Part shown: positions 1 through 64,000 of the stretch, one piece after another
Position numbering within the stretch: the stretch's first letter is position 1
Layout of the letters: every line of letters starts with the position of its first letter
Virus record (IMG/VR): IMGVR_UViG_3300031857_000057
Location: 39,519 to 103,518 of that record
Source: a virus
Length of the DNA stretch: 64,000 bases
Strand: one strand, 5' to 3'
Program-made: the position numbers and the translations under genes
The notes under the pieces: generated by a model
The model's database searches: none
What the model saw: only the letters and a program-made list of their open reading frames with translations
Told to the model about the DNA's origin: nothing

Positions 1-57
1 GATGAGGATATTCTTGTAAAATGGATTGCTATCGGTCCAAGATAACGGAACAGGACA

Positions 58-2394
58 ATGGCAAAAGCAAAATATAACTCTCCATTTACTGTTGGTAAAA
101 GACAGACGTTATATCTTGATGCAGATGATCCAAGAGTAGAGGGATTTGAAGCAGGCATATCAGCTTCAAGGGCAGGTGCAGAAATTGTTATTGTTAATCC
201 AGGTAATGCTGGATTATTAGTTGGATCTGCAGCATCTGCTAGTCCTAAAAGATATCCATCCTCTGCATCTAACCCAAAAGCATCAGAAGGAAAAACTCCA
301 ACAGATATAAGTAATTTATCTGCTGAATGGCAAACAATATCTGGAGAGCCAGCATTAGTTTTTTCATTTGATATAGATTTAACAAGTCCAGACAATGATG
401 ATGTTGATGCTTTTATATATACTCTAAATACTGGATCTGGAATAACTCCTCCAATATCTTTTACAAAATTAAATAAAACTTCTGACGCACAAGAACTTAT
501 ATTTTATTATTCAGACAATATAAAGTTTTTTGGTATTTTTCAAACAACATTTACTGAATTTAAAGTAAGATCTCGTGATAAAAGTGGTAATGTTGGGCCA
601 GAAGCAACGCTAACCGTTATTCCATCATATGAAAATGATTTGCCAGCACCAAGCATTACTGTTACATCAATAGCGCAAGGATATTCTGTAGATTGGAATC
701 CAATTGTAGAGTTATATAATTATATATCAGTAGAAGAGGTTATATCTAATGCATCAACTGATCCAGCAGCTGGATATGAGCAGGCATATTTAAATAGTAT
801 AAAACCAGCAGTAATCACAACTCCAACACTAGAGGCAAGATGGGTTAGAGCAAGATTTACAGATAAAGCTGGTACATATGGACCATATTCAACAGCATAC
901 AAAGTAACACCTACTAATCCAGTTAGTGCAGACAACATTCCACCAGATGCTCCAGCTTCAGGATCAGTAACCGCTGGTATTGATAATTCCACTGGCGCTA
1001 CTATTGGATTTAATGCCTACGTTGACATATCCTGGTCAGCGGTATCCGATGCCACCTTAAAAGGATATAGGATTAGATTTAGAGAAGACGGAACTAGTAA
1101 TCCATATTCGTATGTAGATTCACCAGGAACTGGAACATCTTTTAGATTAAACGGCTTATCTATAGGAACAACATATCAAATAGGAATTGCTTCATATGAT
1201 GAATTTAATAATACATCTTCTGCCTACACCTCTATAGGAACAGCAATAGCAAATGGAACTCCTTTCATAGGAAAAAATGTAACAACTGTCGGCTATTTTG
1301 GAGCCTCAGCTACTGGAGATACTGGAACATTTAAGTTTGGATACGGAGTACAGGACAGCGGTGGAACAAAACGAGGACTAGTATTTAATTCAAATAACTA
1401 CTGGTACATAGATTCAGCACAATCAGCATTATTTAAACTAGGCGGAGATACAAATAACTATATACAATGGGATGGAACAACATTTATTATTCAAGGTGAC
1501 CTTAGAGCACAAAAGGGTCAATTTGATGGCAATGTTGAAATAAAGTCTGGTGGATCATTATACTCTGGAAATGTTATTGCTGGAAGTTTATCTGGTGCTG
1601 GATTTATTTTAAATACTAGTGGTTTAACTTTTAATTCTTCTTCTGTAAATGGCATAACAACTATTAATGGGTCAACAGGTCTTTTGACTACAAAATCTGC
1701 CAATATTGGTGGATGGGATGTAACTGCTAATACAATAACAAATACAAGCGGTAGTGGTGTGGTTACTCTTGATTCTACAAATGCACAAATAAGATTAACA
1801 AGCGTTAACTATACAGCAGGTATAGCAACACCCAATACAAATTCTACATCTGATATTGTATTTTGGGCAGGTGGAGCAAGAAGTACCGCAGCAGCATTTT
1901 ATGTTACCGCAAACGGTATATTAAATGCAAATGGAGCCATATTGCAAGGTAGATTAACTACTGGGGCATCTCAGGGTGGGGCAGAGATGAAGTTTGGAAC
2001 CAGTGTTGGTGCTAATGGCGAAGATGGATTATATATAAACTCTGCAAATTATTGGTATTCAAATGCAGAGTTTAGCATTGGTGGAGGTATTTTAAACGGC
2101 ACTCATGATTCCGTAATAATAGACTTGTTCAATGGTAACGCTAGTTTCTATATGGTACAAATGCCAACATCGGATGATGACAGTTGGGCAGGAGATCCAA
2201 CTATTACAAAAAGAACATCAGATGATAAACTTGTTCAGGGCAGAAGGTTTATTTATCTTTCCACGATTACTGGAAGCACAACACCAACAAATCCTACGGG
2301 ATGGAACAATACAACAAAAACAGGAACAATTACAGATAGCAATGGTACATCACGCAGCGTCAAGGCTGGTGATATACTAATGATTCAGGAATAA
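58..2394 (+). CDS. Minor tail protein with fibronectin type III-like domains
   Basis: 778 aa, Gly/Ser/Thr-rich beta protein; FN3-like segment (VDISWSAVSD...GYRIRF...LNGLSIGTTYQIGIASYD); C-terminal tail-type repeats (IGGWDV). Confidence 0.75.
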   Translation: MAKAKYNSPFTVGKRQTLYLDADDPRVEGFEAGISASRAGAEIVIVNPGNAGLLVGSAASASPKRYPSSASNPKASEGKTPTDISNLSAEWQTISGEPALVFSFDIDLTSPDNDDVDAFIYTLNTGSGITPPISFTKLNKTSDAQELIFYYSDNIKFFGIFQTTFTEFKVRSRDKSGNVGPEATLTVIPSYENDLPAPSITVTSIAQGYSVDWNPIVELYNYISVEEVISNASTDPAAGYEQAYLNSIKPAVITTPTLEARWVRARFTDKAGTYGPYSTAYKVTPTNPVSADNIPPDAPASGSVTAGIDNSTGATIGFNAYVDISWSAVSDATLKGYRIRFREDGTSNPYSYVDSPGTGTSFRLNGLSIGTTYQIGIASYDEFNNTSSAYTSIGTAIANGTPFIGKNVTTVGYFGASATGDTGTFKFGYGVQDSGGTKRGLVFNSNNYWYIDSAQSALFKLGGDTNNYIQWDGTTFIIQGDLRAQKGQFDGNVEIKSGGSLYSGNVIAGSLSGAGFILNTSGLTFNSSSVNGITTINGSTGLLTTKSANIGGWDVTANTITNTSGSGVVTLDSTNAQIRLTSVNYTAGIATPNTNSTSDIVFWAGGARSTAAAFYVTANGILNANGAILQGRLTTGASQGGAEMKFGTSVGANGEDGLYINSANYWYSNAEFSIGGGILNGTHDSVIIDLFNGNASFYMVQMPTSDDDSWAGDPTITKRTSDDKLVQGRRFIYLSTITGSTTPTNPTGWNNTTKTGTITDSNGTSRSVKAGDILMIQE

Positions 2395-2397
2395 ACA

Positions 2398-4878
2398 ATG
2401 CCAATTTACAGACTTAATTCTTCTGGACAGTGGAAGAAGTTCTCAAGCCTTTACCGTCTAAACAACTCTGGTGTTTGGAAAAGATTTTCTGCATGGTATA
2501 GGCTAAACTCATCTGGTATTTGGAAAAAATTATTTTCTTCAGAAGAAGGGCCGAGCATAGCTCAACAAGTTGAAATATCTCAATCAACAAATTCAACTAC
2601 TGGACTAGTTACATTAACTGGAACAAATTATCATTGGACAAATTCAACTTCACTTACTTATTATTTTCAATGGTATAACTCAGGTAGTTGGCAAACGATA
2701 GATGTTGGATCAATAACAAATCCAGCATCAGGATCTTCTAATACTAAAACCTATGTAGTTCAGTCATATGACACTAGCACAAATTCAGATAATTTATATA
2801 GATTCAGGGTTGTAGCTACAAATATTGTATTAACTAGCAGCTCTATAAGTAACACAACAACCATTAGTACTCCAAGGGATGTTATAAATGTAACCGCTTC
2901 ACAAGTCGGAACAGATCTTCAAGCTAGTGTTTCATTTACGGTTGGATCATACACTGGTAGTGTAATAATTAAAAGATATAAATATAGTGGGGGAACTTTA
3001 CAAAGTACCACTGAATTTTATAAAACAACGGCTAGCCCAACAACAATAACACTTGATGAATACGGCAAACAATATAGATTTTCTGTTACACCATATACTG
3101 GCAATATTGTTTCTGGAAATGTTACTGGGTACCCTGGTAATGAAAGTTCATTAACAACTCAGTTTACGTCTAATTTTCCACCAACTCCAATACAAACTTC
3201 TAGCCCAACATTATCAAGTACTGGAAACGTTGTAATTGGAACTACTCTTACTGCAAACAGAGGAACTTATCAAAATAATACTATATTTGATGGTAATCCA
3301 GATCTTGCAATACAAACACGAGTTTACGGGTGGGTATTTCCTGGCCCCACACTAACAAATGGAACTACAACAGCTCCGCCTACACCAGACACAACATCTG
3401 GCGGTACACAGTCATTGCTTACTACACAACTTATGGTTAATTATACGTTCTATGCAGTTGATATAGTTATAGCAGCAGATGGTGCATCTACATACTATTA
3501 TTATAGTGATTTAAATGCTCGTGCCTTCATCCCATCATTTTCAGACAACTTTAATAGACTTGCTGGAACTGGATCTCAAGGTCTTGGACAAACCAGCACT
3601 GGCAGTTGGTACTGGTCAACCAATGGCGGATTGTATGGACCACAAACACCGTCAATAAATACTAACAACTTTTCTTGGCAATTAGATACAGAAGAAATAT
3701 CTGGAAGGCAGGCCGTTGTTACTTACACCAATCCTTCTGTTGGAAATAGCGCAACTAATTATCCACTTAAAACTATAAATGTTGGAGATTCTAATGTTGC
3801 CTTAAAGGTATCTGTTTCTGATGGTGGCGGTGGGCCTGGCCTAGCTTTTTGGGTTACAAGTGCTGGCTCTTGGTGGGCAGTAGCACCAGATTATTCTAGC
3901 AGTAGCTCTACATCGTATTCATGCAATACCCCAGTAACTTCGTATTCTTGTTATACTCCAGTATCAGTAACTAGCTACACATGTAATACTCCACAAACTA
4001 TAACTACTTATGGTTGCGGCGGCAGCGCCTCCACTTCATTTTGTCCAGATGATTTTACTACAGAATATAATGCATTTACAGTAGGTAGAAGATGTAGTGG
4101 ATGCTCAAGCACAACATCATATTCGTATTCTTGCGGAACAGATCAATATGTTTCAAACGATCCTGGAACAGTTGTTGCTTGTAATTCGCCATCACATAAT
4201 GGGCAACCATGCTATAAGCTGTTTGTTGGAGAGTTTGGAATTCAGTGGATAGTAAGATATTGTAGTGTTAGTTCTACAACAAGTTATTCTTATTCAACAG
4301 TTAACTCAAGCACAACAAGTGGATGTACTGGTGGTCCAATTTCAACCGATGCATCTGGAACTGGTTGTGGAGGATGCACAGTGTCAAGTTCAACAGTTAC
4401 TACGTGTACTGGTGGTCCAATAGGAACTAATTCAAGCGGATCTGGTTGTGGTGGATGTGGAGTTTCTTCTTCAACATCTTGCAGTGGAGGCCCAATATCA
4501 ACAGATTCCAGCGGTTCTGGCTGTGGAGGATGTTCAGTTTCTTCTTCAACCACTGTAACATATACAAGTACAATTAAAATATTATCTTCAGTTGGTAGTA
4601 CTGTAACAAGTCAATACAGTCAAACAGTAGCCACTAGCAATTCTGCCTTTATTCCAATATATGGACTATCAGTTGAAACATCTAATAATACTATTACAGC
4701 AAAGGCATATTCAAATACAGCGGTTACAAATCAACTAGGATCAACTTTAACCGCTACCCCATCTAGTCCAACAAAATCCATTGCTGGTGATTCTGCTGTT
4801 GGTATAATTAATACTCCAACGGTAGCTAATAGAATAACTGGCAATAGACTTGACGATTTCGTGTATACTAATGTATAA
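2398..4878 (+). CDS. Tail fibre / receptor-binding protein with Cys-rich insert
   Basis: 826 aa, Ser/Thr-rich; N-terminal 15-aa repeat YRLNxSGxWK x3; C-terminal lectin-like domain (FSDNFNR...LDDFVY); follows the tail gene. Confidence 0.65.
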   Translation: MPIYRLNSSGQWKKFSSLYRLNNSGVWKRFSAWYRLNSSGIWKKLFSSEEGPSIAQQVEISQSTNSTTGLVTLTGTNYHWTNSTSLTYYFQWYNSGSWQTIDVGSITNPASGSSNTKTYVVQSYDTSTNSDNLYRFRVVATNIVLTSSSISNTTTISTPRDVINVTASQVGTDLQASVSFTVGSYTGSVIIKRYKYSGGTLQSTTEFYKTTASPTTITLDEYGKQYRFSVTPYTGNIVSGNVTGYPGNESSLTTQFTSNFPPTPIQTSSPTLSSTGNVVIGTTLTANRGTYQNNTIFDGNPDLAIQTRVYGWVFPGPTLTNGTTTAPPTPDTTSGGTQSLLTTQLMVNYTFYAVDIVIAADGASTYYYYSDLNARAFIPSFSDNFNRLAGTGSQGLGQTSTGSWYWSTNGGLYGPQTPSINTNNFSWQLDTEEISGRQAVVTYTNPSVGNSATNYPLKTINVGDSNVALKVSVSDGGGGPGLAFWVTSAGSWWAVAPDYSSSSSTSYSCNTPVTSYSCYTPVSVTSYTCNTPQTITTYGCGGSASTSFCPDDFTTEYNAFTVGRRCSGCSSTTSYSYSCGTDQYVSNDPGTVVACNSPSHNGQPCYKLFVGEFGIQWIVRYCSVSSTTSYSYSTVNSSTTSGCTGGPISTDASGTGCGGCTVSSSTVTTCTGGPIGTNSSGSGCGGCGVSSSTSCSGGPISTDSSGSGCGGCSVSSSTTVTYTSTIKILSSVGSTVTSQYSQTVATSNSAFIPIYGLSVETSNNTITAKAYSNTAVTNQLGSTLTATPSSPTKSIAGDSAVGIINTPTVANRITGNRLDDFVYTNV

Positions 4879-4896
4879 TAGAAAAAAGGAGAAAAC

Positions 4897-5121
4897 ATGG
4901 AAACCCCCCCAATTAAATTAGCATTCATTATAGATAATGAGGTTGCTGATATTTTACATACTGATGAAAGATTGTCTGCGATTTTTTTGAGCAATCCAGT
5001 TGTCTTAGATGTTACAGATAAGATTAATTTTAATCCAAATGCTGTTTTGCCTGGTATGATCTATAATCCTGAAACTGACGAGTATGTAATGCCAGAAATA
5101 ACAGAAGGTGAAAATGTCTAA
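4897..5121 (+). CDS. Small tail-fibre-associated hypothetical protein
   Basis: 74 aa ORF with AAGGAG RBS directly after the fibre gene. Confidence 0.5.
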   Translation: METPPIKLAFIIDNEVADILHTDERLSAIFLSNPVVLDVTDKINFNPNAVLPGMIYNPETDEYVMPEITEGENV

Positions 5122-5413
5122 AAGCCCTTGGCAGATATGGAAAGAAAAGCAGCCTGGAGATTCAGTAAGACCTTGGGATTTGATTAATCCTAATATTGGT
5201 AGGGTAGATGATGAGACCTATAGGCTTAGATTTGAAGAAGGCTGCATGAAATGTCCATCTCTGATACAATTGACTAAGACCTGCAAAAAGTGTGGTTGCT
5301 TTATGACTGAAAAGGCAAAACTTCCACATGCTTCCTGCCCGCTGGGTAAATGGGGAGCAGTACAAGATGTACCAGATATTGTAGATGACGAGGGAAACAT
5401 TATACAAAGGTGA
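5114..5413 (+). CDS. Small Cys-rich metal-binding protein
   Basis: CMKC...CKKCGC...CPLGKW motif. Confidence 0.55.
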   Translation: MSKSPWQIWKEKQPGDSVRPWDLINPNIGRVDDETYRLRFEEGCMKCPSLIQLTKTCKKCGCFMTEKAKLPHASCPLGKWGAVQDVPDIVDDEGNIIQR

Positions 5414-5416
5414 TTT

Positions 5417-5632
5417 ATGGAATTAACAAGTGATGAAAAAAGAGCCATCTTAGAAAGTCATATTAAAAATGCTTTGACAAATATTTATAATTTGCAGATC
5501 TCTTTACTTGCTGAACAAGCAAAAGAAAATCCTAACTCTGACATTGTAAATAATCTTTCAGAGCAAAAAACTAACGAAGAAGCAAAGCGAGATGTTTTGT
5601 TACAAGAGTTAGAGAATTTGCCAAATGACTGA
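5417..5632 (+). CDS. Coiled-coil hypothetical protein
   Basis: 71 aa helical ORF, in operon. Confidence 0.5.
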   Translation: MELTSDEKRAILESHIKNALTNIYNLQISLLAEQAKENPNSDIVNNLSEQKTNEEAKRDVLLQELENLPND

Positions 5633-5822
5633 AAAAAATGAATTAATTGCAATTGTATTGCAGCAGCGAATTGGTGAACTGGTTGCTAACTACGAAACTC
5701 AAATTGCAGTATTGCGGGCAGAAATAACAGAAATGATTAATAATAATAAACAAAAAGCTGCAGATAAATATTCTGAAGATTTATTATCAAAGATAGCAGA
5801 CAATAAAAATGATGTCTTGTAA
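5625..5822 (+). CDS. Coiled-coil hypothetical protein
   Basis: 65 aa, overlaps both neighbours. Confidence 0.5.
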   Translation: MTEKNELIAIVLQQRIGELVANYETQIAVLRAEITEMINNNKQKAADKYSEDLLSKIADNKNDVL

Positions 5823-6000
5823 AAGATGCAGTGGCAGAGTTTTTGTAGATAGACAATATAGTAGCGCTATTCATTTAGAAACATTTTGTATCATGTGTGG
5901 TCAAAGAAAATTTTTTCATCCACCACAAGATAGTGCGGAGGGTTTGTGGCTACTGGAAAAAGAAAGATTGTTAGCCAAGAGTACAATAACGACCCTGTAA
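5809..6000 (+). CDS. Zinc-ribbon protein
   Basis: CKRC and CIMC motifs. Confidence 0.55.
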   Translation: MMSCKRCSGRVFVDRQYSSAIHLETFCIMCGQRKFFHPPQDSAEGLWLLEKERLLAKSTITTL

Positions 6001-6488
6001 TTTCTGGGAATAAAAAGGTCTGGTTTCTTAATGGAGACCTTGTAAGACTACACCACAGTTCAAGATCCACAGGAATGGTTACTGTTTATAACATAACAAA
6101 AGATAGATTAGAAAGTTGTCTAAGATCTGATTTTAGAAAGAATAGACAAAAAGCTTATACTGTAGCAGAAACTGCAGTGCTTGTCAATAGGCATCGTAAA
6201 TACTTTCCTAGATTAATTAAATGGGGTGTTATTCCACCACCAATTGGCTCTAAGCTTAATGGAGAAAGAGGATGGCAAATAAGATCGTATTACTCTGAAT
6301 CACAAGTAAAAGAGATACGTGATATACTGGCATCTAGACACATTGGAAGACCAAGAAGAGACAATTTAATAACTAATAATCAAACGCCTACATCTCAAGA
6401 ATTGACACGCAGAATGGGCGATGGTATACTTACATATACAAAAACTCCAGACGGTAGATTCATACCAGTTTGGACAGAGAGCATATAG
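5946..6488 (+). CDS. MerR-like HTH DNA-binding protein
   Basis: YTVAETAVLVNRHRKYF...GVIPPP...YYSESQV resembles a MerR/excisionase winged HTH. Confidence 0.55.
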   Translation: MATGKRKIVSQEYNNDPVISGNKKVWFLNGDLVRLHHSSRSTGMVTVYNITKDRLESCLRSDFRKNRQKAYTVAETAVLVNRHRKYFPRLIKWGVIPPPIGSKLNGERGWQIRSYYSESQVKEIRDILASRHIGRPRRDNLITNNQTPTSQELTRRMGDGILTYTKTPDGRFIPVWTESI

Positions 6489-6504
6489 AGCCTGGGGAGG
6501 GCAA

Positions 6505-6711
6505 ATGCAAAACGAAGAAACAAAGATTAACGTAACTTTGGGTTACACACTTAATTTAGGAAACTTTCAATCACTCAGGTTAGATCTTGGTATTGTTGAT
6601 TCTAGACGTGATGGTGAGAATATAGATCAGGCATTTGAGAGAGTCTATAAGTTTGTTGAAGACAAGCTTACCTCTAAAATCAATGAAGCCAAGGTTGAGC
6701 TAGAATCCTAA
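6505..6711 (+). CDS. Hypothetical protein
   Basis: ATG at 6505 after GGGGAGG; motif TLNLGNFQSLRLD. Confidence 0.5.
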   Translation: MQNEETKINVTLGYTLNLGNFQSLRLDLGIVDSRRDGENIDQAFERVYKFVEDKLTSKINEAKVELES

Positions 6712-7019
6712 TGGCTGAACGCAAAGACCGAATGGCTTTGCTCAGTCGCTACAATAAATATTATTTGCAGAGATATGAGCAAAAGTCTAATCTCAATCTT
6801 AATGTAGAGCAGTGGGCTGCAGATGCCCTTGTTGAGTCATATGGCCTAAAAGGTTGTTATGATTTATTAGATTATTATTTTAAAATAGCTCAAGATCCTT
6901 CATGGAATTATTTTGCATATAATGCAGAAAAAATTCTATCTGGTAAACTTGAAGTTGAACAGGACAAAAAAGATAGACAGTATCGTAGAGAGCTTGCTAG
7001 GAAGTGGTTAAGTGAATAA
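6711..7019 (+). CDS. Hypothetical protein, possible helicase accessory factor
   Basis: Overlaps the dnaB start; function inferred from position only. Confidence 0.4.
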   Translation: MAERKDRMALLSRYNKYYLQRYEQKSNLNLNVEQWAADALVESYGLKGCYDLLDYYFKIAQDPSWNYFAYNAEKILSGKLEVEQDKKDRQYRRELARKWLSE

Positions 7020-8232
7020 TTCAGAAGCAAAAGTAATATCTGCAGTATTAAATGACAAACAAATGCATGTCTTGCTTCAAGCTAACCTAGATAATTTACT
7101 TAGAACTCATAACGATGTATGGAATTTTGTTAGACATTATTTTGATATTAATGGATCTGTTCCACCATCTTCACTTGTAGTTGAAAAGTTCCGTGACTTT
7201 CAGGTAATACCAGATATTGGTGCGACTAAACATCATCTTGATGAATTACAAACAGAATATTTAAATGATAGCCTTAAGGATATATTGAGAACTGCTGCTA
7301 CAGATGTTCAGGGTGGCAACGGTACACAAGCACTTGAACAACTTATTACTAAGACTTCAGAACTAAAAAAGAACACATCAGCAATTAGAGATGTTGATGT
7401 AACTGATATTGATTCCGCTGTTTCTTATTACGAAAACGTCCAAAAGATGAAAGAGTCTGGGCAAGTAGGAATCAAGACTGGCTTGCCAGGGTTTGACAAT
7501 TATCTCCCATCTGGAATTATGCCAGGTCAGCTTGGGGTGTTCTTGGCATACCCAGGAATTGGAAAATCCTGGCTTGCTCTTTACTTTGCAGTACAGGCTT
7601 GGAAGCAAGGAAGATCTCCCCTTATCATATCTCTTGAAATGAGTGAGACAGAAGTACGTAATCGTGTATATGCGATTATGGGCGAAGGTCTTTGGTCACA
7701 TCGTAAACTTAGCAATGGTGAAGTAGAAATTGATATGTTGAAAAAATGGCATGCAAGTAAACTTGATGGCAAGCCTGCTTTCCATATCATATCCAATGAT
7801 TCTGGTGGAGAAGTTACTCCATCTGTTATTCGTGGAAAGATTGATCAGTACAAACCAGACTTTGTTATTGTTGACTATCTACAGCTAATGTCTCCTAACC
7901 AAAGGTCTGAAAATGAAACGGTACGAATGAAAAACCTTTCACGAGAACTTAAGCTAATGGCTATTAGTGAAGAGGTTCCTATTATTGCTATTTCATCTGC
8001 TACGCCAGATGATGTAAAAGATCTTAGTAGTGCTCCCACACTTGGTCAAACTGCTTGGTCAAGACAGATTGCATATGATGCTGACTGGGTTATGGCACTT
8101 GGTCGTGCTACAAATAGTGATATTATTGAGTGTGTATTTAGAAAAAATAGAAATGGTTTTATGGGAGACTTTTTGGTTCAAGTAGATTTTGACAGAGGAT
8201 ATTACAAGTATAAAGACTTTGAAGAAAAATAA
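7012..8232 (+). CDS. dnaB: DnaB-like replicative helicase
   Basis: Walker A AYPGIGKS, SLEMS, VIVDYLQLM, IAYDAD, KNRNG. Confidence 0.93.
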   Translation: MNNSEAKVISAVLNDKQMHVLLQANLDNLLRTHNDVWNFVRHYFDINGSVPPSSLVVEKFRDFQVIPDIGATKHHLDELQTEYLNDSLKDILRTAATDVQGGNGTQALEQLITKTSELKKNTSAIRDVDVTDIDSAVSYYENVQKMKESGQVGIKTGLPGFDNYLPSGIMPGQLGVFLAYPGIGKSWLALYFAVQAWKQGRSPLIISLEMSETEVRNRVYAIMGEGLWSHRKLSNGEVEIDMLKKWHASKLDGKPAFHIISNDSGGEVTPSVIRGKIDQYKPDFVIVDYLQLMSPNQRSENETVRMKNLSRELKLMAISEEVPIIAISSATPDDVKDLSSAPTLGQTAWSRQIAYDADWVMALGRATNSDIIECVFRKNRNGFMGDFLVQVDFDRGYYKYKDFEEK

Positions 8233-8233
8233 T

Positions 8234-8788
8234 ATGACTATAACTCCAAGAATTGATAATGGTATTGTTACTGTTTATTCTAATGATATAGACCCAAACT
8301 ACTGGATTGATATTTTAGAAAAGGTAAGCAAAGACTCCTATCCATTTGAACATGTAGAGCGTAGACCACATCAAACTATGGAGATACCAGCCTTGTACGA
8401 TAGGCGTGATAGCTATACATCGCTTGAGGTTCGTGCAATGTTTTATAACATACTAAATCAGTCTCTTATTGATTTTATGAAAAAAAACAATATGAATAAG
8501 ATGGAGCCATTACGAAACACAATAACAGCATCAAAACTTTTACCATCTATTCCAATGAACGCTCATCAAGATATTACAGATTCACGAATAGACAGTTTTA
8601 TTGCTCAACTATATATTAATGATGATTATGAAGGTGGCGAACTATTTTTTCCAGAGCACGGATACGCCTATAAACCAAAAGCTGGCGATATGGCATATTA
8701 TAAAATGAACAACATGCACGGTGTACTTGAAACAAAATCTGGATTAAGGTATACTATAGGATATAGTTTATTGGGGCCGTACTATTAA
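8234..8788 (+). CDS. 2OG-Fe(II) oxygenase (prolyl-hydroxylase-like)
   Basis: HQD...LYINDDYEGGELFF...HGV...RY. Confidence 0.85.
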   Translation: MTITPRIDNGIVTVYSNDIDPNYWIDILEKVSKDSYPFEHVERRPHQTMEIPALYDRRDSYTSLEVRAMFYNILNQSLIDFMKKNNMNKMEPLRNTITASKLLPSIPMNAHQDITDSRIDSFIAQLYINDDYEGGELFFPEHGYAYKPKAGDMAYYKMNNMHGVLETKSGLRYTIGYSLLGPYY

Positions 8789-8789
8789 A

Positions 8790-9719
8790 ATGAGTAAGAT
8801 TAAAGATTCATACACAGAAGATCAGGTCAAGCGTGTTTTGGCTGGCATTGGAATTGATGTTGAATCTGAAGTAGGACTAGAATACATTGTATTTTGTCCA
8901 TTTCATAATAACTCTAGAACTGCTGCAGCAGAAATAAATAAATACAATGGCATGCTGTTTTGTTTTTCATGTCAAAAAGTTGCAGATTTACTAGAGACTG
9001 TTATGCAGGTTAGTGGTAGAACATATTTTGAGGCATTAAGATATATTAAAAGTAAAGAGAAAGAATCAGATATATCTTTAACAATAAATAAAGCATTATA
9101 TACAAAGCCAGATTTTGTTCAATTTGATGAATTGCTTATTAAAAGACTTAATATGCAAGCGCTTGAATCACCAAGGGCCGTAAGATATTTTGAGGGTAGA
9201 AAGATAACGAAAGAATCTATTTCTAGATTTAGTTTAGGCTATTCTGAAAAACAAGACTATGTTACAGTTCCAGTTCACTCACCTGATGGTATGTGTATAG
9301 GTTTTGTTGGCAGATCTGTAGAAGGAAAAGATTTTAAGAATACCCCAGGACTTCCAAAGAGTAAGGTATTATTTAATTTACACAGAATTAAAAATTCTGA
9401 AACAGTATATCTAGTGGAGTCTTCTTTTGATGCCATTAGATTAGATCAGGTAGGTTTCCCAGCAGTCGCAACGCTCGGGGCTAATGTTTCTGTATCTCAA
9501 ACTGAGTTGCTTAAAAAATATTTTAACAACATAGTTTTGATTGCAGATAACGATGATGCAGGAAAAACAATGTCAGAAAAGCTTGTTGATAAACTTGGAT
9601 CACAAATAACAATAATAAATATAGATAAAAAATATAAAGATATTGGCGACATGGATGATGAATCAATTAGAAAACTTGAGTACAAGTTTGACAATTCAAT
9701 TATCGCTATGCTACAATAG
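8790..9719 (+). CDS. dnaG: DNA primase (CHC2 zinc finger + TOPRIM)
   Basis: CPFH...CFSC; LVESSFDA; ADNDDAG. Confidence 0.9.
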   Translation: MSKIKDSYTEDQVKRVLAGIGIDVESEVGLEYIVFCPFHNNSRTAAAEINKYNGMLFCFSCQKVADLLETVMQVSGRTYFEALRYIKSKEKESDISLTINKALYTKPDFVQFDELLIKRLNMQALESPRAVRYFEGRKITKESISRFSLGYSEKQDYVTVPVHSPDGMCIGFVGRSVEGKDFKNTPGLPKSKVLFNLHRIKNSETVYLVESSFDAIRLDQVGFPAVATLGANVSVSQTELLKKYFNNIVLIADNDDAGKTMSEKLVDKLGSQITIINIDKKYKDIGDMDDESIRKLEYKFDNSIIAMLQ

Positions 9720-9746
9720 AAAAAACACAAGGAGAAACAAAACAAA

Positions 9747-10400
9747 ATGGCAATCGTAAAAGGATTAAAAAACATAAACGCATTAGTAGATAAGCCTAAG
9801 TCAGAAGGTTCTGGACTTAAGGTTCGTTGGGTTAAATTGGCAGATGGTCAGTCTGCAAAGATTAGATTTGTTAATGAACTAGATTCTGACTCTGCACACT
9901 TTACAGAGGATCGTGGTCTAGCCGTTGTGGTATCAGAGCATACCAATCCAAAGGATTATAAGCGTAAGGCAGCCTGCACCCAGGACTCTGAGGGGCGTTG
10001 CTTCGGCTGTGAGATGGCCCGTAAAGAGCCTAAGAGCGGCTGGAGAGCCCGTCTACGCTTCTATACCAATGTTCTTGTTGATGATGGTCTAGAAGACCCC
10101 TATGTGGCTGTATGGTCGCAGGGTATTAGTAAGCAATCTGCTTTTAATACAATCCGTGAGTACGCACTAGAGACTGGCAGCGTATCAAATGTGCAGTGGA
10201 AGCTAAAAAGAAATGGTCAGGGAACTGAAACAAATTACACCTTGATCCCAGCAGCTCCAGATGCAGAGCCTTTCAAGTGGGATGGCGTTGAGCCATTTAA
10301 CCTTGAGAAGGTTGTTCGTGAGGTCCCCTATCCAGAGCAAGAAGCATTTTACTTTGGATTTGATACACCTTCTGTTACTTCAACAAACGTTGACTGGTAA
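9747..10400 (+). CDS. Single-stranded DNA-binding protein (gp32-like)
   Basis: Zn ligands H/C/CxxC; KRNGQGTETNY; lies between primase and polymerase. Confidence 0.7.
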   Translation: MAIVKGLKNINALVDKPKSEGSGLKVRWVKLADGQSAKIRFVNELDSDSAHFTEDRGLAVVVSEHTNPKDYKRKAACTQDSEGRCFGCEMARKEPKSGWRARLRFYTNVLVDDGLEDPYVAVWSQGISKQSAFNTIREYALETGSVSNVQWKLKRNGQGTETNYTLIPAAPDAEPFKWDGVEPFNLEKVVREVPYPEQEAFYFGFDTPSVTSTNVDW

Positions 10401-10403
10401 TAT

Positions 10404-13400
10404 ATGAACTATGTTGGGCTTCATGTCCACACTCATTACTCATTGATGGATGGTGTGGCTACTCCGCAAGAATATGTAAAAAGAGCACTTGAGCTGGGAA
10501 TGCCAGCAATTGCAATTACAGATCATGGAACGCTTTCTGGGCATCGTGAAATGTATCGTCTTGCGAAAGAAGCAGGTATTAAACCTATTCTTGGCATAGA
10601 AGGCTATATGACAAGCAATCGCTTTGATAATAGGGCGAAGGCAGATAGAACAGATCCATTAGATCAAAACTATCATCATATAGTTCTTCTTGCCAAGAAC
10701 CAACAAGGTTTAGAAAATCTAAATAAAATTAATGAGATTGCTTGGACTGAAGGATTTTTTAGTAAGCCAAGATTTGATTTTGAAACATTAGAGAAATATA
10801 AAGAAGGTATTATTGTTACATCTGCTTGCCTAAGTGGCTGGATTGCAAAAGCGGTAGAACTAGATGAGCTTGCTATTGCTAAAAAGCACATAGCGTGGTT
10901 TAAAAATACATTTGGCGATGATTACTATATTGAGGTTATGCCTCATAATCCTGAAAGAGTTAATAAAGGATTAATTGATTTAGCTAAGTCCATGGGTGTA
11001 AAGATAGTTGTAACACCAGACTGTCATCACTCAGATACAAGCCAAAAAGAAATACAAGAGTTAATGCTTATCCTAAATACGCATGCTAAATTACAAAAAG
11101 ATGTTACATATGATAAATCACAAAAGCATAAAGACATGATGGACAGGCTTGACTATCTTTATGGGGCAGATCGTCAAATGTCATTTAGATCTTTTGATAT
11201 TCACCTTTTGTCATATGATGAAATGAAAGCATGTATGGCAAAGCAGGGTATAGATAATGACGAGATGTTTGCTAGTACATTAGAGATTGCAAACAAAGTA
11301 GAAGATTATGATATTAAGTCTGGTCTTAATTTGCTACCAGTTCAATATCGTAAACCTATGGAAGAACTCAAAAACCTTGCTTGGGAAGCAATGGAAGAAA
11401 AAAAGCTTACATCTAATTGGCTTGGAAGTGATATATATGAAACTAGACTTAATGAAGAACTAGACATTATTGATCAAAAGAATTTTGGTCCGTACTTTCT
11501 TGTAGTCCGTAATATGATTAACTGGGCAAAAAAAGAAGGCATCATGGTAGGTCCAGGTCGTGGATCATCTGCAGGATCACTCTTGTGTTACCTTATCGGT
11601 ATTACAGATATTGATCCCATTGAACATGATCTCCTATTCTTCCGATTTATTAATCCAGAGCGTAATGACTTTCCAGATATTGATACAGATATTCAAGACT
11701 CAAGGCGTGATGAGGTAAAAGATTATCTTGTTAAACAATATCGTCATGTTGCATCTATTGCTACATTTTTAGAGTTTAAGGATAAAGGTGTTGTACGAGA
11801 TGTTTCTAGAGCTTTAAATATTCCTTTATCAGATGTTAACAAAGTTTTAAAAACAGTTGATACGTGGGATGATTTTTGTACATCCAAGAATTCTGCCTGG
11901 TTTCGTGAAAAATATCCAGAGGTCGTAAACTATGGAGATCAGCTTCGTGGTCGCATTAGAGGAACTGGTGTACATGCTGCAGGAGTTGTTACAAGCAAAG
12001 AACCTATCTTTAAACACGCACCACTTGAAACAAGAAGTGTGACTGGATCTGATGAGCGTATGCCTGTAGTGGCGGTAGATATGGAAGAGGCAGAGCGCAT
12101 AGGTCTTATTAAAATTGATGCTTTAGGTTTAAAGACTCTTAGTGTTCTTAAAGATACTATTGATATTATTGATGAAAGACATGGCAAAAAGATTGATTTA
12201 CTGAATATTGATATGGATGATAAAAATGTTTATCAAATGCTTTCAGATGGATATACCAAGGGTGTATTCCAATGCGAAGCAACACCATATACAAATCTTC
12301 TTGTCAAGATGAGAGTAAATAATCTTTCTGAACTTGCTGCATCCAATGCCTTGGTTCGCCCAGGGGCTATGAATACAATTGGTAAAGATTATATTGCTCG
12401 TAAGCATGGAAGACAAAATATTGACTACATGCATCAAATTTTAAAGGAATTCACAGAAGATACATATGGGTGTATCCTATATCAGGAGCAAGTCATGCAA
12501 GCCTGTGTACATCTTGGCGGTATGACAATGGCAGAGGCTGATAAGGTAAGAAAGATTATTGGTAAGAAAAAAGATGCCAGAGAGTTCAATGCATTCCAGG
12601 ACAAGTTTGTTAAGGGCGCTTCTGCTTATATTGCTCCTAATGCCGCTCTGGATTTGTGGCATGATTTTGAGGCACATGCGGGGTACTCGTTCAACAAGTC
12701 TCATGCGGTTGCTTACTCTACGCTCTCTTACTGGACAGCGTGGCTCAAATACCACTACCCAATAGAGTTTATGTATTCACTTCTCAAGAATGAGAAGGAT
12801 AAAGACACGAGAACGGAATATTTGATTGAAGCGAAAAGAATGGGCATTCCAATTAAGTTGCCTCATATTAATGATTCGGATAAAGATTTTAAAATTGAAG
12901 GTAAGGGTATTAGATTCGGTCTTTCTGCCATTAAGTACATCTCTGATACTATTGCTGACAGGTATATTGCTGCTCGTCCATTTAGCTCATACAAAGAAGT
13001 AGAGGAATTTACTTTTACAAAAGGCAATGGTGTAAATTCTCGTGCACTACAGGCCATGAATGCCGTAGGTGCGCTTACATTTAATGACAATCCATCTAAT
13101 CCAGAGAAGGTTAGAGAAAACCTATATGACTACTTAAATCTTCCTGAGTTTAATATGCCAATACCACAGCATTATCACGCATACCTTAACGACATTGAAG
13201 AATATGAGGAAAAGGGTGCATTCATTTTAATGGGTATGGTAAAATCAATTAAGAGATCTAAAGGATGGTCAAGAGTTGAAGTTCTGGACAAAACTGGCTC
13301 TGTCGGTATATTTGACGATGAAAACACCGCTATTGAGGCTGGTCGCACTTATATCATTCTTGCAAATGATAATAGGGTTGTTTCTGCAGTACCTGTTGAT

Positions 13401-13691
13401 GAAGTACATAATTCTTCCGATGCTTTGATAAAGTTTTTAAACTATAAGATGTTGCCATATAAAGATGATGAGATGTTTGTTGTTTCGTTTAAGCCTAGAG
13501 TCACTAAGGCTGGTAAGAAGATGGCATCTCTTACAGTGGCAGATTCTGGTAGAGAATTGCATGCAATAACTGTATTTCCTACAGCATTTCCAAAAGCATA
13601 TATGCATGTACAAGCTGGAAATATTTATAAGTTTAGTTTGGGTAAAACAAAAGATGGCACAGTGATAATGGAGGATGTAGTAAGTGTTTGA
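10404..13691 (+). CDS. dnaE: DNA polymerase III alpha subunit
   Basis: PHP domain HVHTHYSLMDG, ITDHG; GPGRGSSAGS; PDIDTD; YSFNKSH. Confidence 0.97.
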   Translation: MNYVGLHVHTHYSLMDGVATPQEYVKRALELGMPAIAITDHGTLSGHREMYRLAKEAGIKPILGIEGYMTSNRFDNRAKADRTDPLDQNYHHIVLLAKNQQGLENLNKINEIAWTEGFFSKPRFDFETLEKYKEGIIVTSACLSGWIAKAVELDELAIAKKHIAWFKNTFGDDYYIEVMPHNPERVNKGLIDLAKSMGVKIVVTPDCHHSDTSQKEIQELMLILNTHAKLQKDVTYDKSQKHKDMMDRLDYLYGADRQMSFRSFDIHLLSYDEMKACMAKQGIDNDEMFASTLEIANKVEDYDIKSGLNLLPVQYRKPMEELKNLAWEAMEEKKLTSNWLGSDIYETRLNEELDIIDQKNFGPYFLVVRNMINWAKKEGIMVGPGRGSSAGSLLCYLIGITDIDPIEHDLLFFRFINPERNDFPDIDTDIQDSRRDEVKDYLVKQYRHVASIATFLEFKDKGVVRDVSRALNIPLSDVNKVLKTVDTWDDFCTSKNSAWFREKYPEVVNYGDQLRGRIRGTGVHAAGVVTSKEPIFKHAPLETRSVTGSDERMPVVAVDMEEAERIGLIKIDALGLKTLSVLKDTIDIIDERHGKKIDLLNIDMDDKNVYQMLSDGYTKGVFQCEATPYTNLLVKMRVNNLSELAASNALVRPGAMNTIGKDYIARKHGRQNIDYMHQILKEFTEDTYGCILYQEQVMQACVHLGGMTMAEADKVRKIIGKKKDAREFNAFQDKFVKGASAYIAPNAALDLWHDFEAHAGYSFNKSHAVAYSTLSYWTAWLKYHYPIEFMYSLLKNEKDKDTRTEYLIEAKRMGIPIKLPHINDSDKDFKIEGKGIRFGLSAIKYISDTIADRYIAARPFSSYKEVEEFTFTKGNGVNSRALQAMNAVGALTFNDNPSNPEKVRENLYDYLNLPEFNMPIPQHYHAYLNDIEEYEEKGAFILMGMVKSIKRSKGWSRVEVLDKTGSVGIFDDENTAIEAGRTYIILANDNRVVSAVPVDEVHNSSDALIKFLNYKMLPYKDDEMFVVSFKPRVTKAGKKMASLTVADSGRELHAITVFPTAFPKAYMHVQAGNIYKFSLGKTKDGTVIMEDVVSV

Positions 13692-14001
13692 TGAACTAGC
13701 AGAACAAATACACGACAATGCAAAGGCAAAAGGTTTTTGGGATAGACCAGCAGATGAAATATTTGTAGCAAAACAAATGATGATGATTGTTTCAGAGGTT
13801 GTAGAGGCAATGGAAGTTGTTCGTAAAGACATGGATCCAGATAAGCTGTCTGATGAGTTTGCAGATATTATTATTCGTACCCTTGATCTTTATGCTGGTA
13901 TGGTAGATGCAGGGTATATGAAAAAGTCTCTTGATTATGCAATTAAAGAAAAGATGGAGATAAACTCCAATAGACCAAAGAAGCACGGAGTAAGATTCTA
14001 G
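13684..14001 (+). CDS. MazG-like nucleotide pyrophosphohydrolase
   Basis: SEVVEAME...DEFADIIIR. Confidence 0.8.
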   Translation: MFDELAEQIHDNAKAKGFWDRPADEIFVAKQMMMIVSEVVEAMEVVRKDMDPDKLSDEFADIIIRTLDLYAGMVDAGYMKKSLDYAIKEKMEINSNRPKKHGVRF

Positions 14002-15017
14002 TGGTAGTAAATGTAGAAGATGTTTTAGCACAATTAAATCCTAAGTTGAGGAAAAGCATATTAGTTGGAGATGCTGTTCCTAAAACAGAATACGCAGCAA
14101 CCCCAAGCTTTGGATTAAATAGAGCACTGAATGGTGGTTTGCCGTATGGTCGTCAAGTCCTTATCTGGGGTAGTAAATCAAGTGCAAAATCTTCACTATG
14201 CTTGCAAACAATCGCTTTGGCACAAAAAGAAGGAAAGGTTTGTGCTTGGATAGATGGAGAAATGTCTTATGACAAAGACTGGGCAGAAAAGCTTGGAGTA
14301 GATACATCAAAGCTTATTGTTTCTCAGGCTAGAACAATCAATGAAATGGTTGATGTAGGCGTAAACCTTATGGAGGCTGGTGTTGATCTTATCGTAGTAG
14401 ATTCTATTACGTCTCTTCTTCCTGCAATTTATTTTGAAAAGGATTCAGATGAACTCAAACAGTTGGAGAACACAAAACAAATCGGTGCAGAATCTAGAGA
14501 CTTTAGCAATGCATGGAAAATGCTTAACTATGCAAACAATAAAGTTAAGCCAACTTTGCTTATCCTTATTTCTCAGTCTCGTAATAATATTAATGCTATG
14601 TATACTAGCCAGCAGCCTACTGGTGGTCAGGCTACTAAGTTTTATTCCTCAACTGTTGTTAAGCTATTTTCTTCTGAATCCGAAAACCAAGCGATTAAAG
14701 GAAAGATTGCGATTGGAGATAAATTAATTGAAGAAAAGATTGGAAGAAAAGTTAGATGGGAGCTACAATTTTCTAAAACTTCCCCTGCTTTTCAAGGTGG
14801 CGAGTATGATTTTTATTTTAGAGGCGATGGCGTGGGTGTTGATTCTATCGGCGATCTTGTTGACACGGCAGAGCTAATGGGCATTGTTTCTAGAACTGGG
14901 GCATGGTATAATCTAGAAGATGGAACAAAGGTTCAAGGCAGAGAAGCTTTTGTAAATAGAGTTAAAGAAGATTTGAACCTTCAAGATTCTATTAGGTCCA
15001 AGGTTATGAATGTCTAA
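14001..15017 (+). CDS. recA: RecA/UvsX-like recombinase
   Basis: GGLPYGR, WIDGE, LIVVDS, ISQ, TGGQATKFYSS, GAWY. Confidence 0.9.
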   Translation: MVVNVEDVLAQLNPKLRKSILVGDAVPKTEYAATPSFGLNRALNGGLPYGRQVLIWGSKSSAKSSLCLQTIALAQKEGKVCAWIDGEMSYDKDWAEKLGVDTSKLIVSQARTINEMVDVGVNLMEAGVDLIVVDSITSLLPAIYFEKDSDELKQLENTKQIGAESRDFSNAWKMLNYANNKVKPTLLILISQSRNNINAMYTSQQPTGGQATKFYSSTVVKLFSSESENQAIKGKIAIGDKLIEEKIGRKVRWELQFSKTSPAFQGGEYDFYFRGDGVGVDSIGDLVDTAELMGIVSRTGAWYNLEDGTKVQGREAFVNRVKEDLNLQDSIRSKVMNV

Positions 15018-15201
15018 CTATACAACCTATCCTGGTAAGTTTCCATGTAGAACTTGCGGGGAAGAAGTTAAAACATGTAGGGTTTATCCAGCAACTGGAG
15101 AATCTACTTGGATATGTAGTAAAAAACATTTATCTAAAAGCCAACTTTATACTGTTGGATATAAAAAGAAAAAGGATTATGAGCGAAAAGAACGAGAGTA
15201 A
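15010..15201 (+). CDS. Small zinc-binding protein
   Basis: CRTC...CSKKH. Confidence 0.5.
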   Translation: MSNYTTYPGKFPCRTCGEEVKTCRVYPATGESTWICSKKHLSKSQLYTVGYKKKKDYERKERE

Positions 15202-15469
15202 AAGGTTGGGGGCTAAGCAGCATAAAAATTCTGGTAGAAATACCAAGAAAGGTGATGCTACTTGGGAAAACTTTACGGTAGATTTTAAAGAAAATTCAAA
15301 GTCATTTACTCTTAATAAAGATGTTTGGGCAAAAGCAACTACTGATGCTATTAAGAATGGAAATGATCCAGCCATAGTTGTAGTATTAGGCGATAGCGGA
15401 ATAAAAACTCGTCTTGCAATTATAGAAGTAGGAATTTTAGAAAATATGTTAGGGGAATATAATGGATAA
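15179..15469 (+). CDS. Holliday-junction resolvase-like PD-(D/E)xK nuclease
   Basis: NSG...KGD...VDFK pattern. Confidence 0.6.
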   Translation: MSEKNESKRLGAKQHKNSGRNTKKGDATWENFTVDFKENSKSFTLNKDVWAKATTDAIKNGNDPAIVVVLGDSGIKTRLAIIEVGILENMLGEYNG

Positions 15470-15776
15470 TAACGAACAGTCTAAAACAACGTTAGAAATG
15501 GTTAATGGTTTATCTGAAATTGCAGAGTTTATGAATGATGAAGAATTGACTACTGCTCTTACCATGATAGCAAAGCTTATTATAAAGCCAGATATTCCTA
15601 TGAATGTGGCAACATTAGAGATCGTTAGACTACAAGCCATCGCATCAAAAATGGCATTCAGAGCTACTTGGATGGCAAATGTAGATAAAAATGACAGGGC
15701 AAAGAAAAATATATACTATACTGCAGCAGAGTCAATCAACAATTTGGTGTCAGCTCTCAAGTATATAATGCGCTAG
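15462..15776 (+). CDS. Hypothetical protein
   Basis: 104 aa helical ORF in operon. Confidence 0.5.
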   Translation: MDNNEQSKTTLEMVNGLSEIAEFMNDEELTTALTMIAKLIIKPDIPMNVATLEIVRLQAIASKMAFRATWMANVDKNDRAKKNIYYTAAESINNLVSALKYIMR

Positions 15777-15809
15777 TCTGATATACTTATATATAACAAA
15801 AGGAATATA

Positions 15810-16643
15810 ATGACAAAAAATTTATTAAAGCAGGTAATGCTTAAGGAATCAGACAGCAAAAATATAAAAAAGAAACAAGATAAAATTATAGATTCAGATC
15901 AATTAATTGAGAAGATTAAATCTGGATATACTATTTCTCGTGGCCCAAAGCATATGAAAAAGAAAGCGTTTGCCCCTTCTCAAATTGCATACTCACACGG
16001 AGAATGCCCAAGATACTGGTATATTGCTTTTAATGGGGCAGTGTTTCAAGATGATACAGACGCTTATGGTGCAGCAAATATGCAATCTGGAACTATGTCT
16101 CATGACAGAATTCAACAAGCAATGCTGGATGCTGGAGTTGCAAAAGAATATATCAATGATAAAAATGAAAAGACAACAGAGTTTAAGGTAATATCTGATG
16201 ATCCGCCAATCTTTGGTTATGGCGATGCCATGATTAATTGGGAAGGCGAAGAAATCGTTGGTGAAATTAAAACAATGATGAGTGAAGCCTATGAGTATCG
16301 TAAGAAAACAAATAAACCAAAGACAGGACACTTAATACAGCTATTAATATATATGAAGGTATTAAAAAAGGCAAAGGGTGTTTTGATATATGAAAATAAA
16401 AACACACATGACCTTATGGTTATTCCAGTTGAAGTAAATGATGGATATAAACAATGGATTGAAAATGCTTTTAGTTGGATGCGAGAAGTTAGACAAGCTT
16501 GGAAAGATCAGCAACTTCCAATAAAAAATTATCGCAATAACTCTAAGATTTGTAAAGGTTGCCCAGTAAGAGAAGCATGTGTTGAAGCAGGCACTGGAGT
16601 AATTAAGATTGCTTCCTTGGAGGAATTGAGTGAAACTCTGTAA
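15810..16643 (+). CDS. Cas4-family exonuclease
   Basis: N-terminal CPR, GTMSH, GYGD...EIKT, QLLIY, C-terminal CKGCPVREAC Fe-S ligands. Confidence 0.85.
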   Translation: MTKNLLKQVMLKESDSKNIKKKQDKIIDSDQLIEKIKSGYTISRGPKHMKKKAFAPSQIAYSHGECPRYWYIAFNGAVFQDDTDAYGAANMQSGTMSHDRIQQAMLDAGVAKEYINDKNEKTTEFKVISDDPPIFGYGDAMINWEGEEIVGEIKTMMSEAYEYRKKTNKPKTGHLIQLLIYMKVLKKAKGVLIYENKNTHDLMVIPVEVNDGYKQWIENAFSWMREVRQAWKDQQLPIKNYRNNSKICKGCPVREACVEAGTGVIKIASLEELSETL

Positions 16644-16926
16644 TAGATTTGATTGTGAAACATATTTTCGTCCTAAGGTAAGCTATCAGGTTTACTGTTC
16701 AGATGAATGTAGAGATATTGCAACCAAAGAAAAAATTGCAGAGAGATACCAAGTAACAAAAAGATTAAAAAGAAAAGGCAAAGTAAGAAAATGTCTTGGA
16801 GGGTGCGGAGTTAATTTATCAATATATAATGATGAAGGATTCTGCTCAAACTGTAATGTTGTACAAAAAGAAGTTAATAAAATGCTAAAGCAAATTAAAG
16901 GATATTTTGATTATGAACAAGATTAA
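16630..16926 (+). CDS. Cys-rich zinc-finger protein
   Basis: CNRFDC, YCSDEC, CLGGC, CSNC. Confidence 0.55.
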   Translation: MKLCNRFDCETYFRPKVSYQVYCSDECRDIATKEKIAERYQVTKRLKRKGKVRKCLGGCGVNLSIYNDEGFCSNCNVVQKEVNKMLKQIKGYFDYEQD

Positions 16927-17485
16927 ACCTAAAAATATTTGTGCTATTGATGCTAGTACAAATACAATTGCTTTTGCTATTTTTGCTGATGACAAGCTAT
17001 CAACAACTGGCAAGGTAGCATTTTTTGGACATAACATATATGAAAAAATTATTGATGCTACTGCAAAAACTAGGGCATTTTTTAGATTATATAATATAGA
17101 TGCAGTAGTTATTGAGCATACGGTGTTTATGAATTCCCCCAAAACTGCAGCAGATCTTGCAATGGTACAAGGTGCAATTATTGGCGGTATTGGATTGACT
17201 GGAATAAATCAAATAGGCAGAGTATCCCCAATTACATGGCAAAACTATCTGGGAAATAAAAGACTTACAAAAGAAGAGCAGATATCAATAAGGTCTGCAA
17301 ACCCAGGAAAATCTGATTCTTGGTATAAATCTTATGAAAGAAATATTAGAAAAGAAAGAACTTCAAAACTTATTGATATTATCTATGATAAAAAAATAGA
17401 TGATAACGATGTTGCAGATGCCTGTGGCATAGGTCATTGGGCAATACATAATTGGGAAAAAGCTATTAAGTTTGACAAGGATTAG
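16913..17485 (+). CDS. RuvC-like resolvase
   Basis: AIDAS...VVIE...DVADA acidic residues. Confidence 0.8.
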   Translation: MNKIKPKNICAIDASTNTIAFAIFADDKLSTTGKVAFFGHNIYEKIIDATAKTRAFFRLYNIDAVVIEHTVFMNSPKTAADLAMVQGAIIGGIGLTGINQIGRVSPITWQNYLGNKRLTKEEQISIRSANPGKSDSWYKSYERNIRKERTSKLIDIIYDKKIDDNDVADACGIGHWAIHNWEKAIKFDKD

Positions 17486-17487
17486 AT

Positions 17488-17643
17488 ATGGCTGCTAAAC
17501 TATATACAAATGAATCCTGGCTTCGTAAACGATATGTTATGGATAAAAAGACTCCACAAGAGATAGCGAAAGAGTGTGGGGCAAGCCTAGAAACAATATA
17601 CGTTTACCTTGCTAAATTTGGATTAAGGAAATCAAAAAGATGA
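17488..17643 (+). CDS. Small HTH DNA-binding protein (not in the ORF track)
   Basis: 51 aa, MAAKLYTNESWLRKRYVMDKKTPQEIAKECGASLETIYVYLAKFGLRKSKR. Confidence 0.7.
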   Translation: MAAKLYTNESWLRKRYVMDKKTPQEIAKECGASLETIYVYLAKFGLRKSKR

Positions 17644-17885
17644 CAGAAAAGTTTAATATTACCGTTGATCAGGTAAATCATCCTACTCACTATACTTCAG
17701 ATCCGTCTGGTGTTGAGTGTATTCAAATTACTCGTCATCGTAATTTTAATGTTGGCAATGCATTTAAGTATCTTTGGAGAGCAGGTCTAAAAAATGAAGA
17801 TACGCAAATAGAAGATCTTAAAAAGGCAATCTTTTATATACAAGATGAAATTAAAAGATTAGAGGGAATTTATGACAAACACTGA
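17640..17885 (+). CDS. DUF3310-like protein
   Basis: VNHPTHY...ECI...GNAFKYLWRAGLK...EDLKKA. Confidence 0.8.
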   Translation: MTEKFNITVDQVNHPTHYTSDPSGVECIQITRHRNFNVGNAFKYLWRAGLKNEDTQIEDLKKAIFYIQDEIKRLEGIYDKH

Positions 17886-18411
17886 GGTAGAACTTATTAA
17901 TCATCTTGATGAAGTAAACCGTGTTGTAGAAGAATATTTAAAAGGTAATGATGCTACCAGAATCTCTAAAGATTTGGGTATGCCGAGGACTCGTGTTGTT
18001 GCCCATCTTGATGAGTGGAAGCGTATGGCTTCAGATAATAGTGCAATTCGTGCTAGAGCTAAAGAGGCATTAGCTGGAGCAGATGCACATTACAATAAGC
18101 TTATTACCAAAGCATATGAAGTTATTGAGGATGCTACAACTACAGCAAATCTAAATGCAAAAACTGCTGGTATTAAACTTGTAATGGATATTGAATCTAA
18201 GCGTATTGATATGTTACAAAAGGCAGGCTTATTAGAAAATAAAGAACTAGCAGAAGAGATGGTTGAGATAGAAAAAAGACAAGAGGTATTGGTTAATATC
18301 CTAAAAGACATTGCATCATCACATCCAGAGGTTAGAGATCTTATTATGCAAAGGCTGTCAAGTATTGCCAGAGAAGGTGAAGTGATTACAGTTGTCCACG
18401 ATGTTCAATGA
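17872..18411 (+). CDS. HTH protein, probable terminase small subunit
   Basis: N-terminal HTH plus helical region, overlapping the terL start. Confidence 0.55.
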   Translation: MTNTEVELINHLDEVNRVVEEYLKGNDATRISKDLGMPRTRVVAHLDEWKRMASDNSAIRARAKEALAGADAHYNKLITKAYEVIEDATTTANLNAKTAGIKLVMDIESKRIDMLQKAGLLENKELAEEMVEIEKRQEVLVNILKDIASSHPEVRDLIMQRLSSIAREGEVITVVHDVQ

Positions 18412-20173
18412 TTTTCTTGAAGCGCTAGAAGATAATCATTTTGAAGAAAAGCCAGTAGATGTAGTAACATTTGTTGAGTCTTCAGAATATTTGGGACAAC
18501 CACCCCTATCTAAAATACAGTATGAAATAGTTGAGGCCATGAGCCAAATATATCGTAAGCCTGAGCTACAAATTCTGATGGGAACAGAAGCAGGAGCAAG
18601 ACATTATGACAAATATACTAAAAATGAAATCATCCTTCAACTTGGCAAGGGTAGTGGTAAAGACCATACTTCTACCGTTGCTTGTGCTTATGTTGTGTAT
18701 AAACTATTATGTCTTAAAGATCCTGCCAGATATTTCGGAAAGCCACCAGGAGATGCCATAGACATTATCAATGTCGCTATTAACGCTGAACAAGCAAAGA
18801 ATGTTTTCTTCAAAGGTTTTAGAAATAAAATTGAAAAGTCACCGTGGTTTGCTGGAAAATATGATCCTAAAGTAAACTCAATTACTTTTAATAAATCAAT
18901 AACTGTTTATTCAGGTCATTCAGAACGTGAGTCACATGAAGGTCTAAATTTATTTATGGCAGTACTTGATGAAATATCTGGATTTGCTACTGAGGTTGGA
19001 ACTGGCAATGATCAAGGAAAAACTGCTGACAATATTTATAAAGCATTTCGTGGTACTGTAGATTCTCGTTTTCCTGATTTAGGCAAAGTAGTTCTTCTTT
19101 CATTTCCCCGATATCAAGGTGACTTTATTTCAAAGCGGTATGAAGATGTTATTATGGACAAAGACACTCTTGAACGTAGATATAAGTTTGTTATTAATGA
19201 AGAGTTGCCAGAAGGACCAGACAATGAATTTGAAATTGTTTGGGAAGAAGATCATATAAAATCATACAAATATCCTAGAATGTTTGCACTAAAACGTCCA
19301 ACATGGGAAGTAAATCCTACTAGAAAGATTGATGATTTTAAGATTGCATTTTTGACAGATCCTGGAGATGCAATGATGAGATTCCTTTGTACTCCAACAT
19401 ACTCTTCTGATGCATTCTTTAAGCAAAGAGATAAGTTGGAAAAGTGTATGACGCTTAGAAATCCATTGGATAATCACAGACGTTTTGATTCAAACTTTAA
19501 GCCAGATCCAGATAAAACATATTATATTCATGCTGACCTTGCTCAAAAACATGACAAGTGCGCTGTTGCTATTGCACATGTTGAACGATGGGTAAACATT
19601 CAAGTAATAAAAGATTACGAACAGGTAGCTCCTGTAGTTGTTGTTGATGCTGTAGCTTGGTGGGAACCTAAGATAGAAGGCCCAGTTGATTTATCAGAAG
19701 TTAAAAAATGGATTATGAATCTTCGTAGAGAAGGTTTTAATGTTGGAATGGTTACATTTGACCGATGGCAATCATTTGATATACAACAAGAATTAAAAGC
19801 AGTAGGCATGAGAACTGATACTGTTTCGGTAGCTAAAAAACACTACGAAGATCTTGCTATGATGATATACGAAGAGCGTGTTGCAATGCCAATGCTGCCA
19901 ATTCTATTAGAAGAAATGTCTGAACTAAAGATAACAGATAATGGCAAAAGAGTAGATCACCCTAGAAAGAAATCTAAGGACTTAGCAGATGCTGTATGCG
20001 GAGCGGTATTTGGAGCTATATCGCATACAAGTAGAGACTCTAACATAGAAATAGAAGTCCATACATGGTCTTCTGCCTCCCGACTTGCAGAACAAAATAA
20101 GGGTATGGTAGAATTGGACAAGGAAATTCCTGACGACGTTATGGACTTTCTAGACGAATATAAACTAATATAA
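18392..20173 (+). CDS. terL: Terminase large subunit
   Basis: Walker A LGKGSGKD, Walker B AVLDE, nuclease HADLA...FDRW...KDLADA. Confidence 0.9.
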   Translation: MSTMFNDFLEALEDNHFEEKPVDVVTFVESSEYLGQPPLSKIQYEIVEAMSQIYRKPELQILMGTEAGARHYDKYTKNEIILQLGKGSGKDHTSTVACAYVVYKLLCLKDPARYFGKPPGDAIDIINVAINAEQAKNVFFKGFRNKIEKSPWFAGKYDPKVNSITFNKSITVYSGHSERESHEGLNLFMAVLDEISGFATEVGTGNDQGKTADNIYKAFRGTVDSRFPDLGKVVLLSFPRYQGDFISKRYEDVIMDKDTLERRYKFVINEELPEGPDNEFEIVWEEDHIKSYKYPRMFALKRPTWEVNPTRKIDDFKIAFLTDPGDAMMRFLCTPTYSSDAFFKQRDKLEKCMTLRNPLDNHRRFDSNFKPDPDKTYYIHADLAQKHDKCAVAIAHVERWVNIQVIKDYEQVAPVVVVDAVAWWEPKIEGPVDLSEVKKWIMNLRREGFNVGMVTFDRWQSFDIQQELKAVGMRTDTVSVAKKHYEDLAMMIYEERVAMPMLPILLEEMSELKITDNGKRVDHPRKKSKDLADAVCGAVFGAISHTSRDSNIEIEVHTWSSASRLAEQNKGMVELDKEIPDDVMDFLDEYKLI

Positions 20174-20185
20174 ACAAGGAGAAAA

Positions 20186-21922
20186 ATGAATTCATTGAAG
20201 AAGATTGCTATGATCTTGGCTGCAGCCTTGACATTTGGCACATTTTCTGCGATTCCATCTAACTCTGCAGTTCTTGCTGATAGCTTTGCTATTGATGCAG
20301 TTGCAGATACGATTTCGGCAGGCGAGACCGCAACAGCAGTTGTAACTCTCACCTTTATTGCAGAAAATTCTGGCGATACCGTTTCTGTTCTCTCCCTTGT
20401 ATCAAGTCAACCAACAGGTGCTGGTAAGTCTGCTGTTCTTTCTGTAGCAGAAACATCCAGTTCAGTTGTTACTCTTGGTGGGGGGAACACATCTGCTGAT
20501 ATTAGCTCAACAGTTAATGCAGCAGCACAAATTACTGCTAAGCTCAATGTTGCACTTGTTGCACCATCTGCTGCAGGAACATATGTTGTAAATTTGTATC
20601 CAGTATTAAAGAGCTCTGGTGGTCGCATTACGGCATCACCGTTGGTCTGGACTGTGACAGTAAATGCATTAGACCTAAAGGCTTCTGCAACAACATCTAC
20701 ATCTATTATTAATAAGGGTGAGACAATTTCTGCAACTGCAGATGCTACAGTCTTTGCTTCAAAGACAGTATCTTCTGATGCAGCAGCAGTTATTGTTGTA
20801 ACTCAAAAGAACGTTGCAGGTGGAAATGCCTCAGAGTCTCTTACAGTAACAGTCTCTGGTCCTGGACTTCTTGGACATGGATCAAACCATGCAACCATGA
20901 CGGGATCTGTTCGTGCAATGGTTGTACCAGCAGGAAATTACATTGGTGTATTTTCTGACGGTACTGCTGGAGTTGGAACAGTAACTATCACATCTGCTTC
21001 AAATGTTGTTCTTGCTACGGAGAAGGTAACATTCTTTGGCGACATTGCTAAGATTGTTGCTACTGCTGCAAAGCCAGTACTTACTGTTGGATCAAATGCT
21101 GATGCTATTACAGCAGTTGCATACGATGCTAATGGGGTTGTCGTTGGTAGTGGAACATTGCTTGCAACATCAGATACGCTTGGTGTAGTCAGCAACTCTG
21201 CAACATCCGCAACTATTGTTGATGGTGTAGCAAAGTTTAATCTTACTGGTGTAAGAACTGGTAATGCAAAGGTAGGGGTTTACTCTGGATCTATTGCAGA
21301 TACTGCTTCTGTTCGTGTTGAAGGTGCTGCTGCTAAGGTAGTAATTGCCTTTGATAAGAAGCAATATACCCCAGGTGAGGCAGCAGTTATTACTGTTTCT
21401 GTAACAGATGCTGCAGGTCTTGCACTTACTGGTCAAACATTTGCAAATCTGTTTGCAACAGGTGGAATTTCTACATCCTATGCATTCGGATCAGCAAGTG
21501 ATGTTATTACTGGTGTTTCTGTAACTACAGATACAACAACAGCAACCAAGACATTTAAGGTATTTATGCCTTCTGCTGAAGGAGATGTTGTTATTTCTGC
21601 CACTGGTGGAACTTCTCTGGTTGAGGCAGGACGTGTAGTGATTCGTGATACTGCGACAGTATTTAATCCTGCACGACAAGCTTCTGATGAGGCACTTGCT
21701 GCAGCACAGGCTGCAACAGATGCTGCAGTAGATGCAACTAAGGCTGCAACTTCTGCTCAGGAAGCCGCTGACAAGGCTGCTCTTGCTTCTGCAGAGGCTG
21801 CTAAAGCTGCACAGGATGCACTAACAGCAGTTAACACTCTTGCACTTGAGGTAGCAAAGATTGTTAAGCAAATTACTGCAATGCAAAAGACAATTAACGC
21901 AATTGCTAAAAAGCTAAAGTAA
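20186..21922 (+). CDS. Secreted Ig-like surface (S-layer-like) protein
   Basis: Signal peptide, Ala/Thr/Val-rich beta repeats, C-terminal Ala-rich coiled coil. Confidence 0.6.
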   Translation: MNSLKKIAMILAAALTFGTFSAIPSNSAVLADSFAIDAVADTISAGETATAVVTLTFIAENSGDTVSVLSLVSSQPTGAGKSAVLSVAETSSSVVTLGGGNTSADISSTVNAAAQITAKLNVALVAPSAAGTYVVNLYPVLKSSGGRITASPLVWTVTVNALDLKASATTSTSIINKGETISATADATVFASKTVSSDAAAVIVVTQKNVAGGNASESLTVTVSGPGLLGHGSNHATMTGSVRAMVVPAGNYIGVFSDGTAGVGTVTITSASNVVLATEKVTFFGDIAKIVATAAKPVLTVGSNADAITAVAYDANGVVVGSGTLLATSDTLGVVSNSATSATIVDGVAKFNLTGVRTGNAKVGVYSGSIADTASVRVEGAAAKVVIAFDKKQYTPGEAAVITVSVTDAAGLALTGQTFANLFATGGISTSYAFGSASDVITGVSVTTDTTTATKTFKVFMPSAEGDVVISATGGTSLVEAGRVVIRDTATVFNPARQASDEALAAAQAATDAAVDATKAATSAQEAADKAALASAEAAKAAQDALTAVNTLALEVAKIVKQITAMQKTINAIAKKLK

Positions 21923-21934
21923 TTAGCTTATAAA

Positions 21935-21966
21935 ATGGGGGCAGGGAAACTTGCCCCCTTTTTTAT
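21935..21966 (+). terminator. Intrinsic terminator
   Basis: GGGGGCAGG-GAAA-CTTGCCCCC followed by a T-run. Confidence 0.85.
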
Positions 21967-22010
21967 TGCAAAAAATTAAATAATGATATAATTACACCTA
22001 GGTAGCCCTT

Positions 22011-24437
22011 ATGAACTATATTCGTAAGTTATTCAGAATACTAATTGTTTCGGGGCTAGTAATAACGACTTCTCTTTTTGGCATGTATGCAGCAGAAGCC
22101 AATACACAGATAGATCAAATTCAATCCCAACTCGCTGGTTTAGATCCAGTAACAGATGATATTAAAGCGGCCATATCAAATATTCAAGGCGCAATAAATA
22201 AATCAAATCAATTAAAAAATCAATTAGATTCTGCTATTGAGACTGATAAGAAAAACAAAGAACTTTTAGCAAAGTCAGAAGAAGAGCTTGAACAATCAAA
22301 AGAAGAGTTAGATCTATCTACATCAGAACTTGAAGAGGCTAAATCAACTCTTGAAGAAGCCCTAGCAAAATACAATGAAAAAGAAGCGGAATTAAAAGAA
22401 AAGCTTGATTTAATAGAGTCAATAAAGTCTACTCTAGTATCTGAAAAGGAAAAGTTAGATGCTAAAAAGGCTGAAATAGTAGTGGTTATAGAACAGATCA
22501 AAAATAAGCAAGATCTTGTATCTGGAACAAAATCTGCTATAGCAAGTCTTGAGTCCTCTATATCTGCTTTAAATGGTTCAATCAATAGCCAGTCTACAGT
22601 GGTAAATAATATTAAGTCAGAAGTTGATTCTTTAAATACAACTATATCATCTTTGACTACCGCAATAACAAACCAACAGTCTGTTGTTTCTACCGCACAA
22701 TCAGAATATAATGTTACACAGTCAGCATTAACTTCTGCAACAAACGCAGTTAGCAGTCAGGAAACTGTTGTTGCTACCGCTCTTACAAATAAAACTAATG
22801 CAGAAAATGCAGTTAATAATGCTGGATCAACAGGACTTCAATATACTGTATATGATCTATTGAGGGATGGCTATGTTAATGGACAGCATATAGCAGTGCC
22901 TGGTTCTGTAATATGTACTGGCGTTTTGAATTCGGGCTCTATGAATCTTCCAGTATGTGGTAATAGATACTATGATGTTATTGTTAAATTTACTGGAAAA
23001 ATTACTGTACCATCACACTGGACTTCTACTAAGTTTGCAGGATATACAGATGACGGGTTTAGAATGTATGTGAACGGAAACCTTGCAGTAAATAATTGGG
23101 TAGAGCAAGGAACAACATGGAGCGCTTATTCTCCTATATATGATGTAAGTGTAAATAAAACTTTAAATGTAGAAATTTGGTGGTACAACGGAGGTGGGCC
23201 AGGAAGTTATTTGCTGGGATGGGCAATTCCTGGAGGATTTACTACGGCAGGATGTGACTATACTGGAGGCTGGGGTGTAGCATTTAGCTGTAATTTAAAT
23301 ACATTCTCACACGGAGCAGCACCAACACAAGAACAATTAGATGCTAGGGATACAGCAACCGCATTATATAATGTTGAAAATGCTACATTGCAATCATATA
23401 TTCAGGCAAAATCGGTAGCACAATCAAATCATGACACCAAGACTGCCACTCTAAGTTCTGCTAATTCAACGTTAGCTTCTTTGATATCTCAAAAAAATAG
23501 TGCACAGTCTAGCCTATCTACAGCCTCATCTAATCTTGAAAAAGAACAGGTAACGTTAGATAAATTATTAGCTGATAGCAATGCTTTAAAAAATAATCTG
23601 ACGGAAAAACAAAATGAATTAGCCAAACAAGAGGCAGAGCTTGCAGAATTAGAATCCAATAAAACTACTTTAGAATCAGAACAATCTAGCATAGAATCAG
23701 AAATATCTAATAAAGAAACAGAGTTGTCTGCCGAAGAATCAAATTCACAAAACTTGACGGAAGAAAAATCTTCCTTATATTTAGAATATCAAACAAAAGA
23801 AACTGAAAAAACAACGGCAGAATCTAAATTAGAATCATCTAAATCTAGAGTAGAAAAAGCAGAAACAGATTTTGCAAATAAGACAACTGAATCTGAAAAT
23901 TCAGAGAAAAAAATAGAAGACACAGAGGCAGAAAAAGAATCGGTAGAAGATGAAATATCAGACTTATCTTCATCAACACAAGATCTTATTGCTAAAACTA
24001 AAGAAGAGCAGAGGCTTGCAAAAATAGAAGAGGCTAAAGAAGAAGCTAGAGAAGCTGCAGAATCTGGCGGGGTAATTACGGAAGAACAAAAAGAACTTAT
24101 AGTAAATGCATTATTTGAAAATGCTGGCGGGAATCCGATAACAGCAGAAGCAATAGCAGAATCTGGTATAGATTATGAAGATCTACCACCAGATACTCCA
24201 GTTGAATTAGAAAATGGTGTAGTGCTAACTGCTGAAGTTGCAGATGCCCTTGAAGTATTTGAAGATGTAGGAGAGTTATTCTCTGAGGTATTTTCTGATC
24301 CAGGCAAAGTCTTGATGGCTTTTGCTAATGTGGGTGCGGATATGTCTCCAGAGGTTAGAGAGAAGGCTGAGGATATAGTAGTTGTCACAGTCATAGTGGG
24401 GCAAATTGTAGTAGCAGGATCAATACTTAGGAGGTAA
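22011..24437 (+). CDS. Secreted or membrane-anchored coiled-coil protein with PA14 domain
   Basis: Signal peptide; long heptad regions flanking a PA14-like core (TDDGFRMYVNG...WWYNGGGP); C-terminal hydrophobic segment. Confidence 0.7.
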   Translation: MNYIRKLFRILIVSGLVITTSLFGMYAAEANTQIDQIQSQLAGLDPVTDDIKAAISNIQGAINKSNQLKNQLDSAIETDKKNKELLAKSEEELEQSKEELDLSTSELEEAKSTLEEALAKYNEKEAELKEKLDLIESIKSTLVSEKEKLDAKKAEIVVVIEQIKNKQDLVSGTKSAIASLESSISALNGSINSQSTVVNNIKSEVDSLNTTISSLTTAITNQQSVVSTAQSEYNVTQSALTSATNAVSSQETVVATALTNKTNAENAVNNAGSTGLQYTVYDLLRDGYVNGQHIAVPGSVICTGVLNSGSMNLPVCGNRYYDVIVKFTGKITVPSHWTSTKFAGYTDDGFRMYVNGNLAVNNWVEQGTTWSAYSPIYDVSVNKTLNVEIWWYNGGGPGSYLLGWAIPGGFTTAGCDYTGGWGVAFSCNLNTFSHGAAPTQEQLDARDTATALYNVENATLQSYIQAKSVAQSNHDTKTATLSSANSTLASLISQKNSAQSSLSTASSNLEKEQVTLDKLLADSNALKNNLTEKQNELAKQEAELAELESNKTTLESEQSSIESEISNKETELSAEESNSQNLTEEKSSLYLEYQTKETEKTTAESKLESSKSRVEKAETDFANKTTESENSEKKIEDTEAEKESVEDEISDLSSSTQDLIAKTKEEQRLAKIEEAKEEAREAAESGGVITEEQKELIVNALFENAGGNPITAEAIAESGIDYEDLPPDTPVELENGVVLTAEVADALEVFEDVGELFSEVFSDPGKVLMAFANVGADMSPEVREKAEDIVVVTVIVGQIVVAGSILRR

Positions 24438-24440
24438 GAA

Positions 24441-24623
24441 ATGAAATGGATTAAAGACAGGGTGCTGGCTATCCTTAATGAAAACTTCACCTTCCTAGGC
24501 TTTTTTGTTGCGTGGGTAGTATTAGAGGGCAGTGCAAAGACAGTCGTAGGATATGTGACATTATTATCAATAGCCCTCTGGTTCCTTACCATTGGTGTCC
24601 GAGCAAGGGCAGAAGAAGAATAG
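24441..24623 (+). CDS. Small two-TM membrane protein
   Basis: Two hydrophobic segments. Confidence 0.6.
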   Translation: MKWIKDRVLAILNENFTFLGFFVAWVVLEGSAKTVVGYVTLLSIALWFLTIGVRARAEEE

Positions 24624-24639
24624 TGTTATAATGGAGGCT

Positions 24640-24873
24640 ATGAAGATCTCAAAAATATTAGCCTCCATATTTTTGGTAGTAGCATTATCAAGCTGCGGGT
24701 ACGATGGGCACTATAGATATCCATGCCAGGATCCTGCTAATTGGAATACAGAAGATTGCAAGCCCCCAATATGTACTGCTAATGGGGCATGTCCAGAAGA
24801 TTTAGTGGGTACCGATGTAGTTGATGGTACAATAGATGAGACGGTAGTAGAGGAAGAAACAACAAATGAGTAA
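24640..24873 (+). CDS. Small lipoprotein
   Basis: Lipobox LSSC after a hydrophobic signal; YRYPCQDPANW; four further Cys. Confidence 0.65.
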   Translation: MKISKILASIFLVVALSSCGYDGHYRYPCQDPANWNTEDCKPPICTANGACPEDLVGTDVVDGTIDETVVEEETTNE

Positions 24874-25267
24874 ATCAAGATATACATCAGCTGAATTAGA
24901 TGCACGGCTAAAGTTTGCTCTGGGCATAATGCTTGGGGTTATTTTATTATCAACAACACTTGGCATTCTTTATGCCCTTATATTTGTAACTCAGCCAGTA
25001 AATGCACAGTCTGAAAATGACAAGATGTTCTTTAATGTTCTTGGTAGTGTTGCTACATTTATTACTGGTACCCTCGCAGGTTTGCTCATTGGTAAAAGCG
25101 GTGCACAAGAAATGAAAGACGCAATGGCAGATCAAGCAAATATTTCTGCTTCAACTGAAGAAGAGGCACCAGCTATTCAGGAAATAACGGAAGAGATCCC
25201 CACTGGAAAACCAGAAGGCGAAATGCCAGAAGAAACAGAAGTTGATGAAGACTGGGACAAAGACTAA
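24866..25267 (+). CDS. Two-TM membrane protein with acidic tail
   Basis: Two hydrophobic helices, Glu-rich C-terminus. Confidence 0.6.
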   Translation: MSKSRYTSAELDARLKFALGIMLGVILLSTTLGILYALIFVTQPVNAQSENDKMFFNVLGSVATFITGTLAGLLIGKSGAQEMKDAMADQANISASTEEEAPAIQEITEEIPTGKPEGEMPEETEVDEDWDKD

Positions 25268-25488
25268 TGAAAATTAAAGATAAATTAATGGTTTACATTA
25301 CTCTAGGAATCTTAGGCTTTATAGGGCTTGTTGTTATAGGTGAATATGCTTCAATGCTTGCACAACAATTTACTTCAGGTGAAAAATATAGTACCAATGA
25401 AGACGCAATCGCTTTAGTACAAAATGCTTTAGTGGGTCTTATTGGAATTATCGGCGGATATTTTGCTGGTAAAGTGAAAGAGGATTAA
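25267..25488 (+). CDS. Two-TM membrane protein, possible holin
   Basis: Two TM helices immediately before the endolysin. Confidence 0.5.
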   Translation: MKIKDKLMVYITLGILGFIGLVVIGEYASMLAQQFTSGEKYSTNEDAIALVQNALVGLIGIIGGYFAGKVKED

Positions 25489-25490
25489 TC

Positions 25491-26114
25491 ATGGCAGAAA
25501 TGGGAACAGCAGCCAAACTTATTGAAATTGCAAAGGGTGAGCTTGGAGTTATTGAAGGCCCTCGTGATAATGAGACTAAGTATGGCAAATTTACTAAGGC
25601 AAACTTTCAACCATGGTGTGGATCATTTGTTATGTGGTGCGCTGATCAAGCTGGCGTAAAGGTTCCTAATACTGTATACACACCATCAGGAGCAGCAGCA
25701 TTTAAGAAAGCTGGCAAATGGATTGACGGAGATATTGCAGATCCAGAGGCAGGCGATATAGCCTATTTTGATTTCCCTGCTGATGGCGTAGATCGTATCT
25801 CACATGTTGGGATTGTTATCAAAGACAACGAAGATGGAACTGTTTGGTGCATTGAAGGAAACACCACTAATCGTAAAGGCGGAAGCCAGCGAAATGGTGG
25901 AGAAGTTTGTAAGCAGCTTCGTGCATATAAGAAAAATAAAAAAGGTGTTCAGATTTCTATAGTTGGATTTGGTCGCCCTAAGTTTAAGGGTGGGGCAGCC
26001 AAGCAAGACGCATCATTGACAGCTACAGAAGAAAAAACATTTGGTATAAAAGATGAAGATCTTAAGCAGTCAGATACTAAAAAGTGTCCAACATGTGGAC
26101 AAGCAGTAAAATAG
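25491..26114 (+). CDS. CHAP-domain endolysin
   Basis: PWCGSFV (catalytic Cys), SHVGIV (His), IEGNT. Confidence 0.88.
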   Translation: MAEMGTAAKLIEIAKGELGVIEGPRDNETKYGKFTKANFQPWCGSFVMWCADQAGVKVPNTVYTPSGAAAFKKAGKWIDGDIADPEAGDIAYFDFPADGVDRISHVGIVIKDNEDGTVWCIEGNTTNRKGGSQRNGGEVCKQLRAYKKNKKGVQISIVGFGRPKFKGGAAKQDASLTATEEKTFGIKDEDLKQSDTKKCPTCGQAVK

Positions 26115-26170
26115 CATACTTGACGATATAAAAATCTTTTGATATACTAGTTAAGAAGCTAGGGGTAAGC

Positions 26171-26692
26171 ATGACTTGTATCGCTGCAATAATCAAAGAC
26201 GGCAAAGCATATATGGCTGGTGAAAGAGCCGTTACTGATGATTCGCATATATCTAAGATAGATACACCAAAAATATGGAAGACTGGTGATTATCTTATGG
26301 GATATTGCGGTGGTCTTGAAGCACAAATAATACAAAATAACTTTAAACCTCCTGCCGTTGAGGGCAATGTGGACAAGTTTATGCGTACAAAATTTCTTGA
26401 ATCTATTAAGGCATTTTATGATAAGTGGGGAATGAGAGTTGAAAAAGAATCAGAATTATCTTTACTTATATGTGTAAAAGGCAGAATGTTTGAACATGAA
26501 ACGGCAACACTTGCAATGATTTCCTATGATTCGCATTTTCATGCCATAGGATCAGGTTCGGCTTATGCTTTGGGCTCTCTTCATGCTACCCAAAACTATA
26601 AAGACCCAAAGCGTAGGCTGACTCAAGCTCTTGATGCTGCAATAATGTATAGCCCACAATGCCTTTACCCAGTTGACTTTCTTAGCAAGTAG
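26171..26692 (+). CDS. Ntn-hydrolase, HslV/proteasome-beta-like peptidase
   Basis: N-terminal MTC (Thr nucleophile after Met removal), AIGSGS.YALG. Confidence 0.75.
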   Translation: MTCIAAIIKDGKAYMAGERAVTDDSHISKIDTPKIWKTGDYLMGYCGGLEAQIIQNNFKPPAVEGNVDKFMRTKFLESIKAFYDKWGMRVEKESELSLLICVKGRMFEHETATLAMISYDSHFHAIGSGSAYALGSLHATQNYKDPKRRLTQALDAAIMYSPQCLYPVDFLSK

Positions 26693-26707
26693 TTGTAGAA
26701 TATATAT

Positions 26708-26917
26708 ATGGATATCAACTTTGAAGAAGAATTTAGTAAAGACATTGATGATAAAGAGTTTGGAATATGGTTGCAAAACGGCATAGACCGTGGGTGGGTA
26801 TCAAAGCCATTTTGTTATACTCATGAGGGTGACCCCTATATGACTGATGAAGAAATGCAAGAGTGGGAAGATGGTGGAGATCCATGCTTTTTTACTGTTA
26901 AAGTATTGGATATTTGA
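26708..26917 (+). CDS. Acidic hypothetical protein
   Basis: Leaderless ORF; WLQNGIDRGW...CYTHEG motif. Confidence 0.55.
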   Translation: MDINFEEEFSKDIDDKEFGIWLQNGIDRGWVSKPFCYTHEGDPYMTDEEMQEWEDGGDPCFFTVKVLDI

Positions 26918-26919
26918 TT

Positions 26920-27948
26920 ATGAAAAAAATTATTACGTCAACAATGCTTGGCGTTATATCTGTTATTTTTTCTTCAATGTTTATTCATCCAGGACAAGCA
27001 GCAATCAAACAAAATTCCCCGTGTTCTGTTATTAATTCTAAATATACATCTAAGCAACAGTTATATGTATGCACAAAAAATAAAAATAAGTTAGTATGGA
27101 AAAAATCTAAACTAATTTTTGACAACGTTGTGATACCAACTATTGTTGAAACTACTACGGTATCAATTAAAACAGAAACATATTCTGCAGGGATAAAGGT
27201 AAAAAGTTTTTCACAACAAGCATCAGAAAATTTTTTGCTTTGGGCTGGAAAAAATAGGTCTGTAAAATCTAATCATTTTGTTTATAAAAATTATGACATT
27301 CCAGAAGATATTTTTTTATCTATTAATAAAACAGAGATGGAAGCAAAAGATATTTTTGCAGGGTTTGTAAAACAAGATACCTATAGTTTTTATGGTGGAG
27401 AAGATAAGGATTGGTTTTATACCCACAAAAAATTTATACCACCAGGTAACACATCTAATATTTGTGGAATCCATCCAGATAGCTTGGCAGCATGTGTAAA
27501 TTTAATTGATTCAACATTTTTTAGATTACCTCATGACAATTTTAAACCAAGCAATGCTGCATCAGTTTTAGGCGCTCATGAATATTTTCATTTTGCTCAA
27601 ATGTCGCTTGCAGATCTAACGCCATTTATTAAAAGATCAATTCCTAGATGGTTAGAAGAAGGATCAGCTGAGTTTGTTGGTTATTCAATATTATCAAACA
27701 TTGAATCAAAACCATACGATAGTCTCTTTGCACAAGATAGAAAAATATTTATTGATATAGATTCTGATCCGTACATTAGTGGAAGAATATTTGTTGAATT
27801 TATTGTATCAGAATATGGGTTTGAATCTATATTAAAGATGTTTTATGAATATAGAAACAATAAAAACTTTGATGAAATTTTTTATTCTGTAACAAATAAT
27901 ACGGTACAAGATACTTTAAATAATTTTAAAAAGGTTAAAAATGGATGA
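26920..27948 (+). CDS. Secreted zinc metallopeptidase-like protein
   Basis: Signal peptide; HEYFH and WLEEGSAE (clan MA pattern). Confidence 0.65.
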   Translation: MKKIITSTMLGVISVIFSSMFIHPGQAAIKQNSPCSVINSKYTSKQQLYVCTKNKNKLVWKKSKLIFDNVVIPTIVETTTVSIKTETYSAGIKVKSFSQQASENFLLWAGKNRSVKSNHFVYKNYDIPEDIFLSINKTEMEAKDIFAGFVKQDTYSFYGGEDKDWFYTHKKFIPPGNTSNICGIHPDSLAACVNLIDSTFFRLPHDNFKPSNAASVLGAHEYFHFAQMSLADLTPFIKRSIPRWLEEGSAEFVGYSILSNIESKPYDSLFAQDRKIFIDIDSDPYISGRIFVEFIVSEYGFESILKMFYEYRNNKNFDEIFYSVTNNTVQDTLNNFKKVKNG

Positions 27949-29584
27949 AATCTTTGGTATTTCTTTTAATCATGACTCGTCGTTCTGTGCTTTAAAAGAT
28001 AACGAAATTAAATATTTTTGCAAAGAAGAAAGGGTAACTGGTTTAAAAAGAGATACCCATCCAGCGTTGTCAATGTTTTTGTATAATACTGATTCTCAAA
28101 ACATAAGCGTAGCTTTTTCTTCCCCAACTTTTAGACCAACGGTTGCCGATTCATATTTAAATCTTGTAAAAAAGAAACATAAAGCAATAGATATTATAGA
28201 GTATTCTGATCAACATCACTTAGTACATGCAAATTTAGCATTTTACGATAGTGGCTTTAAAGAAGCTTTAGTTTTTGTAATTGACAGAAATGGATCTGTA
28301 TATTTTGATTCTTGCAGAGAGTCAGAAACAGTATTTATAGCGTCATATCCAAATAATTTTATACCAATATACAAAAACTTTTGGATAGAAAAAAATGATG
28401 CACATCAGCATATTGCAAATTTTAAAAAAGAAAATCCAGATTGCGATATAAATGGAAGATCAATGTTTAGCATTATTAAGGTTTATGAATCTGCTACATC
28501 ATTAATAAAGCAGCATCCTCTTGAAAATGGAAAAGTAATGGGGTTATCAGCATATGGAAATAAAAATATTAATTATCCAAGTTTATTTATAGATAAAATA
28601 ACACCCAATGATTATTATTTTGGGCATGATCAAATTAAAGATATGAAAGCATCTACCAATAGAGATCTTCATCATTTAGCAGTTAATGAGGTACCAAAAG
28701 AAGGATACCAGGTGTATGCAGACTATGCTTGGCAAGTTCAAAAACAAACTCAAGAAGCAGTTGCTGAACTTATTGATAAGTATGTTAGACAGACTGGAAT
28801 AAAAAATGTTTGCATAACTGGAGGATATGGTCTAAATGTTGTGGCAAATCACTATTATATAACTCAATTTCCAGACATTAATTTTTTCTTTGAGCCGCTT
28901 GCTGACGATTCTGGTAATAGTATAGGTGCTGCAATGAAGCTATACAGAGATACAACTCTTGATACAACAATAAAAAAACTAGAGCATACATTTTTTAATG
29001 GATTTAATTATGACTTGAATAATATAAAAGGAATTGATGCATCTATTACAGATGTTGCAAGTCTTATAGCGTCTGGAAAGAGCGTTGCTGTATATAATGG
29101 ATTAGCAGAGGCTGGCCCAAGGGCTCTTGGCAATAGGTCAATTCTTTTTGATCCTAGAGATCCAAATGCCAGGGATAAGGTTAATCAGATTAAAAAAAGA
29201 GAATGGTATAGACCTTTTGCGGCAATGGTTCTTGAAGAAGACGCTAGTACATTTTTTGAAACTGGCAGGGTAGGCAAAAGCGAATTTATGACAATATCTT
29301 TCCCTGTAGTTAAAGAATTTAAACATCTTATTCCTGGTGTTGTTCATGTTGATGATACCTGTAGAATACAAACTATTAGTGATAACAACCCCATAATGCA
29401 ACAATTAATTAGAGAGTTTAAAGATATAGCTGGTATTGGCATTTTATTAAATACAAGTTTTAATTTAGCTGGAAAACCTCTTGTAGAAACACCACAAGAT
29501 GCAATTGATACATTAAATAATAGTACATTAGACTATATCTGGTTTCCAGAAGTTGCAAAACTTGTCAGCTCTGGTATAATATAA
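27941..29584 (+). CDS. Carbamoyltransferase (NodU/CmcH family), copy 1
   Basis: HDSS, EER, HHLVHA, GKVMGLSAYG, EAGPRALGNRSIL, KKREWYRPFA, LLNTSFN. Confidence 0.93.
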   Translation: MDEIFGISFNHDSSFCALKDNEIKYFCKEERVTGLKRDTHPALSMFLYNTDSQNISVAFSSPTFRPTVADSYLNLVKKKHKAIDIIEYSDQHHLVHANLAFYDSGFKEALVFVIDRNGSVYFDSCRESETVFIASYPNNFIPIYKNFWIEKNDAHQHIANFKKENPDCDINGRSMFSIIKVYESATSLIKQHPLENGKVMGLSAYGNKNINYPSLFIDKITPNDYYFGHDQIKDMKASTNRDLHHLAVNEVPKEGYQVYADYAWQVQKQTQEAVAELIDKYVRQTGIKNVCITGGYGLNVVANHYYITQFPDINFFFEPLADDSGNSIGAAMKLYRDTTLDTTIKKLEHTFFNGFNYDLNNIKGIDASITDVASLIASGKSVAVYNGLAEAGPRALGNRSILFDPRDPNARDKVNQIKKREWYRPFAAMVLEEDASTFFETGRVGKSEFMTISFPVVKEFKHLIPGVVHVDDTCRIQTISDNNPIMQQLIREFKDIAGIGILLNTSFNLAGKPLVETPQDAIDTLNNSTLDYIWFPEVAKLVSSGII

Positions 29585-29710
29585 TATGGAGGCAATATGT
29601 TAAAAAGATTTTGGAATTGGTTCAGAGACAACTCTGGCTATAACTATACCCAATCATCAATGAATGGTGGCACTCATAAGAGATGTCAATGTAAAGAAAA
29701 GAGTAATTAA

Positions 29711-29929
29711 ATGGAATCAACTAAAAGAAGTTTATTGAAAACCCTTAGCTGGGAGACTTTTCATCTTGTTGGAGTTGCAGGTGTATTAACAATTGGAGTA
29801 TATCTTGCTACTGGAGAATGGGAATATGAATATGCTGCACTAGGAGCATTAGTCTATATCGGGTGGGAAGCCTTAGGATATTTTCTTCATGAAAGAGTAT
29901 GGGCTAAGTTTGGAAAGAAAATATCTTAA
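29711..29929 (+). CDS. DUF2061-like membrane protein
   Basis: RSLLKTLSW...YFLHERVW. Confidence 0.75.
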   Translation: MESTKRSLLKTLSWETFHLVGVAGVLTIGVYLATGEWEYEYAALGALVYIGWEALGYFLHERVWAKFGKKIS

Positions 29930-30114
29930 TGCCTCAGTATGAATATGATTGCATGGCTTGCGCTATGAGATACATAAAAACTAGATCTATGTCAGAAAAT
30001 GATCCAGGGTATGTGTGTGAGTCTTGTAGCAAGCCTTTAGTTAGAGTATATTCTAATTTTGGTGTACAATTCAAGGGTAATGGGTTTTACTCAACAGACA
30101 ACAAAGGAAAGTAG
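29929..30114 (+). CDS. FmdB-family zinc-ribbon protein
   Basis: MPQYEYDC..C...C..C...FKGNGFYSTD. Confidence 0.85.
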   Translation: MPQYEYDCMACAMRYIKTRSMSENDPGYVCESCSKPLVRVYSNFGVQFKGNGFYSTDNKGK

Positions 30115-30118
30115 CATC

Positions 30119-30907
30119 ATGGAAACCTATCGCATAGAGTTTACTAGTATAGAGGATATAGAGTATAATTTTGATTTTTATAAAAATCTTTTTTTGCAGC
30201 ATAAGGTTATAGCATTTAACGGTGCAAACTTATCAAAAAACAACCATGACAAATTGCATACGATGCTAAAAGAAAAATTTGGTTGTATGGATATTAATAC
30301 AGAATATGTAGAAAATCATGCTGCTAGTACTAGGAGAGAAACTTGCGGCCCAGACGATGTAATGCTTGACTGGCATGTAGAACACCCATATTATAAAGTT
30401 CCAATAGTATTCTCAACGTGGAATATGCATAAGTTTACAACTGATTCAGAAAATGGAAAAACATATTTTGTTGATATGGAGCTTTTATTTAATAGCCTGT
30501 CTGAAGAAGATCAAGACTTTTTAAAAAAATGTATAGAAGAAAATAAATTAGATGCATCTGATAATGTTAAAAATATTCATGGGGTAATAGGATATCACTG
30601 GCTTAATCATAATCCAGTAATTAGAACAGCATGGCTAATGGATGCTAAAGCTAATACAGAATTAAAAACTTTTGATGGAAATGAACCAACCTTAGATCAA
30701 ATAAATAAATATAAAAATCTTATAAAATTAATTAGAGATAAAGTTTTAAATGATTTAGATATAAGGATTGTACATAAATGGAAACAAGGAGACCTCCTTA
30801 TGGTTGATATTTATAAAATGTGTCATGCTGTAACTGGAGGATTTGATCCAAAAGATAGAGAGTTCACTGGCATGTGGGGATACTTAGATTTTCCAGGAAA
30901 TAACTAA
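30119..30907 (+). CDS. TauD/TfdA-family 2OG-Fe(II) dioxygenase
   Basis: WHVE, GKTYFVD, HKWKQGDLLMVD...H. Confidence 0.75.
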   Translation: METYRIEFTSIEDIEYNFDFYKNLFLQHKVIAFNGANLSKNNHDKLHTMLKEKFGCMDINTEYVENHAASTRRETCGPDDVMLDWHVEHPYYKVPIVFSTWNMHKFTTDSENGKTYFVDMELLFNSLSEEDQDFLKKCIEENKLDASDNVKNIHGVIGYHWLNHNPVIRTAWLMDAKANTELKTFDGNEPTLDQINKYKNLIKLIRDKVLNDLDIRIVHKWKQGDLLMVDIYKMCHAVTGGFDPKDREFTGMWGYLDFPGNN

Positions 30908-30921
30908 CAGAAAGGTCAAAT

Positions 30922-31167
30922 ATGGAAAACATAAAAGAGGAAAAGCGGGATTGGGTTCTTGGTGTAAATGATAGATGCGACAAGTGTAATGCTCAGGCTT
31001 TTGTCAAAGTTGTAGGGGTTACAGGAGAACTTCTTTTTTGTTCTCATGACTATAATGCAATTATGGATAATGCTGTTGGCTATGATGCAATGACAAAATT
31101 TGCCTATGAAATTATTGATGAAAGAGAAAAGTTAAATGAAAATAGACTCATTGGGAGTGCAAATTGA
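30922..31167 (+). CDS. Small zinc-binding actinobacterial-type protein
   Basis: DRCDKC...LLFCSH; ACAGAAAGG RBS. Confidence 0.6.
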   Translation: MENIKEEKRDWVLGVNDRCDKCNAQAFVKVVGVTGELLFCSHDYNAIMDNAVGYDAMTKFAYEIIDEREKLNENRLIGSAN

Positions 31168-31418
31168 TTAGGCATGCATTTTATTTTACTGCAGATTGGT
31201 GTGGCCCTTGTAAAAAAATACGACCTATTGTTGAAGAAATAAATAGGGATAGTGCCACCAAGTTTACAATTATAGATGTAGATGAAAATATGAGTTTATG
31301 TCAAGTATATTCTGTTACATCTGTACCAACTTTTATATTTATTGAAGATGCAAAAGAAATTAAAAGAATGTCTGGTGCAAAAACAAAACAAGAACTTGAG
31401 GACTTTTTAAATGGATGA
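31164..31418 (+). CDS. trxA: Thioredoxin
   Basis: WCGPC, SVPTF. Confidence 0.9.
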   Translation: MIRHAFYFTADWCGPCKKIRPIVEEINRDSATKFTIIDVDENMSLCQVYSVTSVPTFIFIEDAKEIKRMSGAKTKQELEDFLNG

Positions 31419-31740
31419 GGCAGAAGAAAAATTAATGCAAGATCTAATTTTAAAGGGTGCAATTGAGTTTGCAGGCATTGATTCTGAAACTGGAGAAATG
31501 TTATATACTTTTTCTAATAAGATTAAAGATGTAATGCCAGAGCTTTATGAAATACATTTGTCAACTATCAATAAAGATATTATGTATTTTTGGGAAAAGG
31601 GCTTTGTAAATATGGATCTTTTTTCAGATAACCCAGTTATTGCATTAACAGACAAGGCTTTTAATGATACAGAAATTGAAAAACTTGATGTTGATAAAAA
31701 AAGATCTTTAAAAGAAATAAAAAGAATTGTTATTGCTTAG
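31411..31740 (+). CDS. Hypothetical protein
   Basis: 109 aa ORF in operon. Confidence 0.5.
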   Translation: MDEAEEKLMQDLILKGAIEFAGIDSETGEMLYTFSNKIKDVMPELYEIHLSTINKDIMYFWEKGFVNMDLFSDNPVIALTDKAFNDTEIEKLDVDKKRSLKEIKRIVIA

Positions 31741-31757
31741 TCTGGTATAATCACATT

Positions 31758-32168
31758 ATGCTTGATCCATATTTATTAAGCTTGACATTGATAGCAGTTT
31801 GCTATATAATTTATAAACAATCAAGAACAAAAAAAAGTAAATACAGACAAAGCGATATACATCAAGTAGTAAAAAACATATTGCAGCCAAGAAATGATGA
31901 TCATCCATCTAGACCTTCTCAATCAGAAAAACATGCTGAAAAGCATAGTTTAAAGGTTATATTTGTAGATGGCAAAGCATATTGGGTAAACAATAATACT
32001 TTTTATTGTGCAGATGTTAATAACGGTAATGTTGATACAGAATCAGCGGTACCAGTAGATGTGTATAGTCTTGACAAAGTGGGTATAAATAGGCTATTAT
32101 TTATACTAGACAAATTGGGTGATGGGAGCAACAATGATAGTGGCGGTTCAGGGGACCAGAGACTTTGA
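31758..32168 (+). CDS. Membrane-anchored hypothetical protein
   Basis: N-terminal TM helix; leaderless start. Confidence 0.5.
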   Translation: MLDPYLLSLTLIAVCYIIYKQSRTKKSKYRQSDIHQVVKNILQPRNDDHPSRPSQSEKHAEKHSLKVIFVDGKAYWVNNNTFYCADVNNGNVDTESAVPVDVYSLDKVGINRLLFILDKLGDGSNNDSGGSGDQRL

Positions 32169-32484
32169 CGACTACAAAATCTTTCTTCGTGCTATGGCTG
32201 TTGCCTTATCTACAATGCCGAAAGAAGATAATGAGTTCTTAATTTATTCAGCTGGTCCAGCAAAAGTTAACTCCATGGTCTCTGAGTTTACAAATGTATC
32301 TGAAAGAGGCATGAAGTCTAGAGGTAAAAAAATTAAATTCTTCAAGGTGCCTTCTTCGTTTTTAGAAGAAAACATAGATAGTATTAACTATCTTGCATTC
32401 TTAAGTAAACCTAAAGAACCCGTCTCAAAGTTAGTAGCGGAAGCCGAACTCAAAAATATTGAAGTCGGAATATATAGATACTGA
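32134..32484 (+). CDS. SLOG/YspA-like protein
   Basis: IVAVQGTRDFDDY N-terminal pattern. Confidence 0.5.
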   Translation: MIVAVQGTRDFDDYKIFLRAMAVALSTMPKEDNEFLIYSAGPAKVNSMVSEFTNVSERGMKSRGKKIKFFKVPSSFLEENIDSINYLAFLSKPKEPVSKLVAEAELKNIEVGIYRY

Positions 32485-32491
32485 GGATAAT

Positions 32492-32701
32492 ATGTTAATA
32501 AATAAATTAGAAACAATGGAATCTATTGTAAAGAAGAATAAAAATTTGCGATGGGATGGCTGGGATATTCTTGATTTAAAAAGATCTGAGGCAGCCAGAA
32601 CTTCTCCTAATGGTATACGAATCAATAATGAATGGTATTTGCATAGAAGGTATTTGCTTGGTCATAAAGGCTGGGATATTCCAAATAAATATAGGTCGTA
32701 A
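32492..32701 (+). CDS. Hypothetical protein
   Basis: GAGG RBS; WDGWD motif. Confidence 0.5.
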   Translation: MLINKLETMESIVKKNKNLRWDGWDILDLKRSEAARTSPNGIRINNEWYLHRRYLLGHKGWDIPNKYRS

Positions 32702-32703
32702 TC

Positions 32704-32991
32704 ATGAAACAACACTTATGGAAAGATAAAGGTCTTTGCGTTAACTTAGATACAAATCTTTATTTTGATTTGTATGAAGATGATGAATCAGTAAGGCCAA
32801 TGGTTGATAGTCTTTGTGGCAAGTGTCCAGTTGCAAAGACATGTTTTGCAAACGGTATATCTGGTAAAGAATGGGGTGTATGGGGCGGAGTTTATTTAGA
32901 AAATGGAGAAATATCAAGAGAGTTTTCTAAACATAGATCTAAGCTTCAATGGGGAGACCTTTGGAAAAATTTGACAACAGAAAGTCAATAG
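32704..32991 (+). CDS. whiB: WhiB-family Fe-S transcription factor
   Basis: C...CGKCPVAKTC and GVWGG. Confidence 0.9.
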   Translation: MKQHLWKDKGLCVNLDTNLYFDLYEDDESVRPMVDSLCGKCPVAKTCFANGISGKEWGVWGGVYLENGEISREFSKHRSKLQWGDLWKNLTTESQ

Positions 32992-32995
32992 TTAT

Positions 32996-33226
32996 ATGTA
33001 TACAGATACTATGCGTAGGGCATTTCATTCTATAGAGGCCCCGTCATATTTTTCTATATCTTTAGTTGACAATGATCACTTCCTTACGATAAAATTGGAT
33101 GAAAGGTCATTCATTCCGTTAAACCATGATCAGAAAGTAGAAGCAGTGAAGTACGTATCTATGGTAAAAAAAGCATTAGAGATGGAAGGCGCAATAGTTT
33201 TAGTTACAAGGGAGCCACTTCAATAA
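32996..33226 (+). CDS. Hypothetical protein
   Basis: 76 aa ORF in operon. Confidence 0.5.
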   Translation: MYTDTMRRAFHSIEAPSYFSISLVDNDHFLTIKLDERSFIPLNHDQKVEAVKYVSMVKKALEMEGAIVLVTREPLQ

Positions 33227-33723
33227 TGCAAACATTTTTACCATATACAAATACTTTAGATGCTGCTCATGCATTAGATAATAAAAGACTTAATAAGCAA
33301 ATTCTTGAATGCTATCAAATATTAAATGTCCTGTCTGGCAGATCCAAGGGTAATGGGTGGAAGAATCATCCAGCAGTATTAATGTGGAAAGGTTATGAGA
33401 TGGGGCTATGGAACTATGTTATGTCTATGGTGAATGTAGCATCACTTCGGGGCATCAAAACAGAGAATAACGTTAAGAATCTTAATGCTTTATATGAAGA
33501 ATGCCACGAAGATTGGGGCAACGAGCATCCTGCATTTTGGCGGGATGAAAATAAAGTAATGCGTATTATTACTACTCATCGTGCCAATCTTTTTAGAAAA
33601 GATCCTATATATTATGTGAAGTATCAATATGCGGTAGATAGTCCATACAATGCCCCATGCTGTCCAGATCGTAAACAGCCATGCCAGTATTACTGGCCCA
33701 CACATCAGAGCGAGTTGGTATAA
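33226..33723 (+). CDS. Pyrimidine-dimer DNA glycosylase (DenV-like) family protein
   Basis: MQTFLPY...LDNKRLNKQILECYQI...HPAVLMW...YYWP. Confidence 0.8.
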   Translation: MQTFLPYTNTLDAAHALDNKRLNKQILECYQILNVLSGRSKGNGWKNHPAVLMWKGYEMGLWNYVMSMVNVASLRGIKTENNVKNLNALYEECHEDWGNEHPAFWRDENKVMRIITTHRANLFRKDPIYYVKYQYAVDSPYNAPCCPDRKQPCQYYWPTHQSELV

Positions 33724-33726
33724 TAG

Positions 33727-34131
33727 ATGAACATGCTATCTATATCTCTTGCAACAATTGCTCTTGTGTCTACTACAGCATATATTTTTTCTGCTATTAA
33801 GATTATGAAAATGTCAAAAGATTTATTAGAAGTAACAGAGCTATATAATAATTTAGAACAAGTTGTTATGACTGAATCAAATACAGATGGTATTGATTTA
33901 CACACACAAAACTTTATTAAATTTTTATCTGATTCTCGTGAGATGGCCTTTGAATATATTGATCAGGCACAAGAAGAAATTAAAAGATTCATAGATATAG
34001 CTGATAAAGAATTAGCCTTTTTTGATAGCTATGGAGCGTTAACAGAAGGTCATCTATATTATGAAAATCTAAAAGTTATTTCTGAAGAATACAAAAAGCT
34101 TAAGACTTTATTACCAGAGGAATCAAAGTAG
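33727..34131 (+). CDS. Membrane-anchored hypothetical protein
   Basis: N-terminal TM helix; FIKFLSDSRE.AFEYI. Confidence 0.5.
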   Translation: MNMLSISLATIALVSTTAYIFSAIKIMKMSKDLLEVTELYNNLEQVVMTESNTDGIDLHTQNFIKFLSDSREMAFEYIDQAQEEIKRFIDIADKELAFFDSYGALTEGHLYYENLKVISEEYKKLKTLLPEESK

Positions 34132-34973
34132 TGAACTTCTATTTTTTTAATTCACACATAGAAGATATTGAAGAGTTAAAGGCTCATAAATTTTATGGCG
34201 GTTTATTTATATATGATGTGCCACTTGGTGATAGATTTACTAAGATAGCCAGAATTATTGATTCAGATATTGAAATGAGATATCTTGTTGCAATCAGGCC
34301 TTATGTTGTTTCTCCACAATATCTTTGCATGCTTTACAATTCAGTTAATGGTATGCATCCTGGAAGACTTCAAATCAACATTGTTACTGGTAGTGGGGAT
34401 ATACAAAGAGAAGTAAAAAGAGCTAGCACAGAATACTTAATGAATGAAAATAAAGATTTTGGTGGCATACTTGGGCCAGTAACAGATCTTTCATCAAACA
34501 TTGATAGGTCAAACTATCTTATAGAATATGTTGATATGTTAAATACTCTTAACACAAATTTGCCAGATTTTTATGTATCTGTTACAAATGAATATGTTTT
34601 TAATGTTGCTAAAAGAAATCAAAATAAAATAATTATTCCCTACGCTATGTATAAATATAACAAGTTTGATATATCAGATATGAATACAATGGTAGCCATA
34701 AAGCCTATTTTAAGAGAAACAGAAGAAGAACTTGATCAACTACCAAAGCCTACGGGGATCTGGAATAAATATCATGGTCAATATGATAGAAAAGATTATG
34801 ATTATTTTACCTATTCTGAATTTTCCGACTTGATGGACACCTTTAAGGCAAATGGCATAAACGAAGTTCTTATATCAAGCTGTAAAATTGAAGATATTTA
34901 TAATCCCCCCACCATAGAAAGGTTTCATGTAATGAATTTTGTAAAACAATATAACAGCAAAGGTGGTTTATAA
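34131..34973 (+). CDS. Divergent luciferase-like (LLM/SsuD-like) protein, copy 1
   Basis: YLVAIRPYVVSP...GRLQINIVTG resembles the SsuD core. Confidence 0.6.
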   Translation: MNFYFFNSHIEDIEELKAHKFYGGLFIYDVPLGDRFTKIARIIDSDIEMRYLVAIRPYVVSPQYLCMLYNSVNGMHPGRLQINIVTGSGDIQREVKRASTEYLMNENKDFGGILGPVTDLSSNIDRSNYLIEYVDMLNTLNTNLPDFYVSVTNEYVFNVAKRNQNKIIIPYAMYKYNKFDISDMNTMVAIKPILRETEEELDQLPKPTGIWNKYHGQYDRKDYDYFTYSEFSDLMDTFKANGINEVLISSCKIEDIYNPPTIERFHVMNFVKQYNSKGGL

Positions 34974-34975
34974 TA

Positions 34976-35788
34976 ATGGACTTTTATTATTTTGGCGGTC
35001 ATATCGGAAGCAGTTTAATGAAAGATCTTGATGATGCAAATTTTACTGGGGTATTGTTTACTTATGATGCAATGCAAGGAGATTTTTTTACGAGGTTAGC
35101 TAGAGATATTAAGCATGATCAAAAAATTAAATATATGATTGCTATTAGACCCTATGCCATATCACCTCAATATTTGTGTATGGTCAATCAATCAATCAAT
35201 GAAATTATGCCAGACAGACTACAGATTAATTTAATCTCTGGTCATGTCAAGCCTCATGAGCAATCAGTCGGAGGAATACTTGGCGATATAAATGACTCAT
35301 CTTCTAATATTGATAGATCTAATTATTTAATTAAATATGTTGAAATGCTAGAAGAGTTAAGAAAAAATCCCAGGAATCAAATACCAGATTATTATGTATC
35401 TACAACAAACAGATTTGTATTTGATGCGTCTAGTGCCCTAAATAGCAAAATGATTATTGCCTATAGAAATTATAGACACGGATGCTGGGTCATAAGAAGC
35501 GAGTTTGACCAAATTTTAGAAAAGGGAGATCCATTTTCATTAGATGGAACAAGATCAATGATATCGCTTAGTCCAATTATTAGAAAAACTCAAGAAGAGA
35601 TTGACGTTCTTGATAAACCATATTTAACATATGATACTGATTATTTTACATATGAGCAGTTTGATGCTTTTGTTAAAAAACTTGAATCAGATGGTGTAAA
35701 AGAATTAATGCTTGGCGGATGGCCTGAATCAGAAAGAAACATTATTATTAAATTTGTAAAAGAGTATACAGAAAATAATAGGGGCTAA
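34976..35788 (+). CDS. Divergent luciferase-like (LLM/SsuD-like) protein, copy 2
   Basis: YMIAIRPYAISPQYLCM...DRLQINLISG; paralog of the previous gene (both share SSNIDRSNYLI). Confidence 0.6.
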   Translation: MDFYYFGGHIGSSLMKDLDDANFTGVLFTYDAMQGDFFTRLARDIKHDQKIKYMIAIRPYAISPQYLCMVNQSINEIMPDRLQINLISGHVKPHEQSVGGILGDINDSSSNIDRSNYLIKYVEMLEELRKNPRNQIPDYYVSTTNRFVFDASSALNSKMIIAYRNYRHGCWVIRSEFDQILEKGDPFSLDGTRSMISLSPIIRKTQEEIDVLDKPYLTYDTDYFTYEQFDAFVKKLESDGVKELMLGGWPESERNIIIKFVKEYTENNRG

Positions 35789-35796
35789 ATATAAAA

Positions 35797-36807
35797 ATGA
35801 AAAAGAATTCAGAATCTTTATGTTTTGATGATATTCTTCTACTTCCTGGTTATTCAAATGTAGAAAGTAGAAAAAATGTAGACCTTACAATGTATGGATA
35901 TTCTTTTCCAATAGTTGCATCTCCTATGGATACCGTTTGTGAATGGCAGATGGCTATTGAGATTGTAAATGAAGGCGGTATTGGAATTATTCATCGCTAT
36001 ATGGATACTGCTGAAAGACTATATCAGATTGAAAATGTATCTATTTCGGCACACAATAAAGATGGCATTGGTGTTGCGTTATCCTCATTAGAATGTTTTG
36101 ATACTCAGTTTATTGATGATGCTGTTGATCTTGGATGTAATTGGTTTTGTATTGATACCGCTAATGGTCATGGTGAAGCTGCCATTCGTGCTACCCAGCA
36201 TTTAAGAGCTTACTATCCTGGAATCAACATCATGGTTGGAAATGTTGCAACAGCAGAAGGTTATGCAAGATTAGCAGATGTTGGTGCTGATGCAGTAAGA
36301 GTTGGCATTGGTGGTGGTGCGACCTGCATAACTAGGATTGTTTCTGGTCACGGCATGCCAACTTTGCAGTCCGTTATGGATGCCTACGAGTATAAGATTA
36401 ATAATAATATTAAAACATTAATTGTTGCTGATGGTGGACTACGAACTTCTGGAGACATCGTAAAAGCCTTTGCAGCAGGCGCAGATTTGGTGATGCTTGG
36501 ATCTATGCTAGCGGGCACAGAAGAGGCTCCAGGAAAGCTTATAGATGGCTTTAAAGAGCTTCGTGGCATGGCTAGTGGAGAGGCACAGATGAGCTGGAAA
36601 GGTGAGATCTCGGTTGTTGAGGGAGTCTCTGCAAAAATAAAATATAAAGGTTTTGTTCAAGATATATTTAATCAAATTAAAGGTGGTATTGGTAGTGGAT
36701 GTTCCTATTCTGGGGTATCTAAACTATCAGAGTTGGCAGAAAATTCTGAATATACTTTGGTGTCTCAGGCATCATTATCAGAATCAAAGCCACATGCTAT
36801 AATGTAA
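35797..36807 (+). CDS. guaB: IMP dehydrogenase / GMP reductase family, no CBS domain
   Basis: FDDILLLP, ASPMDTV, DTANGH, GNVAT, GIGGGATCITR, ADGG, RGMAS, EG. Confidence 0.88.
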   Translation: MKKNSESLCFDDILLLPGYSNVESRKNVDLTMYGYSFPIVASPMDTVCEWQMAIEIVNEGGIGIIHRYMDTAERLYQIENVSISAHNKDGIGVALSSLECFDTQFIDDAVDLGCNWFCIDTANGHGEAAIRATQHLRAYYPGINIMVGNVATAEGYARLADVGADAVRVGIGGGATCITRIVSGHGMPTLQSVMDAYEYKINNNIKTLIVADGGLRTSGDIVKAFAAGADLVMLGSMLAGTEEAPGKLIDGFKELRGMASGEAQMSWKGEISVVEGVSAKIKYKGFVQDIFNQIKGGIGSGCSYSGVSKLSELAENSEYTLVSQASLSESKPHAIM

Positions 36808-36832
36808 ATGGTTTCTATCCTAGGAGGAAATA

Positions 36833-37201
36833 ATGAAACTTAACAAGAAGCATAAGGCAATGCTTGCATCGTATGGACGATCAGTTCTTGGTGCAGTGGC
36901 TGCTCTTTATATTGCTGGAGTTACAGATCCAAAGGAGTTGTGGGCTGCATTAGTTGCTGCCCTAGCGCCTGTGGCCCTTCGTGCAATCAATCCAAACGAC
37001 GCAGCATTTGGTCGTCTTCCAAAGGCAAGCGTTATAGAAGATGCTCTGAAGAAGGTAAAGGCACCAGCTAAGAAGCAGGATACTTCTTTAACTAAAACAG
37101 AAGAAAAGTTGTTCGGAATTACAAATGAACAACTTGATAAAAGTAAGAAGAAGACTGCAGCCAAGAAGGTTGCTAAAAAGGCAGTAAAGAAAAAGAAGTA
37201 A
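36833..37201 (+). CDS. Holin-like membrane protein with Lys-rich tail
   Basis: Two TM helices (SYGRSVLGAVAALY...ALRAINPND) and a basic C-terminus. Confidence 0.5.
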   Translation: MKLNKKHKAMLASYGRSVLGAVAALYIAGVTDPKELWAALVAALAPVALRAINPNDAAFGRLPKASVIEDALKKVKAPAKKQDTSLTKTEEKLFGITNEQLDKSKKKTAAKKVAKKAVKKKK

Positions 37202-37208
37202 AAGGATT

Positions 37209-37235
37209 AGGGGGGTAACAAATTGCCCCCCTTTT
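37209..37235 (+). terminator. Intrinsic terminator
   Basis: GGGGGGTAA-CAAA-TTGCCCCCC then TTTT. Confidence 0.8.
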
Positions 37236-37236
37236 C

Positions 37237-37965
37237 ATGATTATGAATATATTATATGAAAAACAAATAAAACCAAAATCTAAAACAGCACTGATAATGT
37301 GCACCTATAAAAGATTTAGGAATTTGCCACAAACCTATAAAGATTTATCAAACCAAACAAATAAAGATTTTGATTTTTATATATGTGATAATTCAGGAGC
37401 AAATCCTAAACTTTTAAAAATAATAAATAGATACCAGTCACACATAACCTATAATTTATTTGTTAAAGAGTATTGGAATCAATACAGTATATTTGGTAGG
37501 TTTTATTTAGCAAGAGATTTGGCAAATGAGGGATATGAAAAAATTATATTCATAGATGATGATCAAAATATACCGCCAGATTTTATTCAAGACTGTTATA
37601 ATCAATATGATGAAAATATAGTAAAATCATTTTATGCTCATATGATAATAGGAGATTATTGGAAAAAAGAAATGCTTGATCCATATGAGGAAGGCAACTA
37701 CGTTGGTGGAGGAGGGCTACTATGTAATGCATCCATATTCTTAGATGATAATTTGTTTAGTTGCCCAGAAGAGTACTGGGTATTGGATGATTTGTGGTTC
37801 TCATATTATATAGCTAACTTTACAAATTATAAAATGAAAAAACTCAATACTCACATAACTTTTATAAAAGATAGTTTAGCAACAGCAAAAAATTTAAAAA
37901 AAGAAAAGGTAGATTTTACAAATAAATATATTATAAATAAAAAGTTGGTTAAAAATGATAATTGA
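37237..37965 (+). CDS. GT-A fold glycosyltransferase (GT2-like)
   Basis: MCTYKR, ICDNS, FIDDD, DDLW. Confidence 0.75.
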   Translation: MIMNILYEKQIKPKSKTALIMCTYKRFRNLPQTYKDLSNQTNKDFDFYICDNSGANPKLLKIINRYQSHITYNLFVKEYWNQYSIFGRFYLARDLANEGYEKIIFIDDDQNIPPDFIQDCYNQYDENIVKSFYAHMIIGDYWKKEMLDPYEEGNYVGGGGLLCNASIFLDDNLFSCPEEYWVLDDLWFSYYIANFTNYKMKKLNTHITFIKDSLATAKNLKKEKVDFTNKYIINKKLVKNDN

Positions 37966-38560
37966 TCTAAGAGATATAGATACTTATTACATCAACATAG
38001 CCAAGCATAAAGAAAAAAATAACTCAATGATTGATCTTGGCAATAATTTTGGTTTTAAAAATTATAATAGAATTAATGCTGTTTATAATCCTGAAAATCC
38101 TATAACAGGATGTGCTTCTTCTCATTACAACATACTAAAAGATTTAAAAAAAGAAACAATAATTTTAGAAGATGATTGTATTATAAAAAATAATCAACCA
38201 ATAATTAAAGTGCCAAACGATGCCGATGCAGTCTATCTTGGGCTATCCCAATGGGGGTATAGAGATGATATATCAAAACCAAAAAATTTTGATTTTAAAA
38301 AACATGAAAATGTAAGAAGCGTATATAAAATTAGCTCAATGTTGTCAACTCATGCTATTCTTTATATAAATAAAGAATATATGGATGCTTGTGCAAGAGT
38401 TGCTAAATATTCTATGGACAATGGCATACATATTGATCAAGGATTTGCTAGAATACAAAGATATTATAATGTGTACGCAGTGTCAGATCCAATATTTTAT
38501 CAAAACAGCAATAGGGCAGCAACTAATTTTAAATTCTCAAATAATAAGATTGTGATTTGA
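37955..38560 (+). CDS. GT25-like glycosyltransferase
   Basis: YYINI, GCASSH, ILEDD, THAILY, ID. Confidence 0.7.
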   Translation: MIIDLRDIDTYYINIAKHKEKNNSMIDLGNNFGFKNYNRINAVYNPENPITGCASSHYNILKDLKKETIILEDDCIIKNNQPIIKVPNDADAVYLGLSQWGYRDDISKPKNFDFKKHENVRSVYKISSMLSTHAILYINKEYMDACARVAKYSMDNGIHIDQGFARIQRYYNVYAVSDPIFYQNSNRAATNFKFSNNKIVI

Positions 38561-38562
38561 TT

Positions 38563-39276
38563 ATGGCAAACTTTGGATCTTTATGGGTTGGCAATAGTAT
38601 GACAAAGATACAGGAGATATCCTTGTCATCTTTTGTATACCATAAGCATAATTTAACTCTATATGTTTATGACTTGAACATGGAAGTTCCGAATGGAATA
38701 AAAAAAGAAGACGCTAGATCAATAATGGATGAGTCAGAATTATTTCTTGTACAAAATACTTATGCAGCTTTTTCTGATCTTTTTAGATATAGGATGATTA
38801 AAAAAACGGGATTAGCCTGGGTTGATGCAGATACCATATGTTTATCCTACGACTGGGATAACCTAGGTGATACATATGCATGTCTTGAAAATGAAACAGT
38901 AGTGGGTGGTGTTTTATCATTACCTCAAAATTCTCCAGCCCTTGAGTATTTAATTAAGAAATCAACAAAGTTTGATAAGACAAAAATTAAGTGGACTGAT
39001 GTTGGTCCAGCACTTGTAGACAAAGCTTTTAGAAAATTTAATTTAATGGATAGTGTTTATCCGATGGAAATGTTTTGCGGGATACATTGGTCACAATGGG
39101 AAAAATTATGGAATCCTAACAATCTAAAAGAAATTAAGCTATTAGAAAAAACATCAAAAAGTATTTCTGTATATCATTCAATGACAACTCGTGGCGGAAT
39201 AGATAAAAATTATATTCCACCAAAATCTGCAATGGAATATTTTTATGATAAGTTCGTAATGAGAAAATGGGGATAA
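38563..39276 (+). CDS. DXD glycosyltransferase (GT32-like)
   Basis: FSDLFRY...WVDAD...GPAL. Confidence 0.8.
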   Translation: MANFGSLWVGNSMTKIQEISLSSFVYHKHNLTLYVYDLNMEVPNGIKKEDARSIMDESELFLVQNTYAAFSDLFRYRMIKKTGLAWVDADTICLSYDWDNLGDTYACLENETVVGGVLSLPQNSPALEYLIKKSTKFDKTKIKWTDVGPALVDKAFRKFNLMDSVYPMEMFCGIHWSQWEKLWNPNNLKEIKLLEKTSKSISVYHSMTTRGGIDKNYIPPKSAMEYFYDKFVMRKWG

Positions 39277-39277
39277 C

Positions 39278-39925
39278 ATGAATAAAATAAGTATTGAGTA
39301 TGATAAGGGTGCCAACTTTTTATCTCATTTAATGAAAAATTATGGAAGCGATAAAGGATCTCCACACGAAGTAGATATTACTCCTTCAGGATGGATAGCT
39401 AATAGATATACCGATATTTATCATATCTTATTTGGAACAATTCGTGATAGCGCTCAGAAGATTTTTGAGTGCGGTATCGGAACAAATAATGAAGATGTTA
39501 AGTCTAACATGACATCTAATGGTAAGCCAGGGGCATCTTTGAGGGGATGGAGAGACTACTTTTGGAATGCTCAGATATATGGAGCAGACATAGACTCTAG
39601 AATATTGTTTGAAGAAGATAGAATTAAAACATACTATGTTGATCAAACTGATCCAGAATCAATTAAGACTATGTGGGAACAAATAGGCGAATCTGACTTT
39701 GATGTTATTTTAGACGATGGCTTACATGAGGCTCATGCCAACATAACCTTTCTTGAAAACTCCTGGGATAAGCTAAAACACAACGGTATTTATGTAATTG
39801 AAGATACCTACTATACCCATGAACCTATAAAGAAATATCTTAAAGATAATAAATATAACTTTATCTTAGTTACTTTTGATAATACCGCCAGCTATTGTTT
39901 TATTATATTTAAAACCACAGTTTAA
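39278..39925 (+). CDS. Class I SAM-dependent methyltransferase-like protein
   Basis: YGSDKG, FECGIG, GASLRGWRDYF, GADID, ILDDGLH, YVIED. Confidence 0.75.
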   Translation: MNKISIEYDKGANFLSHLMKNYGSDKGSPHEVDITPSGWIANRYTDIYHILFGTIRDSAQKIFECGIGTNNEDVKSNMTSNGKPGASLRGWRDYFWNAQIYGADIDSRILFEEDRIKTYYVDQTDPESIKTMWEQIGESDFDVILDDGLHEAHANITFLENSWDKLKHNGIYVIEDTYYTHEPIKKYLKDNKYNFILVTFDNTASYCFIIFKTTV

Positions 39926-39951
39926 AATAATAAATAGGGTATAATGTATAT

Positions 39952-40641
39952 ATGCCATATCGTGTAGGTGCTAAAGGATCTTATGGGTGTTCTGGATACC
40001 CAGCCCTTAAAGAAGGCACAAATGAGGTTATGGGGTGCCATAAGACCCGTTCTGCTGCTGCAGGTCAAATCTATGCAATAAACCGCTCTGAAGGCAAAAT
40101 AGGCAAGGCTATGGTCAAAGAAGGCGATATGGTCATGGCACCCAATGACGACGAGGTTTATGTTGGTCGTGTTGTTCATGTCATGACTGATGGAATGCTT
40201 GGTATGCCAGGATCTGAATATGCCCTTGCCGCCTCTAAAGAAGAGCCAGCAATATTAATTCAGCTCTTTGAAATGGAAGAGGGCGGATTAGAAGAAACAG
40301 AATATTTTATTGGTGCAAAAGCATCAGATGTTATGGCAATGCCATCTCTTGAATCAAACGAGGGTATGGATAAGTCAATTGACAGCATGGATGAAGAAGA
40401 CGACAAAGAAGATGATGTTAAAAAAGAATATCAAGGTTGTGGGTGTCCTACCTGTAAGGCAATGAATGTAAGCTGTGAAGATTGTCCAGTTTGTAGTGAT
40501 GAAATGAATAAAAAATCTCCATGCTGGGAAGGATATGTTCAGCGTGGTATGAAAGAAAAAAATGGAAAGATGGTTCCAAACTGTGTTCCTGTAGAAAAAT
40601 TATTTTGGGAAAATTCTGCTTTTTACTGGAAGAAACTTTAG
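39952..40641 (+). CDS. Multi-motif hypothetical phage protein
   Basis: GCHKT.SAA, Cys cluster, PCWEGYVQRGMKEKNGKMVPNCVP. Confidence 0.55.
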   Translation: MPYRVGAKGSYGCSGYPALKEGTNEVMGCHKTRSAAAGQIYAINRSEGKIGKAMVKEGDMVMAPNDDEVYVGRVVHVMTDGMLGMPGSEYALAASKEEPAILIQLFEMEEGGLEETEYFIGAKASDVMAMPSLESNEGMDKSIDSMDEEDDKEDDVKKEYQGCGCPTCKAMNVSCEDCPVCSDEMNKKSPCWEGYVQRGMKEKNGKMVPNCVPVEKLFWENSAFYWKKL

Positions 40642-40770
40642 TGTCATCTGGACAAAGAAAGAAAAAACATAGATTTAATCCAATACAGATTAAAGATGGA
40701 TATGTTGTTAGATTAAATAAAAATGGTACAATAAGAGAAGTTCTTGGAAAATACGGGGAGTATAAGCCAA

Positions 40771-41169
40771 ATGGGAAGTAAAATAGTTCAACCATCAGAT
40801 ATTCATAAGGCAGAAACATATACGCCGACATCTGGCATGAAGGCTGCTGCACGTCGTGCACTTAAATGGAAAGAGCAAGGGAAGGCAAGGGGAGCTGGAA
40901 CACCTGTTGGTTGGGGTCGTGCAAGCGATATAGTTGCTGGTCGTGGTTTGTCTCTTGATACAGTTAAGCGCATGTATTCGTTTTTCTCACGGCATGAAGT
41001 AGATAAAAAGGGTAAAGATTTTAATAATACATCCAATCCATCAAATGGTCGCATCATGTGGGACGCATGGGGTGGGGATGCAGGATTCTCTTGGTCTCGT
41101 GCAATTGTAGAACGTGAAAAGAAAAAGGCTGAAAAGGCCTGGAGCGGTACTGGGTTTAGTACTAAATAA
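40771..41169 (+). CDS. Basic phage protein
   Basis: GTPVGWGRA...TVKRMYSFFSRHE...WDAWGGDAG. Confidence 0.6.
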   Translation: MGSKIVQPSDIHKAETYTPTSGMKAAARRALKWKEQGKARGAGTPVGWGRASDIVAGRGLSLDTVKRMYSFFSRHEVDKKGKDFNNTSNPSNGRIMWDAWGGDAGFSWSRAIVEREKKKAEKAWSGTGFSTK

Positions 41170-41170
41170 T

Positions 41171-42079
41171 TTAATTTACAAGGCTATACATAGTATCTGA
41201 TAAGTGTATATGTTTATGAAAACCCCAATGTCCTTGTAATTTATTAAAATTATAATCAGCTGCATTTTTAAATAATGGATCTTTATTGTATTCTTTATGA
41301 CAGGATAAATCTTTTATTGATAAAGATTTTTCTATAAAAAAATTATTAGAATTAATTTTATTTTGCATTGTTGTTTGAGATGGATCTGATAAAACTTGCT
41401 CCCATATAGTCCAAACAATTTTTATATTATTTGATAAACAATACTGCTCTAACATTTGTATAAACATTAAATTATAAAAAATTGCAAATTCAAATGGTAG
41501 TATTGTGTTTGGATTGTGTGGAGCTTTTGATATTTTTTCAAAATCATGTATATAAGAATTACATTTTTGAATAAATTTTAAATTTGATTTTTTAATATTA
41601 ATATCTAAAGGGCCATCTACTTTACACATTTTATCTTTTACATATGGCATTTCAAATCTTGCTATTGGAAAAACTCCGAATATGTATTGAGGATGGCCAA
41701 ACTCTTTAAAATATTGAAAAGCTTTTATTACTTGACCTTGCATAGAATCTCCAGGGTACGAAAGATTTGCATAGCTCATACTCATTTTATTTGATAGCAT
41801 ATACGGCCAAGTTTGTTCTATATTTAATCCTGTGCCAAATGTATACGAACATCCCAATGTCATAATATTATGACTACCAAATTCTTCTGATCTGTATCCA
41901 ATAGAGTTATACTTATATTCAATAGCATGCTCATTATAAAATACTTTATTGATTAATTTATCATTATATAATTTATTGTTTTCTATCATTTCTGATAATT
42001 TTCTATTAAAAATATTATCAAAATCAAAATCTATTTTTTCAATCATACTATTATTTTTACTCCATAAATACTTTCCCAT
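41171..42079 (-). CDS. SGNH-hydrolase-like protein
   Basis: YNSIGYRS, LGCSYTFG, NLSYPG, C-terminal D...HWG..KH. Confidence 0.6.
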   Translation of the reverse strand: MGKYLWSKNNSMIEKIDFDFDNIFNRKLSEMIENNKLYNDKLINKVFYNEHAIEYKYNSIGYRSEEFGSHNIMTLGCSYTFGTGLNIEQTWPYMLSNKMSMSYANLSYPGDSMQGQVIKAFQYFKEFGHPQYIFGVFPIARFEMPYVKDKMCKVDGPLDINIKKSNLKFIQKCNSYIHDFEKISKAPHNPNTILPFEFAIFYNLMFIQMLEQYCLSNNIKIVWTIWEQVLSDPSQTTMQNKINSNNFFIEKSLSIKDLSCHKEYNKDPLFKNAADYNFNKLQGHWGFHKHIHLSDTMYSLVN

Positions 42080-43461
42080 TCTAATATATCTTTTTTATCA
42101 TTTAGCAATGGTTGAGATTTTACATTTAAGCTTGTATTTAATAGTATTGGTATTCCAGTTAAAGAATACCAGTTGGACAAGACTTCATGTAATCCAGGGT
42201 GCTGTTCTTTGTTTACTGTTTGTACTCTTGATGTGCCGTCTTTGTGAACCACAGACGGTATAAGCTCTGGCTTTAAACACTTAACAGCATATTGCATATA
42301 TGGTGAAGTAAATTTCATATCAAACCATTTGCTAGCATATTCTTCTAAAACAACTGGAGCAAATGGTCTAAAAAGTTCTCTTTTTTTAATTTTATTAACT
42401 TCATCTTTAATATTTGGATCTCTTGGATCTGCTAATATACTTCTATTGCCCAAAGCTCTTGGACCATATTCTGCTCTACCGTTTGCTACTGCAACTATTT
42501 TATTTTTTATTAAAGACGTTATAATTTCATTTACAGGATATTGATTTGATATATCATGGCCAAGATATGGTCCCTTCCAATTTAAGTGTTCACCATACAG
42601 AGCTGCGGCAGCACCCAAAGAAGAGCCAGCATCGCCAGGATTTGGCATAATCCATATATCATCAAATATGCTCCAAAGCTTTGTATTAGCAGAACAGTTA
42701 AGGGCACAACCACCCATAAAAACTAAATTAGTTTTTCCAGTTAGTGATCTTGCCATTCTCATAAAATCTAATAAACGTAACTCATAAACTTTTTGTACTG
42801 CAGCAGCAATATCAAATTTATCTTGTTCTGTTATTAATCCCCAGTCAGATATGCCTTTATGAAAATTATATTTTTGTTTATTAATTGATGGAAAGTATGA
42901 ATTTACCTTATTAAAATATTTATTTGGATCTCCATATGCTGCCATTCCCATCATAATATATTCTTCTTGGTTAGGCATAAGACCTACTAGTTGCGTAAAT
43001 GCAGAATAAAATAAACCAAAGCTGAATGGGTAATTAAATTTTTTGACAGGTTTTATTATATTATTATTTCCAACCCATATTGTTGCGGTATTCCATTCTC
43101 CAATAGCGTCTAATACAACAATTACTGCATCATTAAATTTGCTTGTATAGTATCCTGCTGCTGCATGAGAGTAATGATGATTAAAATATTTAACTGGTAA
43201 ATTAATTGGAATATTTGGTTTCCAGTCCGATGCTCCACCTTTTAAAAATATCCGTGATCTTTTTAGTTGAGGGTGTTCATAATACGCTATATGTGTTGGT
43301 GTACCATAATTGAGCATATCCAAATAGATATCTTTATTGTTATACCAATCATTTTTCTTTTTACTATATCTTTCAGCATGAGCAGCAAAAAGTATATCTC
43401 CATCTTTTACTAAAGATATAGATGCATCATGAGATGTTTCATTAATTCCTAATATAATCAT
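42043..43461 (-). CDS. Carbamoyltransferase (NodU/CmcH family), copy 2
   Basis: HDAS, ERYS, HHYSHA, LDAIGE, MGMAAYG, GGCALN, EYGPRALGNRSIL, LLNTSLN. Confidence 0.93.
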   Translation of the reverse strand: MIILGINETSHDASISLVKDGDILFAAHAERYSKKKNDWYNNKDIYLDMLNYGTPTHIAYYEHPQLKRSRIFLKGGASDWKPNIPINLPVKYFNHHYSHAAAGYYTSKFNDAVIVVLDAIGEWNTATIWVGNNNIIKPVKKFNYPFSFGLFYSAFTQLVGLMPNQEEYIMMGMAAYGDPNKYFNKVNSYFPSINKQKYNFHKGISDWGLITEQDKFDIAAAVQKVYELRLLDFMRMARSLTGKTNLVFMGGCALNCSANTKLWSIFDDIWIMPNPGDAGSSLGAAAALYGEHLNWKGPYLGHDISNQYPVNEIITSLIKNKIVAVANGRAEYGPRALGNRSILADPRDPNIKDEVNKIKKRELFRPFAPVVLEEYASKWFDMKFTSPYMQYAVKCLKPELIPSVVHKDGTSRVQTVNKEQHPGLHEVLSNWYSLTGIPILLNTSLNVKSQPLLNDKKDILEWESIYGVKIIV

Positions 43462-44445
43462 TTAAATAATGTCCTTTATTTGTTCATAAAAAAAATCTGC
43501 TAGATGTATATTTGAATGACTTCCCCAGTGTATATTGTCATTGGCAATATGAAATGTTTCTTTGTCTAAATCTTTTAATTCTTTGTGGCATGTTTCATCA
43601 TCTTTAAAATTTTGTATTAATTGTTCTCTATGTTTTATTTCTTTGTTTGATTCTTTCCAAAAAGATTCTTTAAAAATACTATATTGTGTTGAGTTATTTG
43701 CAATATCAACATTATTTCTCCAACTATATATGCCAAAATCTGCTAGGCTTACATAATTTTTAAAATATTGATCATTAGAAATTTCTTTTAAACCATTTAT
43801 TAAATTGTGAGTGTTATAGTCCCAGGTACCATATATTAATTTAATATTAGCAGATTTACAGTATAACTCCAATAGCTTTATTTGTTGTATAGAAAAATAT
43901 ATAGCAGATCCTATAGGCAAAACATTTTGTATTTCATGTGGCATTTTAGAATACTTTGGCATATATTGCGCTCTTTCAAAAGTATTTACATTATAAAAAC
44001 CAATGTCATCTAAAAAAAATTCTTTATTTTCTTTAGTATACTTTGAAGAAGAAGGATTGATTAAAAAGTTTTTAAATTGAGGAAAGTATGATCTAAATAA
44101 ATCTGGAAATAAACATAATATAATTTTGGGATTACCAAATAAATCAATATAATCAAATATTCTAGAAATTATCCCAGATATTGATGCAGCAGACTTAGAA
44201 ACATCTCCAACACGAATGTTTAATTTTTTTTCAAGAAAATTAGGCCAAGGCATTCCTTTATTAGATAAACCATTTCCAGCAGTAAAAGAGCACCCACCAA
44301 CTAACACATCTGATTTACAAACATTTTTTAATTGTTCAAGATTATTTTTATTTTTTAAACTATTTAAAAATGTGTAAGTTAAAGTGTCTTCTCCTAAAGA
44401 TTTTTTATATATAAAATCTAAATAAAATTTATTTTTTTCTTGCAC
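43462..44445 (-). CDS. SGNH-hydrolase-like protein
   Basis: GGCSFTAG, C-terminal DNIHWGSHSN. Confidence 0.6.
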   Translation of the reverse strand: MQEKNKFYLDFIYKKSLGEDTLTYTFLNSLKNKNNLEQLKNVCKSDVLVGGCSFTAGNGLSNKGMPWPNFLEKKLNIRVGDVSKSAASISGIISRIFDYIDLFGNPKIILCLFPDLFRSYFPQFKNFLINPSSSKYTKENKEFFLDDIGFYNVNTFERAQYMPKYSKMPHEIQNVLPIGSAIYFSIQQIKLLELYCKSANIKLIYGTWDYNTHNLINGLKEISNDQYFKNYVSLADFGIYSWRNNVDIANNSTQYSIFKESFWKESNKEIKHREQLIQNFKDDETCHKELKDLDKETFHIANDNIHWGSHSNIHLADFFYEQIKDII

Positions 44446-44470
44446 ATATACATTTTACCATAAAGATTAG

Positions 44471-44542
44471 AGCCCCCCGTCAGGATTGAACTGACGACCT
44501 TCCGCTTACAAGGCGGATGCTCTACCACTGAGCTAGGGAGGC
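44471..44542 (-). tRNA. tRNA-Thr(UGU)
   Basis: GCCTCCC acceptor; anticodon loop CTTGTAA; T-loop TTCAATC. Confidence 0.93.
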
Positions 44543-44549
44543 TGTAGGG

Positions 44550-45059
44550 CTAAGAGTTTAGTATCTTAGCCAAAGCATTTACGGTTGCTGCAATCCTACC
44601 AATATCACGTAGCTGTTCAACAGTAAATCCTTCTTGTTTTAGTGTTTCATAATGTGCTTTAACACAAAAATGACACTTTCCAATAATAGATGATGCTAAT
44701 GAATATGCCTCAAAATTAGCTTTTGTTGTCCCACCATGGGATGCAATAGCATTCATCCTAAGCTGTGCTGGCAAACCCTTTAGCGCTGGATCATCAGCCA
44801 TTTCAACGTATGGATACCATACATTGTTTTGAGCCATTAGCGCACCAGCGGTCATTGCGGCGTTTTTTTCAACCTCATTAGCTGAACTTGCAGCAATAAA
44901 AGCAATAAGTTTTCCATTACCAGTAGCAAAAGAAGCAGCTAAAGCTAAATGAGTTGCTAATTCTGGATCAACTGTACTTCGGTTAATAACAGAATCAAGG
45001 TTTAGTTTTATATCTTTTGCATACTCAGGCAAAGACTCTTTTAATTGCTCCACCCACAT
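44550..45059 (-). CDS. ahpD: Alkyl hydroperoxide reductase D
   Basis: LPEYAKDIKLNL, MAQNNVWY, CHFCVKAH. Confidence 0.92.
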   Translation of the reverse strand: MWVEQLKESLPEYAKDIKLNLDSVINRSTVDPELATHLALAASFATGNGKLIAFIAASSANEVEKNAAMTAGALMAQNNVWYPYVEMADDPALKGLPAQLRMNAIASHGGTTKANFEAYSLASSIIGKCHFCVKAHYETLKQEGFTVEQLRDIGRIAATVNALAKILNS

Positions 45060-45637
45060 CAGAGTGTTTCTCCGCCAAGCTGTCTATTGCAGGCACAAAG
45101 TTCTCCTGTTTGCAAAGCATCTAGAATTCGCAACGTCTCCTCTGGGCTTCTTCCAACATTAAGATTATTGACCGTAACATGCTGAATAACGTTGTCTGGA
45201 TCAATAATGAAAGTTGCACGAAGAGCAACACCATCATCATTTAGAACACCAAGCTGCTCTGCCAAACCTGTTGGAATATTTTCCGCCTCAGTCCAATATT
45301 TTGAATTATTACGAAGTTGATCTGCAAAAGACCACGAATTTGTTTTCTTTAGATCTTCATGTGCATTTCTCCATGCAATCTTACAAAATTCATTATCTGT
45401 TGATCCTGTTAATAATACTGCATCACGATCATTAAAATCGTTAACTAGCTTATCATATGCGACAATTTCTGTCGGGCAAACAAAGGTAAAATCCTTTGGA
45501 TAATATACAACTACTTTCCACTTTCCTGGAAACCATTGTTCGCTTAGCACTTCAAAAACATCATCAGATGCATCAAGTCTCCCTGGCTTCACACCAACGA
45601 TACGAAATGGTTCTAACTTGTATCCTACTGTTTTCAT
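45059..45637 (-). CDS. ahpC: Peroxiredoxin AhpC
   Basis: YPKDFTFVCPTE, GRSPEETLR, ELCAC. Confidence 0.95.
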   Translation of the reverse strand: MKTVGYKLEPFRIVGVKPGRLDASDDVFEVLSEQWFPGKWKVVVYYPKDFTFVCPTEIVAYDKLVNDFNDRDAVLLTGSTDNEFCKIAWRNAHEDLKKTNSWSFADQLRNNSKYWTEAENIPTGLAEQLGVLNDDGVALRATFIIDPDNVIQHVTVNNLNVGRSPEETLRILDALQTGELCACNRQLGGETL

Positions 45638-45666
45638 CTTTCTCCTTATATAAGTGGGTTTCCCCG

Positions 45667-45739
45667 TATCCCCAACGGGATTTGAACCCGTGTTACCGCC
45701 GTGAAAGGGCGATGTCCTAGGCCTCTAGACGATGGGGAC
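45667..45739 (-). tRNA. tRNA-Glu(UUC)
   Basis: GTCCCCA acceptor; anticodon loop CTTTCAC; TTCAAAT. Confidence 0.93.
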
Positions 45740-45743
45740 TGGG

Positions 45744-45817
45744 CGATCCATATCAGACTTGAACTGACGACCTCTTCCGTGACAGGGAAGCGCTCTAACC
45801 AACTGAGCTAATGGACC
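45744..45817 (-). tRNA. tRNA-Asp(GUC)
   Basis: GGTCCAT acceptor; anticodon loop CTGTCAC. Confidence 0.93.
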
Positions 45818-45821
45818 TCAG

Positions 45822-45894
45822 CTGGTCTGGCAGGGCACGATCCTGCGACATTCGCATTAACAGTGCGACGCTCTACCAACTGAGCTACAGACCA
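45822..45894 (-). tRNA. tRNA-Asn(GUU)
   Basis: TGGTCTG acceptor; anticodon loop CTGTTAA; atypical T-loop ATCGTGC. Confidence 0.85.
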
Positions 45895-45903
45895 ATTTAT
45901 TCA

Positions 45904-45953
45904 ATTATAGCAGTACATTGAGTAACTATCAAGCCACCAATGCCTGCTATAAT
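45904..45953. promoter_or_regulatory. Back-to-back housekeeping-sigma promoters (tRNA/ahpCD operon leftward, leaderless hydrolase gene rightward)
   Basis: Minus strand TTGATA...TGCTATAAT; plus strand TGCTATAAT 6 nt before ATG 45960. Confidence 0.65.
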
Positions 45954-45959
45954 TAAATT

Positions 45960-46715
45960 ATGATGGAATATAATAATTTAGATATAAAAGAATTAAAAAA
46001 TAAAACAGAAATAATATATAAAGATGATGTTATAAAAATATCTCACATAGATAATAACAGCGATTCAGTAGTTATAGTTTTTGCTTATGGATTAAAGCCA
46101 CCAGCCGAACCCAAAGAAAACTTTTACCTTTATACCCGCAATGATAAAAATATCATACATGTTGTTGATCTTATGGTTAGCTGGTTTAATAATTTTACTG
46201 CAGATTTTATTTTAGAAAAAGTAAATCACTTGATTAAAGATAAAAAAATATACCTTTTGGGTATGTCTATGGGGGCATTTAATGCAGTTCAATTTTCTAA
46301 CTATGTGGAGTTTGAAAGGTGCCTTGCTTTTTGTCCACAATTTTTTGTAAAAAAGATGGATATGGATATGTATGATGGATACTTAAGAATTGTTCTTGAA
46401 AGATTAAAAACTTTTAATGTTCACACTTCACAATATTCAAAAGACAAAGAATACTTTATTGTATTTGGGTCTGATGATCAAGAAAAAGCACATTCATATG
46501 ACACAATAAGTTATTGCCATAATGAAAATATAAACGCATCCTTTACAATATTTAATGATTCTCCACATTTAGTTTTAGATTATTTAAATAAAAATGACGG
46601 ACCTGTGTATAAAATTATTGAAAACTTTTTATATGATGATCTTAATACTTTAAAAAGTAAATATTCAAACTACTCTGCAAACTTTTTTCATGCTTCAGAT
46701 AATTTTACTATTTGA
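45960..46715 (+). CDS. Alpha/beta-hydrolase-like protein
   Basis: Nucleophile elbow GMSMG; later D and H candidates. Confidence 0.6.
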   Translation: MMEYNNLDIKELKNKTEIIYKDDVIKISHIDNNSDSVVIVFAYGLKPPAEPKENFYLYTRNDKNIIHVVDLMVSWFNNFTADFILEKVNHLIKDKKIYLLGMSMGAFNAVQFSNYVEFERCLAFCPQFFVKKMDMDMYDGYLRIVLERLKTFNVHTSQYSKDKEYFIVFGSDDQEKAHSYDTISYCHNENINASFTIFNDSPHLVLDYLNKNDGPVYKIIENFLYDDLNTLKSKYSNYSANFFHASDNFTI

Positions 46716-46876
46716 TATTTGTTTTCATTTAGTTTATCTATAATTGCATATGCGATCATGTGGTAGTCCATTTCAATCGCAGAGTTTTCACTGTCTATTT
46801 TATGAACTATTACAGCATCTGCATATGAATGTTGCAGCGCATCAAAGATTATTTCTTTTATCTCTTTATTGTCCAT
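46688..46876 (-). CDS. Hypothetical protein
   Basis: 62 aa ORF filling the gap. Confidence 0.45.
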   Translation of the reverse strand: MDNKEIKEIIFDALQHSYADAVIVHKIDSENSAIEMDYHMIAYAIIDKLNENKYQIVKLSEA

Positions 46877-46925
46877 TGTATTTAATTCTACTACAATTTA
46901 TTTATGCCTATGATATAATGAAATT

Positions 46926-47411
46926 ATGAACATTGCTTTGCTTGGAAATGGGCATGTTGCACAAGCATTAATAAATATTATTGATGAAGAAAAACATGTA
47001 CTAATATCTTATGATAGAAATTCCAATTTTGATGAAATACCATTATCACCAATTATTGATATCGTTATTGATATGCTTGCACATAATAACGAAGCGGTAC
47101 AAATATCAAAAAATATAATAAAAGGATCTTTATATTATGGCAAAAGCGTAATAACTTGTAATAAAAAATTAATGAATATTTATGGGGCAGAATTATGTAA
47201 TTTTGCAAAAGATACAAGTGGTAAGTTTTATATAAATTCTTTAGTAGCTTCTTCTAATACGTTTATTCCATATCCAGAATATCTATCAATCTATAACTTC
47301 ATTGATAATTCTGATAAAGAAAGCATATTTCAATATCGTGGGGCAGGTCCAGAAGAGACCGCTAAATTTATAAATGATGAAATAACAAGGATTGAGACGA
47401 ATGAAAAGTAA
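46926..47411 (+). CDS. Stand-alone Rossmann domain resembling the homoserine dehydrogenase N-terminus
   Basis: NIALLGNGHVA; GKSVITCNKKLM. Confidence 0.55.
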   Translation: MNIALLGNGHVAQALINIIDEEKHVLISYDRNSNFDEIPLSPIIDIVIDMLAHNNEAVQISKNIIKGSLYYGKSVITCNKKLMNIYGAELCNFAKDTSGKFYINSLVASSNTFIPYPEYLSIYNFIDNSDKESIFQYRGAGPEETAKFINDEITRIETNEK

Positions 47412-47979
47412 AGAAATAGCCCCTGGCATTGAGCTGTGGGAAAACTTTTTGACTGATGAAGAGCATGAATATCTTATTAATACTTGCAGATCATTGACTC
47501 AGCAAGATTGGGAAGCAACATATCATAATCAATTTCAATACAATCTAGACAGGGATGGAAAAGAACCTAACAATGAATGGAAAGATAGAATATATCAATT
47601 TCCAAAAGATCATCCAGTTATAAAATCAATAAATAAAAGAATTAACGATTTTGTAACGAAAAAGGGAGAGTATCCAGGATTACTATCTAGGGCTCAAAGA
47701 CATTACCCTGGATCATTTTTAAACGAGCACTATGATTCTGTACAAAGTAAATCTTTGTCACATGCGTTGGTGCTATATCTCAATGACGATTATTCTGGGG
47801 GAGAACTTTATTTTAAAAAATTTAACATTGAGTTTAATCCACCAGTTAAATCTTTGATAAAGTTCCCTTCAACTGAAGACTATATGCATGGAATAAACAT
47901 GGTCAATGATGGTCCAGATAGATTTGTATTGACTAGTTTTATTTGGAACAATCAACAATCAGCAAAAATTGGACGATAA
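47401..47979 (+). CDS. 2OG-Fe(II) oxygenase
   Basis: HYD...LYLNDDYSGGELYF...MHGI...RF. Confidence 0.85.
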   Translation: MKSKEIAPGIELWENFLTDEEHEYLINTCRSLTQQDWEATYHNQFQYNLDRDGKEPNNEWKDRIYQFPKDHPVIKSINKRINDFVTKKGEYPGLLSRAQRHYPGSFLNEHYDSVQSKSLSHALVLYLNDDYSGGELYFKKFNIEFNPPVKSLIKFPSTEDYMHGINMVNDGPDRFVLTSFIWNNQQSAKIGR

Positions 47980-47982
47980 ATT

Positions 47983-48939
47983 TTATTTTATTGATTCTAA
48001 AAATCCTTGTGCTACATGTGCATGATTGTGTATTCCCATATGTTGTTTATCAGAAGCAAAATGCCACAAAATCTTATAATCATCTTTTATTTTAATATTA
48101 AATTGATCTAAACATATGTAATTGCATTTATGATCTTCTTTGTTTAAATCATCAAGACTACATGAAGATCCACAATTTTTAAATTTTTTAAAAGTAAAAA
48201 AATTGTCACGGTTTATACAAAATTCATCACTTGCAAAAAAAACTTCTTCAAATATTTTATCCGTAAGATTATTCCAAGTGCTCCAGACAAATTTTATATC
48301 TAAAAGTTTACACATGGTTGTTAGAATATATAGTGCATTTACATATTGTTTAATAGCTTCATGTGGAGGAATTATATCTTCTACGACGGCAGGAAATTTT
48401 ACTACTGAATCTTTTAGGTATAGCTCTCCAGTTTCAAAATCCATAGTTTTTAATTGTGAACTTGTAATATAAGTTACATCTTTTTTAGATAAAAAATGAT
48501 CTTTTTTGTTTTTATAAAAAATTCTATCTATCGTATGGAAATATCTCAAACAGTCTGGCATAAAAGCAAAAATATATTTTGGCTTACCGACAATATTTAA
48601 ATAACTTATTGCTGATGCGGCTATCTGTTCTGCAGAACCACCACAAATACCTAGGTTTGCCACCTTCATTCCAGTTGTTTTTTCAATAATTGATGACCAA
48701 ATATATTCTTCAGGTACTCCAACACCAAATGTTTGAGAACATCCTATTGCTAAAATATCACATGGAGATCCTTCAACTATATCTTTTAAATCTCTGTATC
48801 TATAATTATTTTGATGATAATCAATTTTTAACAATATGTCTTCTTTATCAAATTTAATATAGTTATGTATAAAATTTTTATTGTATAGTCCAAATGCAAA
48901 ACCAAGATGATCAAATATATTAGTAGACAAATGGTGCAT
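47983..48939 (-). CDS. SGNH-hydrolase-like protein
   Basis: IGCSQTFG, NLGICGGS, C-terminal DKQHMGIHNH. Confidence 0.6.
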   Translation of the reverse strand: MHHLSTNIFDHLGFAFGLYNKNFIHNYIKFDKEDILLKIDYHQNNYRYRDLKDIVEGSPCDILAIGCSQTFGVGVPEEYIWSSIIEKTTGMKVANLGICGGSAEQIAASAISYLNIVGKPKYIFAFMPDCLRYFHTIDRIFYKNKKDHFLSKKDVTYITSSQLKTMDFETGELYLKDSVVKFPAVVEDIIPPHEAIKQYVNALYILTTMCKLLDIKFVWSTWNNLTDKIFEEVFFASDEFCINRDNFFTFKKFKNCGSSCSLDDLNKEDHKCNYICLDQFNIKIKDDYKILWHFASDKQHMGIHNHAHVAQGFLESIK

Positions 48940-49029
48940 GCTTTATTTTTTTCTTTCTTTTAAAAATTTTTAATATTTTATATAAATAATATTGAATTTT
49001 TAATTTCATTTTTAAATTATACCATACAG

Positions 49030-49102
49030 TACCCCTAGTTGGATTTGAACCAACGCTTGGACGATTTTAAGTCGTCTGCCTCTACCGCTGGGCTATAGGG
49101 GC
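49030..49102 (-). tRNA. tRNA-Leu(UAA), short variable loop
   Basis: GCCCCTA acceptor; GACGA-CTTAAAA-TCGTC anticodon arm; 73 nt. Confidence 0.85.
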
Positions 49103-49106
49103 TCAG

Positions 49107-49179
49107 TGTCCCCACTTGGGTTTGAACCAAGGACCCGCAGATTAAAAGTCTGCTGCTCTACCAACTGAGCTATAGGGAC
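49107..49179 (-). tRNA. tRNA-Lys(UUU)
   Basis: GTCCCTA acceptor; anticodon loop CTTTTAA. Confidence 0.93.
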
Positions 49180-49181
49180 AG

Positions 49182-49255
49182 TAGAATGCTTTGGAATTGA
49201 ACCAAACTCCAAGATGCTTATAAGACACCTTCTGACCACCAGCCAGCCGCATTCC
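49182..49255 (-). tRNA. tRNA-Ile(UAU), atypical D-arm
   Basis: GGAATGC/GCATTCT acceptor; GGTGT-CTTATAA-GCATC anticodon arm; TTTGG-TTCAATT-CCAAA T-arm. Confidence 0.7.
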
Positions 49256-49260
49256 AAACG

Positions 49261-49334
49261 TGGAACAGGTAGGACTTGAACCTACGATGACCGAATTATG
49301 AGTTCGGGGCTTTAACCAACTAAGCTACTGTTCC
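49261..49334 (-). tRNA. tRNA-CAU (elongator Met or Ile2)
   Basis: GGAACAG acceptor; CCGAA-CTCATAA-TTCGG anticodon arm. Confidence 0.88.
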
Positions 49335-49341
49335 AGTTTAT

Positions 49342-49560
49342 TTATTTTATAACTTCGTTTAGCCCTCTAGCAATATCAGCAGACACCTGAAATGCTTTCT
49401 TAGTCTGCCTACTCTTTGCTTTACCATGTGTAGCCCAGACTTCATATGTATACTCAATATCAAGAGCAATCTGTTCTCTAATCTCTTTTACTGTAAATAC
49501 AATGAAATCCCACACCTGCTTTTTTTGTTCATCTGTTAATTCTTCTGTCCAATTACCCAT
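49342..49560 (-). CDS. Hypothetical protein
   Basis: 72 aa ORF. Confidence 0.5.
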   Translation of the reverse strand: MGNWTEELTDEQKKQVWDFIVFTVKEIREQIALDIEYTYEVWATHGKAKSRQTKKAFQVSADIARGLNEVIK

Positions 49561-49702
49561 TTTTATGCTCTTTCAAATGTCGGTTTAGTGTAAAGTACGC
49601 AAAGGAAGAGCGCACCTCAATTTCTTTATTACAGATATCACAAATTACCACCCGATTAGATGCCATGTATTAATTGTACCCTGCTAAACTTTTAAAGTCA
49701 AG

Positions 49703-50149
49703 TTATTCGCAGATATATGAAAATGACATATGAAATCTATCGGCCTGTGCTAAATTAAATGGAGTGTTATGATCCATTGGTTCATCTTTTGATGCACTAG
49801 CCATATCCCATACTGTAAAGGTTGTGCTAGATGGAACTAAGTGACCTTTAAGACTGTAGTGATCAGTACCCTGATTAGTAATATCATGCACCGATCCACC
49901 ATAAACATCTGTATGATATTTAGATGCAAACGGTATTGTTAAAGAATATGCTCCAGTACCAAAATTAGTAACACTTGTAAATACTACATCTATTTGAACA
50001 ATGACAAAGTTGCCAATCTTAATATAAGATCCAGTTGCAGGGTTGTTATTAAACGTAAGACCAGTACCAGACCAAACTGGGGAGTATGATTTAATCTCAG
50101 TAGTTAATCCACCAACATCTCCAAATGCGGGATGTGTAAACCGTGCCAT
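49703..50149 (-). CDS. Beta-rich protein resembling tail-fibre C-terminal domains
   Basis: GSYIKIGNFVIVQI...YSLTIPF pattern. Confidence 0.45.
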   Translation of the reverse strand: MARFTHPAFGDVGGLTTEIKSYSPVWSGTGLTFNNNPATGSYIKIGNFVIVQIDVVFTSVTNFGTGAYSLTIPFASKYHTDVYGGSVHDITNQGTDHYSLKGHLVPSSTTFTVWDMASASKDEPMDHNTPFNLAQADRFHMSFSYICE

Positions 50150-50424
50150 TATTTCTCCAGATTTATTTTAATTACTGCTGCCTGTAAGCCATCAGCAGAT
50201 CCCATGATAAATAGTTCATCAAAACCAGGTAGTTCAAAAGATATTGAATGATTAGGCAATATCCTAAATCCATAATCTGTTGTTGTGACGCTAGCGTTGC
50301 CAACATACACATACCCCGAAGAATTTATGTTTTGTATCGTAATGTCCATACCACTATGGGTAGTATTTGGAGTCAGGCGGGTAGCCTCAGAATCACTCAG
50401 TGTATAGATAGCATGTAATGTCAT
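50149..50424 (-). CDS. Small beta-sandwich protein, possibly virion-associated
   Basis: IQNINSSGYVYVG...GFRILP; leaderless start. Confidence 0.45.
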   Translation of the reverse strand: MTLHAIYTLSDSEATRLTPNTTHSGMDITIQNINSSGYVYVGNASVTTTDYGFRILPNHSISFELPGFDELFIMGSADGLQAAVIKINLEK

Positions 50425-50436
50425 AGTAAGATTATA

Positions 50437-51030
50437 TCATCTTATATATATTTGATTGAATTGATTGGTATATTGTGGCTCAGACATTGATAATCTAAAT
50501 CCAAAACCAGCAAGATATTCTTTGACATCTTGCTCTAACCATTGATCTTTCCAAAATCTTGCTGTCTCAACCTCAATACATATGCTGCCTATATTTGGAA
50601 GTATACTTGATGCCCCCGTGAGCACCTGACCATTTGCACCTTCGCAGTCAATCCATAAAGCTATATTTTTTTTATCTTCAAACAACTCGTTAAGAGTGGA
50701 TGATTTTACAGATATGTATTCTTTATTTCCCTTATCATTTCTTTTCATTATTGAATTATTAGATGTTAGTTTATGTTGATCAATCTGTATTTCAAAATCT
50801 ATCTCACCAGATACATCAGATATAGCTAAGTTTCTGTAGTCTACACCAGGAATATCTTTAAATTTTTCATACACAAATGGGCTAGCCTCAAATGCATAAA
50901 TTTCTTTCGCTATGCCAACCATTGACTTAGAAAAATCTGCATCATATGCACCCACTTCAATAGTAATTTTTGGCAGCATTACCTTTTGAATATCAATAAA
51001 TGCTGCAAGAATATCTTTGTCTGAGTGCAT
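50437..51030 (-). CDS. FkbM-family methyltransferase
   Basis: IEVGAYDA, AFEAS, LWIDCEGA..QVLTGA. Confidence 0.8.
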   Translation of the reverse strand: MHSDKDILAAFIDIQKVMLPKITIEVGAYDADFSKSMVGIAKEIYAFEASPFVYEKFKDIPGVDYRNLAISDVSGEIDFEIQIDQHKLTSNNSIMKRNDKGNKEYISVKSSTLNELFEDKKNIALWIDCEGANGQVLTGASSILPNIGSICIEVETARFWKDQWLEQDVKEYLAGFGFRLSMSEPQYTNQFNQIYIR

Positions 51031-51463
51031 TATTTTGATAGTATATAAAGTATGCCAGCTAAAAATGATGTAAGTATTACTGCAAAAATACTAAACAAAA
51101 CAAATTCAAACATCTCCATCTTCATCTTCCTCTAATCCAAAAGTAAGATCAAGATCGTTCTTAAAGTATTGGTATACTGCGCCAGCAATACCAAGAGCTC
51201 CAACCACTGCTGCTATAGCTTTAAATTTACTCATCATTCACCTCAAATTCTACAAAAGTTGTGCGGGTATCAGTAAGTATACTAGTTATTATTTGTTTCA
51301 TCATATCCCCATCACCAATGGGGTACTCTACGTCAAACTCTTTTTCGTTCATTTTATTCTCCATTCGGATAAGGATTTCCAGGCCAACAATAATAGCAGC
51401 CTTGCTTCCATGCCATATAGTTAACTGCTGCAAATATAATTAATAAAATAATAAATAATGGTT

Positions 51464-51664
51464 TCATAACTTCTTCTTTGGTTTTGGCATTCTTGCTTTA
51501 ATCATATCAATAAACATATCATAAAATTCTTCAGCATAATCATTATGCTTCATATATTCAAGAAAATAAATTAATTGTTCTCTTTCATGTGCAACAGCTT
51601 TTTGACAGCCGCTACATGGGCAAGCCCACTTACCACGCTTAGGAGTTTGATTTGGATCAGCCAC
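51464..51664 (-). CDS. Small Cys-containing hypothetical protein
   Basis: CPCSGC; leaderless GTG start. Confidence 0.5.
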   Translation of the reverse strand: MADPNQTPKRGKWACPCSGCQKAVAHEREQLIYFLEYMKHNDYAEEFYDMFIDMIKARMPKPKKKL

Positions 51665-51775
51665 GTAAACAGTATATCAAACAATGCCCAGATCGTCAAA
51701 GTTATCTATATGATCATCAATATCTCTACGCACAGGATAGATATCCTCAACTATTGACATAACACCATTATACAA

Positions 51776-51870
51776 TAAGAAGGACCGCCAAGACAGAAAG
51801 GGATCTCGGCGGTCCAAGCGCTCCCCAGAAAGGGTAAGGAGCGTAAAGAGGGGATTTTCATCAACCCTCT
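51776..51870 (-). ncRNA. Candidate small RNA with three hairpins; two loops carry anti-Shine-Dalgarno-like CCCUUUCU
   Basis: Own consensus promoter; no annotated ORF; G-U pairs form only on the minus strand; last hairpin has 12 bp followed by UUCUUAUU. Confidence 0.7.
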
Positions 51871-51876
51871 ATGTAT

Positions 51877-51906
51877 ATTATAGCAAAGTTATTTGGGCTT
51901 TGTCAA
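51877..51906 (-). promoter_or_regulatory. Consensus housekeeping-sigma promoter for the candidate sRNA
   Basis: TTGACA-18 nt-TATAAT with extended -10 TG. Confidence 0.8.
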
Positions 51907-52204
51907 GCTTTAAAGCTCGGCGCTAATAGGAAATAATAAACCACCCTACGCAACTCCGTTGCGCTATAGGTTAATATTTTTATAATGCTGCATACACAAA
52001 TACCACTTAACTCCCCTGTTATCTATCTTGGAAGTATATGATATTTGATTACAAAAAGAACAAGTCATTAGCTCACAAAGCTAACTGAGAAATGTTTTTT
52101 GCAAACATCAGCAATAACAAAATTTTCTCTATCAATTACAACATCATGATAAAGAGCGTCTTGATCACAGTAAAAGCATTTTTCCATATCTATATGATAG
52201 CATA

Positions 52205-52780
52205 TTAGATATTCCAGTTATTGGTCTGATTCTTATTCTCAAACAAATAATCTAGATTTGTGGGGGTAATGCCAAGATATTCAATAAGCCTGCTTGCATC
52301 CTGCTGCTCATAAAGCTCTTCAAATGTAATCTGAAAAATATCAAGGTTACGAATGTATGCCTTTTGAGTTGCTGCATGTGTCTTGTAAGATGAGAGAAGA
52401 TCGGCATTTTGATTAATGACCATGTTATCTACTTCGGCTGTATCTGCAGATCCTCTGTAATCATTTGCAAGATGTGCAACTAGTCTGCTATAAGCGCAAG
52501 CGTCATCATCTTCTCTTGTTAATCCTATTACTTTGTCAAACTTTGACATAAGCCAATCTACAGATTCAATTGCATTGACCTGAAGAAACATATTATCAAC
52601 AAACTTAAGGATAAGACCTCTATCTGAGTTAACCCATTCTAACTGTGCTGCCAACTGCTCTTCTGTGTTAGCATGTGGGTTAAAGGGTTCCAACATAACT
52701 TCTTCGCCTGTTTCAGATTTGAGCCAAGCAGAAAGACTTGTTGAACCTGAACGGCTTTGCGCCAAAACTAATATTCTCAT
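52205..52780 (-). CDS. Sulfotransferase-like P-loop protein
   Basis: AQSRSGSTSL (PAPS-binding-like), EPFN, ITFEEL. Confidence 0.6.
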   Translation of the reverse strand: MRILVLAQSRSGSTSLSAWLKSETGEEVMLEPFNPHANTEEQLAAQLEWVNSDRGLILKFVDNMFLQVNAIESVDWLMSKFDKVIGLTREDDDACAYSRLVAHLANDYRGSADTAEVDNMVINQNADLLSSYKTHAATQKAYIRNLDIFQITFEELYEQQDASRLIEYLGITPTNLDYLFENKNQTNNWNI

Positions 52781-52968
52781 AAAACCGCCTCTGGATGATC
52801 TAGTGGTGTTGGCGCAGTAAGAAGGCACTGGCAATCAGCACATTGAGCATCGTCTAATAGATATGATATTAATTCATAGCTGTTGGGATCAAACTGAGCG
52901 GTAATGCGGATAAGCGATGAGCCACAGCATGGACACGCAGCAGTTGGGATTCCTCTAGAATTAAACAT
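52777..52968 (-). CDS. Zinc-ribbon protein
   Basis: CPCCG...CADC; leaderless start. Confidence 0.55.
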   Translation of the reverse strand: MFNSRGIPTAACPCCGSSLIRITAQFDPNSYELISYLLDDAQCADCQCLLTAPTPLDHPEAVL

Positions 52969-53023
52969 ATCCCTATTATATAACAATTTGCTACATCCTG
53001 CAAACCTATGATAGACTATCGTA

Positions 53024-53212
53024 ATGTTTATTAGCAATTGCCCAAAGTGTCGCACAAAGCTCGTACCTATTTTGTATGGTAAGTTAGATTATATTCATCT
53101 TGATCTACACGAGCAAGGTCGTGCATTTTTGGGGGGTATGAATAAGAAACCTTATAACTCCTATTGTCCCCTATGTGAAGAATCCTATAAGGAAGAAACT
53201 AATCTACCCTAA
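53024..53212 (+). CDS. Zinc-ribbon protein
   Basis: CPKC...VPILYG...CPLC; leaderless start. Confidence 0.55.
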   Translation: MFISNCPKCRTKLVPILYGKLDYIHLDLHEQGRAFLGGMNKKPYNSYCPLCEESYKEETNLP

Positions 53213-53344
53213 TATGGTCTTGGCAAACAGGATAAATCTTATATCCATCTGATTCTACGGTTATTGATGGTTTTGAACATACTTGACATTTTTCAAACAA
53301 CTGTTTATTATCTTTACGAATTTTTGCGAGGTATTCGTAATAAG

Positions 53345-53557
53345 CTACATTCTCTTCCATTGCCCTATACGTCCTAGATTCACACGTTGTAATAACATAC
53401 TAGCAAAAGATGGATGTTTTTCCTTATTGCCCAAGAAAACCTTGCCATTTTCTAGGTCTGTTATTTCCCATTTCTCTGGTACTTTTGTCCATATGATAAG
53501 GGCTATGGGCTCGTCTAATTCTTCAACTTCCCTGCCATCTTTGAGTTTTCTCTTCAT
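53345..53557 (-). CDS. Hypothetical protein
   Basis: TKVPEKW..TDLE.G; -10 element 7 nt before ATG. Confidence 0.5.
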   Translation of the reverse strand: MKRKLKDGREVEELDEPIALIIWTKVPEKWEITDLENGKVFLGNKEKHPSFASMLLQRVNLGRIGQWKRM

Positions 53558-53590
53558 CAAAACCATTATACAGCATTGTAAATGATGGAG

Positions 53591-53622
53591 TTTTCCACAA
53601 GTTATGCACAGGTTTATCCACA
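53591..53622 (+). promoter_or_regulatory. Three tandem DnaA-box-like 9-mers
   Basis: TTTTCCACA, TTATGCACA, TTATCCACA. Confidence 0.65.
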
Positions 53623-53658
53623 GATAAATGTTACTGATATTTTTATGATGTATTATTT

Positions 53659-53684
53659 GTGGAGGAAAGTGGAGAGAAGTGGAG
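53659..53684 (+). promoter_or_regulatory. MraZ-type binding repeat
   Basis: GTGGAG x3 with 4-nt spacers. Confidence 0.55.
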
Positions 53685-53792
53685 AATGAAGCATCTTAGA
53701 CAGGCGGCTTCGTAATGTCCAAACCTTATACCACAAACATCCTATATTGTCAAACCTTTATATCCCCAAATATGCCATATAAAACCATATAA

Positions 53793-53868
53793 AAATGTTT
53801 GAAAACATATGAGAAATATAACAAAATGTTATAAAACAATATAGAAATGTTTGAAAATGTTTGAAAAC
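53793..53868. repeat. AT-rich direct repeats
   Basis: AAATGTTTGAAAA three times (two overlapping) plus a variant. Confidence 0.6.
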
Positions 53869-54064
53869 TTTCAGGGATTTTTTAGAGGTCGTTCGTAATG
53901 TCTTTTATACTAGAAGGGCCAGAGGATCTTCTTAATCCCCCGCCAAATTCGGCCAAATAATCTTTCTGCCTTTTGTTCAAACCTATATTCCTTGCTTTGT
54001 TTATACTCGTGTGATTGGAAGTATGGATTGTTTTGAGATTGGAAGAAATAGTTTCTAGGTGACA

Positions 54065-54337
54065 TTATTTTTCCCCCGCTTTTTCGGCGGTAGCTAACAT
54101 ATGATCAAGATTATTAAACCCTGTATCCTCTATACCCAATGTAGCCAATAGCATAGCAAAGGTTTCTTGGACATATATGAGAGCTATTTCTGTTGGTTGA
54201 CATAATCCCTCTGCCGTCAAAAATGCGAGGGGTAGTCCAATATCATTAAACTCTATAAATTCCCTAGTATTAGAATCATCCTTATAATTAAGATAGAAGC
54301 TAGCTAGGATATCAAATTGTTTGTCAATATCGGTCAT
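54065..54337 (-). CDS. Hypothetical protein
   Basis: FIEFNDIGLPLA motif; -10 element 7 nt before ATG. Confidence 0.55.
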   Translation of the reverse strand: MTDIDKQFDILASFYLNYKDDSNTREFIEFNDIGLPLAFLTAEGLCQPTEIALIYVQETFAMLLATLGIEDTGFNNLDHMLATAEKAGEK

Positions 54338-54516
54338 ACATAAAAGTATATCACTGTTTGACAAATATTAAAAAGTTTGATAAACTTCTGGGATTTTTTT
54401 ATGATCGTTCGTAATAACATTTTGGGAAATTTTTCTTAATGTCGTAAATGTCCGATTTGTATGGTTTGACCTCGGGGGCTTTCACGGCACCCCTGCGGGG
54501 GCACCGTGATTTATAA

Positions 54517-54750
54517 CTAGAACAAACGCTCTTGCTGATAATACTTATTGCGTTCGTTATACTCAGCAACTTCTTTGTTGTATTGGCTAGCCTCCAAAAC
54601 TTCTACTGCTCTCACATAAATAGTATGCGGTAATGCGTGAGCAATATATTTTCCTACCTGCTCTAAATCTAAATGAAAGTCAGATAGTAGTTTGCCAATA
54701 CTTTTTGCTACCCTCTCTTCTTGGCTTGTTGGTAGTCGTAGTCGTCTCAT
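54517..54750 (-). CDS. Hypothetical protein
   Basis: GGAGG RBS before ATG 54750. Confidence 0.55.
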   Translation of the reverse strand: MRRLRLPTSQEERVAKSIGKLLSDFHLDLEQVGKYIAHALPHTIYVRAVEVLEASQYNKEVAEYNERNKYYQQERLF

Positions 54751-54774
54751 AGCCCTCCAGTCTATCAAATAAGT

Positions 54775-54815
54775 GAGGGGAGCGCAAGCGAAAGGATGAC
54801 CTGCGCTCTACCCTC
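54775..54815 (-). other. Intergenic hairpin with UCCUUUCG loop
   Basis: GAGGG(TA)GAGCGCAGG-TCATCCTTTCG-CTTGCGCTCCCCTC. Confidence 0.6.
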
Positions 54816-54834
54816 GTGCCTAGGGTCACCACTC

Positions 54835-55203
54835 CTAGGCTTTCGTTAGAAACCTTTCCTTTGCTAGATGATATGTAATAAACTCATCTATTGAATGCGT
54901 TCCAGTATCATCTTCAACAGTCTTATTTACTAAATCAATGATAACTGGGTGGTCCATGAAACCTAAATCATTAGGATTGCATGCATAGATTCCATATCCC
55001 GTCGCTGACATTAGTTCATCTTGAAGAAAGTAACTGATTGCCATACGTGTCCCATATGCTACATCTGGCATATCAATACGTGGCTTAGCATGTTGCAATG
55101 CCCCAGCCAAATCAACATACATGGAGTCTTCGCCCCAATGACTATAAAGCGCTACAGCCTGCTCCTCTGACTGTTTGAATACAAATGTACAACGTGCTCC
55201 CAT
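54835..55203 (-). CDS. Hypothetical early-type protein
   Basis: MGAR...LYSHWG motif. Confidence 0.6.
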   Translation of the reverse strand: MGARCTFVFKQSEEQAVALYSHWGEDSMYVDLAGALQHAKPRIDMPDVAYGTRMAISYFLQDELMSATGYGIYACNPNDLGFMDHPVIIDLVNKTVEDDTGTHSIDEFITYHLAKERFLTKA

Positions 55204-55343
55204 GGTTATTCTTCCTCTCTGTTAGTTTGTTTCATGTTATCAAAATCCAGCGGTAGTGTCAACTGCTCCCACATTATTCTTCCCCCTCAATCCCGCATTT
55301 GGGACAGTATGAATCATATACATGATCACAATAGTCATCCATT

Positions 55344-55640
55344 CTATGCCCTTTCCCCTGGAGTTCTAAAAGCCTTGGGAGATTCTTCACCTATAGCAAA
55401 AGAGAGCCCATATGCAAGCGTATAGAGGGCCTGGATAGCGTCACACTGTCCTTCCCAATACCTTCGCTCCATGGAGTCCATTGCTTCTCCAGAACGCTCC
55501 TCTTCTTCCTGTGCTAGGATTAGTTCTTCCTCCGCCTCCACAAGCATGCGGTTCATCTCACCATGGAGAATATGCAAACCAGACAAACCTGCGTCCACAG
55601 CCTTTTGAACATGGTCATCTAACTCTGTTGCGATAATCAT
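55344..55640 (-). CDS. Hypothetical protein
   Basis: AMDSMERRYWEG motif. Confidence 0.5.
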   Translation of the reverse strand: MIIATELDDHVQKAVDAGLSGLHILHGEMNRMLVEAEEELILAQEEEERSGEAMDSMERRYWEGQCDAIQALYTLAYGLSFAIGEESPKAFRTPGERA

Positions 55641-56081
55641 GATTCCCTTCCATTGTATTTGATATCACTATATACTGCTAGCAAATGTGCAGCGGTAGAC
55701 CAAGCAGCCTCCAGTTGCCTATAAGGAACAATATCCTCAGACTCTAACTTCTGCATGTCTTGTTCCAAACTAAGCATATGTAGTTTGACATATTCCATGT
55801 ATTGGTCAGACATTATAATCCTCTAATGGGATTACTTCATCGTTGATGAGTTGTGAGCCTGTTGATACAACAATCTCGCCGTCAATCTCGCCAAAGATAG
55901 CATTAGGGAATATAGGTAGCACCTGCGCTACCATTTCATCAAAGGTCATCTTCATCCTCCTGTGGCTCTGTTGTTAGTTCTCCGTCATTGGTTTCATACC
56001 ACCCTGTGTAGAAGATTATCTGTCCGTCATTATCATACTCATAGTCATACTTAGCCATGAGTTTCTTTAGTTCTGCTTTGG

Positions 56082-56813
56082 TCACTTTAGTTTCTCCAAT
56101 CTATAGTCAGGTACAAACTCAGGAGTCAAGAATACCTTATGAGTGTCGCATTCCGCAACTGCCTCTAGGTCTACCTCACCCATATAGTGGCATTTATTGC
56201 AAATATTCTCGCCACAGTCATCACAATACTCTAAACAATCATACTCATCACAGTCTCTACAGCGTGATTCATAAGACATATCAGATGTGACTTCACCTGC
56301 CACAAACTCTATCTCCCCACCAAACCCCTGCTCTTCTTCCCAAGTTAGAGTTAGTACAGCAGTTGGATACTGATTAGATAGATGTAACATAGCCTGTACA
56401 GGCGGAGCCCAAGCGGTATCAAATCTATACCCCACCCAGTTATCCACACCGTCTGCTTTGAAGTCAGTCATACAGGTATCACTATCGCCACCTTCATCTG
56501 GCACAGCAACATCCCACTTAGTACCCCATTCACGGTTATTGAAGGAATACCAATCATTACCTGAATAAGGGGTGGGGGAAGAATAATCAGTCTGCTTCTC
56601 ATAAGCCTCTATATCAGTAGGAGCCTTGATATTCCAGAATGAAAATATAGGATTATTATATTTTACAGTCTTAGGTTCAAACTGTTGTGTTTGTACATTC
56701 CAGTTATGCTGGTATGTCCTCTCAAATGGACGATTGAGTTGGTCCTTGATGAGATGAACAGTTTCAGGGTTTGAATCCTGAATCATTAGATTATTGAATA
56801 CCCAGTTTGGCAT
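56082..56813 (-). CDS. DUF1281/YubB-like ferredoxin-fold protein with Cys-rich tail
   Basis: MPNWVFN, WYSFNNREWGTKWD, FDTAWAPP. Confidence 0.65.
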   Translation of the reverse strand: MPNWVFNNLMIQDSNPETVHLIKDQLNRPFERTYQHNWNVQTQQFEPKTVKYNNPIFSFWNIKAPTDIEAYEKQTDYSSPTPYSGNDWYSFNNREWGTKWDVAVPDEGGDSDTCMTDFKADGVDNWVGYRFDTAWAPPVQAMLHLSNQYPTAVLTLTWEEEQGFGGEIEFVAGEVTSDMSYESRCRDCDEYDCLEYCDDCGENICNKCHYMGEVDLEAVAECDTHKVFLTPEFVPDYRLEKLK

Positions 56814-57157
56814 TAGTTATCTTCTCCAATAATGTTCCAGACAACATCTACATTGTCTGCCATATAAGGCAGGGTATTGTCTAAGAGACTAGACACAGAG
56901 GCATTTACATCCTCGTCATCAGTAGAGTAGCAAATAGTGACTATTACATCCATGTTATATCCTTTCTGTTTGATATTCCAAGTATCGCATATTTGGTGGT
57001 ATTTGGCAAGGTATAGGAGTGTGACTTACCCCACATTAGATATGTCCACACCCACAGTTACAGCAGGTATTACATTTACCCTCGTAAGTATTACACATTA
57101 GATCTATAAGGTCTTCTTCAAGACAGTTATAACAAATAAACTCATCAAGCTGTAGCA

Positions 57158-57313
57158 TTAGATATGCCCCTCTGCTAACAAACCTTCTAATAGGTCCTTG
57201 GCTCTAAAAGTATTATTATATAACCATGGGTCATCATCTGAGTTGATAGTCGTAAGCACAGAATCAAGAGCATCAATCATATCTCTTACATCTGTTTCTA
57301 TATATCCTAGCAT
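57158..57313 (-). CDS. Small hypothetical protein
   Basis: ACAGAAAGGGA RBS before ATG 57313. Confidence 0.55.
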   Translation of the reverse strand: MLGYIETDVRDMIDALDSVLTTINSDDDPWLYNNTFRAKDLLEGLLAEGHI

Positions 57314-57417
57314 TATTTCCCTTTCTGTGAGATATTTTATTATCCCATATTTGGGGGAAAAAAGCAAGGTCAACGTAATAAAGATTTGGGAAAAATCTAA
57401 TCTAGTACGTAATGAGC

Positions 57418-57433
57418 TGTGACAAAAATCACA
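57418..57433. promoter_or_regulatory. CRP/GlxR-type site
   Basis: TGTGA-CAAAAA-TCACA. Confidence 0.7.
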
Positions 57434-57463
57434 CGACTCGGGGCCCCATGATCGCATGAAAAA

Positions 57464-57492
57464 GTGAGCAGTTTATACTCTTGCTCAGGAGT
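57464..57492 (-). ncRNA. 3'-UTR H-type pseudoknot, copy 1
   Basis: ACTC-C-TGAGCA-A-GAGT-ATAAAC-TGCTCA. Confidence 0.75.
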
Positions 57493-57502
57493 TGCGATTT
57501 AC

Positions 57503-58519
57503 TTATGCAATCGCTAGCACATTCTGCACTGTTTGCAATATGCGATTCTTTTCTGCAGTGATAGAAGCATCAAAACCAGAAGCAGCAGCAAGGACGGATT
57601 CATTACTACCACCACGAGCAGAACGATGCCAATCTAATCTTTCGGTTAGAGCATTCATTGCACCCCATGCGGTGTTAGCAATCATCCCGTTATATTCACC
57701 TGTGTAAATATCATTGATGAGGTCAATCTTATTTTGCCACTTAGTGAGAGCGATTTTCTTCTCATCTTCTGGCTTAGGATAAATCGCAAGCACAATGTCG
57801 TTGAACTGTTGCGCTGTGATTTCTTTCTCAATCATGGTCTTAGCCATGAGATCAAAAGCATCCATGTATTTATTAGCAAGACCAAGAGTCTCACGAGCAA
57901 TCTGCACACGACCATTAGCAGATTGTGTGTGACGAATCTTGAATGATTGCTTGATTGCATTCTTGCCACGCTTACTACCCAATGCAAGATTGAGAGTGTT
58001 AGCGCATACAACACGCACTGGCGTGATAGATGCTTGAATAGCAATAGAGCCATCATGTGATGTGTTGATGAGAAGATAAGTCTTGACCTTATCCGAAACA
58101 CCGCTAGGGTCTAGCACTGTCTCACGCTCAAGAGCAAGAGAGCCAAATACTACACGACCACCCTTGATTGAGCCAGCGGTCTCCCATCTACCGCCACCAT
58201 CTAGAATGTTATCGCCAAATGCGAATAGGTCTTCATTCTGCAATGGAACATATCGCTCACCTACAACACCCAAAACATCTGTCTGGTTATTGTTAGTAGG
58301 ATTAGTTCTTACAACATATTGATAAGACTTATCTGATGTAAGGGTGTTAGGAATCTCAACATCTACAAGACGAACATTCCAGTTATTTAGGTTAGCAGCA
58401 GCCAACATTTCTGCGGTGTTCTTTTCTTCTGTAAATACTGTTCCTAAACCATGCCATGCAGGTTCACGGAAAGATGCAAAAGATGCAACACCGTTTTGAG
58501 TTTCTAGTTCATGAGCCAT
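57503..58519 (-). CDS. DUF932-family phage/plasmid protein
   Basis: PAWHGLG, LGVVGERY.PLQN, ETAGSI.GG, NTSHDGS, TPVRVVCANTL, IRHT. Confidence 0.85.
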   Translation of the reverse strand: MAHELETQNGVASFASFREPAWHGLGTVFTEEKNTAEMLAAANLNNWNVRLVDVEIPNTLTSDKSYQYVVRTNPTNNNQTDVLGVVGERYVPLQNEDLFAFGDNILDGGGRWETAGSIKGGRVVFGSLALERETVLDPSGVSDKVKTYLLINTSHDGSIAIQASITPVRVVCANTLNLALGSKRGKNAIKQSFKIRHTQSANGRVQIARETLGLANKYMDAFDLMAKTMIEKEITAQQFNDIVLAIYPKPEDEKKIALTKWQNKIDLINDIYTGEYNGMIANTAWGAMNALTERLDWHRSARGGSNESVLAAASGFDASITAEKNRILQTVQNVLAIA

Positions 58520-58547
58520 TTTATTACCTTTCTGTTAGTTATAGCAA

Positions 58548-58575
58548 TCTTAGCACACAAAATCTGGGAATACAA
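58548..58575 (-). promoter_or_regulatory. Leftward housekeeping-type promoter, representative of the early cassettes
   Basis: TTGTAT-17 nt-TAAGAT with TG extension; similar elements near 56981, 57340, 59424, 60210, 60499, 61374. Confidence 0.65.
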
Positions 58576-58675
58576 ATCGTAAATCGTAAATCGGACATAT
58601 AGGACAAATCGCCCCCGAGTTAATTAGCGGGGGCCCCAGGACACCACCACAGATCCCAGGGCCCAAGATTATTTG

Positions 58676-59134
58676 TTACTCCCATTCCTCCATATCTATG
58701 TCATCAACATAGTGAGAGTTGATAACGGTATCGCCATGGTAAATGTCTACCGTCAAATCATCATTCAAGAAATAACGCAAATCAAATGAATCAACTTCAT
58801 TCAGCGGTACCTCAGTGCTGCCTTCAACTTTGATTGTTGCAACCCAGTTGAGAGTTGTTTTTGCTTCATAGCCAATAATCTCGCAAAGTTGACTAAGAAC
58901 GTCTTCTTTTGAGGTATCAGAGTTATACCAGCCATCTGCAGTTAGATTGTCTTGAATCTGTGCTAACTTTTTTTCAGCGGCTGCTAGGAATGACTCAGTA
59001 AACTGCTTCTTACGAAACATCTCATTGATGTCATGCTTAGTAAGCATATGGTGCACAATCTCTCCAGTAGGTTTTTGCTCCAAGCCCTCCACGAGATAGT
59101 TGACGTACAGTGTTGTTAGTTGTGTGTCTTGCAT
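58676..59134 (-). CDS. Hypothetical protein
   Basis: 152 aa; GAAAGGA RBS. Confidence 0.55.
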   Translation of the reverse strand: MQDTQLTTLYVNYLVEGLEQKPTGEIVHHMLTKHDINEMFRKKQFTESFLAAAEKKLAQIQDNLTADGWYNSDTSKEDVLSQLCEIIGYEAKTTLNWVATIKVEGSTEVPLNEVDSFDLRYFLNDDLTVDIYHGDTVINSHYVDDIDMEEWE

Positions 59135-59397
59135 TATTCCATTTCCTTTCCAAGTTCATCAAACTCTCTAACCTCATCAAGCATAGCGTCAAACTGTTCC
59201 TCAGTCAATAATACTGATGTAACAAGATGTGCTGTTAGTGCTGTTAGATGTGTTGAGTAAACAAACATTTCTCTCATCATTTCTTCTTCAGAAAGAATAT
59301 TCTTATTCTCTAATATGTATTTGACTGCGCTTACTACATCTGGTGAATGTAATGCTTCCTTGCTTGCTTCTGCTATTGCTAACGCTGTTGCGCTCAT
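59134..59397 (-). CDS. Hypothetical protein
   Basis: ACAGAAAGGA RBS before ATG 59397. Confidence 0.55.
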   Translation of the reverse strand: MSATALAIAEASKEALHSPDVVSAVKYILENKNILSEEEMMREMFVYSTHLTALTAHLVTSVLLTEEQFDAMLDEVREFDELGKEME

Positions 59398-59472
59398 TGG
59401 TGGTTTCCTTTCTGTATATACCAAGTTTAGCACTAATCTGGGAAAAATACAACTTATCCCGTAAAGCCCCCG

Positions 59473-59488
59473 TGTGAGAAGGATCACA
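59473..59488. promoter_or_regulatory. CRP/GlxR-type site
   Basis: TGTGA-GAAGGA-TCACA. Confidence 0.7.
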
Positions 59489-59515
59489 AGAGCTCGGGCC
59501 CCATTTGGCGGGGAA

Positions 59516-59544
59516 GTGAGCAGTTTATAGTCATGCTCAGGACT
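59516..59544 (-). ncRNA. 3'-UTR H-type pseudoknot, copy 2
   Basis: AGTC-C-TGAGCA-T-GACT-ATAAAC-TGCTCA. Confidence 0.75.
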
Positions 59545-59551
59545 TTTAGTT

Positions 59552-59719
59552 TTAGTAAGTTTTTACCATAGCGAAACGCTTTGCGCCGTTGCTAAGTGTT
59601 AGACCTACACGAGTTACATTTCTACGGATAGGTGTGAAAGAGTTGATTCTTCCAGTTACTCCCACTTTGCTAGTAGTGAAGAGATCTCCTACCTGATATG
59701 TGTATCCTCCTAGAGTCAT
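59552..59719 (-). CDS. Small beta-barrel-like protein (not in the ORF track)
   Basis: 55 aa, MTLGGYTYQVGDLFTTSKSGVTGRI...; ACAGAAAGGA RBS; paralog of 60289-60459. Confidence 0.65.
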   Translation of the reverse strand: MTLGGYTYQVGDLFTTSKVGVTGRINSFTPIRRNVTRVGLTLSNGAKRFAMVKTY

Positions 59720-59749
59720 TTGCTTTTCCTTTCTGTTAGGTGTTTTGTT

Positions 59750-59783
59750 GTGGGCAGTTTTACCTTAGGTGATACCCAGCACC
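59750..59783 (-). ncRNA. 3'-UTR H-type pseudoknot, copy 3
   Basis: GGTG-C-TGGGTA-T-CACC-TAAGGTAAAAC-TGCCCA. Confidence 0.7.
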
Positions 59784-59792
59784 AAATCTCGT

Positions 59793-60179
59793 TTAGAGAT
59801 AACGAGCGATAGCGTTATATGTAGATGTGGAAACTGTTTCCTCATCCGTCATTTTGAGAATACGAATAGCGTTCTCAAGTTCCTCTACCATCTCGTTATA
59901 TGAGTGGCGGTGGATTTGCTCATGCTCACGCTCAGGTTGCTCTGGAAAATCAAGCCCATTGAGGTCTAAGTCAAAATCAACATTGAGATTATTATTCCAA
60001 GCACGATAACTTGTGCGAAGATTTTTAGCCTTAGCGATTTGTGATACGGCTAACTTAGCAACTTCCTTTTCCCACTTTTCAGTAGCCTTCTTATACTTAG
60101 CCTCGTTCTCATCTTGCTTAGCATAGTCAGCCTTGATTTGTGCCAACTTAGTTTCTAAGGCTTTGATAACCTTAGCCAT
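59793..60179 (-). CDS. Helical hypothetical protein
   Basis: 128 aa; ACAGAAAGGGA RBS. Confidence 0.6.
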   Translation of the reverse strand: MAKVIKALETKLAQIKADYAKQDENEAKYKKATEKWEKEVAKLAVSQIAKAKNLRTSYRAWNNNLNVDFDLDLNGLDFPEQPEREHEQIHRHSYNEMVEELENAIRILKMTDEETVSTSTYNAIARYL

Positions 60180-60240
60180 TTGTTTTTCCCTTTCTGTTTG
60201 GTGGTATAAATCTTAGCATTTTGCCAAGATAAAATCAAGT

Positions 60241-60271
60241 TGAGCAGTTTATCCTCCACTTGCTCAGGTGG
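60241..60271 (-). ncRNA. 3'-UTR H-type pseudoknot, copy 4
   Basis: CCAC-C-TGAGCA-A-GTGG-AGGATAAAC-TGCTCA. Confidence 0.75.
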
Positions 60272-60288
60272 CGTTAGCGTTTGCTAAA

Positions 60289-60459
60289 CTAGTTAGACTT
60301 GTTCTTCCAAGTAGTCCAACGAACCTTACCCTCAACATCCAACTTCACACGAACTGTGTTCTTGTCTGTTGGGATGATTTCCTTGATGATACCTGTGACC
60401 TTGCTCTTTTGAGAGGTGTAGGTATCGCCTACCTTGTAGGTTGCTACTGATACTGCCAT
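60289..60459 (-). CDS. Small beta-barrel-like protein
   Basis: TYKVGDTYTSQKSKVTGII; AAGGAG RBS. Confidence 0.6.
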   Translation of the reverse strand: MAVSVATYKVGDTYTSQKSKVTGIIKEIIPTDKNTVRVKLDVEGKVRWTTWKNKSN

Positions 60460-60636
60460 TTTTCTTTCTCCTTTGTTTGTTGTTGTTGCCATAGTATTAT
60501 TATCGCATTATTCATTTGTGTCCGTCAAGTTATTTCTGATATTTCTCATATTTTGAGATTATTCACTTGTTGTCCCCCAAGCCCAATAGCATGAGGAATA
60601 TTAGACCTAGGATTACTACTTCTAGCATAGCCCCCC

Positions 60637-61350
60637 TTATTTCTTCTTTGCGCTAAACACTATATCAGATTTTTGGTAAACGCACAAGCCACACGATACG
60701 CAAGCAGATCCCTTTTCTGATATGAGAGGAATAGCTTTCTTATTCTCAGGACACTTAGCCCCTACCCTGCCAATCATCTCTTTCATGTCTGCCTGCCCTA
60801 TTGCGAAAGTGTCAGCAAGGTATGCCAATCTTATTTCTTTGCTAGCGAGGGTAACGGCAATGTCTTTGTTATCTTGATCTGTTGAGAAGTATAAGGATAA
60901 GTTATCAATACCCTTGAGGATATTAGCTGCAGAAGCTACACGTGTATATACCCAAAATTGAATGTCAGGCTGTTCTTCAATAACTAAACGCCATGCACGT
61001 GCATATTCATCACTAAAGAAGTCACCGTCCCAATGAATGCGGAATAACATTTTAGCATTACGCTTTACACAATCTTTCTTGAATTCTGCAATCATATCTG
61101 AAAGTAGAGAATACATGCCTTGAATATCTTCATCTTTCAATAGATTCCAGTTATGCATTAGAACATCCCTAACGCCTTTGTAGATTTTTTCTAGCTTACC
61201 CGCATAACATACTTTGGCGCATGTAGGTGTCTGTCCAGGACATGAATATTCTTTTCCTGCGGGTAGACCGAAAGTGTTAGCAATAGTAGGTGTCTTGCCA
61301 TTAGGTGAAACGGCATTAGTAACTTTTCTGTCCATAGATCTTTTTAGCAT
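60637..61350 (-). CDS. GP88-like Fe-S / radical-SAM-like protein
   Basis: SCPGQTPTCAKVCYA, FRIHWDGDFF, WVYTR, C-terminal CPE...CVSCGLC. Confidence 0.7.
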   Translation of the reverse strand: MLKRSMDRKVTNAVSPNGKTPTIANTFGLPAGKEYSCPGQTPTCAKVCYAGKLEKIYKGVRDVLMHNWNLLKDEDIQGMYSLLSDMIAEFKKDCVKRNAKMLFRIHWDGDFFSDEYARAWRLVIEEQPDIQFWVYTRVASAANILKGIDNLSLYFSTDQDNKDIAVTLASKEIRLAYLADTFAIGQADMKEMIGRVGAKCPENKKAIPLISEKGSACVSCGLCVYQKSDIVFSAKKK

Positions 61351-61476
61351 GGTGTCCCTTTCTGAATAAACCAAGCTTAGCAGATTCGGGAAAAAATATC
61401 AACTTGCCGTAAATAGGTGTTTCTACGTAAAGGGGGCAAAACGGACAAAACGGCTCGGGGCCCCTTTGGGGAGCTT

Positions 61477-61704
61477 TTACTCTACATATACATAGAGTTC
61501 AACTTGCTCATCATCAAAGAAGAATGTTTCAATAACTTCTTCATATTCATCAAGCATAGCGACATTACACCCTTCATCGCCTTCATTGATACTCTTGATA
61601 GTGAAGAATTCACCTTCAACCTTGATTAGATCGCCCTCCATCAATTGATTAGGATAGAGGAGATCTGCAAAGCGTGTTTCCATGTCGTTTATTGTAGCAG
61701 TCAT
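61477..61704 (-). CDS. Small acidic hypothetical protein
   Basis: GAGG RBS; coupled to the upstream gene. Confidence 0.5.
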   Translation of the reverse strand: MTATINDMETRFADLLYPNQLMEGDLIKVEGEFFTIKSINEGDEGCNVAMLDEYEEVIETFFFDDEQVELYVYVE

Positions 61705-61910
61705 TTTATAACTACCTCGCCATTCGCATAGAAAGTCTTAGTGAACATTTTACCTGTTGGGTCTGTTAGATTATATCTAGCATATACCTTCGCATTTCCA
61801 TAGTCCTTACACTTAGCCCAAGCATCATGAGCCTCCATGAAGTCATGAAGTCTAAGTGTTGATACAAGTTCATCGTCATACCAAGTTGTTAGTGCGTATG
61901 CGTATTCCAT
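61701..61910 (-). CDS. Hypothetical protein
   Basis: GAGG RBS; in operon. Confidence 0.5.
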   Translation of the reverse strand: MEYAYALTTWYDDELVSTLRLHDFMEAHDAWAKCKDYGNAKVYARYNLTDPTGKMFTKTFYANGEVVIK

Positions 61911-62210
61911 TTAGATTTCCTCTCTCTCAATAATCCAAGCCTCTAGGCGGTGGTTCTCAATAATAGCATGAGCAGGGGCAGTATTCTGGTATTTGTAGAA
62001 CACGCCTTCTGGTAGTGGAATCTCCAAGTTCCAAAGCCCTGCGTCATTGACGGCATCAATAGCCTCAATACATGGCTGAATCATGATAGTGGGGACGGGA
62101 GGGTATAGATTAGAAGTCAGGTGAATCCTCATCTGTGTTTCCATATCTAGCATGATACCCAAGTCAGAAAGTGTCCCATCTGCCATTTCATTTGCTAAGT
62201 TGCTTCCCAT
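61911..62210 (-). CDS. Hypothetical protein
   Basis: HLTSNLYPPVP...HRLEAW; GAGG RBS. Confidence 0.55.
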   Translation of the reverse strand: MGSNLANEMADGTLSDLGIMLDMETQMRIHLTSNLYPPVPTIMIQPCIEAIDAVNDAGLWNLEIPLPEGVFYKYQNTAPAHAIIENHRLEAWIIEREEI

Positions 62211-62222
62211 TTTATTTCCTCT

Positions 62223-62411
62223 CTATCGTGCTTCTGGTGTTGTGAATAGTTGTCCTGCGGTAACAGGCTCTAACAATGAATCAAGCAAGTATAACTCATG
62301 CTCCTCATATTTCTCAAATCCTGCCTCGCATGAGCAATACTCAATAGCATACTCATCATCAAACAGGTAGAACACCTCTCCTGAATCTGAACAGATAATA
62401 CAGTTGGTCAT
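62223..62411 (-). CDS. Small zinc-binding protein
   Basis: CIIC...CSC; GAAAGGA RBS. Confidence 0.5.
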   Translation of the reverse strand: MTNCIICSDSGEVFYLFDDEYAIEYCSCEAGFEKYEEHELYLLDSLLEPVTAGQLFTTPEAR

Positions 62412-62528
62412 AGTTTTCCTTTCGTCCAATAAGACAAACCTATCACAGCCCTACGACAATATCAAAACGACACGCCGAATTTTGGGAAAAGTTTCGGGAA
62501 AGCCGTAAAGTGTAACGTAAATCACAGC

Positions 62529-62549
62529 TGTGGATAAACCTGTGGAAAA
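62529..62549 (-). promoter_or_regulatory. Two DnaA-box-like 9-mers
   Basis: TGTGGATAA and TGTGGAAAA on the + strand. Confidence 0.6.
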
Positions 62550-62704
62550 CGCCTCGGGCGCAGTCGGGCGTGTCTAATCCCAGTTAGTTTGTTTTCCTAC
62601 ATTTTTCTTTTCAATTTTTTCGGCGGTATGGATCGCTAACAACTCTGTCAAACTATAAGCAAGAATGAAAAGAGTTGCTAGCGTCGCTATTTGGCTAATC
62701 CACA

Positions 62705-62896
62705 TTATGCGTCAATGAGTCCTAACTCATCTACACCACAACGCTTTTCAAACTTTGCTTTATCAAAGTTTTCATTATCGCCATGAAAGTATTCTGCGAA
62801 CATGTCTACAATATCCTCAAACACTTGCGGATGAATCTCCTGCGAGAATGATTTTAGAATGTCTGCGGTTTTTATGTAGTCTTTTCTAGTCATCAC
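62705..62896 (-). CDS. Small hypothetical protein
   Basis: MTRKDY...DNENFD..KF. Confidence 0.55.
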   Translation of the reverse strand: MMTRKDYIKTADILKSFSQEIHPQVFEDIVDMFAEYFHGDNENFDKAKFEKRCGVDELGLIDA

Positions 62897-63096
62897 TACT
62901 TTACCACCCTAAGAATAGCCCATGAGCCGTTTTCGTTGATTTCGTCTAGTGTTGGTTGGAGTCTAGGAACTACCAAGTCGTGAAGCATAGAAACTAGAAT
63001 GTGATTTATTTGCTCTTCTGAATAGCGTGAGATTATAGTCTCCGCATATTCTCCGATAAACTCAGTTTCAAACTCTAGTGAGTGTCTGATTTTCAT
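62896..63096 (-). CDS. Small hypothetical protein
   Basis: AGAAAAGGA RBS. Confidence 0.5.
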   Translation of the reverse strand: MKIRHSLEFETEFIGEYAETIISRYSEEQINHILVSMLHDLVVPRLQPTLDEINENGSWAILRVVK

Positions 63097-63208
63097 TTGC
63101 TGTCCTTTTCTGTTGGGTTATTTATTGTAGCGGTTAGGGCTGTCAGGGCTTGCGCCATAGATTCTTTTCGTTGTGCCGTTACATATTGGCGGAATTCATC
63201 AAGATTCA

Positions 63209-63376
63209 TTAGTCTGCCTCTATTTCTGTAACTTTGATTAGGTTGATTCCCAAAGCGGGATTCTGTAGAGAGTTTCCAATGTGAATCATTAGATTCTCAT
63301 AGTTTTCTTCATGTGATAGAAACTCGTCAAAGTCTGCCTCAATGTGAAACTCTGCGGTTAGTGTATAAGTAGGCAT
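63209..63376 (-). CDS. Small hypothetical protein
   Basis: AGAAAGGG RBS before MPTYTL. Confidence 0.5.
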   Translation of the reverse strand: MPTYTLTAEFHIEADFDEFLSHEENYENLMIHIGNSLQNPALGINLIKVTEIEAD

Positions 63377-63444
63377 TTTAGCCCCTTTCTTTAGGTTATG
63401 TAGCAAGTCTAGCGGATTTAGTTATTTATAGCAAGCCTAAGCCC

Positions 63445-63460
63445 TGTGAGGTTTATCACA
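63445..63460. promoter_or_regulatory. CRP/GlxR-type site
   Basis: TGTGA-GGTTTA-TCACA. Confidence 0.65.
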
Positions 63461-63696
63461 AGGGCACTTAGGATTAGTCTTAGCAAAGTGGCGAATAAGC
63501 ACCCTTCGCTCAAAGTTAGTTAGTCCAAATACTGAACGGATACCCCCGTCATTATATTCGTGGATAAGTATGTCTAGCCTTTTTTCAGTGAGCATTTTTT
63601 GCCCCTTTCTTTTCTGTTACTCTGTAAGTATCTCACACACTCAGAAAAATATCAAATCCAAAATGCGATCAAAACGGACATTTTGAAAAAAAGTTT

Positions 63697-63712
63697 TGTG
63701 AGAAAACTCACA
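63697..63712. promoter_or_regulatory. CRP/GlxR-type site
   Basis: TGTGA-GAAAAC-TCACA. Confidence 0.7.
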
Positions 63713-63800
63713 TCGTACGTAAACCGACAAAACGGACATTTCGCCCTCGGGCGCTTTCGGCGCATTGTCAAATCAACACGCCGATTTTTTTATTTATTTT

Positions 63801-63989
63801 TTATGGATATTTTCTTTCATCTTCTGTGATTAGGAAATCAAGGTAATCAAGAAATCCTTGCTCATAGGCTATTGGATCAACTGCTTTCAGAACATCAGAC
63901 GGGGAATAAAGAAGATTCCCAATCACTATCTGCTCATTCGTTTCATCTAACATCTGGTCATACAGCGGAAGAAGTAAATCTTCATTCAT
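63801..63989 (-). CDS. Small acidic hypothetical protein
   Basis: GAGG RBS; YDQMLDE...LKAVDPIAY. Confidence 0.55.
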   Translation of the reverse strand: MNEDLLLPLYDQMLDETNEQIVIGNLLYSPSDVLKAVDPIAYEQGFLDYLDFLITEDERKYP

Positions 63990-64000
63990 CGCTTTACCTC

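Follow-up and report, generated by a model that had tools for sequence, protein, structure and literature searches.

Phage T4 inactivates its early mRNAs through their ribosome-binding sites by means of the RegB endoribonuclease and the RegA repressor, which aids the switch to later expression. In elements of the put type of phage HK022, two hairpins form in the nascent transcript just after the early promoter and are followed by terminators and by genes that are transcribed from the same promoter. To our knowledge, few regulatory RNAs are known from lytic phages. In actinobacteria, the 6C small RNA pairs through C-rich loops with G-rich ribosome sites and represses its targets without a chaperone (PMC6486639), and RNAIII and the Rsa RNAs of Staphylococcus aureus (RsaE/RoxS and others) carry UCCC motifs in their loops (PMC2790875, PMC2837412). 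The c4 antisense RNA of phages P1 and P7 blocks translation of a phage mRNA through loops that pair around the ribosome-binding site of that mRNA (reviewed in PMC12197685), and the ToxI mimic of phage PhiTE is a phage RNA that copies a host RNA to defeat abortive infection (PMC3475682). Since 6C/B11, the RNAIII/Rsa RNAs and c4 are alike in kind to the RNA proposed here, described equivalents do exist, of which a first-pass annotation of the locus had known none. In a limited literature search, we found descriptions neither of regulatory RNAs from actinophages nor of this particular RNA family.

The RNA element lies in the window, by which we mean the whole 64-kb stretch of DNA that was analyzed, namely the final 64 kb of a 103.5-kb virus record of IMG/VR with ~35% G+C. 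The features of the locus are listed in Table 1. The minus-strand promoter, which the first-pass annotation had described as a consensus TTGACA-18-TATAAT, is a perfect 12/12 match and the sole one in the 16 kb scanned (positions 48000-64000). Transcription would start at about position 51870 of the minus strand. The RNA from 51872 to 51772 folds into three hairpins with -46.9 kcal/mol (z = -6.7), and none of 200 shuffled sequences was as stable, in agreement with the three hairpins in ~95 nt that had been noticed before. The plus strand of the element gives a weaker fold of -41.1 kcal/mol, which fits the earlier argument from G-U pairs in favor of the minus strand. In the minimum free energy structure, hairpin 2 gains two extra U-G pairs and one A-U pair. 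Loops 2 and 3 have the motif CCCUUUCUG in common, with copies at 51834-51826 and 51802-51794, respectively. Hairpin 3 together with TTCTTATTGT is the strongest terminator-like site in the 16 kb scanned, and the 3' end of the RNA would fall within this T-rich tract. Judged by its sequence, the element has the promoter, the terminator and the noncoding character of an independent transcription unit, and a free-standing structured RNA gene of ~95 nt with its own promoter and terminator is supported.

Table 1. Features of the RNA locus, the genes that follow it and the leftward early array (window coordinates).
Feature	Position	Strand	Description
Promoter	51877..51906	-	TTGACA 51906-51901, 18-nt spacer with TG, TATAAT 51882-51877
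Hairpin 1	51847..51870	-	AGAGGG...CCCCUCU at the putative 5' end
Hairpin 2	51819..51843	-	Core stem CGCUCC/GGAGCG, loop UUACCCUUUCUGG
Hairpin 3 (terminator stem)	51782..51815	-	GGACCGCCGAGA/UCUUGGCGGUCC, 12-13 bp, G+C-rich, loop UCCCUUUCUG
T-rich tract	51772..51781	-	TTCTTATTGT, after hairpin 3; overlaps the extended -10 of the next gene; putative RNA 3' end
Next transcription unit	51677..51772	-	TATAAT 51772-51767, 6 nt, ATG 51760; leaderless 27-aa ORF MSIVEDIYPVRRDIDDHID...
Second downstream gene	GTG 51664	-	TTGACG-17-TATACT, 6 nt, leaderless
Leftward early array	56953..63612	-	Ribosome-binding sites (A)CAGAAAGG(G/A/U) or AAGAAAGGGG at 11 starts
Early-array starts	56953, 57313, 58519, 59134, 59397, 59719, 60179, 61350, 62411, 63376, 63595	-	
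Ribosome-binding site	57319..57327	-	CAGAAAGGG; 51-aa early gene, ATG 57313; 11 nt complementary to loop 3
Ribosome-binding site	60188..60196	-	CAGAAAGGG; 128-aa early gene, ATG 60179; 11 nt complementary to loop 3
Ribosome-binding site	61356..61364	-	CAGAAAGGG; GP88-family early gene, ATG 61350; 10 nt complementary

IMG/VR was first scanned for two copies of CCCTTTCTG spaced 10-40 nt apart, a pattern in which the loop sequence is forced. Besides noise, which made up most of the matches, a recurrent architecture was found in ~26 contigs. In its main layout, a strong promoter is followed by a 5' hairpin that varies, by two short hairpins with the loop UCCCUUUCUG and by a conserved 3' module of the form xxxC-CUGAGCAU-Gxxx-AUAAACUGCUC. 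A second layout (L011, L092, L097) combines a single loop hairpin with the 3' module and a CCCUUUCUG tail, and a third (L007/L084) has two hairpins, the second of which is a long terminator. The window and its relative L337 share this third layout, placed behind a further 5' hairpin. Among the IMG/VR contigs that belong to related phages, the RNA family is represented by ~20 sequence variants, and a promoter within 0-2 mismatches of TTGACA-17/18-TATAAT precedes ~20 distinct variants. Hairpin 1 differs in length and sequence among the members. Its 5' arm, AGAAGG or AGAGGG in the window (51847-51870) and most family members, resembles a Shine-Dalgarno sequence and pairs with CCCUUCU or CCUUUCU, so that the RNA holds an internal copy of the loop-target duplex proposed below.

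In an alignment of 15 distinct variants (A2), 96% of the cells are paired and 11 pairs show changes on both sides; none of 500 shuffles was as good, and slid controls were 40-50% paired. Pairing reaches 100% in both loop hairpins, where 9 of 12 pairs have changed on both sides; in the helix equivalent to hairpin 2, pairing is also 100%, 4 of the 6 pairs show double changes, and the loop does not vary. The covariation-supported structure displays a conserved single-stranded seed, the loops being invariant except for C or A at the first position. When a covariance model was trained on these sequences with the window left out, it recovered the window element at E = 3e-4. In L337, the closest relative, with an early protein that is 98% identical, the same terminator hairpin as in the window is found with two compensatory changes in the stem (A-U to G-C and G-C to A-U) and, additionally, one C-G to U-G change, while the loop is kept. 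Conserved gene order also argues for the homology of the window element to the family: the ORF MSIVEDIYPVRRDIDDHID... after the window element is homologous to the ORF after the RNA in L092, and its homologue is the second ORF after the RNA in many other members. Fixed loops and covarying stems in homologues had been named in advance as a check, and alignment A2, the twin-hairpin scan described below and L337 all agree with it. A search of the whole window against Rfam 15 at gathering thresholds returned tRNAs only, and with the limit relaxed to E = 5, the window region and seven family loci showed no match on the element, 6C included. The comparative data thus establish, at the level of sequence, a real structured RNA gene family that is not in Rfam.

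In L337 (9500-9620), there are three CCCTTTCT copies, the middle one of which is partly buried in a stem, so that even near-identical phages differ in how many loops the RNA displays. The match counts of model R1 were rejected as counts of the RNA, as the matches outside the RNA are mostly to a separate 3' pseudoknot-like module (41 related records). This 3' module, xxxC-CUGAGCA(U/A)-Gxxx-(N)AUAAACUGCUC with a T-rich tract after it, is repeated on the minus strand of the window (57453-57561, 59505-59570, 60229-60295) and occurs also in L196, L197, L199, L203, L205, L211 and L212. The module directly follows the stop codons of early genes, and most family RNAs end in it, although the window's copy of the RNA does not. 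Its stem 1 is different in every copy and always paired, GAGCA/UGCUC covarying to GGGCA/UGCCC, which fits an H-type pseudoknot or a special terminator; Rfam gave no match to the module.

The constraint on the loops was assessed in a loop-blind test on 80 loci, with the conserved DUF932 early gene as anchor. Neighboring hairpins were accepted as a pair if their loops had 6 nt or more in common, whatever the sequence. The sole recurrent long motif in this twin-hairpin scan was CCCTTTCT, found at 10 loci and in the window, with ACCTTTCT (L342) and CCTTTCT (L358) as single variants. By direct count, the RNA is present in 16 of the 80 loci, all of them in a sub-clade that shares at least 82% identity with the window in the DUF932 protein. 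A pattern of one motif plus the 3' module added L423, with AACCUUUCUG as second loop, and L429. The tally of loop variants across the scans gives CCUUUCUG, preceded by C or, less often, A, as the fixed core of the loops, which in the sequences compared are under strong constraint.

Several other candidate signals were set aside. The RDIDDHID peptide was rejected as an unbiased anchor, as it mostly matched an unrelated phage group of higher GC; the search yielded one new member, L289/L342, with ACC loops. An association between the loops and the bases that flank AGAAAGG, C in front of it and G behind it (Fisher p = 4e-4 and 0.018, respectively), was discounted as co-evolution because the RNA-free clade keeps ACAGAAAG too and the samples are phylogenetically clustered. 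As ACAG also precedes the site in the clade without twin-loop RNA in its sampled flanks (ACAGAAAGAGG), it cannot be put down to pairing with the loop G. Conservation of the ACAGAAAG part extends across clades whether or not the RNA is present, which suggests that it has a separate role, for example as a translational enhancer. In L408 and L386, two DUF932-anchored loci of the clade without twin-loop RNA in the sampled flanks, the early genes use ACAGAAAGAGG, ACAGAAAGAAGG or ACAGAAAAGG. CCTTTCT hairpins that precede pseudoknot modules after protein genes in other contigs were few enough for chance, since the search pattern forced the motif. In L352 (9800-9880), a long hairpin with the loop UUCCCUUUCUUU, followed by a pseudoknot-like module, lies directly upstream of the DUF932 gene, a position that differs from the usual RNA locus. 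The strict pattern of the main layout was absent from 185,579 species-representative bacterial and archaeal genomes, a loose twin-motif pattern gave only tandem repeats among the matches listed for these genomes, and a DNA search of GenBank phages with the window element and a main-type member gave no match.

WhiB proteins are a marker of actinobacteria and their phages. The window contains a WhiB-family gene on the plus strand (32719-32892; Pfam PF02467, 40.5 bits, above the cut-off), and the DnaE and DUF932 proteins of the phage are nearest to those of Streptomyces BE-cluster phages, with wider match lists made up mostly of actinophages. These affinities point to an actinobacterium as the probable host, in support of the first-pass annotation. 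The 16S rRNA of actinobacteria has the 3' end ...CCUCCUUUCU, which was assumed here because of this probable host. Streptomyces phage NootNoot, which DnaE and DUF932 single out as the nearest cultured relative, has GGAG-type sites at its early genes, and no CCUUUCU twin hairpins were seen by eye in the 1.3-kb unannotated gap after its early array. This gap, 1.28 kb without annotated genes at the end of the leftward early array (119.9-121.2 kb; L550 11900-13200), starts with TTGACA-17-TAACAT and a long-range GUGUCCCUGGGG...CCCCAGGGAC stem and may hold a different noncoding RNA in the equivalent position.

In a host whose 16S tail ends in CCUUUCU, AGAAAGG is a Shine-Dalgarno sequence of the usual kind. 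In the window, CCTTTCT on the plus strand at 56961, 57320, 58527, 59407, 59728, 60189, 61357, 63384 and 63604 lies in all nine cases 4-9 nt upstream of the ATG of a leftward ORF, and the coordinates given earlier for these ribosome-binding sites were right to within 1-2 nt. CAGAAAGGG was observed five times in the window vs 0.33 times expected, with two copies in the element and three at ribosome-binding sites. The plus-strand genes of the window have AAGGAG or GGAGG sites, and the AAGGAG sites that had been noted at 4897, 9747 and 20186 were confirmed, as were the remaining positions and sequences of the first-pass annotation. The number of sites that match the loops follows from the resemblance of the loops to the 16S tail, hence it does not count as separate evidence of targeting. 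The majority of the early sites have AGAAAGGA, which permits 8-nt pairing with a UCC tail and leaves a mismatch to the CCC or ACC loops; the loops match these sites one base less well than a UCC tail would, and full loop matches account for only about a third of the early sites. The seed is complementary to translation start regions, though the target is of a generic Shine-Dalgarno type. Three related long genomes use AGAAAGG-type sites and lack the twin-loop RNA in the stretches examined, which indicates that the type of ribosome-binding site does not depend on the RNA.

At the family loci that include the upstream flank, the same-strand upstream genes use GAAAGG-type sites, with up to 16 per locus and ACAGAAAGG as the commonest form. 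An early array with complementary ribosome-binding sites, pointed out in the first-pass annotation for the window, thus stands beside the RNA at each of these loci. Genes downstream of the RNA seldom use GAAAGG-type sites. In nearly all members, the gene directly after the RNA starts 6 nt past the -10 hexamer (TATAAT-N6-ATG), a spacing that implies a leaderless start. The leaderless starts proposed earlier were found in the window for the two genes right after the element (51760 and 51664).

The usual first gene after the RNA is a leaderless MHLH(R/Q/G)Y...C..CGWER(I/L)V gene of ~31-43 aa, zinc-ribbon-like in sequence, which directly follows the RNA in L023, L027, L040, L067 and L007 and is missing from the window. 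A tiny RDIDDHID ORF of 27-30 aa is present after the RNA in many members (window 51677-51760; L092, L027, L038, L105 and others). The RDIDDHID motif also opens a small ORF after a conserved gene in L214-L318, a large, unrelated group of viral contigs with higher GC.

Pairing was evaluated by simple duplex energies, for the loops and, as a comparison, for the assumed 16S tail. The loops of the RNA reach -12 to -18 kcal/mol on early AGAAAGG-type start regions and -4 to -8 kcal/mol on AAGGAG/GGAGG start regions, while the 16S tail reaches -8 to -12 kcal/mol on both. The loops are thus predicted to outbid the 16S tail at the early sites and to be weaker than the tail at AAGGAG/GGAGG sites, and the selectivity for AGAAAGG sites that had been postulated is reproduced in these predicted energies. 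Opening would cost 2-7 kcal/mol for the loops and 1-6 kcal/mol for the targets, and a 9-nt duplex in a loop of 9-13 nt is sterically limited; the duplex energies overstate binding. The loops are a near-copy of the 16S tail; the copy is not exact, with CCC or ACC before UUUCU where the tail has UCC.

We propose that the element may specify a trans-acting small RNA that blocks the ribosome site of the early gene class, a reading to which we give about an even chance of being correct. Host RNA polymerase would transcribe the ~95-nt RNA of a lytic actinobacterial phage from the consensus promoter and stop at hairpin 3. The RNA would show (C/A)CCUUUCUG, nearly the actinobacterial 16S 3' end (...CCUUUCU), twice in hairpin loops, as the exact complement of the (C)AGAAAGG(G) site that the adjoining upstream early genes use. 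With accumulation of the stable RNA, early phage mRNAs, and perhaps also host mRNAs with the same site, would be bound by the loops at these sites. The RNA would then compete with the 30S subunit and translation of early mRNAs would fall, whereas AAGGAG/GGAGG-led genes and the downstream leaderless genes would be spared. The host-type consensus promoter implies that the RNA would be made alongside its proposed targets, and the timing of an early shut-off by the RNA is conjecture. This model fits all comparative tests run, and the mechanism appears plausible. A wider role, in which the RNA would mask AGAAAGG-class sites on phage early and host mRNAs and so move ribosomes to leaderless and AAGGAG/GGAGG-led phage genes, is possible but doubtful.

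Other explanations of the locus were considered. The region might encode a small protein and the hairpins be incidental, as a 37-aa ORF with TTG/ATG starts (51751-51864) spans the element in the window. When 20 family members were compared, no conserved ORF was found across the element: start codons and frames differ between members, 6 of the 20 lack an ORF of at least 15 aa, the two motif copies stand in different reading frames within one molecule, and substitutions keep base pairs, not codons. At the comparative level this refutes a small protein, which we regard as scarcely credible. Quite unlikely, too, is a cis-acting transcription element, be it an insulator or terminator block between the arrays or a polymerase-modifying nascent RNA like that of HK022 put. 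Such an element would account for the location exactly at the boundary of two differently organised gene arrays in all members, for the 3' end, which is a terminator or, in most relatives, the pseudoknot-like module also found after early genes, and for the -10 of the next promoter abutting the T tract. However, a terminator or insulator needs neither its own consensus promoter nor invariant loops, and in ordinary terminators the loop drifts, whereas in this family it is the stems that change and the loops that stay as they are. The downstream genes, moreover, carry their own -10 for leaderless starts, and read-through transcripts would lack the ribosome site.

Another candidate is a decoy or sponge that mimics the 16S tail, or offers a pyrimidine-rich loop, and titrates a protein without mRNA pairing; the protein could be an RNA-binding protein of the phage, a host ribonuclease toxin that cuts the anti-Shine-Dalgarno region, or an enzyme that processes the 16S 3' end. 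As is textbook knowledge, actinobacterial 16S rRNA has in its last 7 nt the sequence of the loop core, CCUUUCU, and two to three copies per molecule behind a very strong promoter would suit a stoichiometric decoy. The base before CCUUUCU, moreover, is C or A and not the U that would pair best with the common AGAAAGGA sites. A precedent exists in the ToxI mimic of phage PhiTE (PMC3475682). We nevertheless consider a decoy unlikely, since it comes without a candidate binding protein, the conserved G after UUUCU goes beyond the end of the 16S tail, the RNA is confined to one sub-clade and its placement between an AGAAAGG-led and a leaderless array is left unexplained. A positive or protective regulator, whose loops would pair with the same ribosome sites or with other G-rich sites but activate by stabilising mRNAs or freeing a sequestered site, or an RNA directed at host mRNAs only, would draw on the same complementarity as the main model, and co-expression with the early genes from a host-type promoter suits a helper no less than a shut-off. 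However, initiation is as a rule blocked when a Shine-Dalgarno sequence is covered by pairing, as is generally known and as seen with 6C (PMC6486639), which makes this option very unlikely.

Because the loops are strongly constrained, the family needs an explanation even if blocking of the early ribosome site should fail as its mechanism. The RNA family offers a concrete target, namely a ribosome site common to an entire early array that lies beside an array of leaderless genes. If the blocking of this site in trans is true, the RNA would be a simple RNA-based switch for early shut-off, a natural tool for class-specific translational control in Actinobacteria and a handle on how phages use the split between leadered and leaderless genes in actinobacterial hosts. 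If, beyond this, the RNA were to reprogram translation, it would do as an RNA what RegB/RegA do in T4, and it would be the first case of a virus that sorts mRNAs by initiation mode through a look-alike of the 16S tail.

Compared with the systems described so far, the phage RNA would share its functional logic with RegB and RegA of T4, although the T4 agents are proteins and the agent proposed here is a base-pairing RNA. With regard to HK022 put, the locus shows two hairpins after a strong promoter, a unit that ends in a strong terminator, next genes with their own leaderless-type -10, and no Rfam match. It falls outside the Rfam 15 families 6C, RsaE and c4 antisense RNA. With 6C/B11, it shares the small size and the probable host phylum; 6C consists of two hairpins with conserved C-rich binding loops and represses several mRNAs at G-rich ribosome sites, a pairing that is also predicted for the phage RNA. 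However, 6C is chromosomal in high-GC Gram-positives and has loops with at least six cytosines, whereas the phage RNA has CCCUUUCUG loops, with three to four C followed by UUUCUG, that match the extreme 16S tail, and its proposed targets are the phage's own early gene class. With too few loop cytosines and no Rfam match at E up to 5, the RNA was not assigned to 6C. In RNAIII and the Rsa RNAs, several hairpins likewise repeat one C-rich, Shine-Dalgarno-complementary loop, and many targets are regulated by loop pairing; in contrast to the phage RNA, they are chromosomal RNAs of Firmicutes without a sequence or model match to it, and their motif has 4 nt vs 8-9 nt here. The c4 RNA is, like the actinophage RNA, a phage-encoded small RNA with loop pairing at ribosome-binding sites, which in the actinophage RNA is predicted. 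While c4 stems from temperate enterobacterial phages, arises by processing of a precursor and controls a single operon (ant) in immunity, the actinophage RNA has its own promoter and terminator, belongs to a lytic-type phage and would address a site common to ~10 genes. The kind of mechanism proposed is thus a known one, and what is new is the setting: a lytic actinophage, twin loops that resemble the 16S tail, and a site common to a whole early array that adjoins a leaderless array.

Follow-up and report, generated by a model that had tools for sequence, protein, structure and literature searches.

The last 12 kb of the stretch of DNA analysed here (64,000 nt, called the window) consist of a row of about ten short leftward early-gene units. 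The best overall explanation, to which we give a probability of about 55%, is a modular early array that would be transcribed by the host RNA polymerase, would receive input through CRP-type and DnaA boxes, would have its early mRNAs lowered by a small RNA (sRNA) complementary to their Shine-Dalgarno (SD) sequences, and would carry a portable pseudoknot. The parts themselves are present, more often than chance would give, and conserved, their RNA stems covary, and the complementarity of the sRNA is selective for early starts. The source is judged to be an uncultured phage of about 104 kb of a freshwater actinobacterium. This host assignment comes from genes and kinship: a WhiB gene whose score exceeds the curated cut-off, the GP88-family and DUF932 genes found in the array, and the relation to Streptomyces phages, which are the closest cultured matches. 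Judged by these matches, the phage is distantly related to the Streptomyces phages of the Stanwilliamsviridae; with megablast, no cultured phage matched the 12-kb stretch. Most array products have no family match or match a DUF only, and the array reaches the end of the contig, whose record is classed as linear. For comparison, about 80 related loci and several complete genomes were used; the sRNA is present in some of them and absent from others.

Nine leftward promoter-SD-ATG units were located in the window by sequence prediction. They share a promoter with a TTGnnn -35 box, a 17-nt spacer and an extended -10 box, and 185 distinct promoters of close relatives gave a clear consensus for the same three elements. 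The early SD, of the CAGAAAGG type, follows 9-15 nt behind the -10 box. The window contains 10 copies of the CAGAAAGG word where 2.0 are expected, and 0 of 100 shuffles reached 10. Seven copies, on the minus strand between 56961 and 61364, each precede the ATG of a unit's first gene by 7-11 nt, and two of the ten copies are reverse complements within the candidate sRNA (51794 and 51826). The early SD is exclusive to first genes of the array, the other genes having GGAGG, AAGGAG or GAGGTGA. The repeated units of leftward promoter and shared ribosome-binding site (RBS) described in an earlier sequence-only reading of this DNA were thus recovered. The units are:
63593-63655, minus strand: unit 1, with -35 box, -10 box, early-type SD and ATG (sequence prediction).
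63374-63434, minus strand: unit 2, with promoter, SD and ATG (sequence prediction).
62409-62465, minus strand: unit 3, with promoter, shorter SD and ATG, and a DnaA box upstream at 62529-62537.
61348-61402, minus strand: unit 4, with promoter, early SD and the ATG of the GP88-family gene.
60177-60238, minus strand: unit 5, with promoter directly behind a pseudoknot, early SD and ATG.
59717-59735, minus strand: early SD and ATG with no promoter of their own, behind the weak pseudoknot.
59395-59452, minus strand: unit 6, with promoter, early SD and ATG.
58517-58575, minus strand: unit 7, with promoter, early SD and the ATG of the DUF932 gene.
57311-57367, minus strand: unit 8, with promoter, early SD and ATG.
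56951-57009, minus strand: unit 9, with promoter, early SD and ATG.

The bipartite motif that had been taken to oppose these units, TTACG-N14-16-TCCC, does exist, but it belongs to the leftward promoter itself, being its own spacer plus an upstream word. Opposing promoters were rejected on this position in the spacer and upstream zone; read on the opposite strand, the motif also misses the essential -11 A or -7 T. Promoter-like sites on the other strand numbered 48 against 47.9 in shuffles, with no excess. Seven of the eight genomic copies of CCCGAG lie within intergenic modules. TGTCCG is not enriched in the window overall (8 against 7.1 expected); its copies cluster near promoters.

In Bacillus phage SPO1, every operon of the host-takeover module starts from a host-sigma promoter of its own, and the strong SDs are much alike. 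That module lies in the terminal redundancy (PMC10531801). The array is like it in its many small early genes, short operons with a host-sigma promoter each, uniform strong SD and position at the genome end (here, the contig end); the DUF932 gene of the Streptomyces relatives stands at two places per record, in both terminal copies. It differs from the SPO1 module in host phylum and proteins, and only the array adds CRP-type and DnaA boxes, pseudoknots behind stop codons and an sRNA with anti-SD loops. Streptomyces phage NootNoot (Stanwilliamsviridae) encodes homologues of the DUF932 protein and the DnaE-type polymerase (about 51-53% identity), and its small genes form the same leftward row, with intergenic terminator, operator and promoter modules that contain a hairpin, words of the CGGACA type and an extended -10 promoter. 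NootNoot differs in its GGAG-type SDs behind small 5' hairpins, and no pseudoknot copy was found in its 11-kb early region.

Perfect CRP-type boxes occur four times in the window against 0.08 expected. The boxes that concern us here, and a non-coding hub, are (no strand assigned):
57418-57433: perfect CRP/FNR-type box, by consensus match.
59473-59488: perfect CRP/FNR-type box centred 51.5 bp from the unit 6 -10 box.
63697-63712: perfect CRP/FNR-type box centred 72.5 bp from the unit 1 -10 box.
53560-53900: non-coding hub that combines DnaA boxes with AT-rich repeats and three CTCCAC repeats.
The relatives (1.43 Mb) contain 341 perfect CRP-type boxes against 53 for the next commonest 5-N6-5 inverted repeat, and the distances from box to predicted -10 peak at 42, 52, 62-63 and 73 bp, which corresponds to helical phasing. 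DnaA boxes lie at 62529-62537 and 53614-53622 and are about 19-fold enriched in relatives, and the hub is partly conserved in three of the related loci (L011, L023 and L025). Host-factor input, which the sequence-only reading had suggested from exchangeable host-factor boxes, is plausible: the CRP-type boxes show no covariation and are helically phased, no Crp-family gene was found in the phage, and the DnaA boxes are enriched. The CRP-type boxes could instead bind an unrecognised phage protein. Both class I CRP-dependent promoters and the GlxR/Crp regulons of Actinobacteria use a 5-N6-5 consensus, with sites upstream of the -35 box. Set beside the former and beside these regulons (reviewed in PMC5449483), the array is alike in its perfect 5-N6-5 boxes upstream of -35, in steps of about 10.5 bp (to predicted -10 boxes), and differs in the very high density of the putative boxes, about 4 per 20 kb, on early promoters of a lytic-type phage.

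A search with a pseudoknot model showed an H-type pseudoknot in the window in three strong copies (38-50 bits) and one weak copy, on the minus strand and just behind stop codons:
60239-60275, minus strand: copy 1 (model, 38.2 bits).
59749-59773, minus strand: divergent copy with compensated changes in stem 2 (model, 12.6 bits, E = 0.057; also read by eye).
59515-59548, minus strand: copy 2 (model, 49.9 bits).
57463-57496, minus strand: copy 3, behind the DUF932 gene (model, 44.8 bits).
The pseudoknot said to stand often at the 3' side of the units was thus found at 4 of about ten units. Relatives hold 171 distinct copies with covarying stems; in an alignment of 149 copies, stem 1 is paired in 149 of 149 with four pair types, and stem 2 shows compensatory AU-to-GC changes. 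All copies are on the gene strand, and the position of copy 3 behind DUF932 is the same in many relatives. The spacing from stop codon to stem peaks at 5-9 nt and extends up to 20 nt, a new SD often following within 20-60 nt; for comparison, a recoding pseudoknot (-1 frameshift or stop read-through) would stand at a fixed short distance from its recoding site and go with an extended frame. Beyond the relatives, we found the pseudoknot in unrelated phages, and in mobile DNA on contigs of bacteria and archaea from many phyla. We regard it as a portable element; given this spread, it must work with something universal.

Assignment of the pseudoknot to a riboswitch or ribozyme (the shape is like preQ1-I and pistol) was rejected on the lack of a model match, the many post-stop copies and the absence of conserved downstream helices. 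Membership of the coremin (xrRNA_C) family was rejected on the different loop consensus and the missing second hairpin. Coremin, found in eukaryotic RNA viruses and also in a Watson-Crick variant, can stall exonuclease and ribosomes (PMC10520033, PMC10321173). The two have in common a 4-bp hairpin, an A-rich UAAAC linker and a loop that pairs with the sequence after the linker. The pseudoknot differs in a loop of 8 nt whose consensus is other than YGAD/YGNNAD, in a stem 2 of 5-6 bp against 3, and in a spacer ending in the stem-2 arm and not in CUAC, only the UAAAC part being common; moreover, its host is bacterial and without Xrn1. A downstream hairpin is not general, the next 30 nt having a mean of -2.5 kcal/mol against -2.2 in shuffles.

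Promoter-SD spacing and pseudoknots could be read in terms of mRNA stability with no switch, a possibility that we take seriously but do not favour. The SD at the 5' end would park a 30S subunit and so block the 5'-3' exonuclease RNase J, and the pseudoknots would block exonucleases or ribosomes at cistron ends. The interval of only 9-15 nt between -10 box and SD suits this reading, as do the SD-like stabilisers near the 5' end in Bacillus phage SP82 and the resemblance of the pseudoknot to the Xrn1-resistant coremin motif, although coremin requires a second hairpin, which is not general here, and the conserved sRNA and the CRP and DnaA boxes are left unexplained. Such stabilisation is compatible with the modular array regulated by an sRNA.

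The sRNA region contains two features:
51877-51906, minus strand: sRNA promoter with perfect -35 box, 18-nt spacer and perfect -10 box (all 12 of the 12 consensus positions matched; TG precedes the -10 box).
51775-51871, minus strand: candidate sRNA of about 95 nt with three hairpins (folding z = -7.1).
The loops of hairpins 2 and 3 show the anti-SD nonamer CCCUUUCUG (51826-51834 and 51794-51802), and hairpin 3 (51782-51815) is terminator-like, with a 13-bp hairpin and a U-rich tail in the window copy. Plain blastn with the sRNA gave two relatives only, and homologues were found via the loop motif. Of 107 exact double-motif matches in viral contigs, about 70 are chance matches without hairpins. 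About 25 distinct stem variants were collected from about 30 viral contigs, all with an invariant loop, and 9 of the 14 stem pairs carry compensatory changes. This covariation does not preserve codons, as befits an RNA without coding potential, and the RNA has its own predicted promoter, of which an equivalent is present in relatives, and terminator. The sRNAs of relatives carry three copies of the early-SD complement against two in the window, and in relatives the end of the sRNA is itself a pseudoknot copy. Rfam at the gathering threshold returned tRNAs only, and at a permissive threshold nothing relevant (6C and c4 included) up to E = 5 in 51600-64000.

In silico, 14 of 29 early starts reached a loop pairing of -12 kcal/mol or lower; among the other starts, 10 of 142 did so (Fisher p = 5e-7). 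This test is partly circular, the sRNA having first been noticed through its complementarity. Duplexes of the loops with early SDs are predicted at -13 to -18 kcal/mol, compared to -9 to -12 for the rRNA; the loops match the GGG-ending early SDs better because they have three C, against two before the next U of the 16S tail. The fold, the invariant loops and the selective match to early starts bear out the adjacent RNA complementary to the shared RBS. As to the covariation of its loop with the early RBS, which had been proposed as a check, the loops themselves do not vary; where the sRNA is present, C before and G after the SD core are more frequent (p = 0.011 and 0.005, uncorrected for phylogeny). 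Flanking bases that lengthen the pairing are thus commoner in the presence of the sRNA, which points to phage targets.

It is unlikely, in our view, that the sRNA is not a regulator of the early genes and acts instead on host mRNAs, as a 16S-tail decoy for a protein or nuclease, or as a structured 5' leader of downstream leaderless-type genes. Its loops are presumably a copy of the 16S rRNA 3' tail, which we take from actinobacterial 16S ends in place of the host's own; several relatives lack a clear terminator behind the RNA, which continues into the -10 box and ATG of the next gene; and the early SD persists without it. These points would suit such roles, but the hairpin and U-rich tail that end the window copy, the better fit of the loops than of rRNA to early SDs, and the enriched SD flanks argue against them. 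C-rich loops occlude SDs in S. aureus RNAIII, the UCCC-motif sRNAs and the actinobacterial 6C sRNA, and the c4 RNA of phages P1 and P7 blocks a phage RBS in trans. The candidate resembles them in presenting the same pyrimidine-rich, RBS-complementary seed on several hairpins; it differs in having no Rfam match, in a seed that copies the extreme 16S 3' tail, and in predicted targets that are a whole class of the phage's own early mRNAs, not one gene. RegB of T4 is a protein endoribonuclease that cuts GGAG. The proposed likeness is that early mRNAs would be inactivated via their SD and later ones spared, and the difference is that RNA pairing would act instead of a protein nuclease.

Among the relatives, the sRNA was found in 17 of 25 that are rich in the early SD and in 0 of 32 others, and is nested within the SD-rich clade. 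Eight SD-rich relatives have no sRNA; two of these genomes are at least 92% complete, one of the eight is a complete genome of 120 kb, and three of the eight have a different sRNA-like gene at the same place. The early SD can therefore exist without the sRNA, as it does in these relatives. On the tree, the sRNA changed about 5 times and the SD-rich state about 4 times, so that their co-occurrence is inseparable from shared descent, and an independent-pairs test on the DUF932 tree has no power, SD richness being constant where the sRNA varies. A single co-evolved circuit, in which host state, pseudoknot-set mRNA fate and an anti-SD RNA plus opposing promoters would together switch the array off, is quite improbable: the named parts do lie side by side, the sRNA is restricted to SD-rich relatives and in relatives ends in a pseudoknot copy, but the pseudoknot crosses phyla in phages and in bacterial and archaeal contigs, complete SD-rich relatives lack the sRNA, and the supposed opposing motif is the leftward promoter spacer, with promoter-like sites not in excess. 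On co-occurrence across relatives, which the sequence-only reading had proposed as a check, the linkage has partial support, from the restriction of the sRNA to SD-rich relatives; the independent distribution of the parts already weakens the single circuit. The parts are not inherited as one unit, and as far as the comparison of sequences goes, they are separable modules, a toolkit and not an obligate circuit.

In the modular array that we prefer, host RNA polymerase would start from a housekeeping-sigma promoter at each unit, with the predicted transcript start 2-8 nt before the purine-rich SD. This SD would pair with the 3'-terminal seven bases of 16S rRNA and not the usual CCUCC core. Behind it come one to four small genes, and the unit boundary is marked by the portable post-stop pseudoknot, a GC palindrome or both. 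The promoters are preceded by DnaA boxes or by helically phased CRP/FNR-type boxes, through which host global regulators probably tune early transcription, by way of putative Crp and DnaA binding. The sRNA, which would be expressed from its consensus promoter just downstream, most likely forms duplexes of 8-11 bp with early mRNAs and would reduce their translation or stability, a repression that GGAGG-type late mRNAs and leaderless mRNAs would escape. For the pseudoknot we can only guess at an RNA roadblock, an end protector or a leaky terminator. Tentatively, and at less than even odds, a multi-loop sRNA copying the 16S tail may form a class-wide off switch for the early mRNAs with their private SD variant, in an early region wired to Crp and DnaA and punctuated by a portable, uncatalogued pseudoknot.

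Little is known, as far as we are aware, of temporal control in phages that infect Actinobacteria, and we know of nothing for those of the abundant freshwater lineages. Here, an anti-SD sRNA may hit the phage's own early genes as a class; such a switch, if true, would be the RNA counterpart of T4 RegB. Dense, phased CRP-type boxes may tie early phage transcription to the nutritional state of the host, and a 34-nt pseudoknot appears to move between phages and mobile elements of many phyla. The related loci and genomes with and without the sRNA provide a natural experiment for the sRNA, CRP-box and pseudoknot hypotheses.

The leftward gene units of the early array, in the last ~12 kb of the window, were confirmed with the parts that the sequence-only reading had described. 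Nine minus-strand units share one common plan, in which a -35 box TTGnnn, a 17-nt spacer mostly ending in TGn and a -10 box (TAnnnT or GATAAT/GATACT) are followed after 9-15 nt by the ribosome-binding site of the array (early SD) and after a further 7-11 nt by ATG. The window contains 10 exact copies of the early SD octamer, CAGAAAGG, where 2.0 would be expected, and 7 of them serve the first genes of units. The other genes use GGAGG, AAGGAG or GAGGTGA in a rough whole-genome gene call, which argues that the early SD is a private variant; judging from actinobacterial 16S ends, it presumably base-pairs with the 3'-terminal seven nucleotides of the 16S rRNA. Promoters of the unit type from 34 close relatives (185 distinct) gave a clear consensus with a T-rich/CCC word inside the spacer, and one orthologous promoter group has a TTACG word immediately upstream of its -35 box. 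The bipartite motif previously read as opposing these units therefore belongs to the leftward promoter itself. Opposing promoters were rejected on this ground and because promoter-like sites on either strand showed no excess (48 vs 47.9).

The window forms the final 64 kb of a 103.5-kb viral contig from IMG/VR with a completeness rated at 95%. No close match to the 51.7-64 kb stretch was found among cultured phages; the DUF932 protein and the DnaE-type polymerase exhibit 50-53% identity to those of Streptomyces phages (Stanwilliamsviridae). The genome also carries GP88 and a WhiB-family gene (window 32719-32892, plus strand; 40.5 bits for a curated cut-off of 23.6), the latter supporting an actinobacterial host. 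The arrangement TATAAT, 5-7 nt, ATG occurs 21 times in the window against 8.2 expected and suggests leaderless mRNAs; genes immediately downstream of the small RNA described below are of this type. Such -10 boxes are located at:

50422-50436, 51758-51772, 52966-52980 and 53555-53570, minus strand, leaderless-type -10 box 5-7 nt ahead of ATG
45948, 46739 and 46914, plus strand, leaderless-type -10 box 5-7 nt ahead of ATG

Kinship with Stanwilliamsviridae, the WhiB, GP88 and DUF932 genes and the leaderless-type enrichment together indicate that the host is an actinobacterium, probably a freshwater one given the G+C content of 30-41% and the relatives in lake metagenomes. Eight tRNA genes (Thr, Glu, Asp, Asn, Leu, Lys, Ile, Met) form two clusters on the minus strand (44470-49334), and two genes code for Nol-like carbamoyltransferases (27941-29584 and 42043-43461).

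Perfect TGTGA-N6-TCACA boxes are present four times in the window (0.08 expected), three of them inside intergenic modules. In 1.43 Mb of related loci, 341 such boxes were spread over 75 of 81 loci, the second-ranked 5-N6-5 inverted repeat reaching 53. Covariation of the arms was never seen, which points to a DNA site rather than an RNA hairpin. Measured to predicted extended -10 boxes, the distance from the box centre in relatives peaks at 42, 50-53, 62-63 and 73 bp, and the corresponding distances in the window are 51.5, 72.5 and about 81.5 bp. These distances would place the boxes on one helix face, as in class I CRP promoters; no Crp-family gene was found in the phage. DnaA-type boxes are likewise frequent in relatives (420 vs about 22 expected) and occur in the window, where intergenic modules also carry a GC-rich palindromic word:

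62529-62537, DnaA box
53560-53900, non-coding hub with DnaA boxes
54471, 57437, 59493, 61454, 62553 and 63746, intergenic palindromic word

The 340-bp hub, which may be a replication origin or a centre of regulation, combines its DnaA boxes with AT-rich repeats and three CTCCAC repeats with a period of about 10 nt, and its pyrimidine repeat is kept in three relatives (L011, L023, L025). The palindromic word resembles a restriction site and differs from one related phage to another: it is CCCGAG in the window, with 7 of 8 genomic copies in intergenic modules, and CCCGGG, CCTAGG, CACGTG-like or TCGA-type in relatives such as L011, L024, L014 and L019. In Streptomyces phage NootNoot (L433, record 1-11424), nearly all intergenic modules show a GC hairpin, inverted TGTCCGG-type half-sites, extra CGGACA words and a TGnTAGACT promoter, in that order. 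The half-site word recurs near promoters of the window and is a candidate conserved operator.

A compact H-type pseudoknot stands behind four consecutive cistrons of the window. Its stem 1 has 4 bp with an invariant closing C-G pair, and its 8-nt loop, beginning with CUGAGCA, is followed by an A-rich linker ending in AAAC and by UGCUC, which pairs back to the loop. Relatives contain 171 distinct copies, each lying on the same strand as the genes. Stem 1 is paired in 149 of 149 aligned copies, with four Watson-Crick types at one position, and the same copies have 29 G-U wobbles in stem 2 as well as three double changes from AU to GC; sliding the partners abolished the pairing. The model matched the window's genome with three strong hits and one weak. 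The stop codon lies mostly 5-20 nt ahead of stem 1, a U run follows about one-fifth of the copies, and a second hairpin was not general among them. Copies that keep both the 5-nt gap and the pairing of stem 1 were found in other viral contigs, at least 120 of them, and in contigs of bacteria and archaea from many phyla, so that the pseudoknot is a portable module, independent of the other array parts. It stands directly behind ArdA antirestriction genes in two bacterial contigs (L210:2717-3244 and L247:7277-7822; Calothrix and Omnitrophica). In at least six others (L208, L255, L265, L270, L293, L309) its UGA serves as the stop codon of a very small conserved ORF, and these ORFs have a common Cys-x-x-Gly-Cys tail. 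The pseudoknot belongs to no Rfam family; it partially resembles the coremin motif (PMC10520033, PMC10321173) and was rejected as coremin, two defining features of which it lacks.

The candidate small RNA (sRNA) and its promoter are located at:

51906-51877, minus strand, sRNA promoter, 12/12 consensus positions
51775-51871, minus strand, candidate sRNA of about 95 nt

The predicted fold has three hairpins (z = -7.1), the last one terminator-like, and the loops of hairpins 2 and 3 carry the complement of the early SD (anti-SD), CCCUUUCUG. Homologues from about 30 viral contigs have roughly 25 different stems with the loop unchanged, and 9 of the 14 base pairs show compensatory changes according to RNAalifold. 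In most relatives, the RNA has a copy of the pseudoknot at its 3' end, and either a third anti-SD motif or a U run comes after it. Predicted loop-target duplexes of -12 kcal/mol or lower were obtained for 14 of 29 early starts compared to 10 of 142 others (p = 5e-7), and those with early starts were stronger than those with the rRNA tail. A different sRNA-like gene, with a TGCTATAAT promoter, about 110 nt and a pseudoknot copy at its end, occupies this place in three relatives (L023:14700-14960, L011:15030-15290 and L025:8930-9190) and has no anti-SD loops.

In a tally of related loci of sufficient length, for which one of these three was too short, the sRNA was present in 17 of 25 early-SD-rich loci and in 0 of 32 SD-poor loci. 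The sRNA was thus confined to SD-rich loci, eight of which lack it, among them a complete 120-kb genome that has terminal repeats and another genome rated 92% complete. With only about 5 changes of the sRNA state and about 4 of the SD-rich state on the DUF932 tree, shared descent may account for the association. The flanks of the SD core also differed, with C before the core in 46% with the sRNA vs 28% and G after it in 17% vs 5%, each lengthening the sRNA pairing, in percentages that ignore phylogeny.

The single circuit proposed earlier, linking promoters, host-factor boxes, pseudoknots, opposing promoters and the anti-SD sRNA, was only partly supported, since the pseudoknot is portable and the early SD persists without the sRNA in the eight SD-rich loci. 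In our reading of these sequence comparisons, the sRNA would have arisen when the SD class already existed and probably regulates this class, but the early array would work without it. Overall, the best description is that of an actinophage early region, modular and of the SPO1 host-takeover type, which is enriched with host-factor boxes and a portable pseudoknot and, in a single sub-lineage, also with an anti-SD sRNA.

Follow-up and report, generated by a model that had tools for sequence, protein, structure and literature searches.

The window analysed here—64,000 nucleotides of the IMG/VR virus record IMGVR_UViG_3300031857_000057—carries on its minus strand four open reading frames (ORFs) that are each followed by a copy of the same compact element (Table 1). 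The ORFs preceding copies 2 and 4 encode paralogues (40% identity, E = 5e-10). Copies 1 and 2 are followed by the same G+C-rich repeated element and then by a promoter-like repeat, an arrangement that suggests that copy 1 closes a transcription unit. The genes after the window copies carry their own ribosome-binding sites. No further copies were found in the whole 103.5-kb virus record. BLAST of the region against GenBank phages returned no near relatives, and the motif is in none of the closest cultured relatives by DnaE polymerase, the Streptomyces phages BillNye, Coruscant and Braelyn.

Table 1 Pseudoknot copies and adjoining features, in window coordinates
Feature	Position	Strand	Description
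Sequence after copy 1	57384-57449	minus	G+C-rich repeated element 57418-57449, then promoter-like repeat 57384-57412
Pseudoknot copy 1	57465-57492	minus	S1 ACUC/GAGU; S2 UGAGCA/UGCUCA; S1a 57489-57492; L1 C 57488; S2a 57482-57487; junction A 57481; S1b 57477-57480; L3 57471-57476; S2b 57465-57470; stop codon 57503-57505
ORF upstream of copy 1	57503-58519	minus	338 aa, DUF932 / phrog_1221
Sequence after copy 2	59436-59504	minus	G+C-rich element 59473-59504, promoter-like repeat 59436-59464
Pseudoknot copy 2	59517-59544	minus	S1 AGUC/GACU; S2 UGAGCA/UGCUCA; S1a 59541-59544; L1 59540; S2a 59534-59539; junction U 59533; S1b 59529-59532; L3 59523-59528; S2b 59517-59522; stop codon 59552-59554
ORF upstream of copy 2	59552-59719	minus	55 aa
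Pseudoknot copy 3	59751-59783	minus	S1 GGUG/CACC; variant S2 UGGGUA/UGCCCA; S1a 59780-59783; L1 59779; S2a 59773-59778; junction U 59772; S1b 59768-59771; L3 (11 nt) 59757-59767; S2b 59751-59756; stop codon 59793-59795; next start codon 31 nt downstream
ORF upstream of copy 3	59793-60179	minus	128 aa, no family
Pseudoknot copy 4	60241-60271	minus	S1 CCAC/GUGG; S2 UGAGCA/UGCUCA; S1a 60268-60271; L1 60267; S2a 60261-60266; junction A 60260; S1b 60256-60259; L3 (9 nt) 60247-60255; S2b 60241-60246; stop codon 60289-60291; next start codon 61 nt downstream
ORF upstream of copy 4	60289-60492	minus	67 aa; 56 aa if the second ATG is the start

All four copies share the pattern S1a(4)-C-S2a(6)-W-S1b(4)-N(2-7)AAAC-S2b(6), in which the loop-1 C and the AAAC are invariant; S2 of copy 3 differs by one compensatory change (A-U to G-C) and one C-G to U-G change. 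The earlier note had placed four minus-strand copies 7–17 nt past stop codons, and the spacers, at 10, 7, 9 and 17 nt for copies 1 to 4, bear this out. The stem sequences, the invariant bases and the U-run at copy 1 only (CUUUUUC, after the knot) are likewise as it had described them.

The same note took covariation as evidence of a conserved RNA fold, a claim that proved sound and generalises beyond this genome, as both stems covary. Among 72 unselected copies, found with a pattern that placed no constraint on S1, both variable inner pairs of this stem were formed in all 72, with four and three Watson–Crick types, respectively. The S1 covariation score was 0.345, compared with 0.065 in shuffles (0 of 500 reached 0.345), and the proportion of paired cells dropped to 24–38% once the partners were slid. 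When S2 was left free, 67 non-consensus copies had 5–6 S2 pairs, compared with 4 in the reversed control. S2 carries compensatory double changes together with many G-U pairs, and because the latter would be A-C mismatches on the opposite strand, the sense RNA is the strand that folds. Nested folding energy at the window copies is modest (z of about -1.4 to +0.6); the signal is far beyond chance, and covariation, not nested energy, is decisive. On these comparative grounds, the prediction of a conserved H-type RNA pseudoknot at the four sites is confirmed. In DNA, S2 is an inverted repeat (TGAGCA ... TGCTCA) and might instead mark a recombination, replication or protein-binding site, but such a DNA-level role is extremely improbable given the strand-specific G-U pairs, an orientation that tracks the coding strand and an S1 that interlocks with S2 in a way that duplex DNA could not use.

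By sequence comparison, the window copies belong to a large and uncatalogued family of compact predicted H-type pseudoknots of about 30 bases. Pattern scans found the motif on at least 119 IMG/VR contigs and at least 117 times in GTDB genomes (about 2 expected by chance), and a structure-only scanner run on the DNA gathered recovered 309 distinct copies, compared with 12 in reversed controls. The hosts are diverse phages (hundreds) and chromosomal loci of at least a dozen bacterial phyla. In the consensus, S1 has 3–4 bp of unconstrained sequence with C-G as its conserved closing pair (most commonly GUC/GAC, in 83 of 309 copies), L1 is a single C, the junction is one base (mostly U or A), S2 has 5–6 bp (mostly UGAGCA/UGCUCA) and L3 is mostly 6 nt long with AAAC at its end; the NN-AAAC form with a 6-nt L3 accounts for 262 of the 309. 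From phylum to phylum, the L1 C, the AAAC and the S2 sequence hardly vary. The earlier note had suggested a comparison with Rfam; in Rfam 15 no known family matches the four window sites at E values of up to 10 and no riboswitch or ribozyme model fits, and at gathering score the whole window yields tRNAs only. A full-text literature search did not find a prior description, which does not prove absence.

The note was also right that the element is not a standard terminator. An intrinsic terminator is rejected at the window copies, of which only copy 1 has a U-run; no terminator-like site was found on the minus strand from 56800 to 61000. Elsewhere, terminator-like sites follow 11 of 302 copies compared with 144 of 1,500 control ORF ends, which is no enrichment. 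No conserved hairpin was seen directly downstream of the knot, and the six bases past it are poor in G (3–11%, compared with 21% overall).

Placement is tied to the upstream ORF. Where that ORF is clear (194 copies), the stop codon mostly starts 13–14 nt before S2a, and the spacer between stop codon and knot peaks at 5–6 nt (73 copies), with only 5 copies closer. Spacing is tight to this stop codon and loose to the downstream start, which lies at least 12 nt away, and the Shine–Dalgarno sequence is not sequestered. The 5-nt minimum would match the ribosome's mRNA entry site, as placed by published helicase-site mapping, and 5–6 nt is the spacing used by frameshift-stimulating pseudoknots. The sharp mode and hard lower limit would suit an element that sits at the entry site while the stop codon occupies the A site and that modulates termination, recycling or reinitiation, or blocks post-termination sliding, uncoupling neighbouring cistrons; short ORFs that end inside the knot at some bacterial loci, and the ribosome stalling known for a related viral RNA (below), point the same way. 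We nevertheless regard a ribosome-directed role as distinctly unlikely: around 40% of copies lie more than 11 nt past the stop codon, including window copy 4; the window copies have neither a slippery heptamer nor an extended ORF in another frame; and the UGA of S2a shares the reading frame of the upstream ORF at no more than the chance rate, and terminates that ORF in just 7 of 194 cases.

What follows the knot is also informative. In 21 copies a tRNA 5′ end lies 3–13 nt after it, and none is preceded by a tRNA within 60 nt. Two copies, both in L130, each lead into an Rfam-scored type III hammerhead with its cleavage site 5 nt past the knot; three further hammerhead-adjoining copies were seen at the regex level only. 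Because a knot near a tRNA or hammerhead is cut away from the downstream RNA, it can serve only the RNA upstream. One bacterial unit consists of a promoter, a 20-aa short ORF, the knot and a terminator, with no downstream gene. A convergent ORF faces about a quarter of the copies. The earlier note had offered three functions: a nuclease-blocking end, a protein- or ligand-binding element, and a processing signal for early mRNAs. Its view of a structured non-terminator stands, but specificity to early mRNAs does not, as diverse phages and the chromosomes of many phyla carry the motif. Among the three, a nuclease-blocking end is the putative function that fits the context best, because of the coupling to stop codons, the position before RNase P and hammerhead sites and the occurrence at transcription-unit ends.

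Our preferred reading, which we hold at close to even confidence, is that the knot has the putative function of a compact roadblock, ending up as the protected 3′ terminus of the mRNA upstream. The fold would form in the sense transcript and act in cis on the preceding ORF, placed as near to the stop codon as the terminating ribosome permits, such that the ribosome need not melt it. The L1 C would lie in the major groove of S2 and the AAAC in the minor groove of S1, and these contacts may create a small, mechanically rigid knot that 3′-to-5′ exonucleases cannot pass. Once the transcript is cut or ended downstream—by RNase P at a neighbouring tRNA, by a hammerhead, by some other endonuclease or by the end of the unit—trimming would halt at the knot, and the upstream cistron would retain an intact stop codon and a protected 3′ end. 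Tails of 3–7 nt would be too short for PNPase, RNase II or RNase R.

Several observations speak against a 3′ cap. The nested folding energy is modest. The 3′ end of the short-ORF unit is already protected by a terminator hairpin, and because its stop codon falls within S2a, ribosomes must melt the knot; at a Saccharibacteria locus, S1 and S2a are spanned by an ORF of 14 codons. Of the copies, 74% are intercistronic, where a barrier facing either way would fit. Finally, coremin, the nearest characterised relative, blocks enzymes that come from the 5′ side.

Coremin (xrRNA-C) occurs in beny-, cucumo- and other RNA viruses, where it stalls Xrn1 and scanning ribosomes and promotes -1 frameshifting (PMC10520033, PMC10321173). 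Its consensus is a 4-bp first hairpin with a YGAD (4 nt) or YGNNAD (6 nt) loop, followed by a conserved spacer of 8–10 nt that ends in AAAC-UAC; a second hairpin directly downstream is required for Xrn1 resistance, and the 5′–3′ exoribonuclease stalls one base before the hairpin (PMC10520033, PMC10321173). A Watson–Crick variant (xrRNA-WCC) has a canonical antiparallel helix between loop and spacer and an essential single L1 base (PMC10520033, PMC10321173). Coremin of plant viruses is the closest known structure. Both RNAs have a first hairpin of 4 bp with C-G as closing pair (commonest sequence GUC/GAC), a single C as first loop base (essential in coremin), an A-rich linker that ends in AAAC and leads directly into the strand that pairs with the loop, a total of about 28 nt, sites in 3′ untranslated and intergenic regions, and predicted A-minor and major-groove contacts. 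On its consensus, however, the phage and bacterial knot is not a member: its hairpin loop has 8 nt (C-UGAGCA-W) with U rather than G as the second base, and the YGAD/YGNNAD rule fails; S2 is a canonical helix of 5–6 bp rather than three non-canonical or three Watson–Crick pairs; and there is no obligatory second hairpin. In the spacer, NN-AAAC is present in most copies, and the strand after it is 6 nt long and complementary to the loop. Canonical S2 and an invariant single L1 base are shared with xrRNA-WCC, but L1 is C instead of G and S2 has 5–6 bp instead of 3 bp. Moreover, the knot occurs in DNA phages and bacteria, which have no Xrn1, and its context suggests service to upstream, not downstream, RNA.

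The shared core, the common S1 sequence, the stalling activity of coremin, the canonical pseudoknot of its variant and the intercistronic majority would all be compatible with a coremin-like barrier at each cistron end to machines that arrive from the 5′ side (RNase J, 5′-end-dependent scanning by RNase E, or Rho), which would insulate downstream RNA or prevent polarity. We consider this unlikely, as copies before tRNAs and hammerheads are severed from the RNA that they would insulate, unit-end copies have no downstream gene, spacing follows the upstream stop rather than the downstream start, and the second hairpin that coremin needs is absent. Matches also occur in contigs binned to beta- and gammaproteobacteria (misbinning is possible), groups that generally lack RNase J.

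Invariant unpaired bases could alternatively create a pocket or a surface to be recognised by a small molecule or conserved protein, or belong to a small self-cleaving or processing signal. The near-invariance of L1, AAAC and S2 would be consistent with this, as would the location of the motif next to hammerheads and right at the 5′ border of the DUF2800 RNA motif. The preQ1-I aptamer (RF00522) is similar in size and layout, being a pseudoknot of around 30 nt with an A-rich 3′ loop; the knot differs in having no Rfam match, a much longer S2 and a 1-nt junction, and in lying outside the 5′ leaders of queuosine genes. A binding or processing role is very unlikely in our view: the genes neighbouring the copies share no function, the Shine–Dalgarno sequence is left free and downstream starts lie at least 12 nt away, riboswitches seldom sit after an ORF, none of the riboswitch or ribozyme models in Rfam matches, and structural base triples would be expected to involve just these invariant bases.

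Other known elements share parts of this design. REP and other intercistronic stem-loops are repeated after stop codons and have been proposed as 3′ exonuclease stops that give segmental stability; like them, the knot is a repeated structured element just past stop codons, but REPs are palindromic hairpins of enterobacteria and their relatives, whereas the knot has invariant loop bases and is spread across phyla and phages. The autoregulatory pseudoknot of gene 32 in T-even phages is an H-type knot of a phage mRNA with a 1-nt L1 over an S2 of 6–7 bp and an L3 of 6–7 nt, followed by unstructured RNA; it is present once, in one 5′ leader, where it nucleates the binding of gp32. Its layout resembles that of the gene-end knot, but the latter recurs in many copies, placed after unrelated ORFs of phages and bacteria that are themselves unrelated. 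The luteovirid (BWYV-type) -1 frameshift knot is likewise a compact H-type fold with a short L1, an A-rich L3 (in the minor groove of S1) and a 5–8-nt spacer from the decoding site; the gene-end knot follows a stop codon rather than a slippery heptamer, has no overlapping -1 ORF, and has a longer, sequence-conserved S2.

A -1 programmed frameshift signal was rejected for the window copies, each of which is preceded by a stop codon and followed by a gene with its own ribosome-binding site. Selenocysteine recoding of the S2a UGA was dismissed, as the frame beyond it lacks conservation and, at some loci, runs into another stop after two codons. A tRNA-like acceptor mimic (3′ NCCA) was not upheld, with CCA after 16 of 117 copies compared with around 10 expected from composition. 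A hammerhead reading of CUGAGCA was rejected, as it would put C at the essential G8 position, with GAAA absent and no Rfam match; a pistol-like reading was also rejected, there being no room for P2 and P3. At bacterial loci, a Cys-rich coding stretch upstream raised the idea of a TnpB omega-RNA end; this was rejected, as the stretch is an independent ORF of 20 codons, equipped with its own promoter and terminator, and no transposase lies close by.

Several hundred copies in the DNA gathered alone, spread over phages and at least a dozen bacterial phyla, amount to an abundant structured RNA class for which we found neither an Rfam entry nor a paper. It is possible, if somewhat short of probable, that the family is the first widespread class of exoribonuclease-resistant RNA in DNA phages and bacteria: a 28-nt knot with a core shared with coremin that serves as universal gene-end punctuation, setting mRNA 3′ (or 5′) ends and segmental stability. 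If so, a spread from Saccharibacteria to phages of Actinobacteria would reflect either a conserved mechanical principle or the horizontal spread of an RNA module. As a nuclease roadblock, the knot would be a prokaryotic counterpart of viral xrRNAs, would explain the stability of processed messages in compact phage operons and in mRNA–tRNA or mRNA–ribozyme co-transcripts, and would offer synthetic biology a portable 28-nt stabiliser or insulator of mRNA ends. The hard 5-nt limit to the stop codon may itself be a natural read-out of the footprint of the terminating ribosome.

The four minus-strand sites in the window have exactly the layout claimed in the earlier note. Their strands run S1a-L1-S2a-junction-S1b-L3-S2b, with one C (loop L1) between the first strands of stem 1 (S1) and stem 2 (S2), a single A or U at the junction between S2a and S1b, and AAAC directly before S2b. 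S1 has a different sequence in every copy and pairs in 4/4. Across the 103.5-kb virus record as a whole, neither a pattern search nor a relaxed structural scan found a fifth copy. Copies 3 and 4 lie between cistrons, and the repeated G+C-rich element followed by a promoter-like repeat behind copies 1 and 2 suggests that these two close transcription units. The 55-aa and 67-aa open reading frames (ORFs) ahead of copies 2 and 4 are paralogues (40% identity, E = 5e-10); the pseudoknots that follow them have completely different S1 sequences, and MTLG-starting homologues of the pair also precede pseudoknots in contigs L190 and L203. The phage itself has a low G+C content (about 36%) and is a relative of Streptomyces Stanwilliamsviridae, with a DnaE polymerase that is 53% identical to theirs; the motif is missing from three cultured members of that family.

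Coordinates of the pseudoknots and neighbouring features, in the window unless a fetched locus (L handle) is named
Feature	Position	Strand	Details
Pseudoknot copy 1	57465-57492	minus	S1 ACUC/GAGU, S2 UGAGCA/UGCUCA; 10 nt past stop of DUF932 ORF
Pseudoknot copy 2	59517-59544	minus	S1 AGUC/GACU, S2 UGAGCA/UGCUCA; 7 nt past stop of 55-aa ORF
Pseudoknot copy 3	59751-59783	minus	S1 GGUG/CACC, S2 UGGGUA/UGCCCA; 9 nt past stop of 128-aa ORF
Pseudoknot copy 4	60241-60271	minus	S1 CCAC/GUGG, S2 UGAGCA/UGCUCA; 17 nt past stop of 67-aa ORF
55-aa ORF	59552-59719	minus	
67-aa ORF	60289-60492	minus	
Second intergenic repeat	57418-57449, 59473-59504, 61435-61466	minus	GGGGCCCC palindrome, then TGTGA...TCACA hairpin
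Promoter-like repeat	57384-57412, 59436-59464, 63694-63722	minus	contains TTTTTCCCAGATT or variant
Nol-like carbamoyltransferase genes	27941-29584, 42043-43461	plus, minus	
Seven clustered tRNA genes	44471-49334	minus	
ORF end, pseudoknot and type III hammerhead	L130:7271-7617	minus	two units, about 270 nt apart
Pseudoknot and DUF2800 RNA motif	L183:887-1071		also in L145, L154, L185, L208, L234, L201
20-codon ORF unit	L195:1023-1085	plus	chromosomal, free-standing; also at L166, L178, L199, L225, L230, L152, L142, L163, L193, L202, L171, L144, L135
Saccharibacteria 14-codon ORF locus	L139:3755-3830	plus	same locus in L124, L147, L160, L192, L228, L240

Nested folding of the window sites recovers S2 alone, with unremarkable energies, and the case for the fold therefore rests on comparative evidence, which is strong. 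An IMG/VR scan that required both conserved halves and left S1 unconstrained matched at least 119 contigs; among the 136 matches listed, S1 has four perfect pairs in 85 and three pairs in 35 more. We counted the named pseudoknot on an alignment of 72 distinct fixed-length copies, in which the two variable inner S1 pairs form in 72/72 (with four and three Watson–Crick types), the stem is closed by C-G in 71 copies and by G-C in 1, and 54 have the outer pair. Covariation scores 0.345, compared with 0.065 in shuffles (0/500 reach 0.345), and paired cells fall from 97.5% to 24-38% once the partners are slid. S2 also varies: scanning the fetched loci (1.17 Mb) for complementary 6-bp stems of any sequence, placed in the correct frame, gave 121 matches versus 0 in reversed sequence, 20 of them non-consensus with compensatory changes at positions 2-5. 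Variants include UGGACA/UGUCCA, UAGACA/UGUCUA, UGGCCA/UGGCCA, UAAGCA/UGCUUA and UGAGUA/UACUCA, and the outermost U-A pair is optional. In the reverse test, which required S1 alone and left S2 wholly free, non-consensus candidates were bimodal, with 5-6 S2 pairs in 67 versus 4 in the control. These comparisons uphold the earlier claim of covariation and a conserved RNA fold. Many S2 variants contain G-U pairs; the opposite strand would have A-C mismatches at these positions, so the sense RNA is the folding molecule; a role of the element at the DNA level is highly improbable.

The pseudoknot represents a real and abundant RNA class that is uncatalogued, and the window's four copies are typical of it. 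Our collection comprises 309 distinct copies at 215 loci (reversed controls gave 12); L3 is 6 nt long in 262/309, U or A occupies the junction in 289/309, and the commonest S1 cores are GUC/GAC (83), GAC/GUC (65) and AUC/GAU (51). A stricter pattern, applied to one GTDB genome per species, gave at least 117 matches, with about 2 expected by chance. Among the GTDB matches listed, S1 pairs in 114/117, and hosts span Saccharibacteria and other Patescibacteria, Aminicenantes, Thermodesulfobacteriota and other deltaproteobacteria, Anaerolineae, Clostridia, Lactobacillaceae, Nocardia, Bacteroidota, cyanobacteria and several proteobacterial classes. Bacteria carry one or two copies per genome and phage-like contigs carry clusters of four; 30/151 sampled Saccharimonadales genomes have a match. 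In the related viral contigs L006, L007, L040, L049, L054, L078, L109, L112 and L120 the sequence pattern matched and the S1 register failed; this group would be consistent with a variant in which S1 is a 3-bp GAC/GUC stem, the junction base is missing and L3 is longer.

Compared with Rfam 15, as the earlier note had proposed, the pseudoknot matched no known family at E values up to 10, and our literature searches found no paper describing it. With coremin, a plant-virus xrRNA motif (PMC10520033, PMC10321173), it shares a hairpin of 4 bp with a closing C-G pair, a C as first loop base, an AAAC-ending linker, a total length of about 28 nt and an intergenic or 3′ UTR location; it falls outside that family in its loop consensus, its host range and its lack of the obligatory second hairpin. 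Frameshift signals, tRNA-like ends and preQ1-I were each rejected on their defining test. So were terminators: downstream of the knot, terminator-like sites show no enrichment (11/302 copies versus 144/1500 control ORF ends), and the earlier judgement that this is not a standard terminator holds. Binding of a ligand or protein, or catalysis, by the knot is quite unlikely, as the neighbouring genes have no common theme.

Placement follows the stop codon, which begins 13 or 14 nt before S2a (a 5-6-nt spacer to S1a) in 73 of the 194 copies whose upstream ORF is clear; frequencies taper smoothly at larger distances, closer spacing occurs in just 5/194, and the distance to the next start codon is far looser. 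With a 5-nt spacer and the stop codon in the A site, the first S1 pair would lie some 12 nt from the first base of the P site, just outside the mapped ribosomal helicase site; a ribosome at termination would then contact the knot with no need to melt it. Of the copies with an ORF nearby downstream, 187 lie between cistrons and 67 point towards a convergent ORF. The six bases 3′ of the knot are G-poor (3-11% versus 21% overall).

A same-strand tRNA gene begins 3-13 nt after the knot in 21 copies, and no tRNA occurs in the 60 nt upstream of any copy. In both units of L130, a fetched locus, the hammerhead (50.5 and 41.2 bits, Rfam-scored) has its cleavage site 5 nt past the last knot base, and its stem III extends over the knot's final base or bases; three more such pairings are matches at the regex level. 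The window also holds two carbamoyltransferase genes and a tRNA cluster; no pseudoknot copy precedes any of these tRNAs. In seven Clostridia prophage-like loci the knot ends exactly where the DUF2800 RNA motif (RF02960) begins, and therefore may be an unannotated 5′ module of that family.

The most economical reading, which we hold tentatively, is that the pseudoknot caps mRNA 3′ ends. tRNA or hammerhead processing would cut it off the downstream RNA, leaving an upstream message that ends in the knot plus 3-13 nt, or, after hammerhead cleavage, plus 5 nt and a cyclic phosphate. By analogy with the solved luteoviral and gene 32 knots, the L1 C would occupy the major groove of S2 and AAAC the minor groove of S1, giving a rigid triplex knot. 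This could halt 3′-to-5′ exonucleases near the stop codon, so that the cistron would remain translatable and avoid becoming a non-stop message. The class is allied to the compact triplex pseudoknot roadblocks already known; its fold and its position are established, and nuclease resistance is what we infer. Likeness to coremin and the intercistronic position of most copies would also suit a barrier to machines arriving from the 5′ side (RNase J, scanning RNase E or Rho), but severed and terminal copies fit this poorly, and we consider it possible, if unlikely. Severing, stop-codon coupling and units without a downstream gene assign the element to the upstream ORF.

Short ORFs accompany some bacterial copies. 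A unit common to Deltaproteobacteria, Aminicenantes, Anaerolineae and Actinobacteria consists of a promoter, a strong Shine–Dalgarno sequence, a Cys-containing 20-codon ORF and the pseudoknot, followed at many loci by a terminator-like hairpin and U-run; its neighbours are housekeeping genes (LpxC, HTH_17 and SerRS). Third-position changes in the ORF are synonymous, and Pfam and NCBIfam gave no matching family for it. At most of the loci, S2a opens with the UGA stop of this ORF. In Saccharibacteria, a 14-codon ORF runs through S1a, S2a and S1b and stops in L3, with the following gene about 20 nt past the knot; this locus may be a translation-sensitive leader. Both overlaps, and a spacing like that of frameshift signals, favour a role directed at the ribosome at termination, which we regard as unlikely overall.

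Two further repeats occur in the window. The promoter-like repeat is positioned upstream of a conserved ACAGAAAGG ribosome-binding region and had no match in a sigma-70 consensus scan. The GGGGCCCC repeat is a candidate terminator or operator; two of its three copies directly follow pseudoknot copies 1 and 2.
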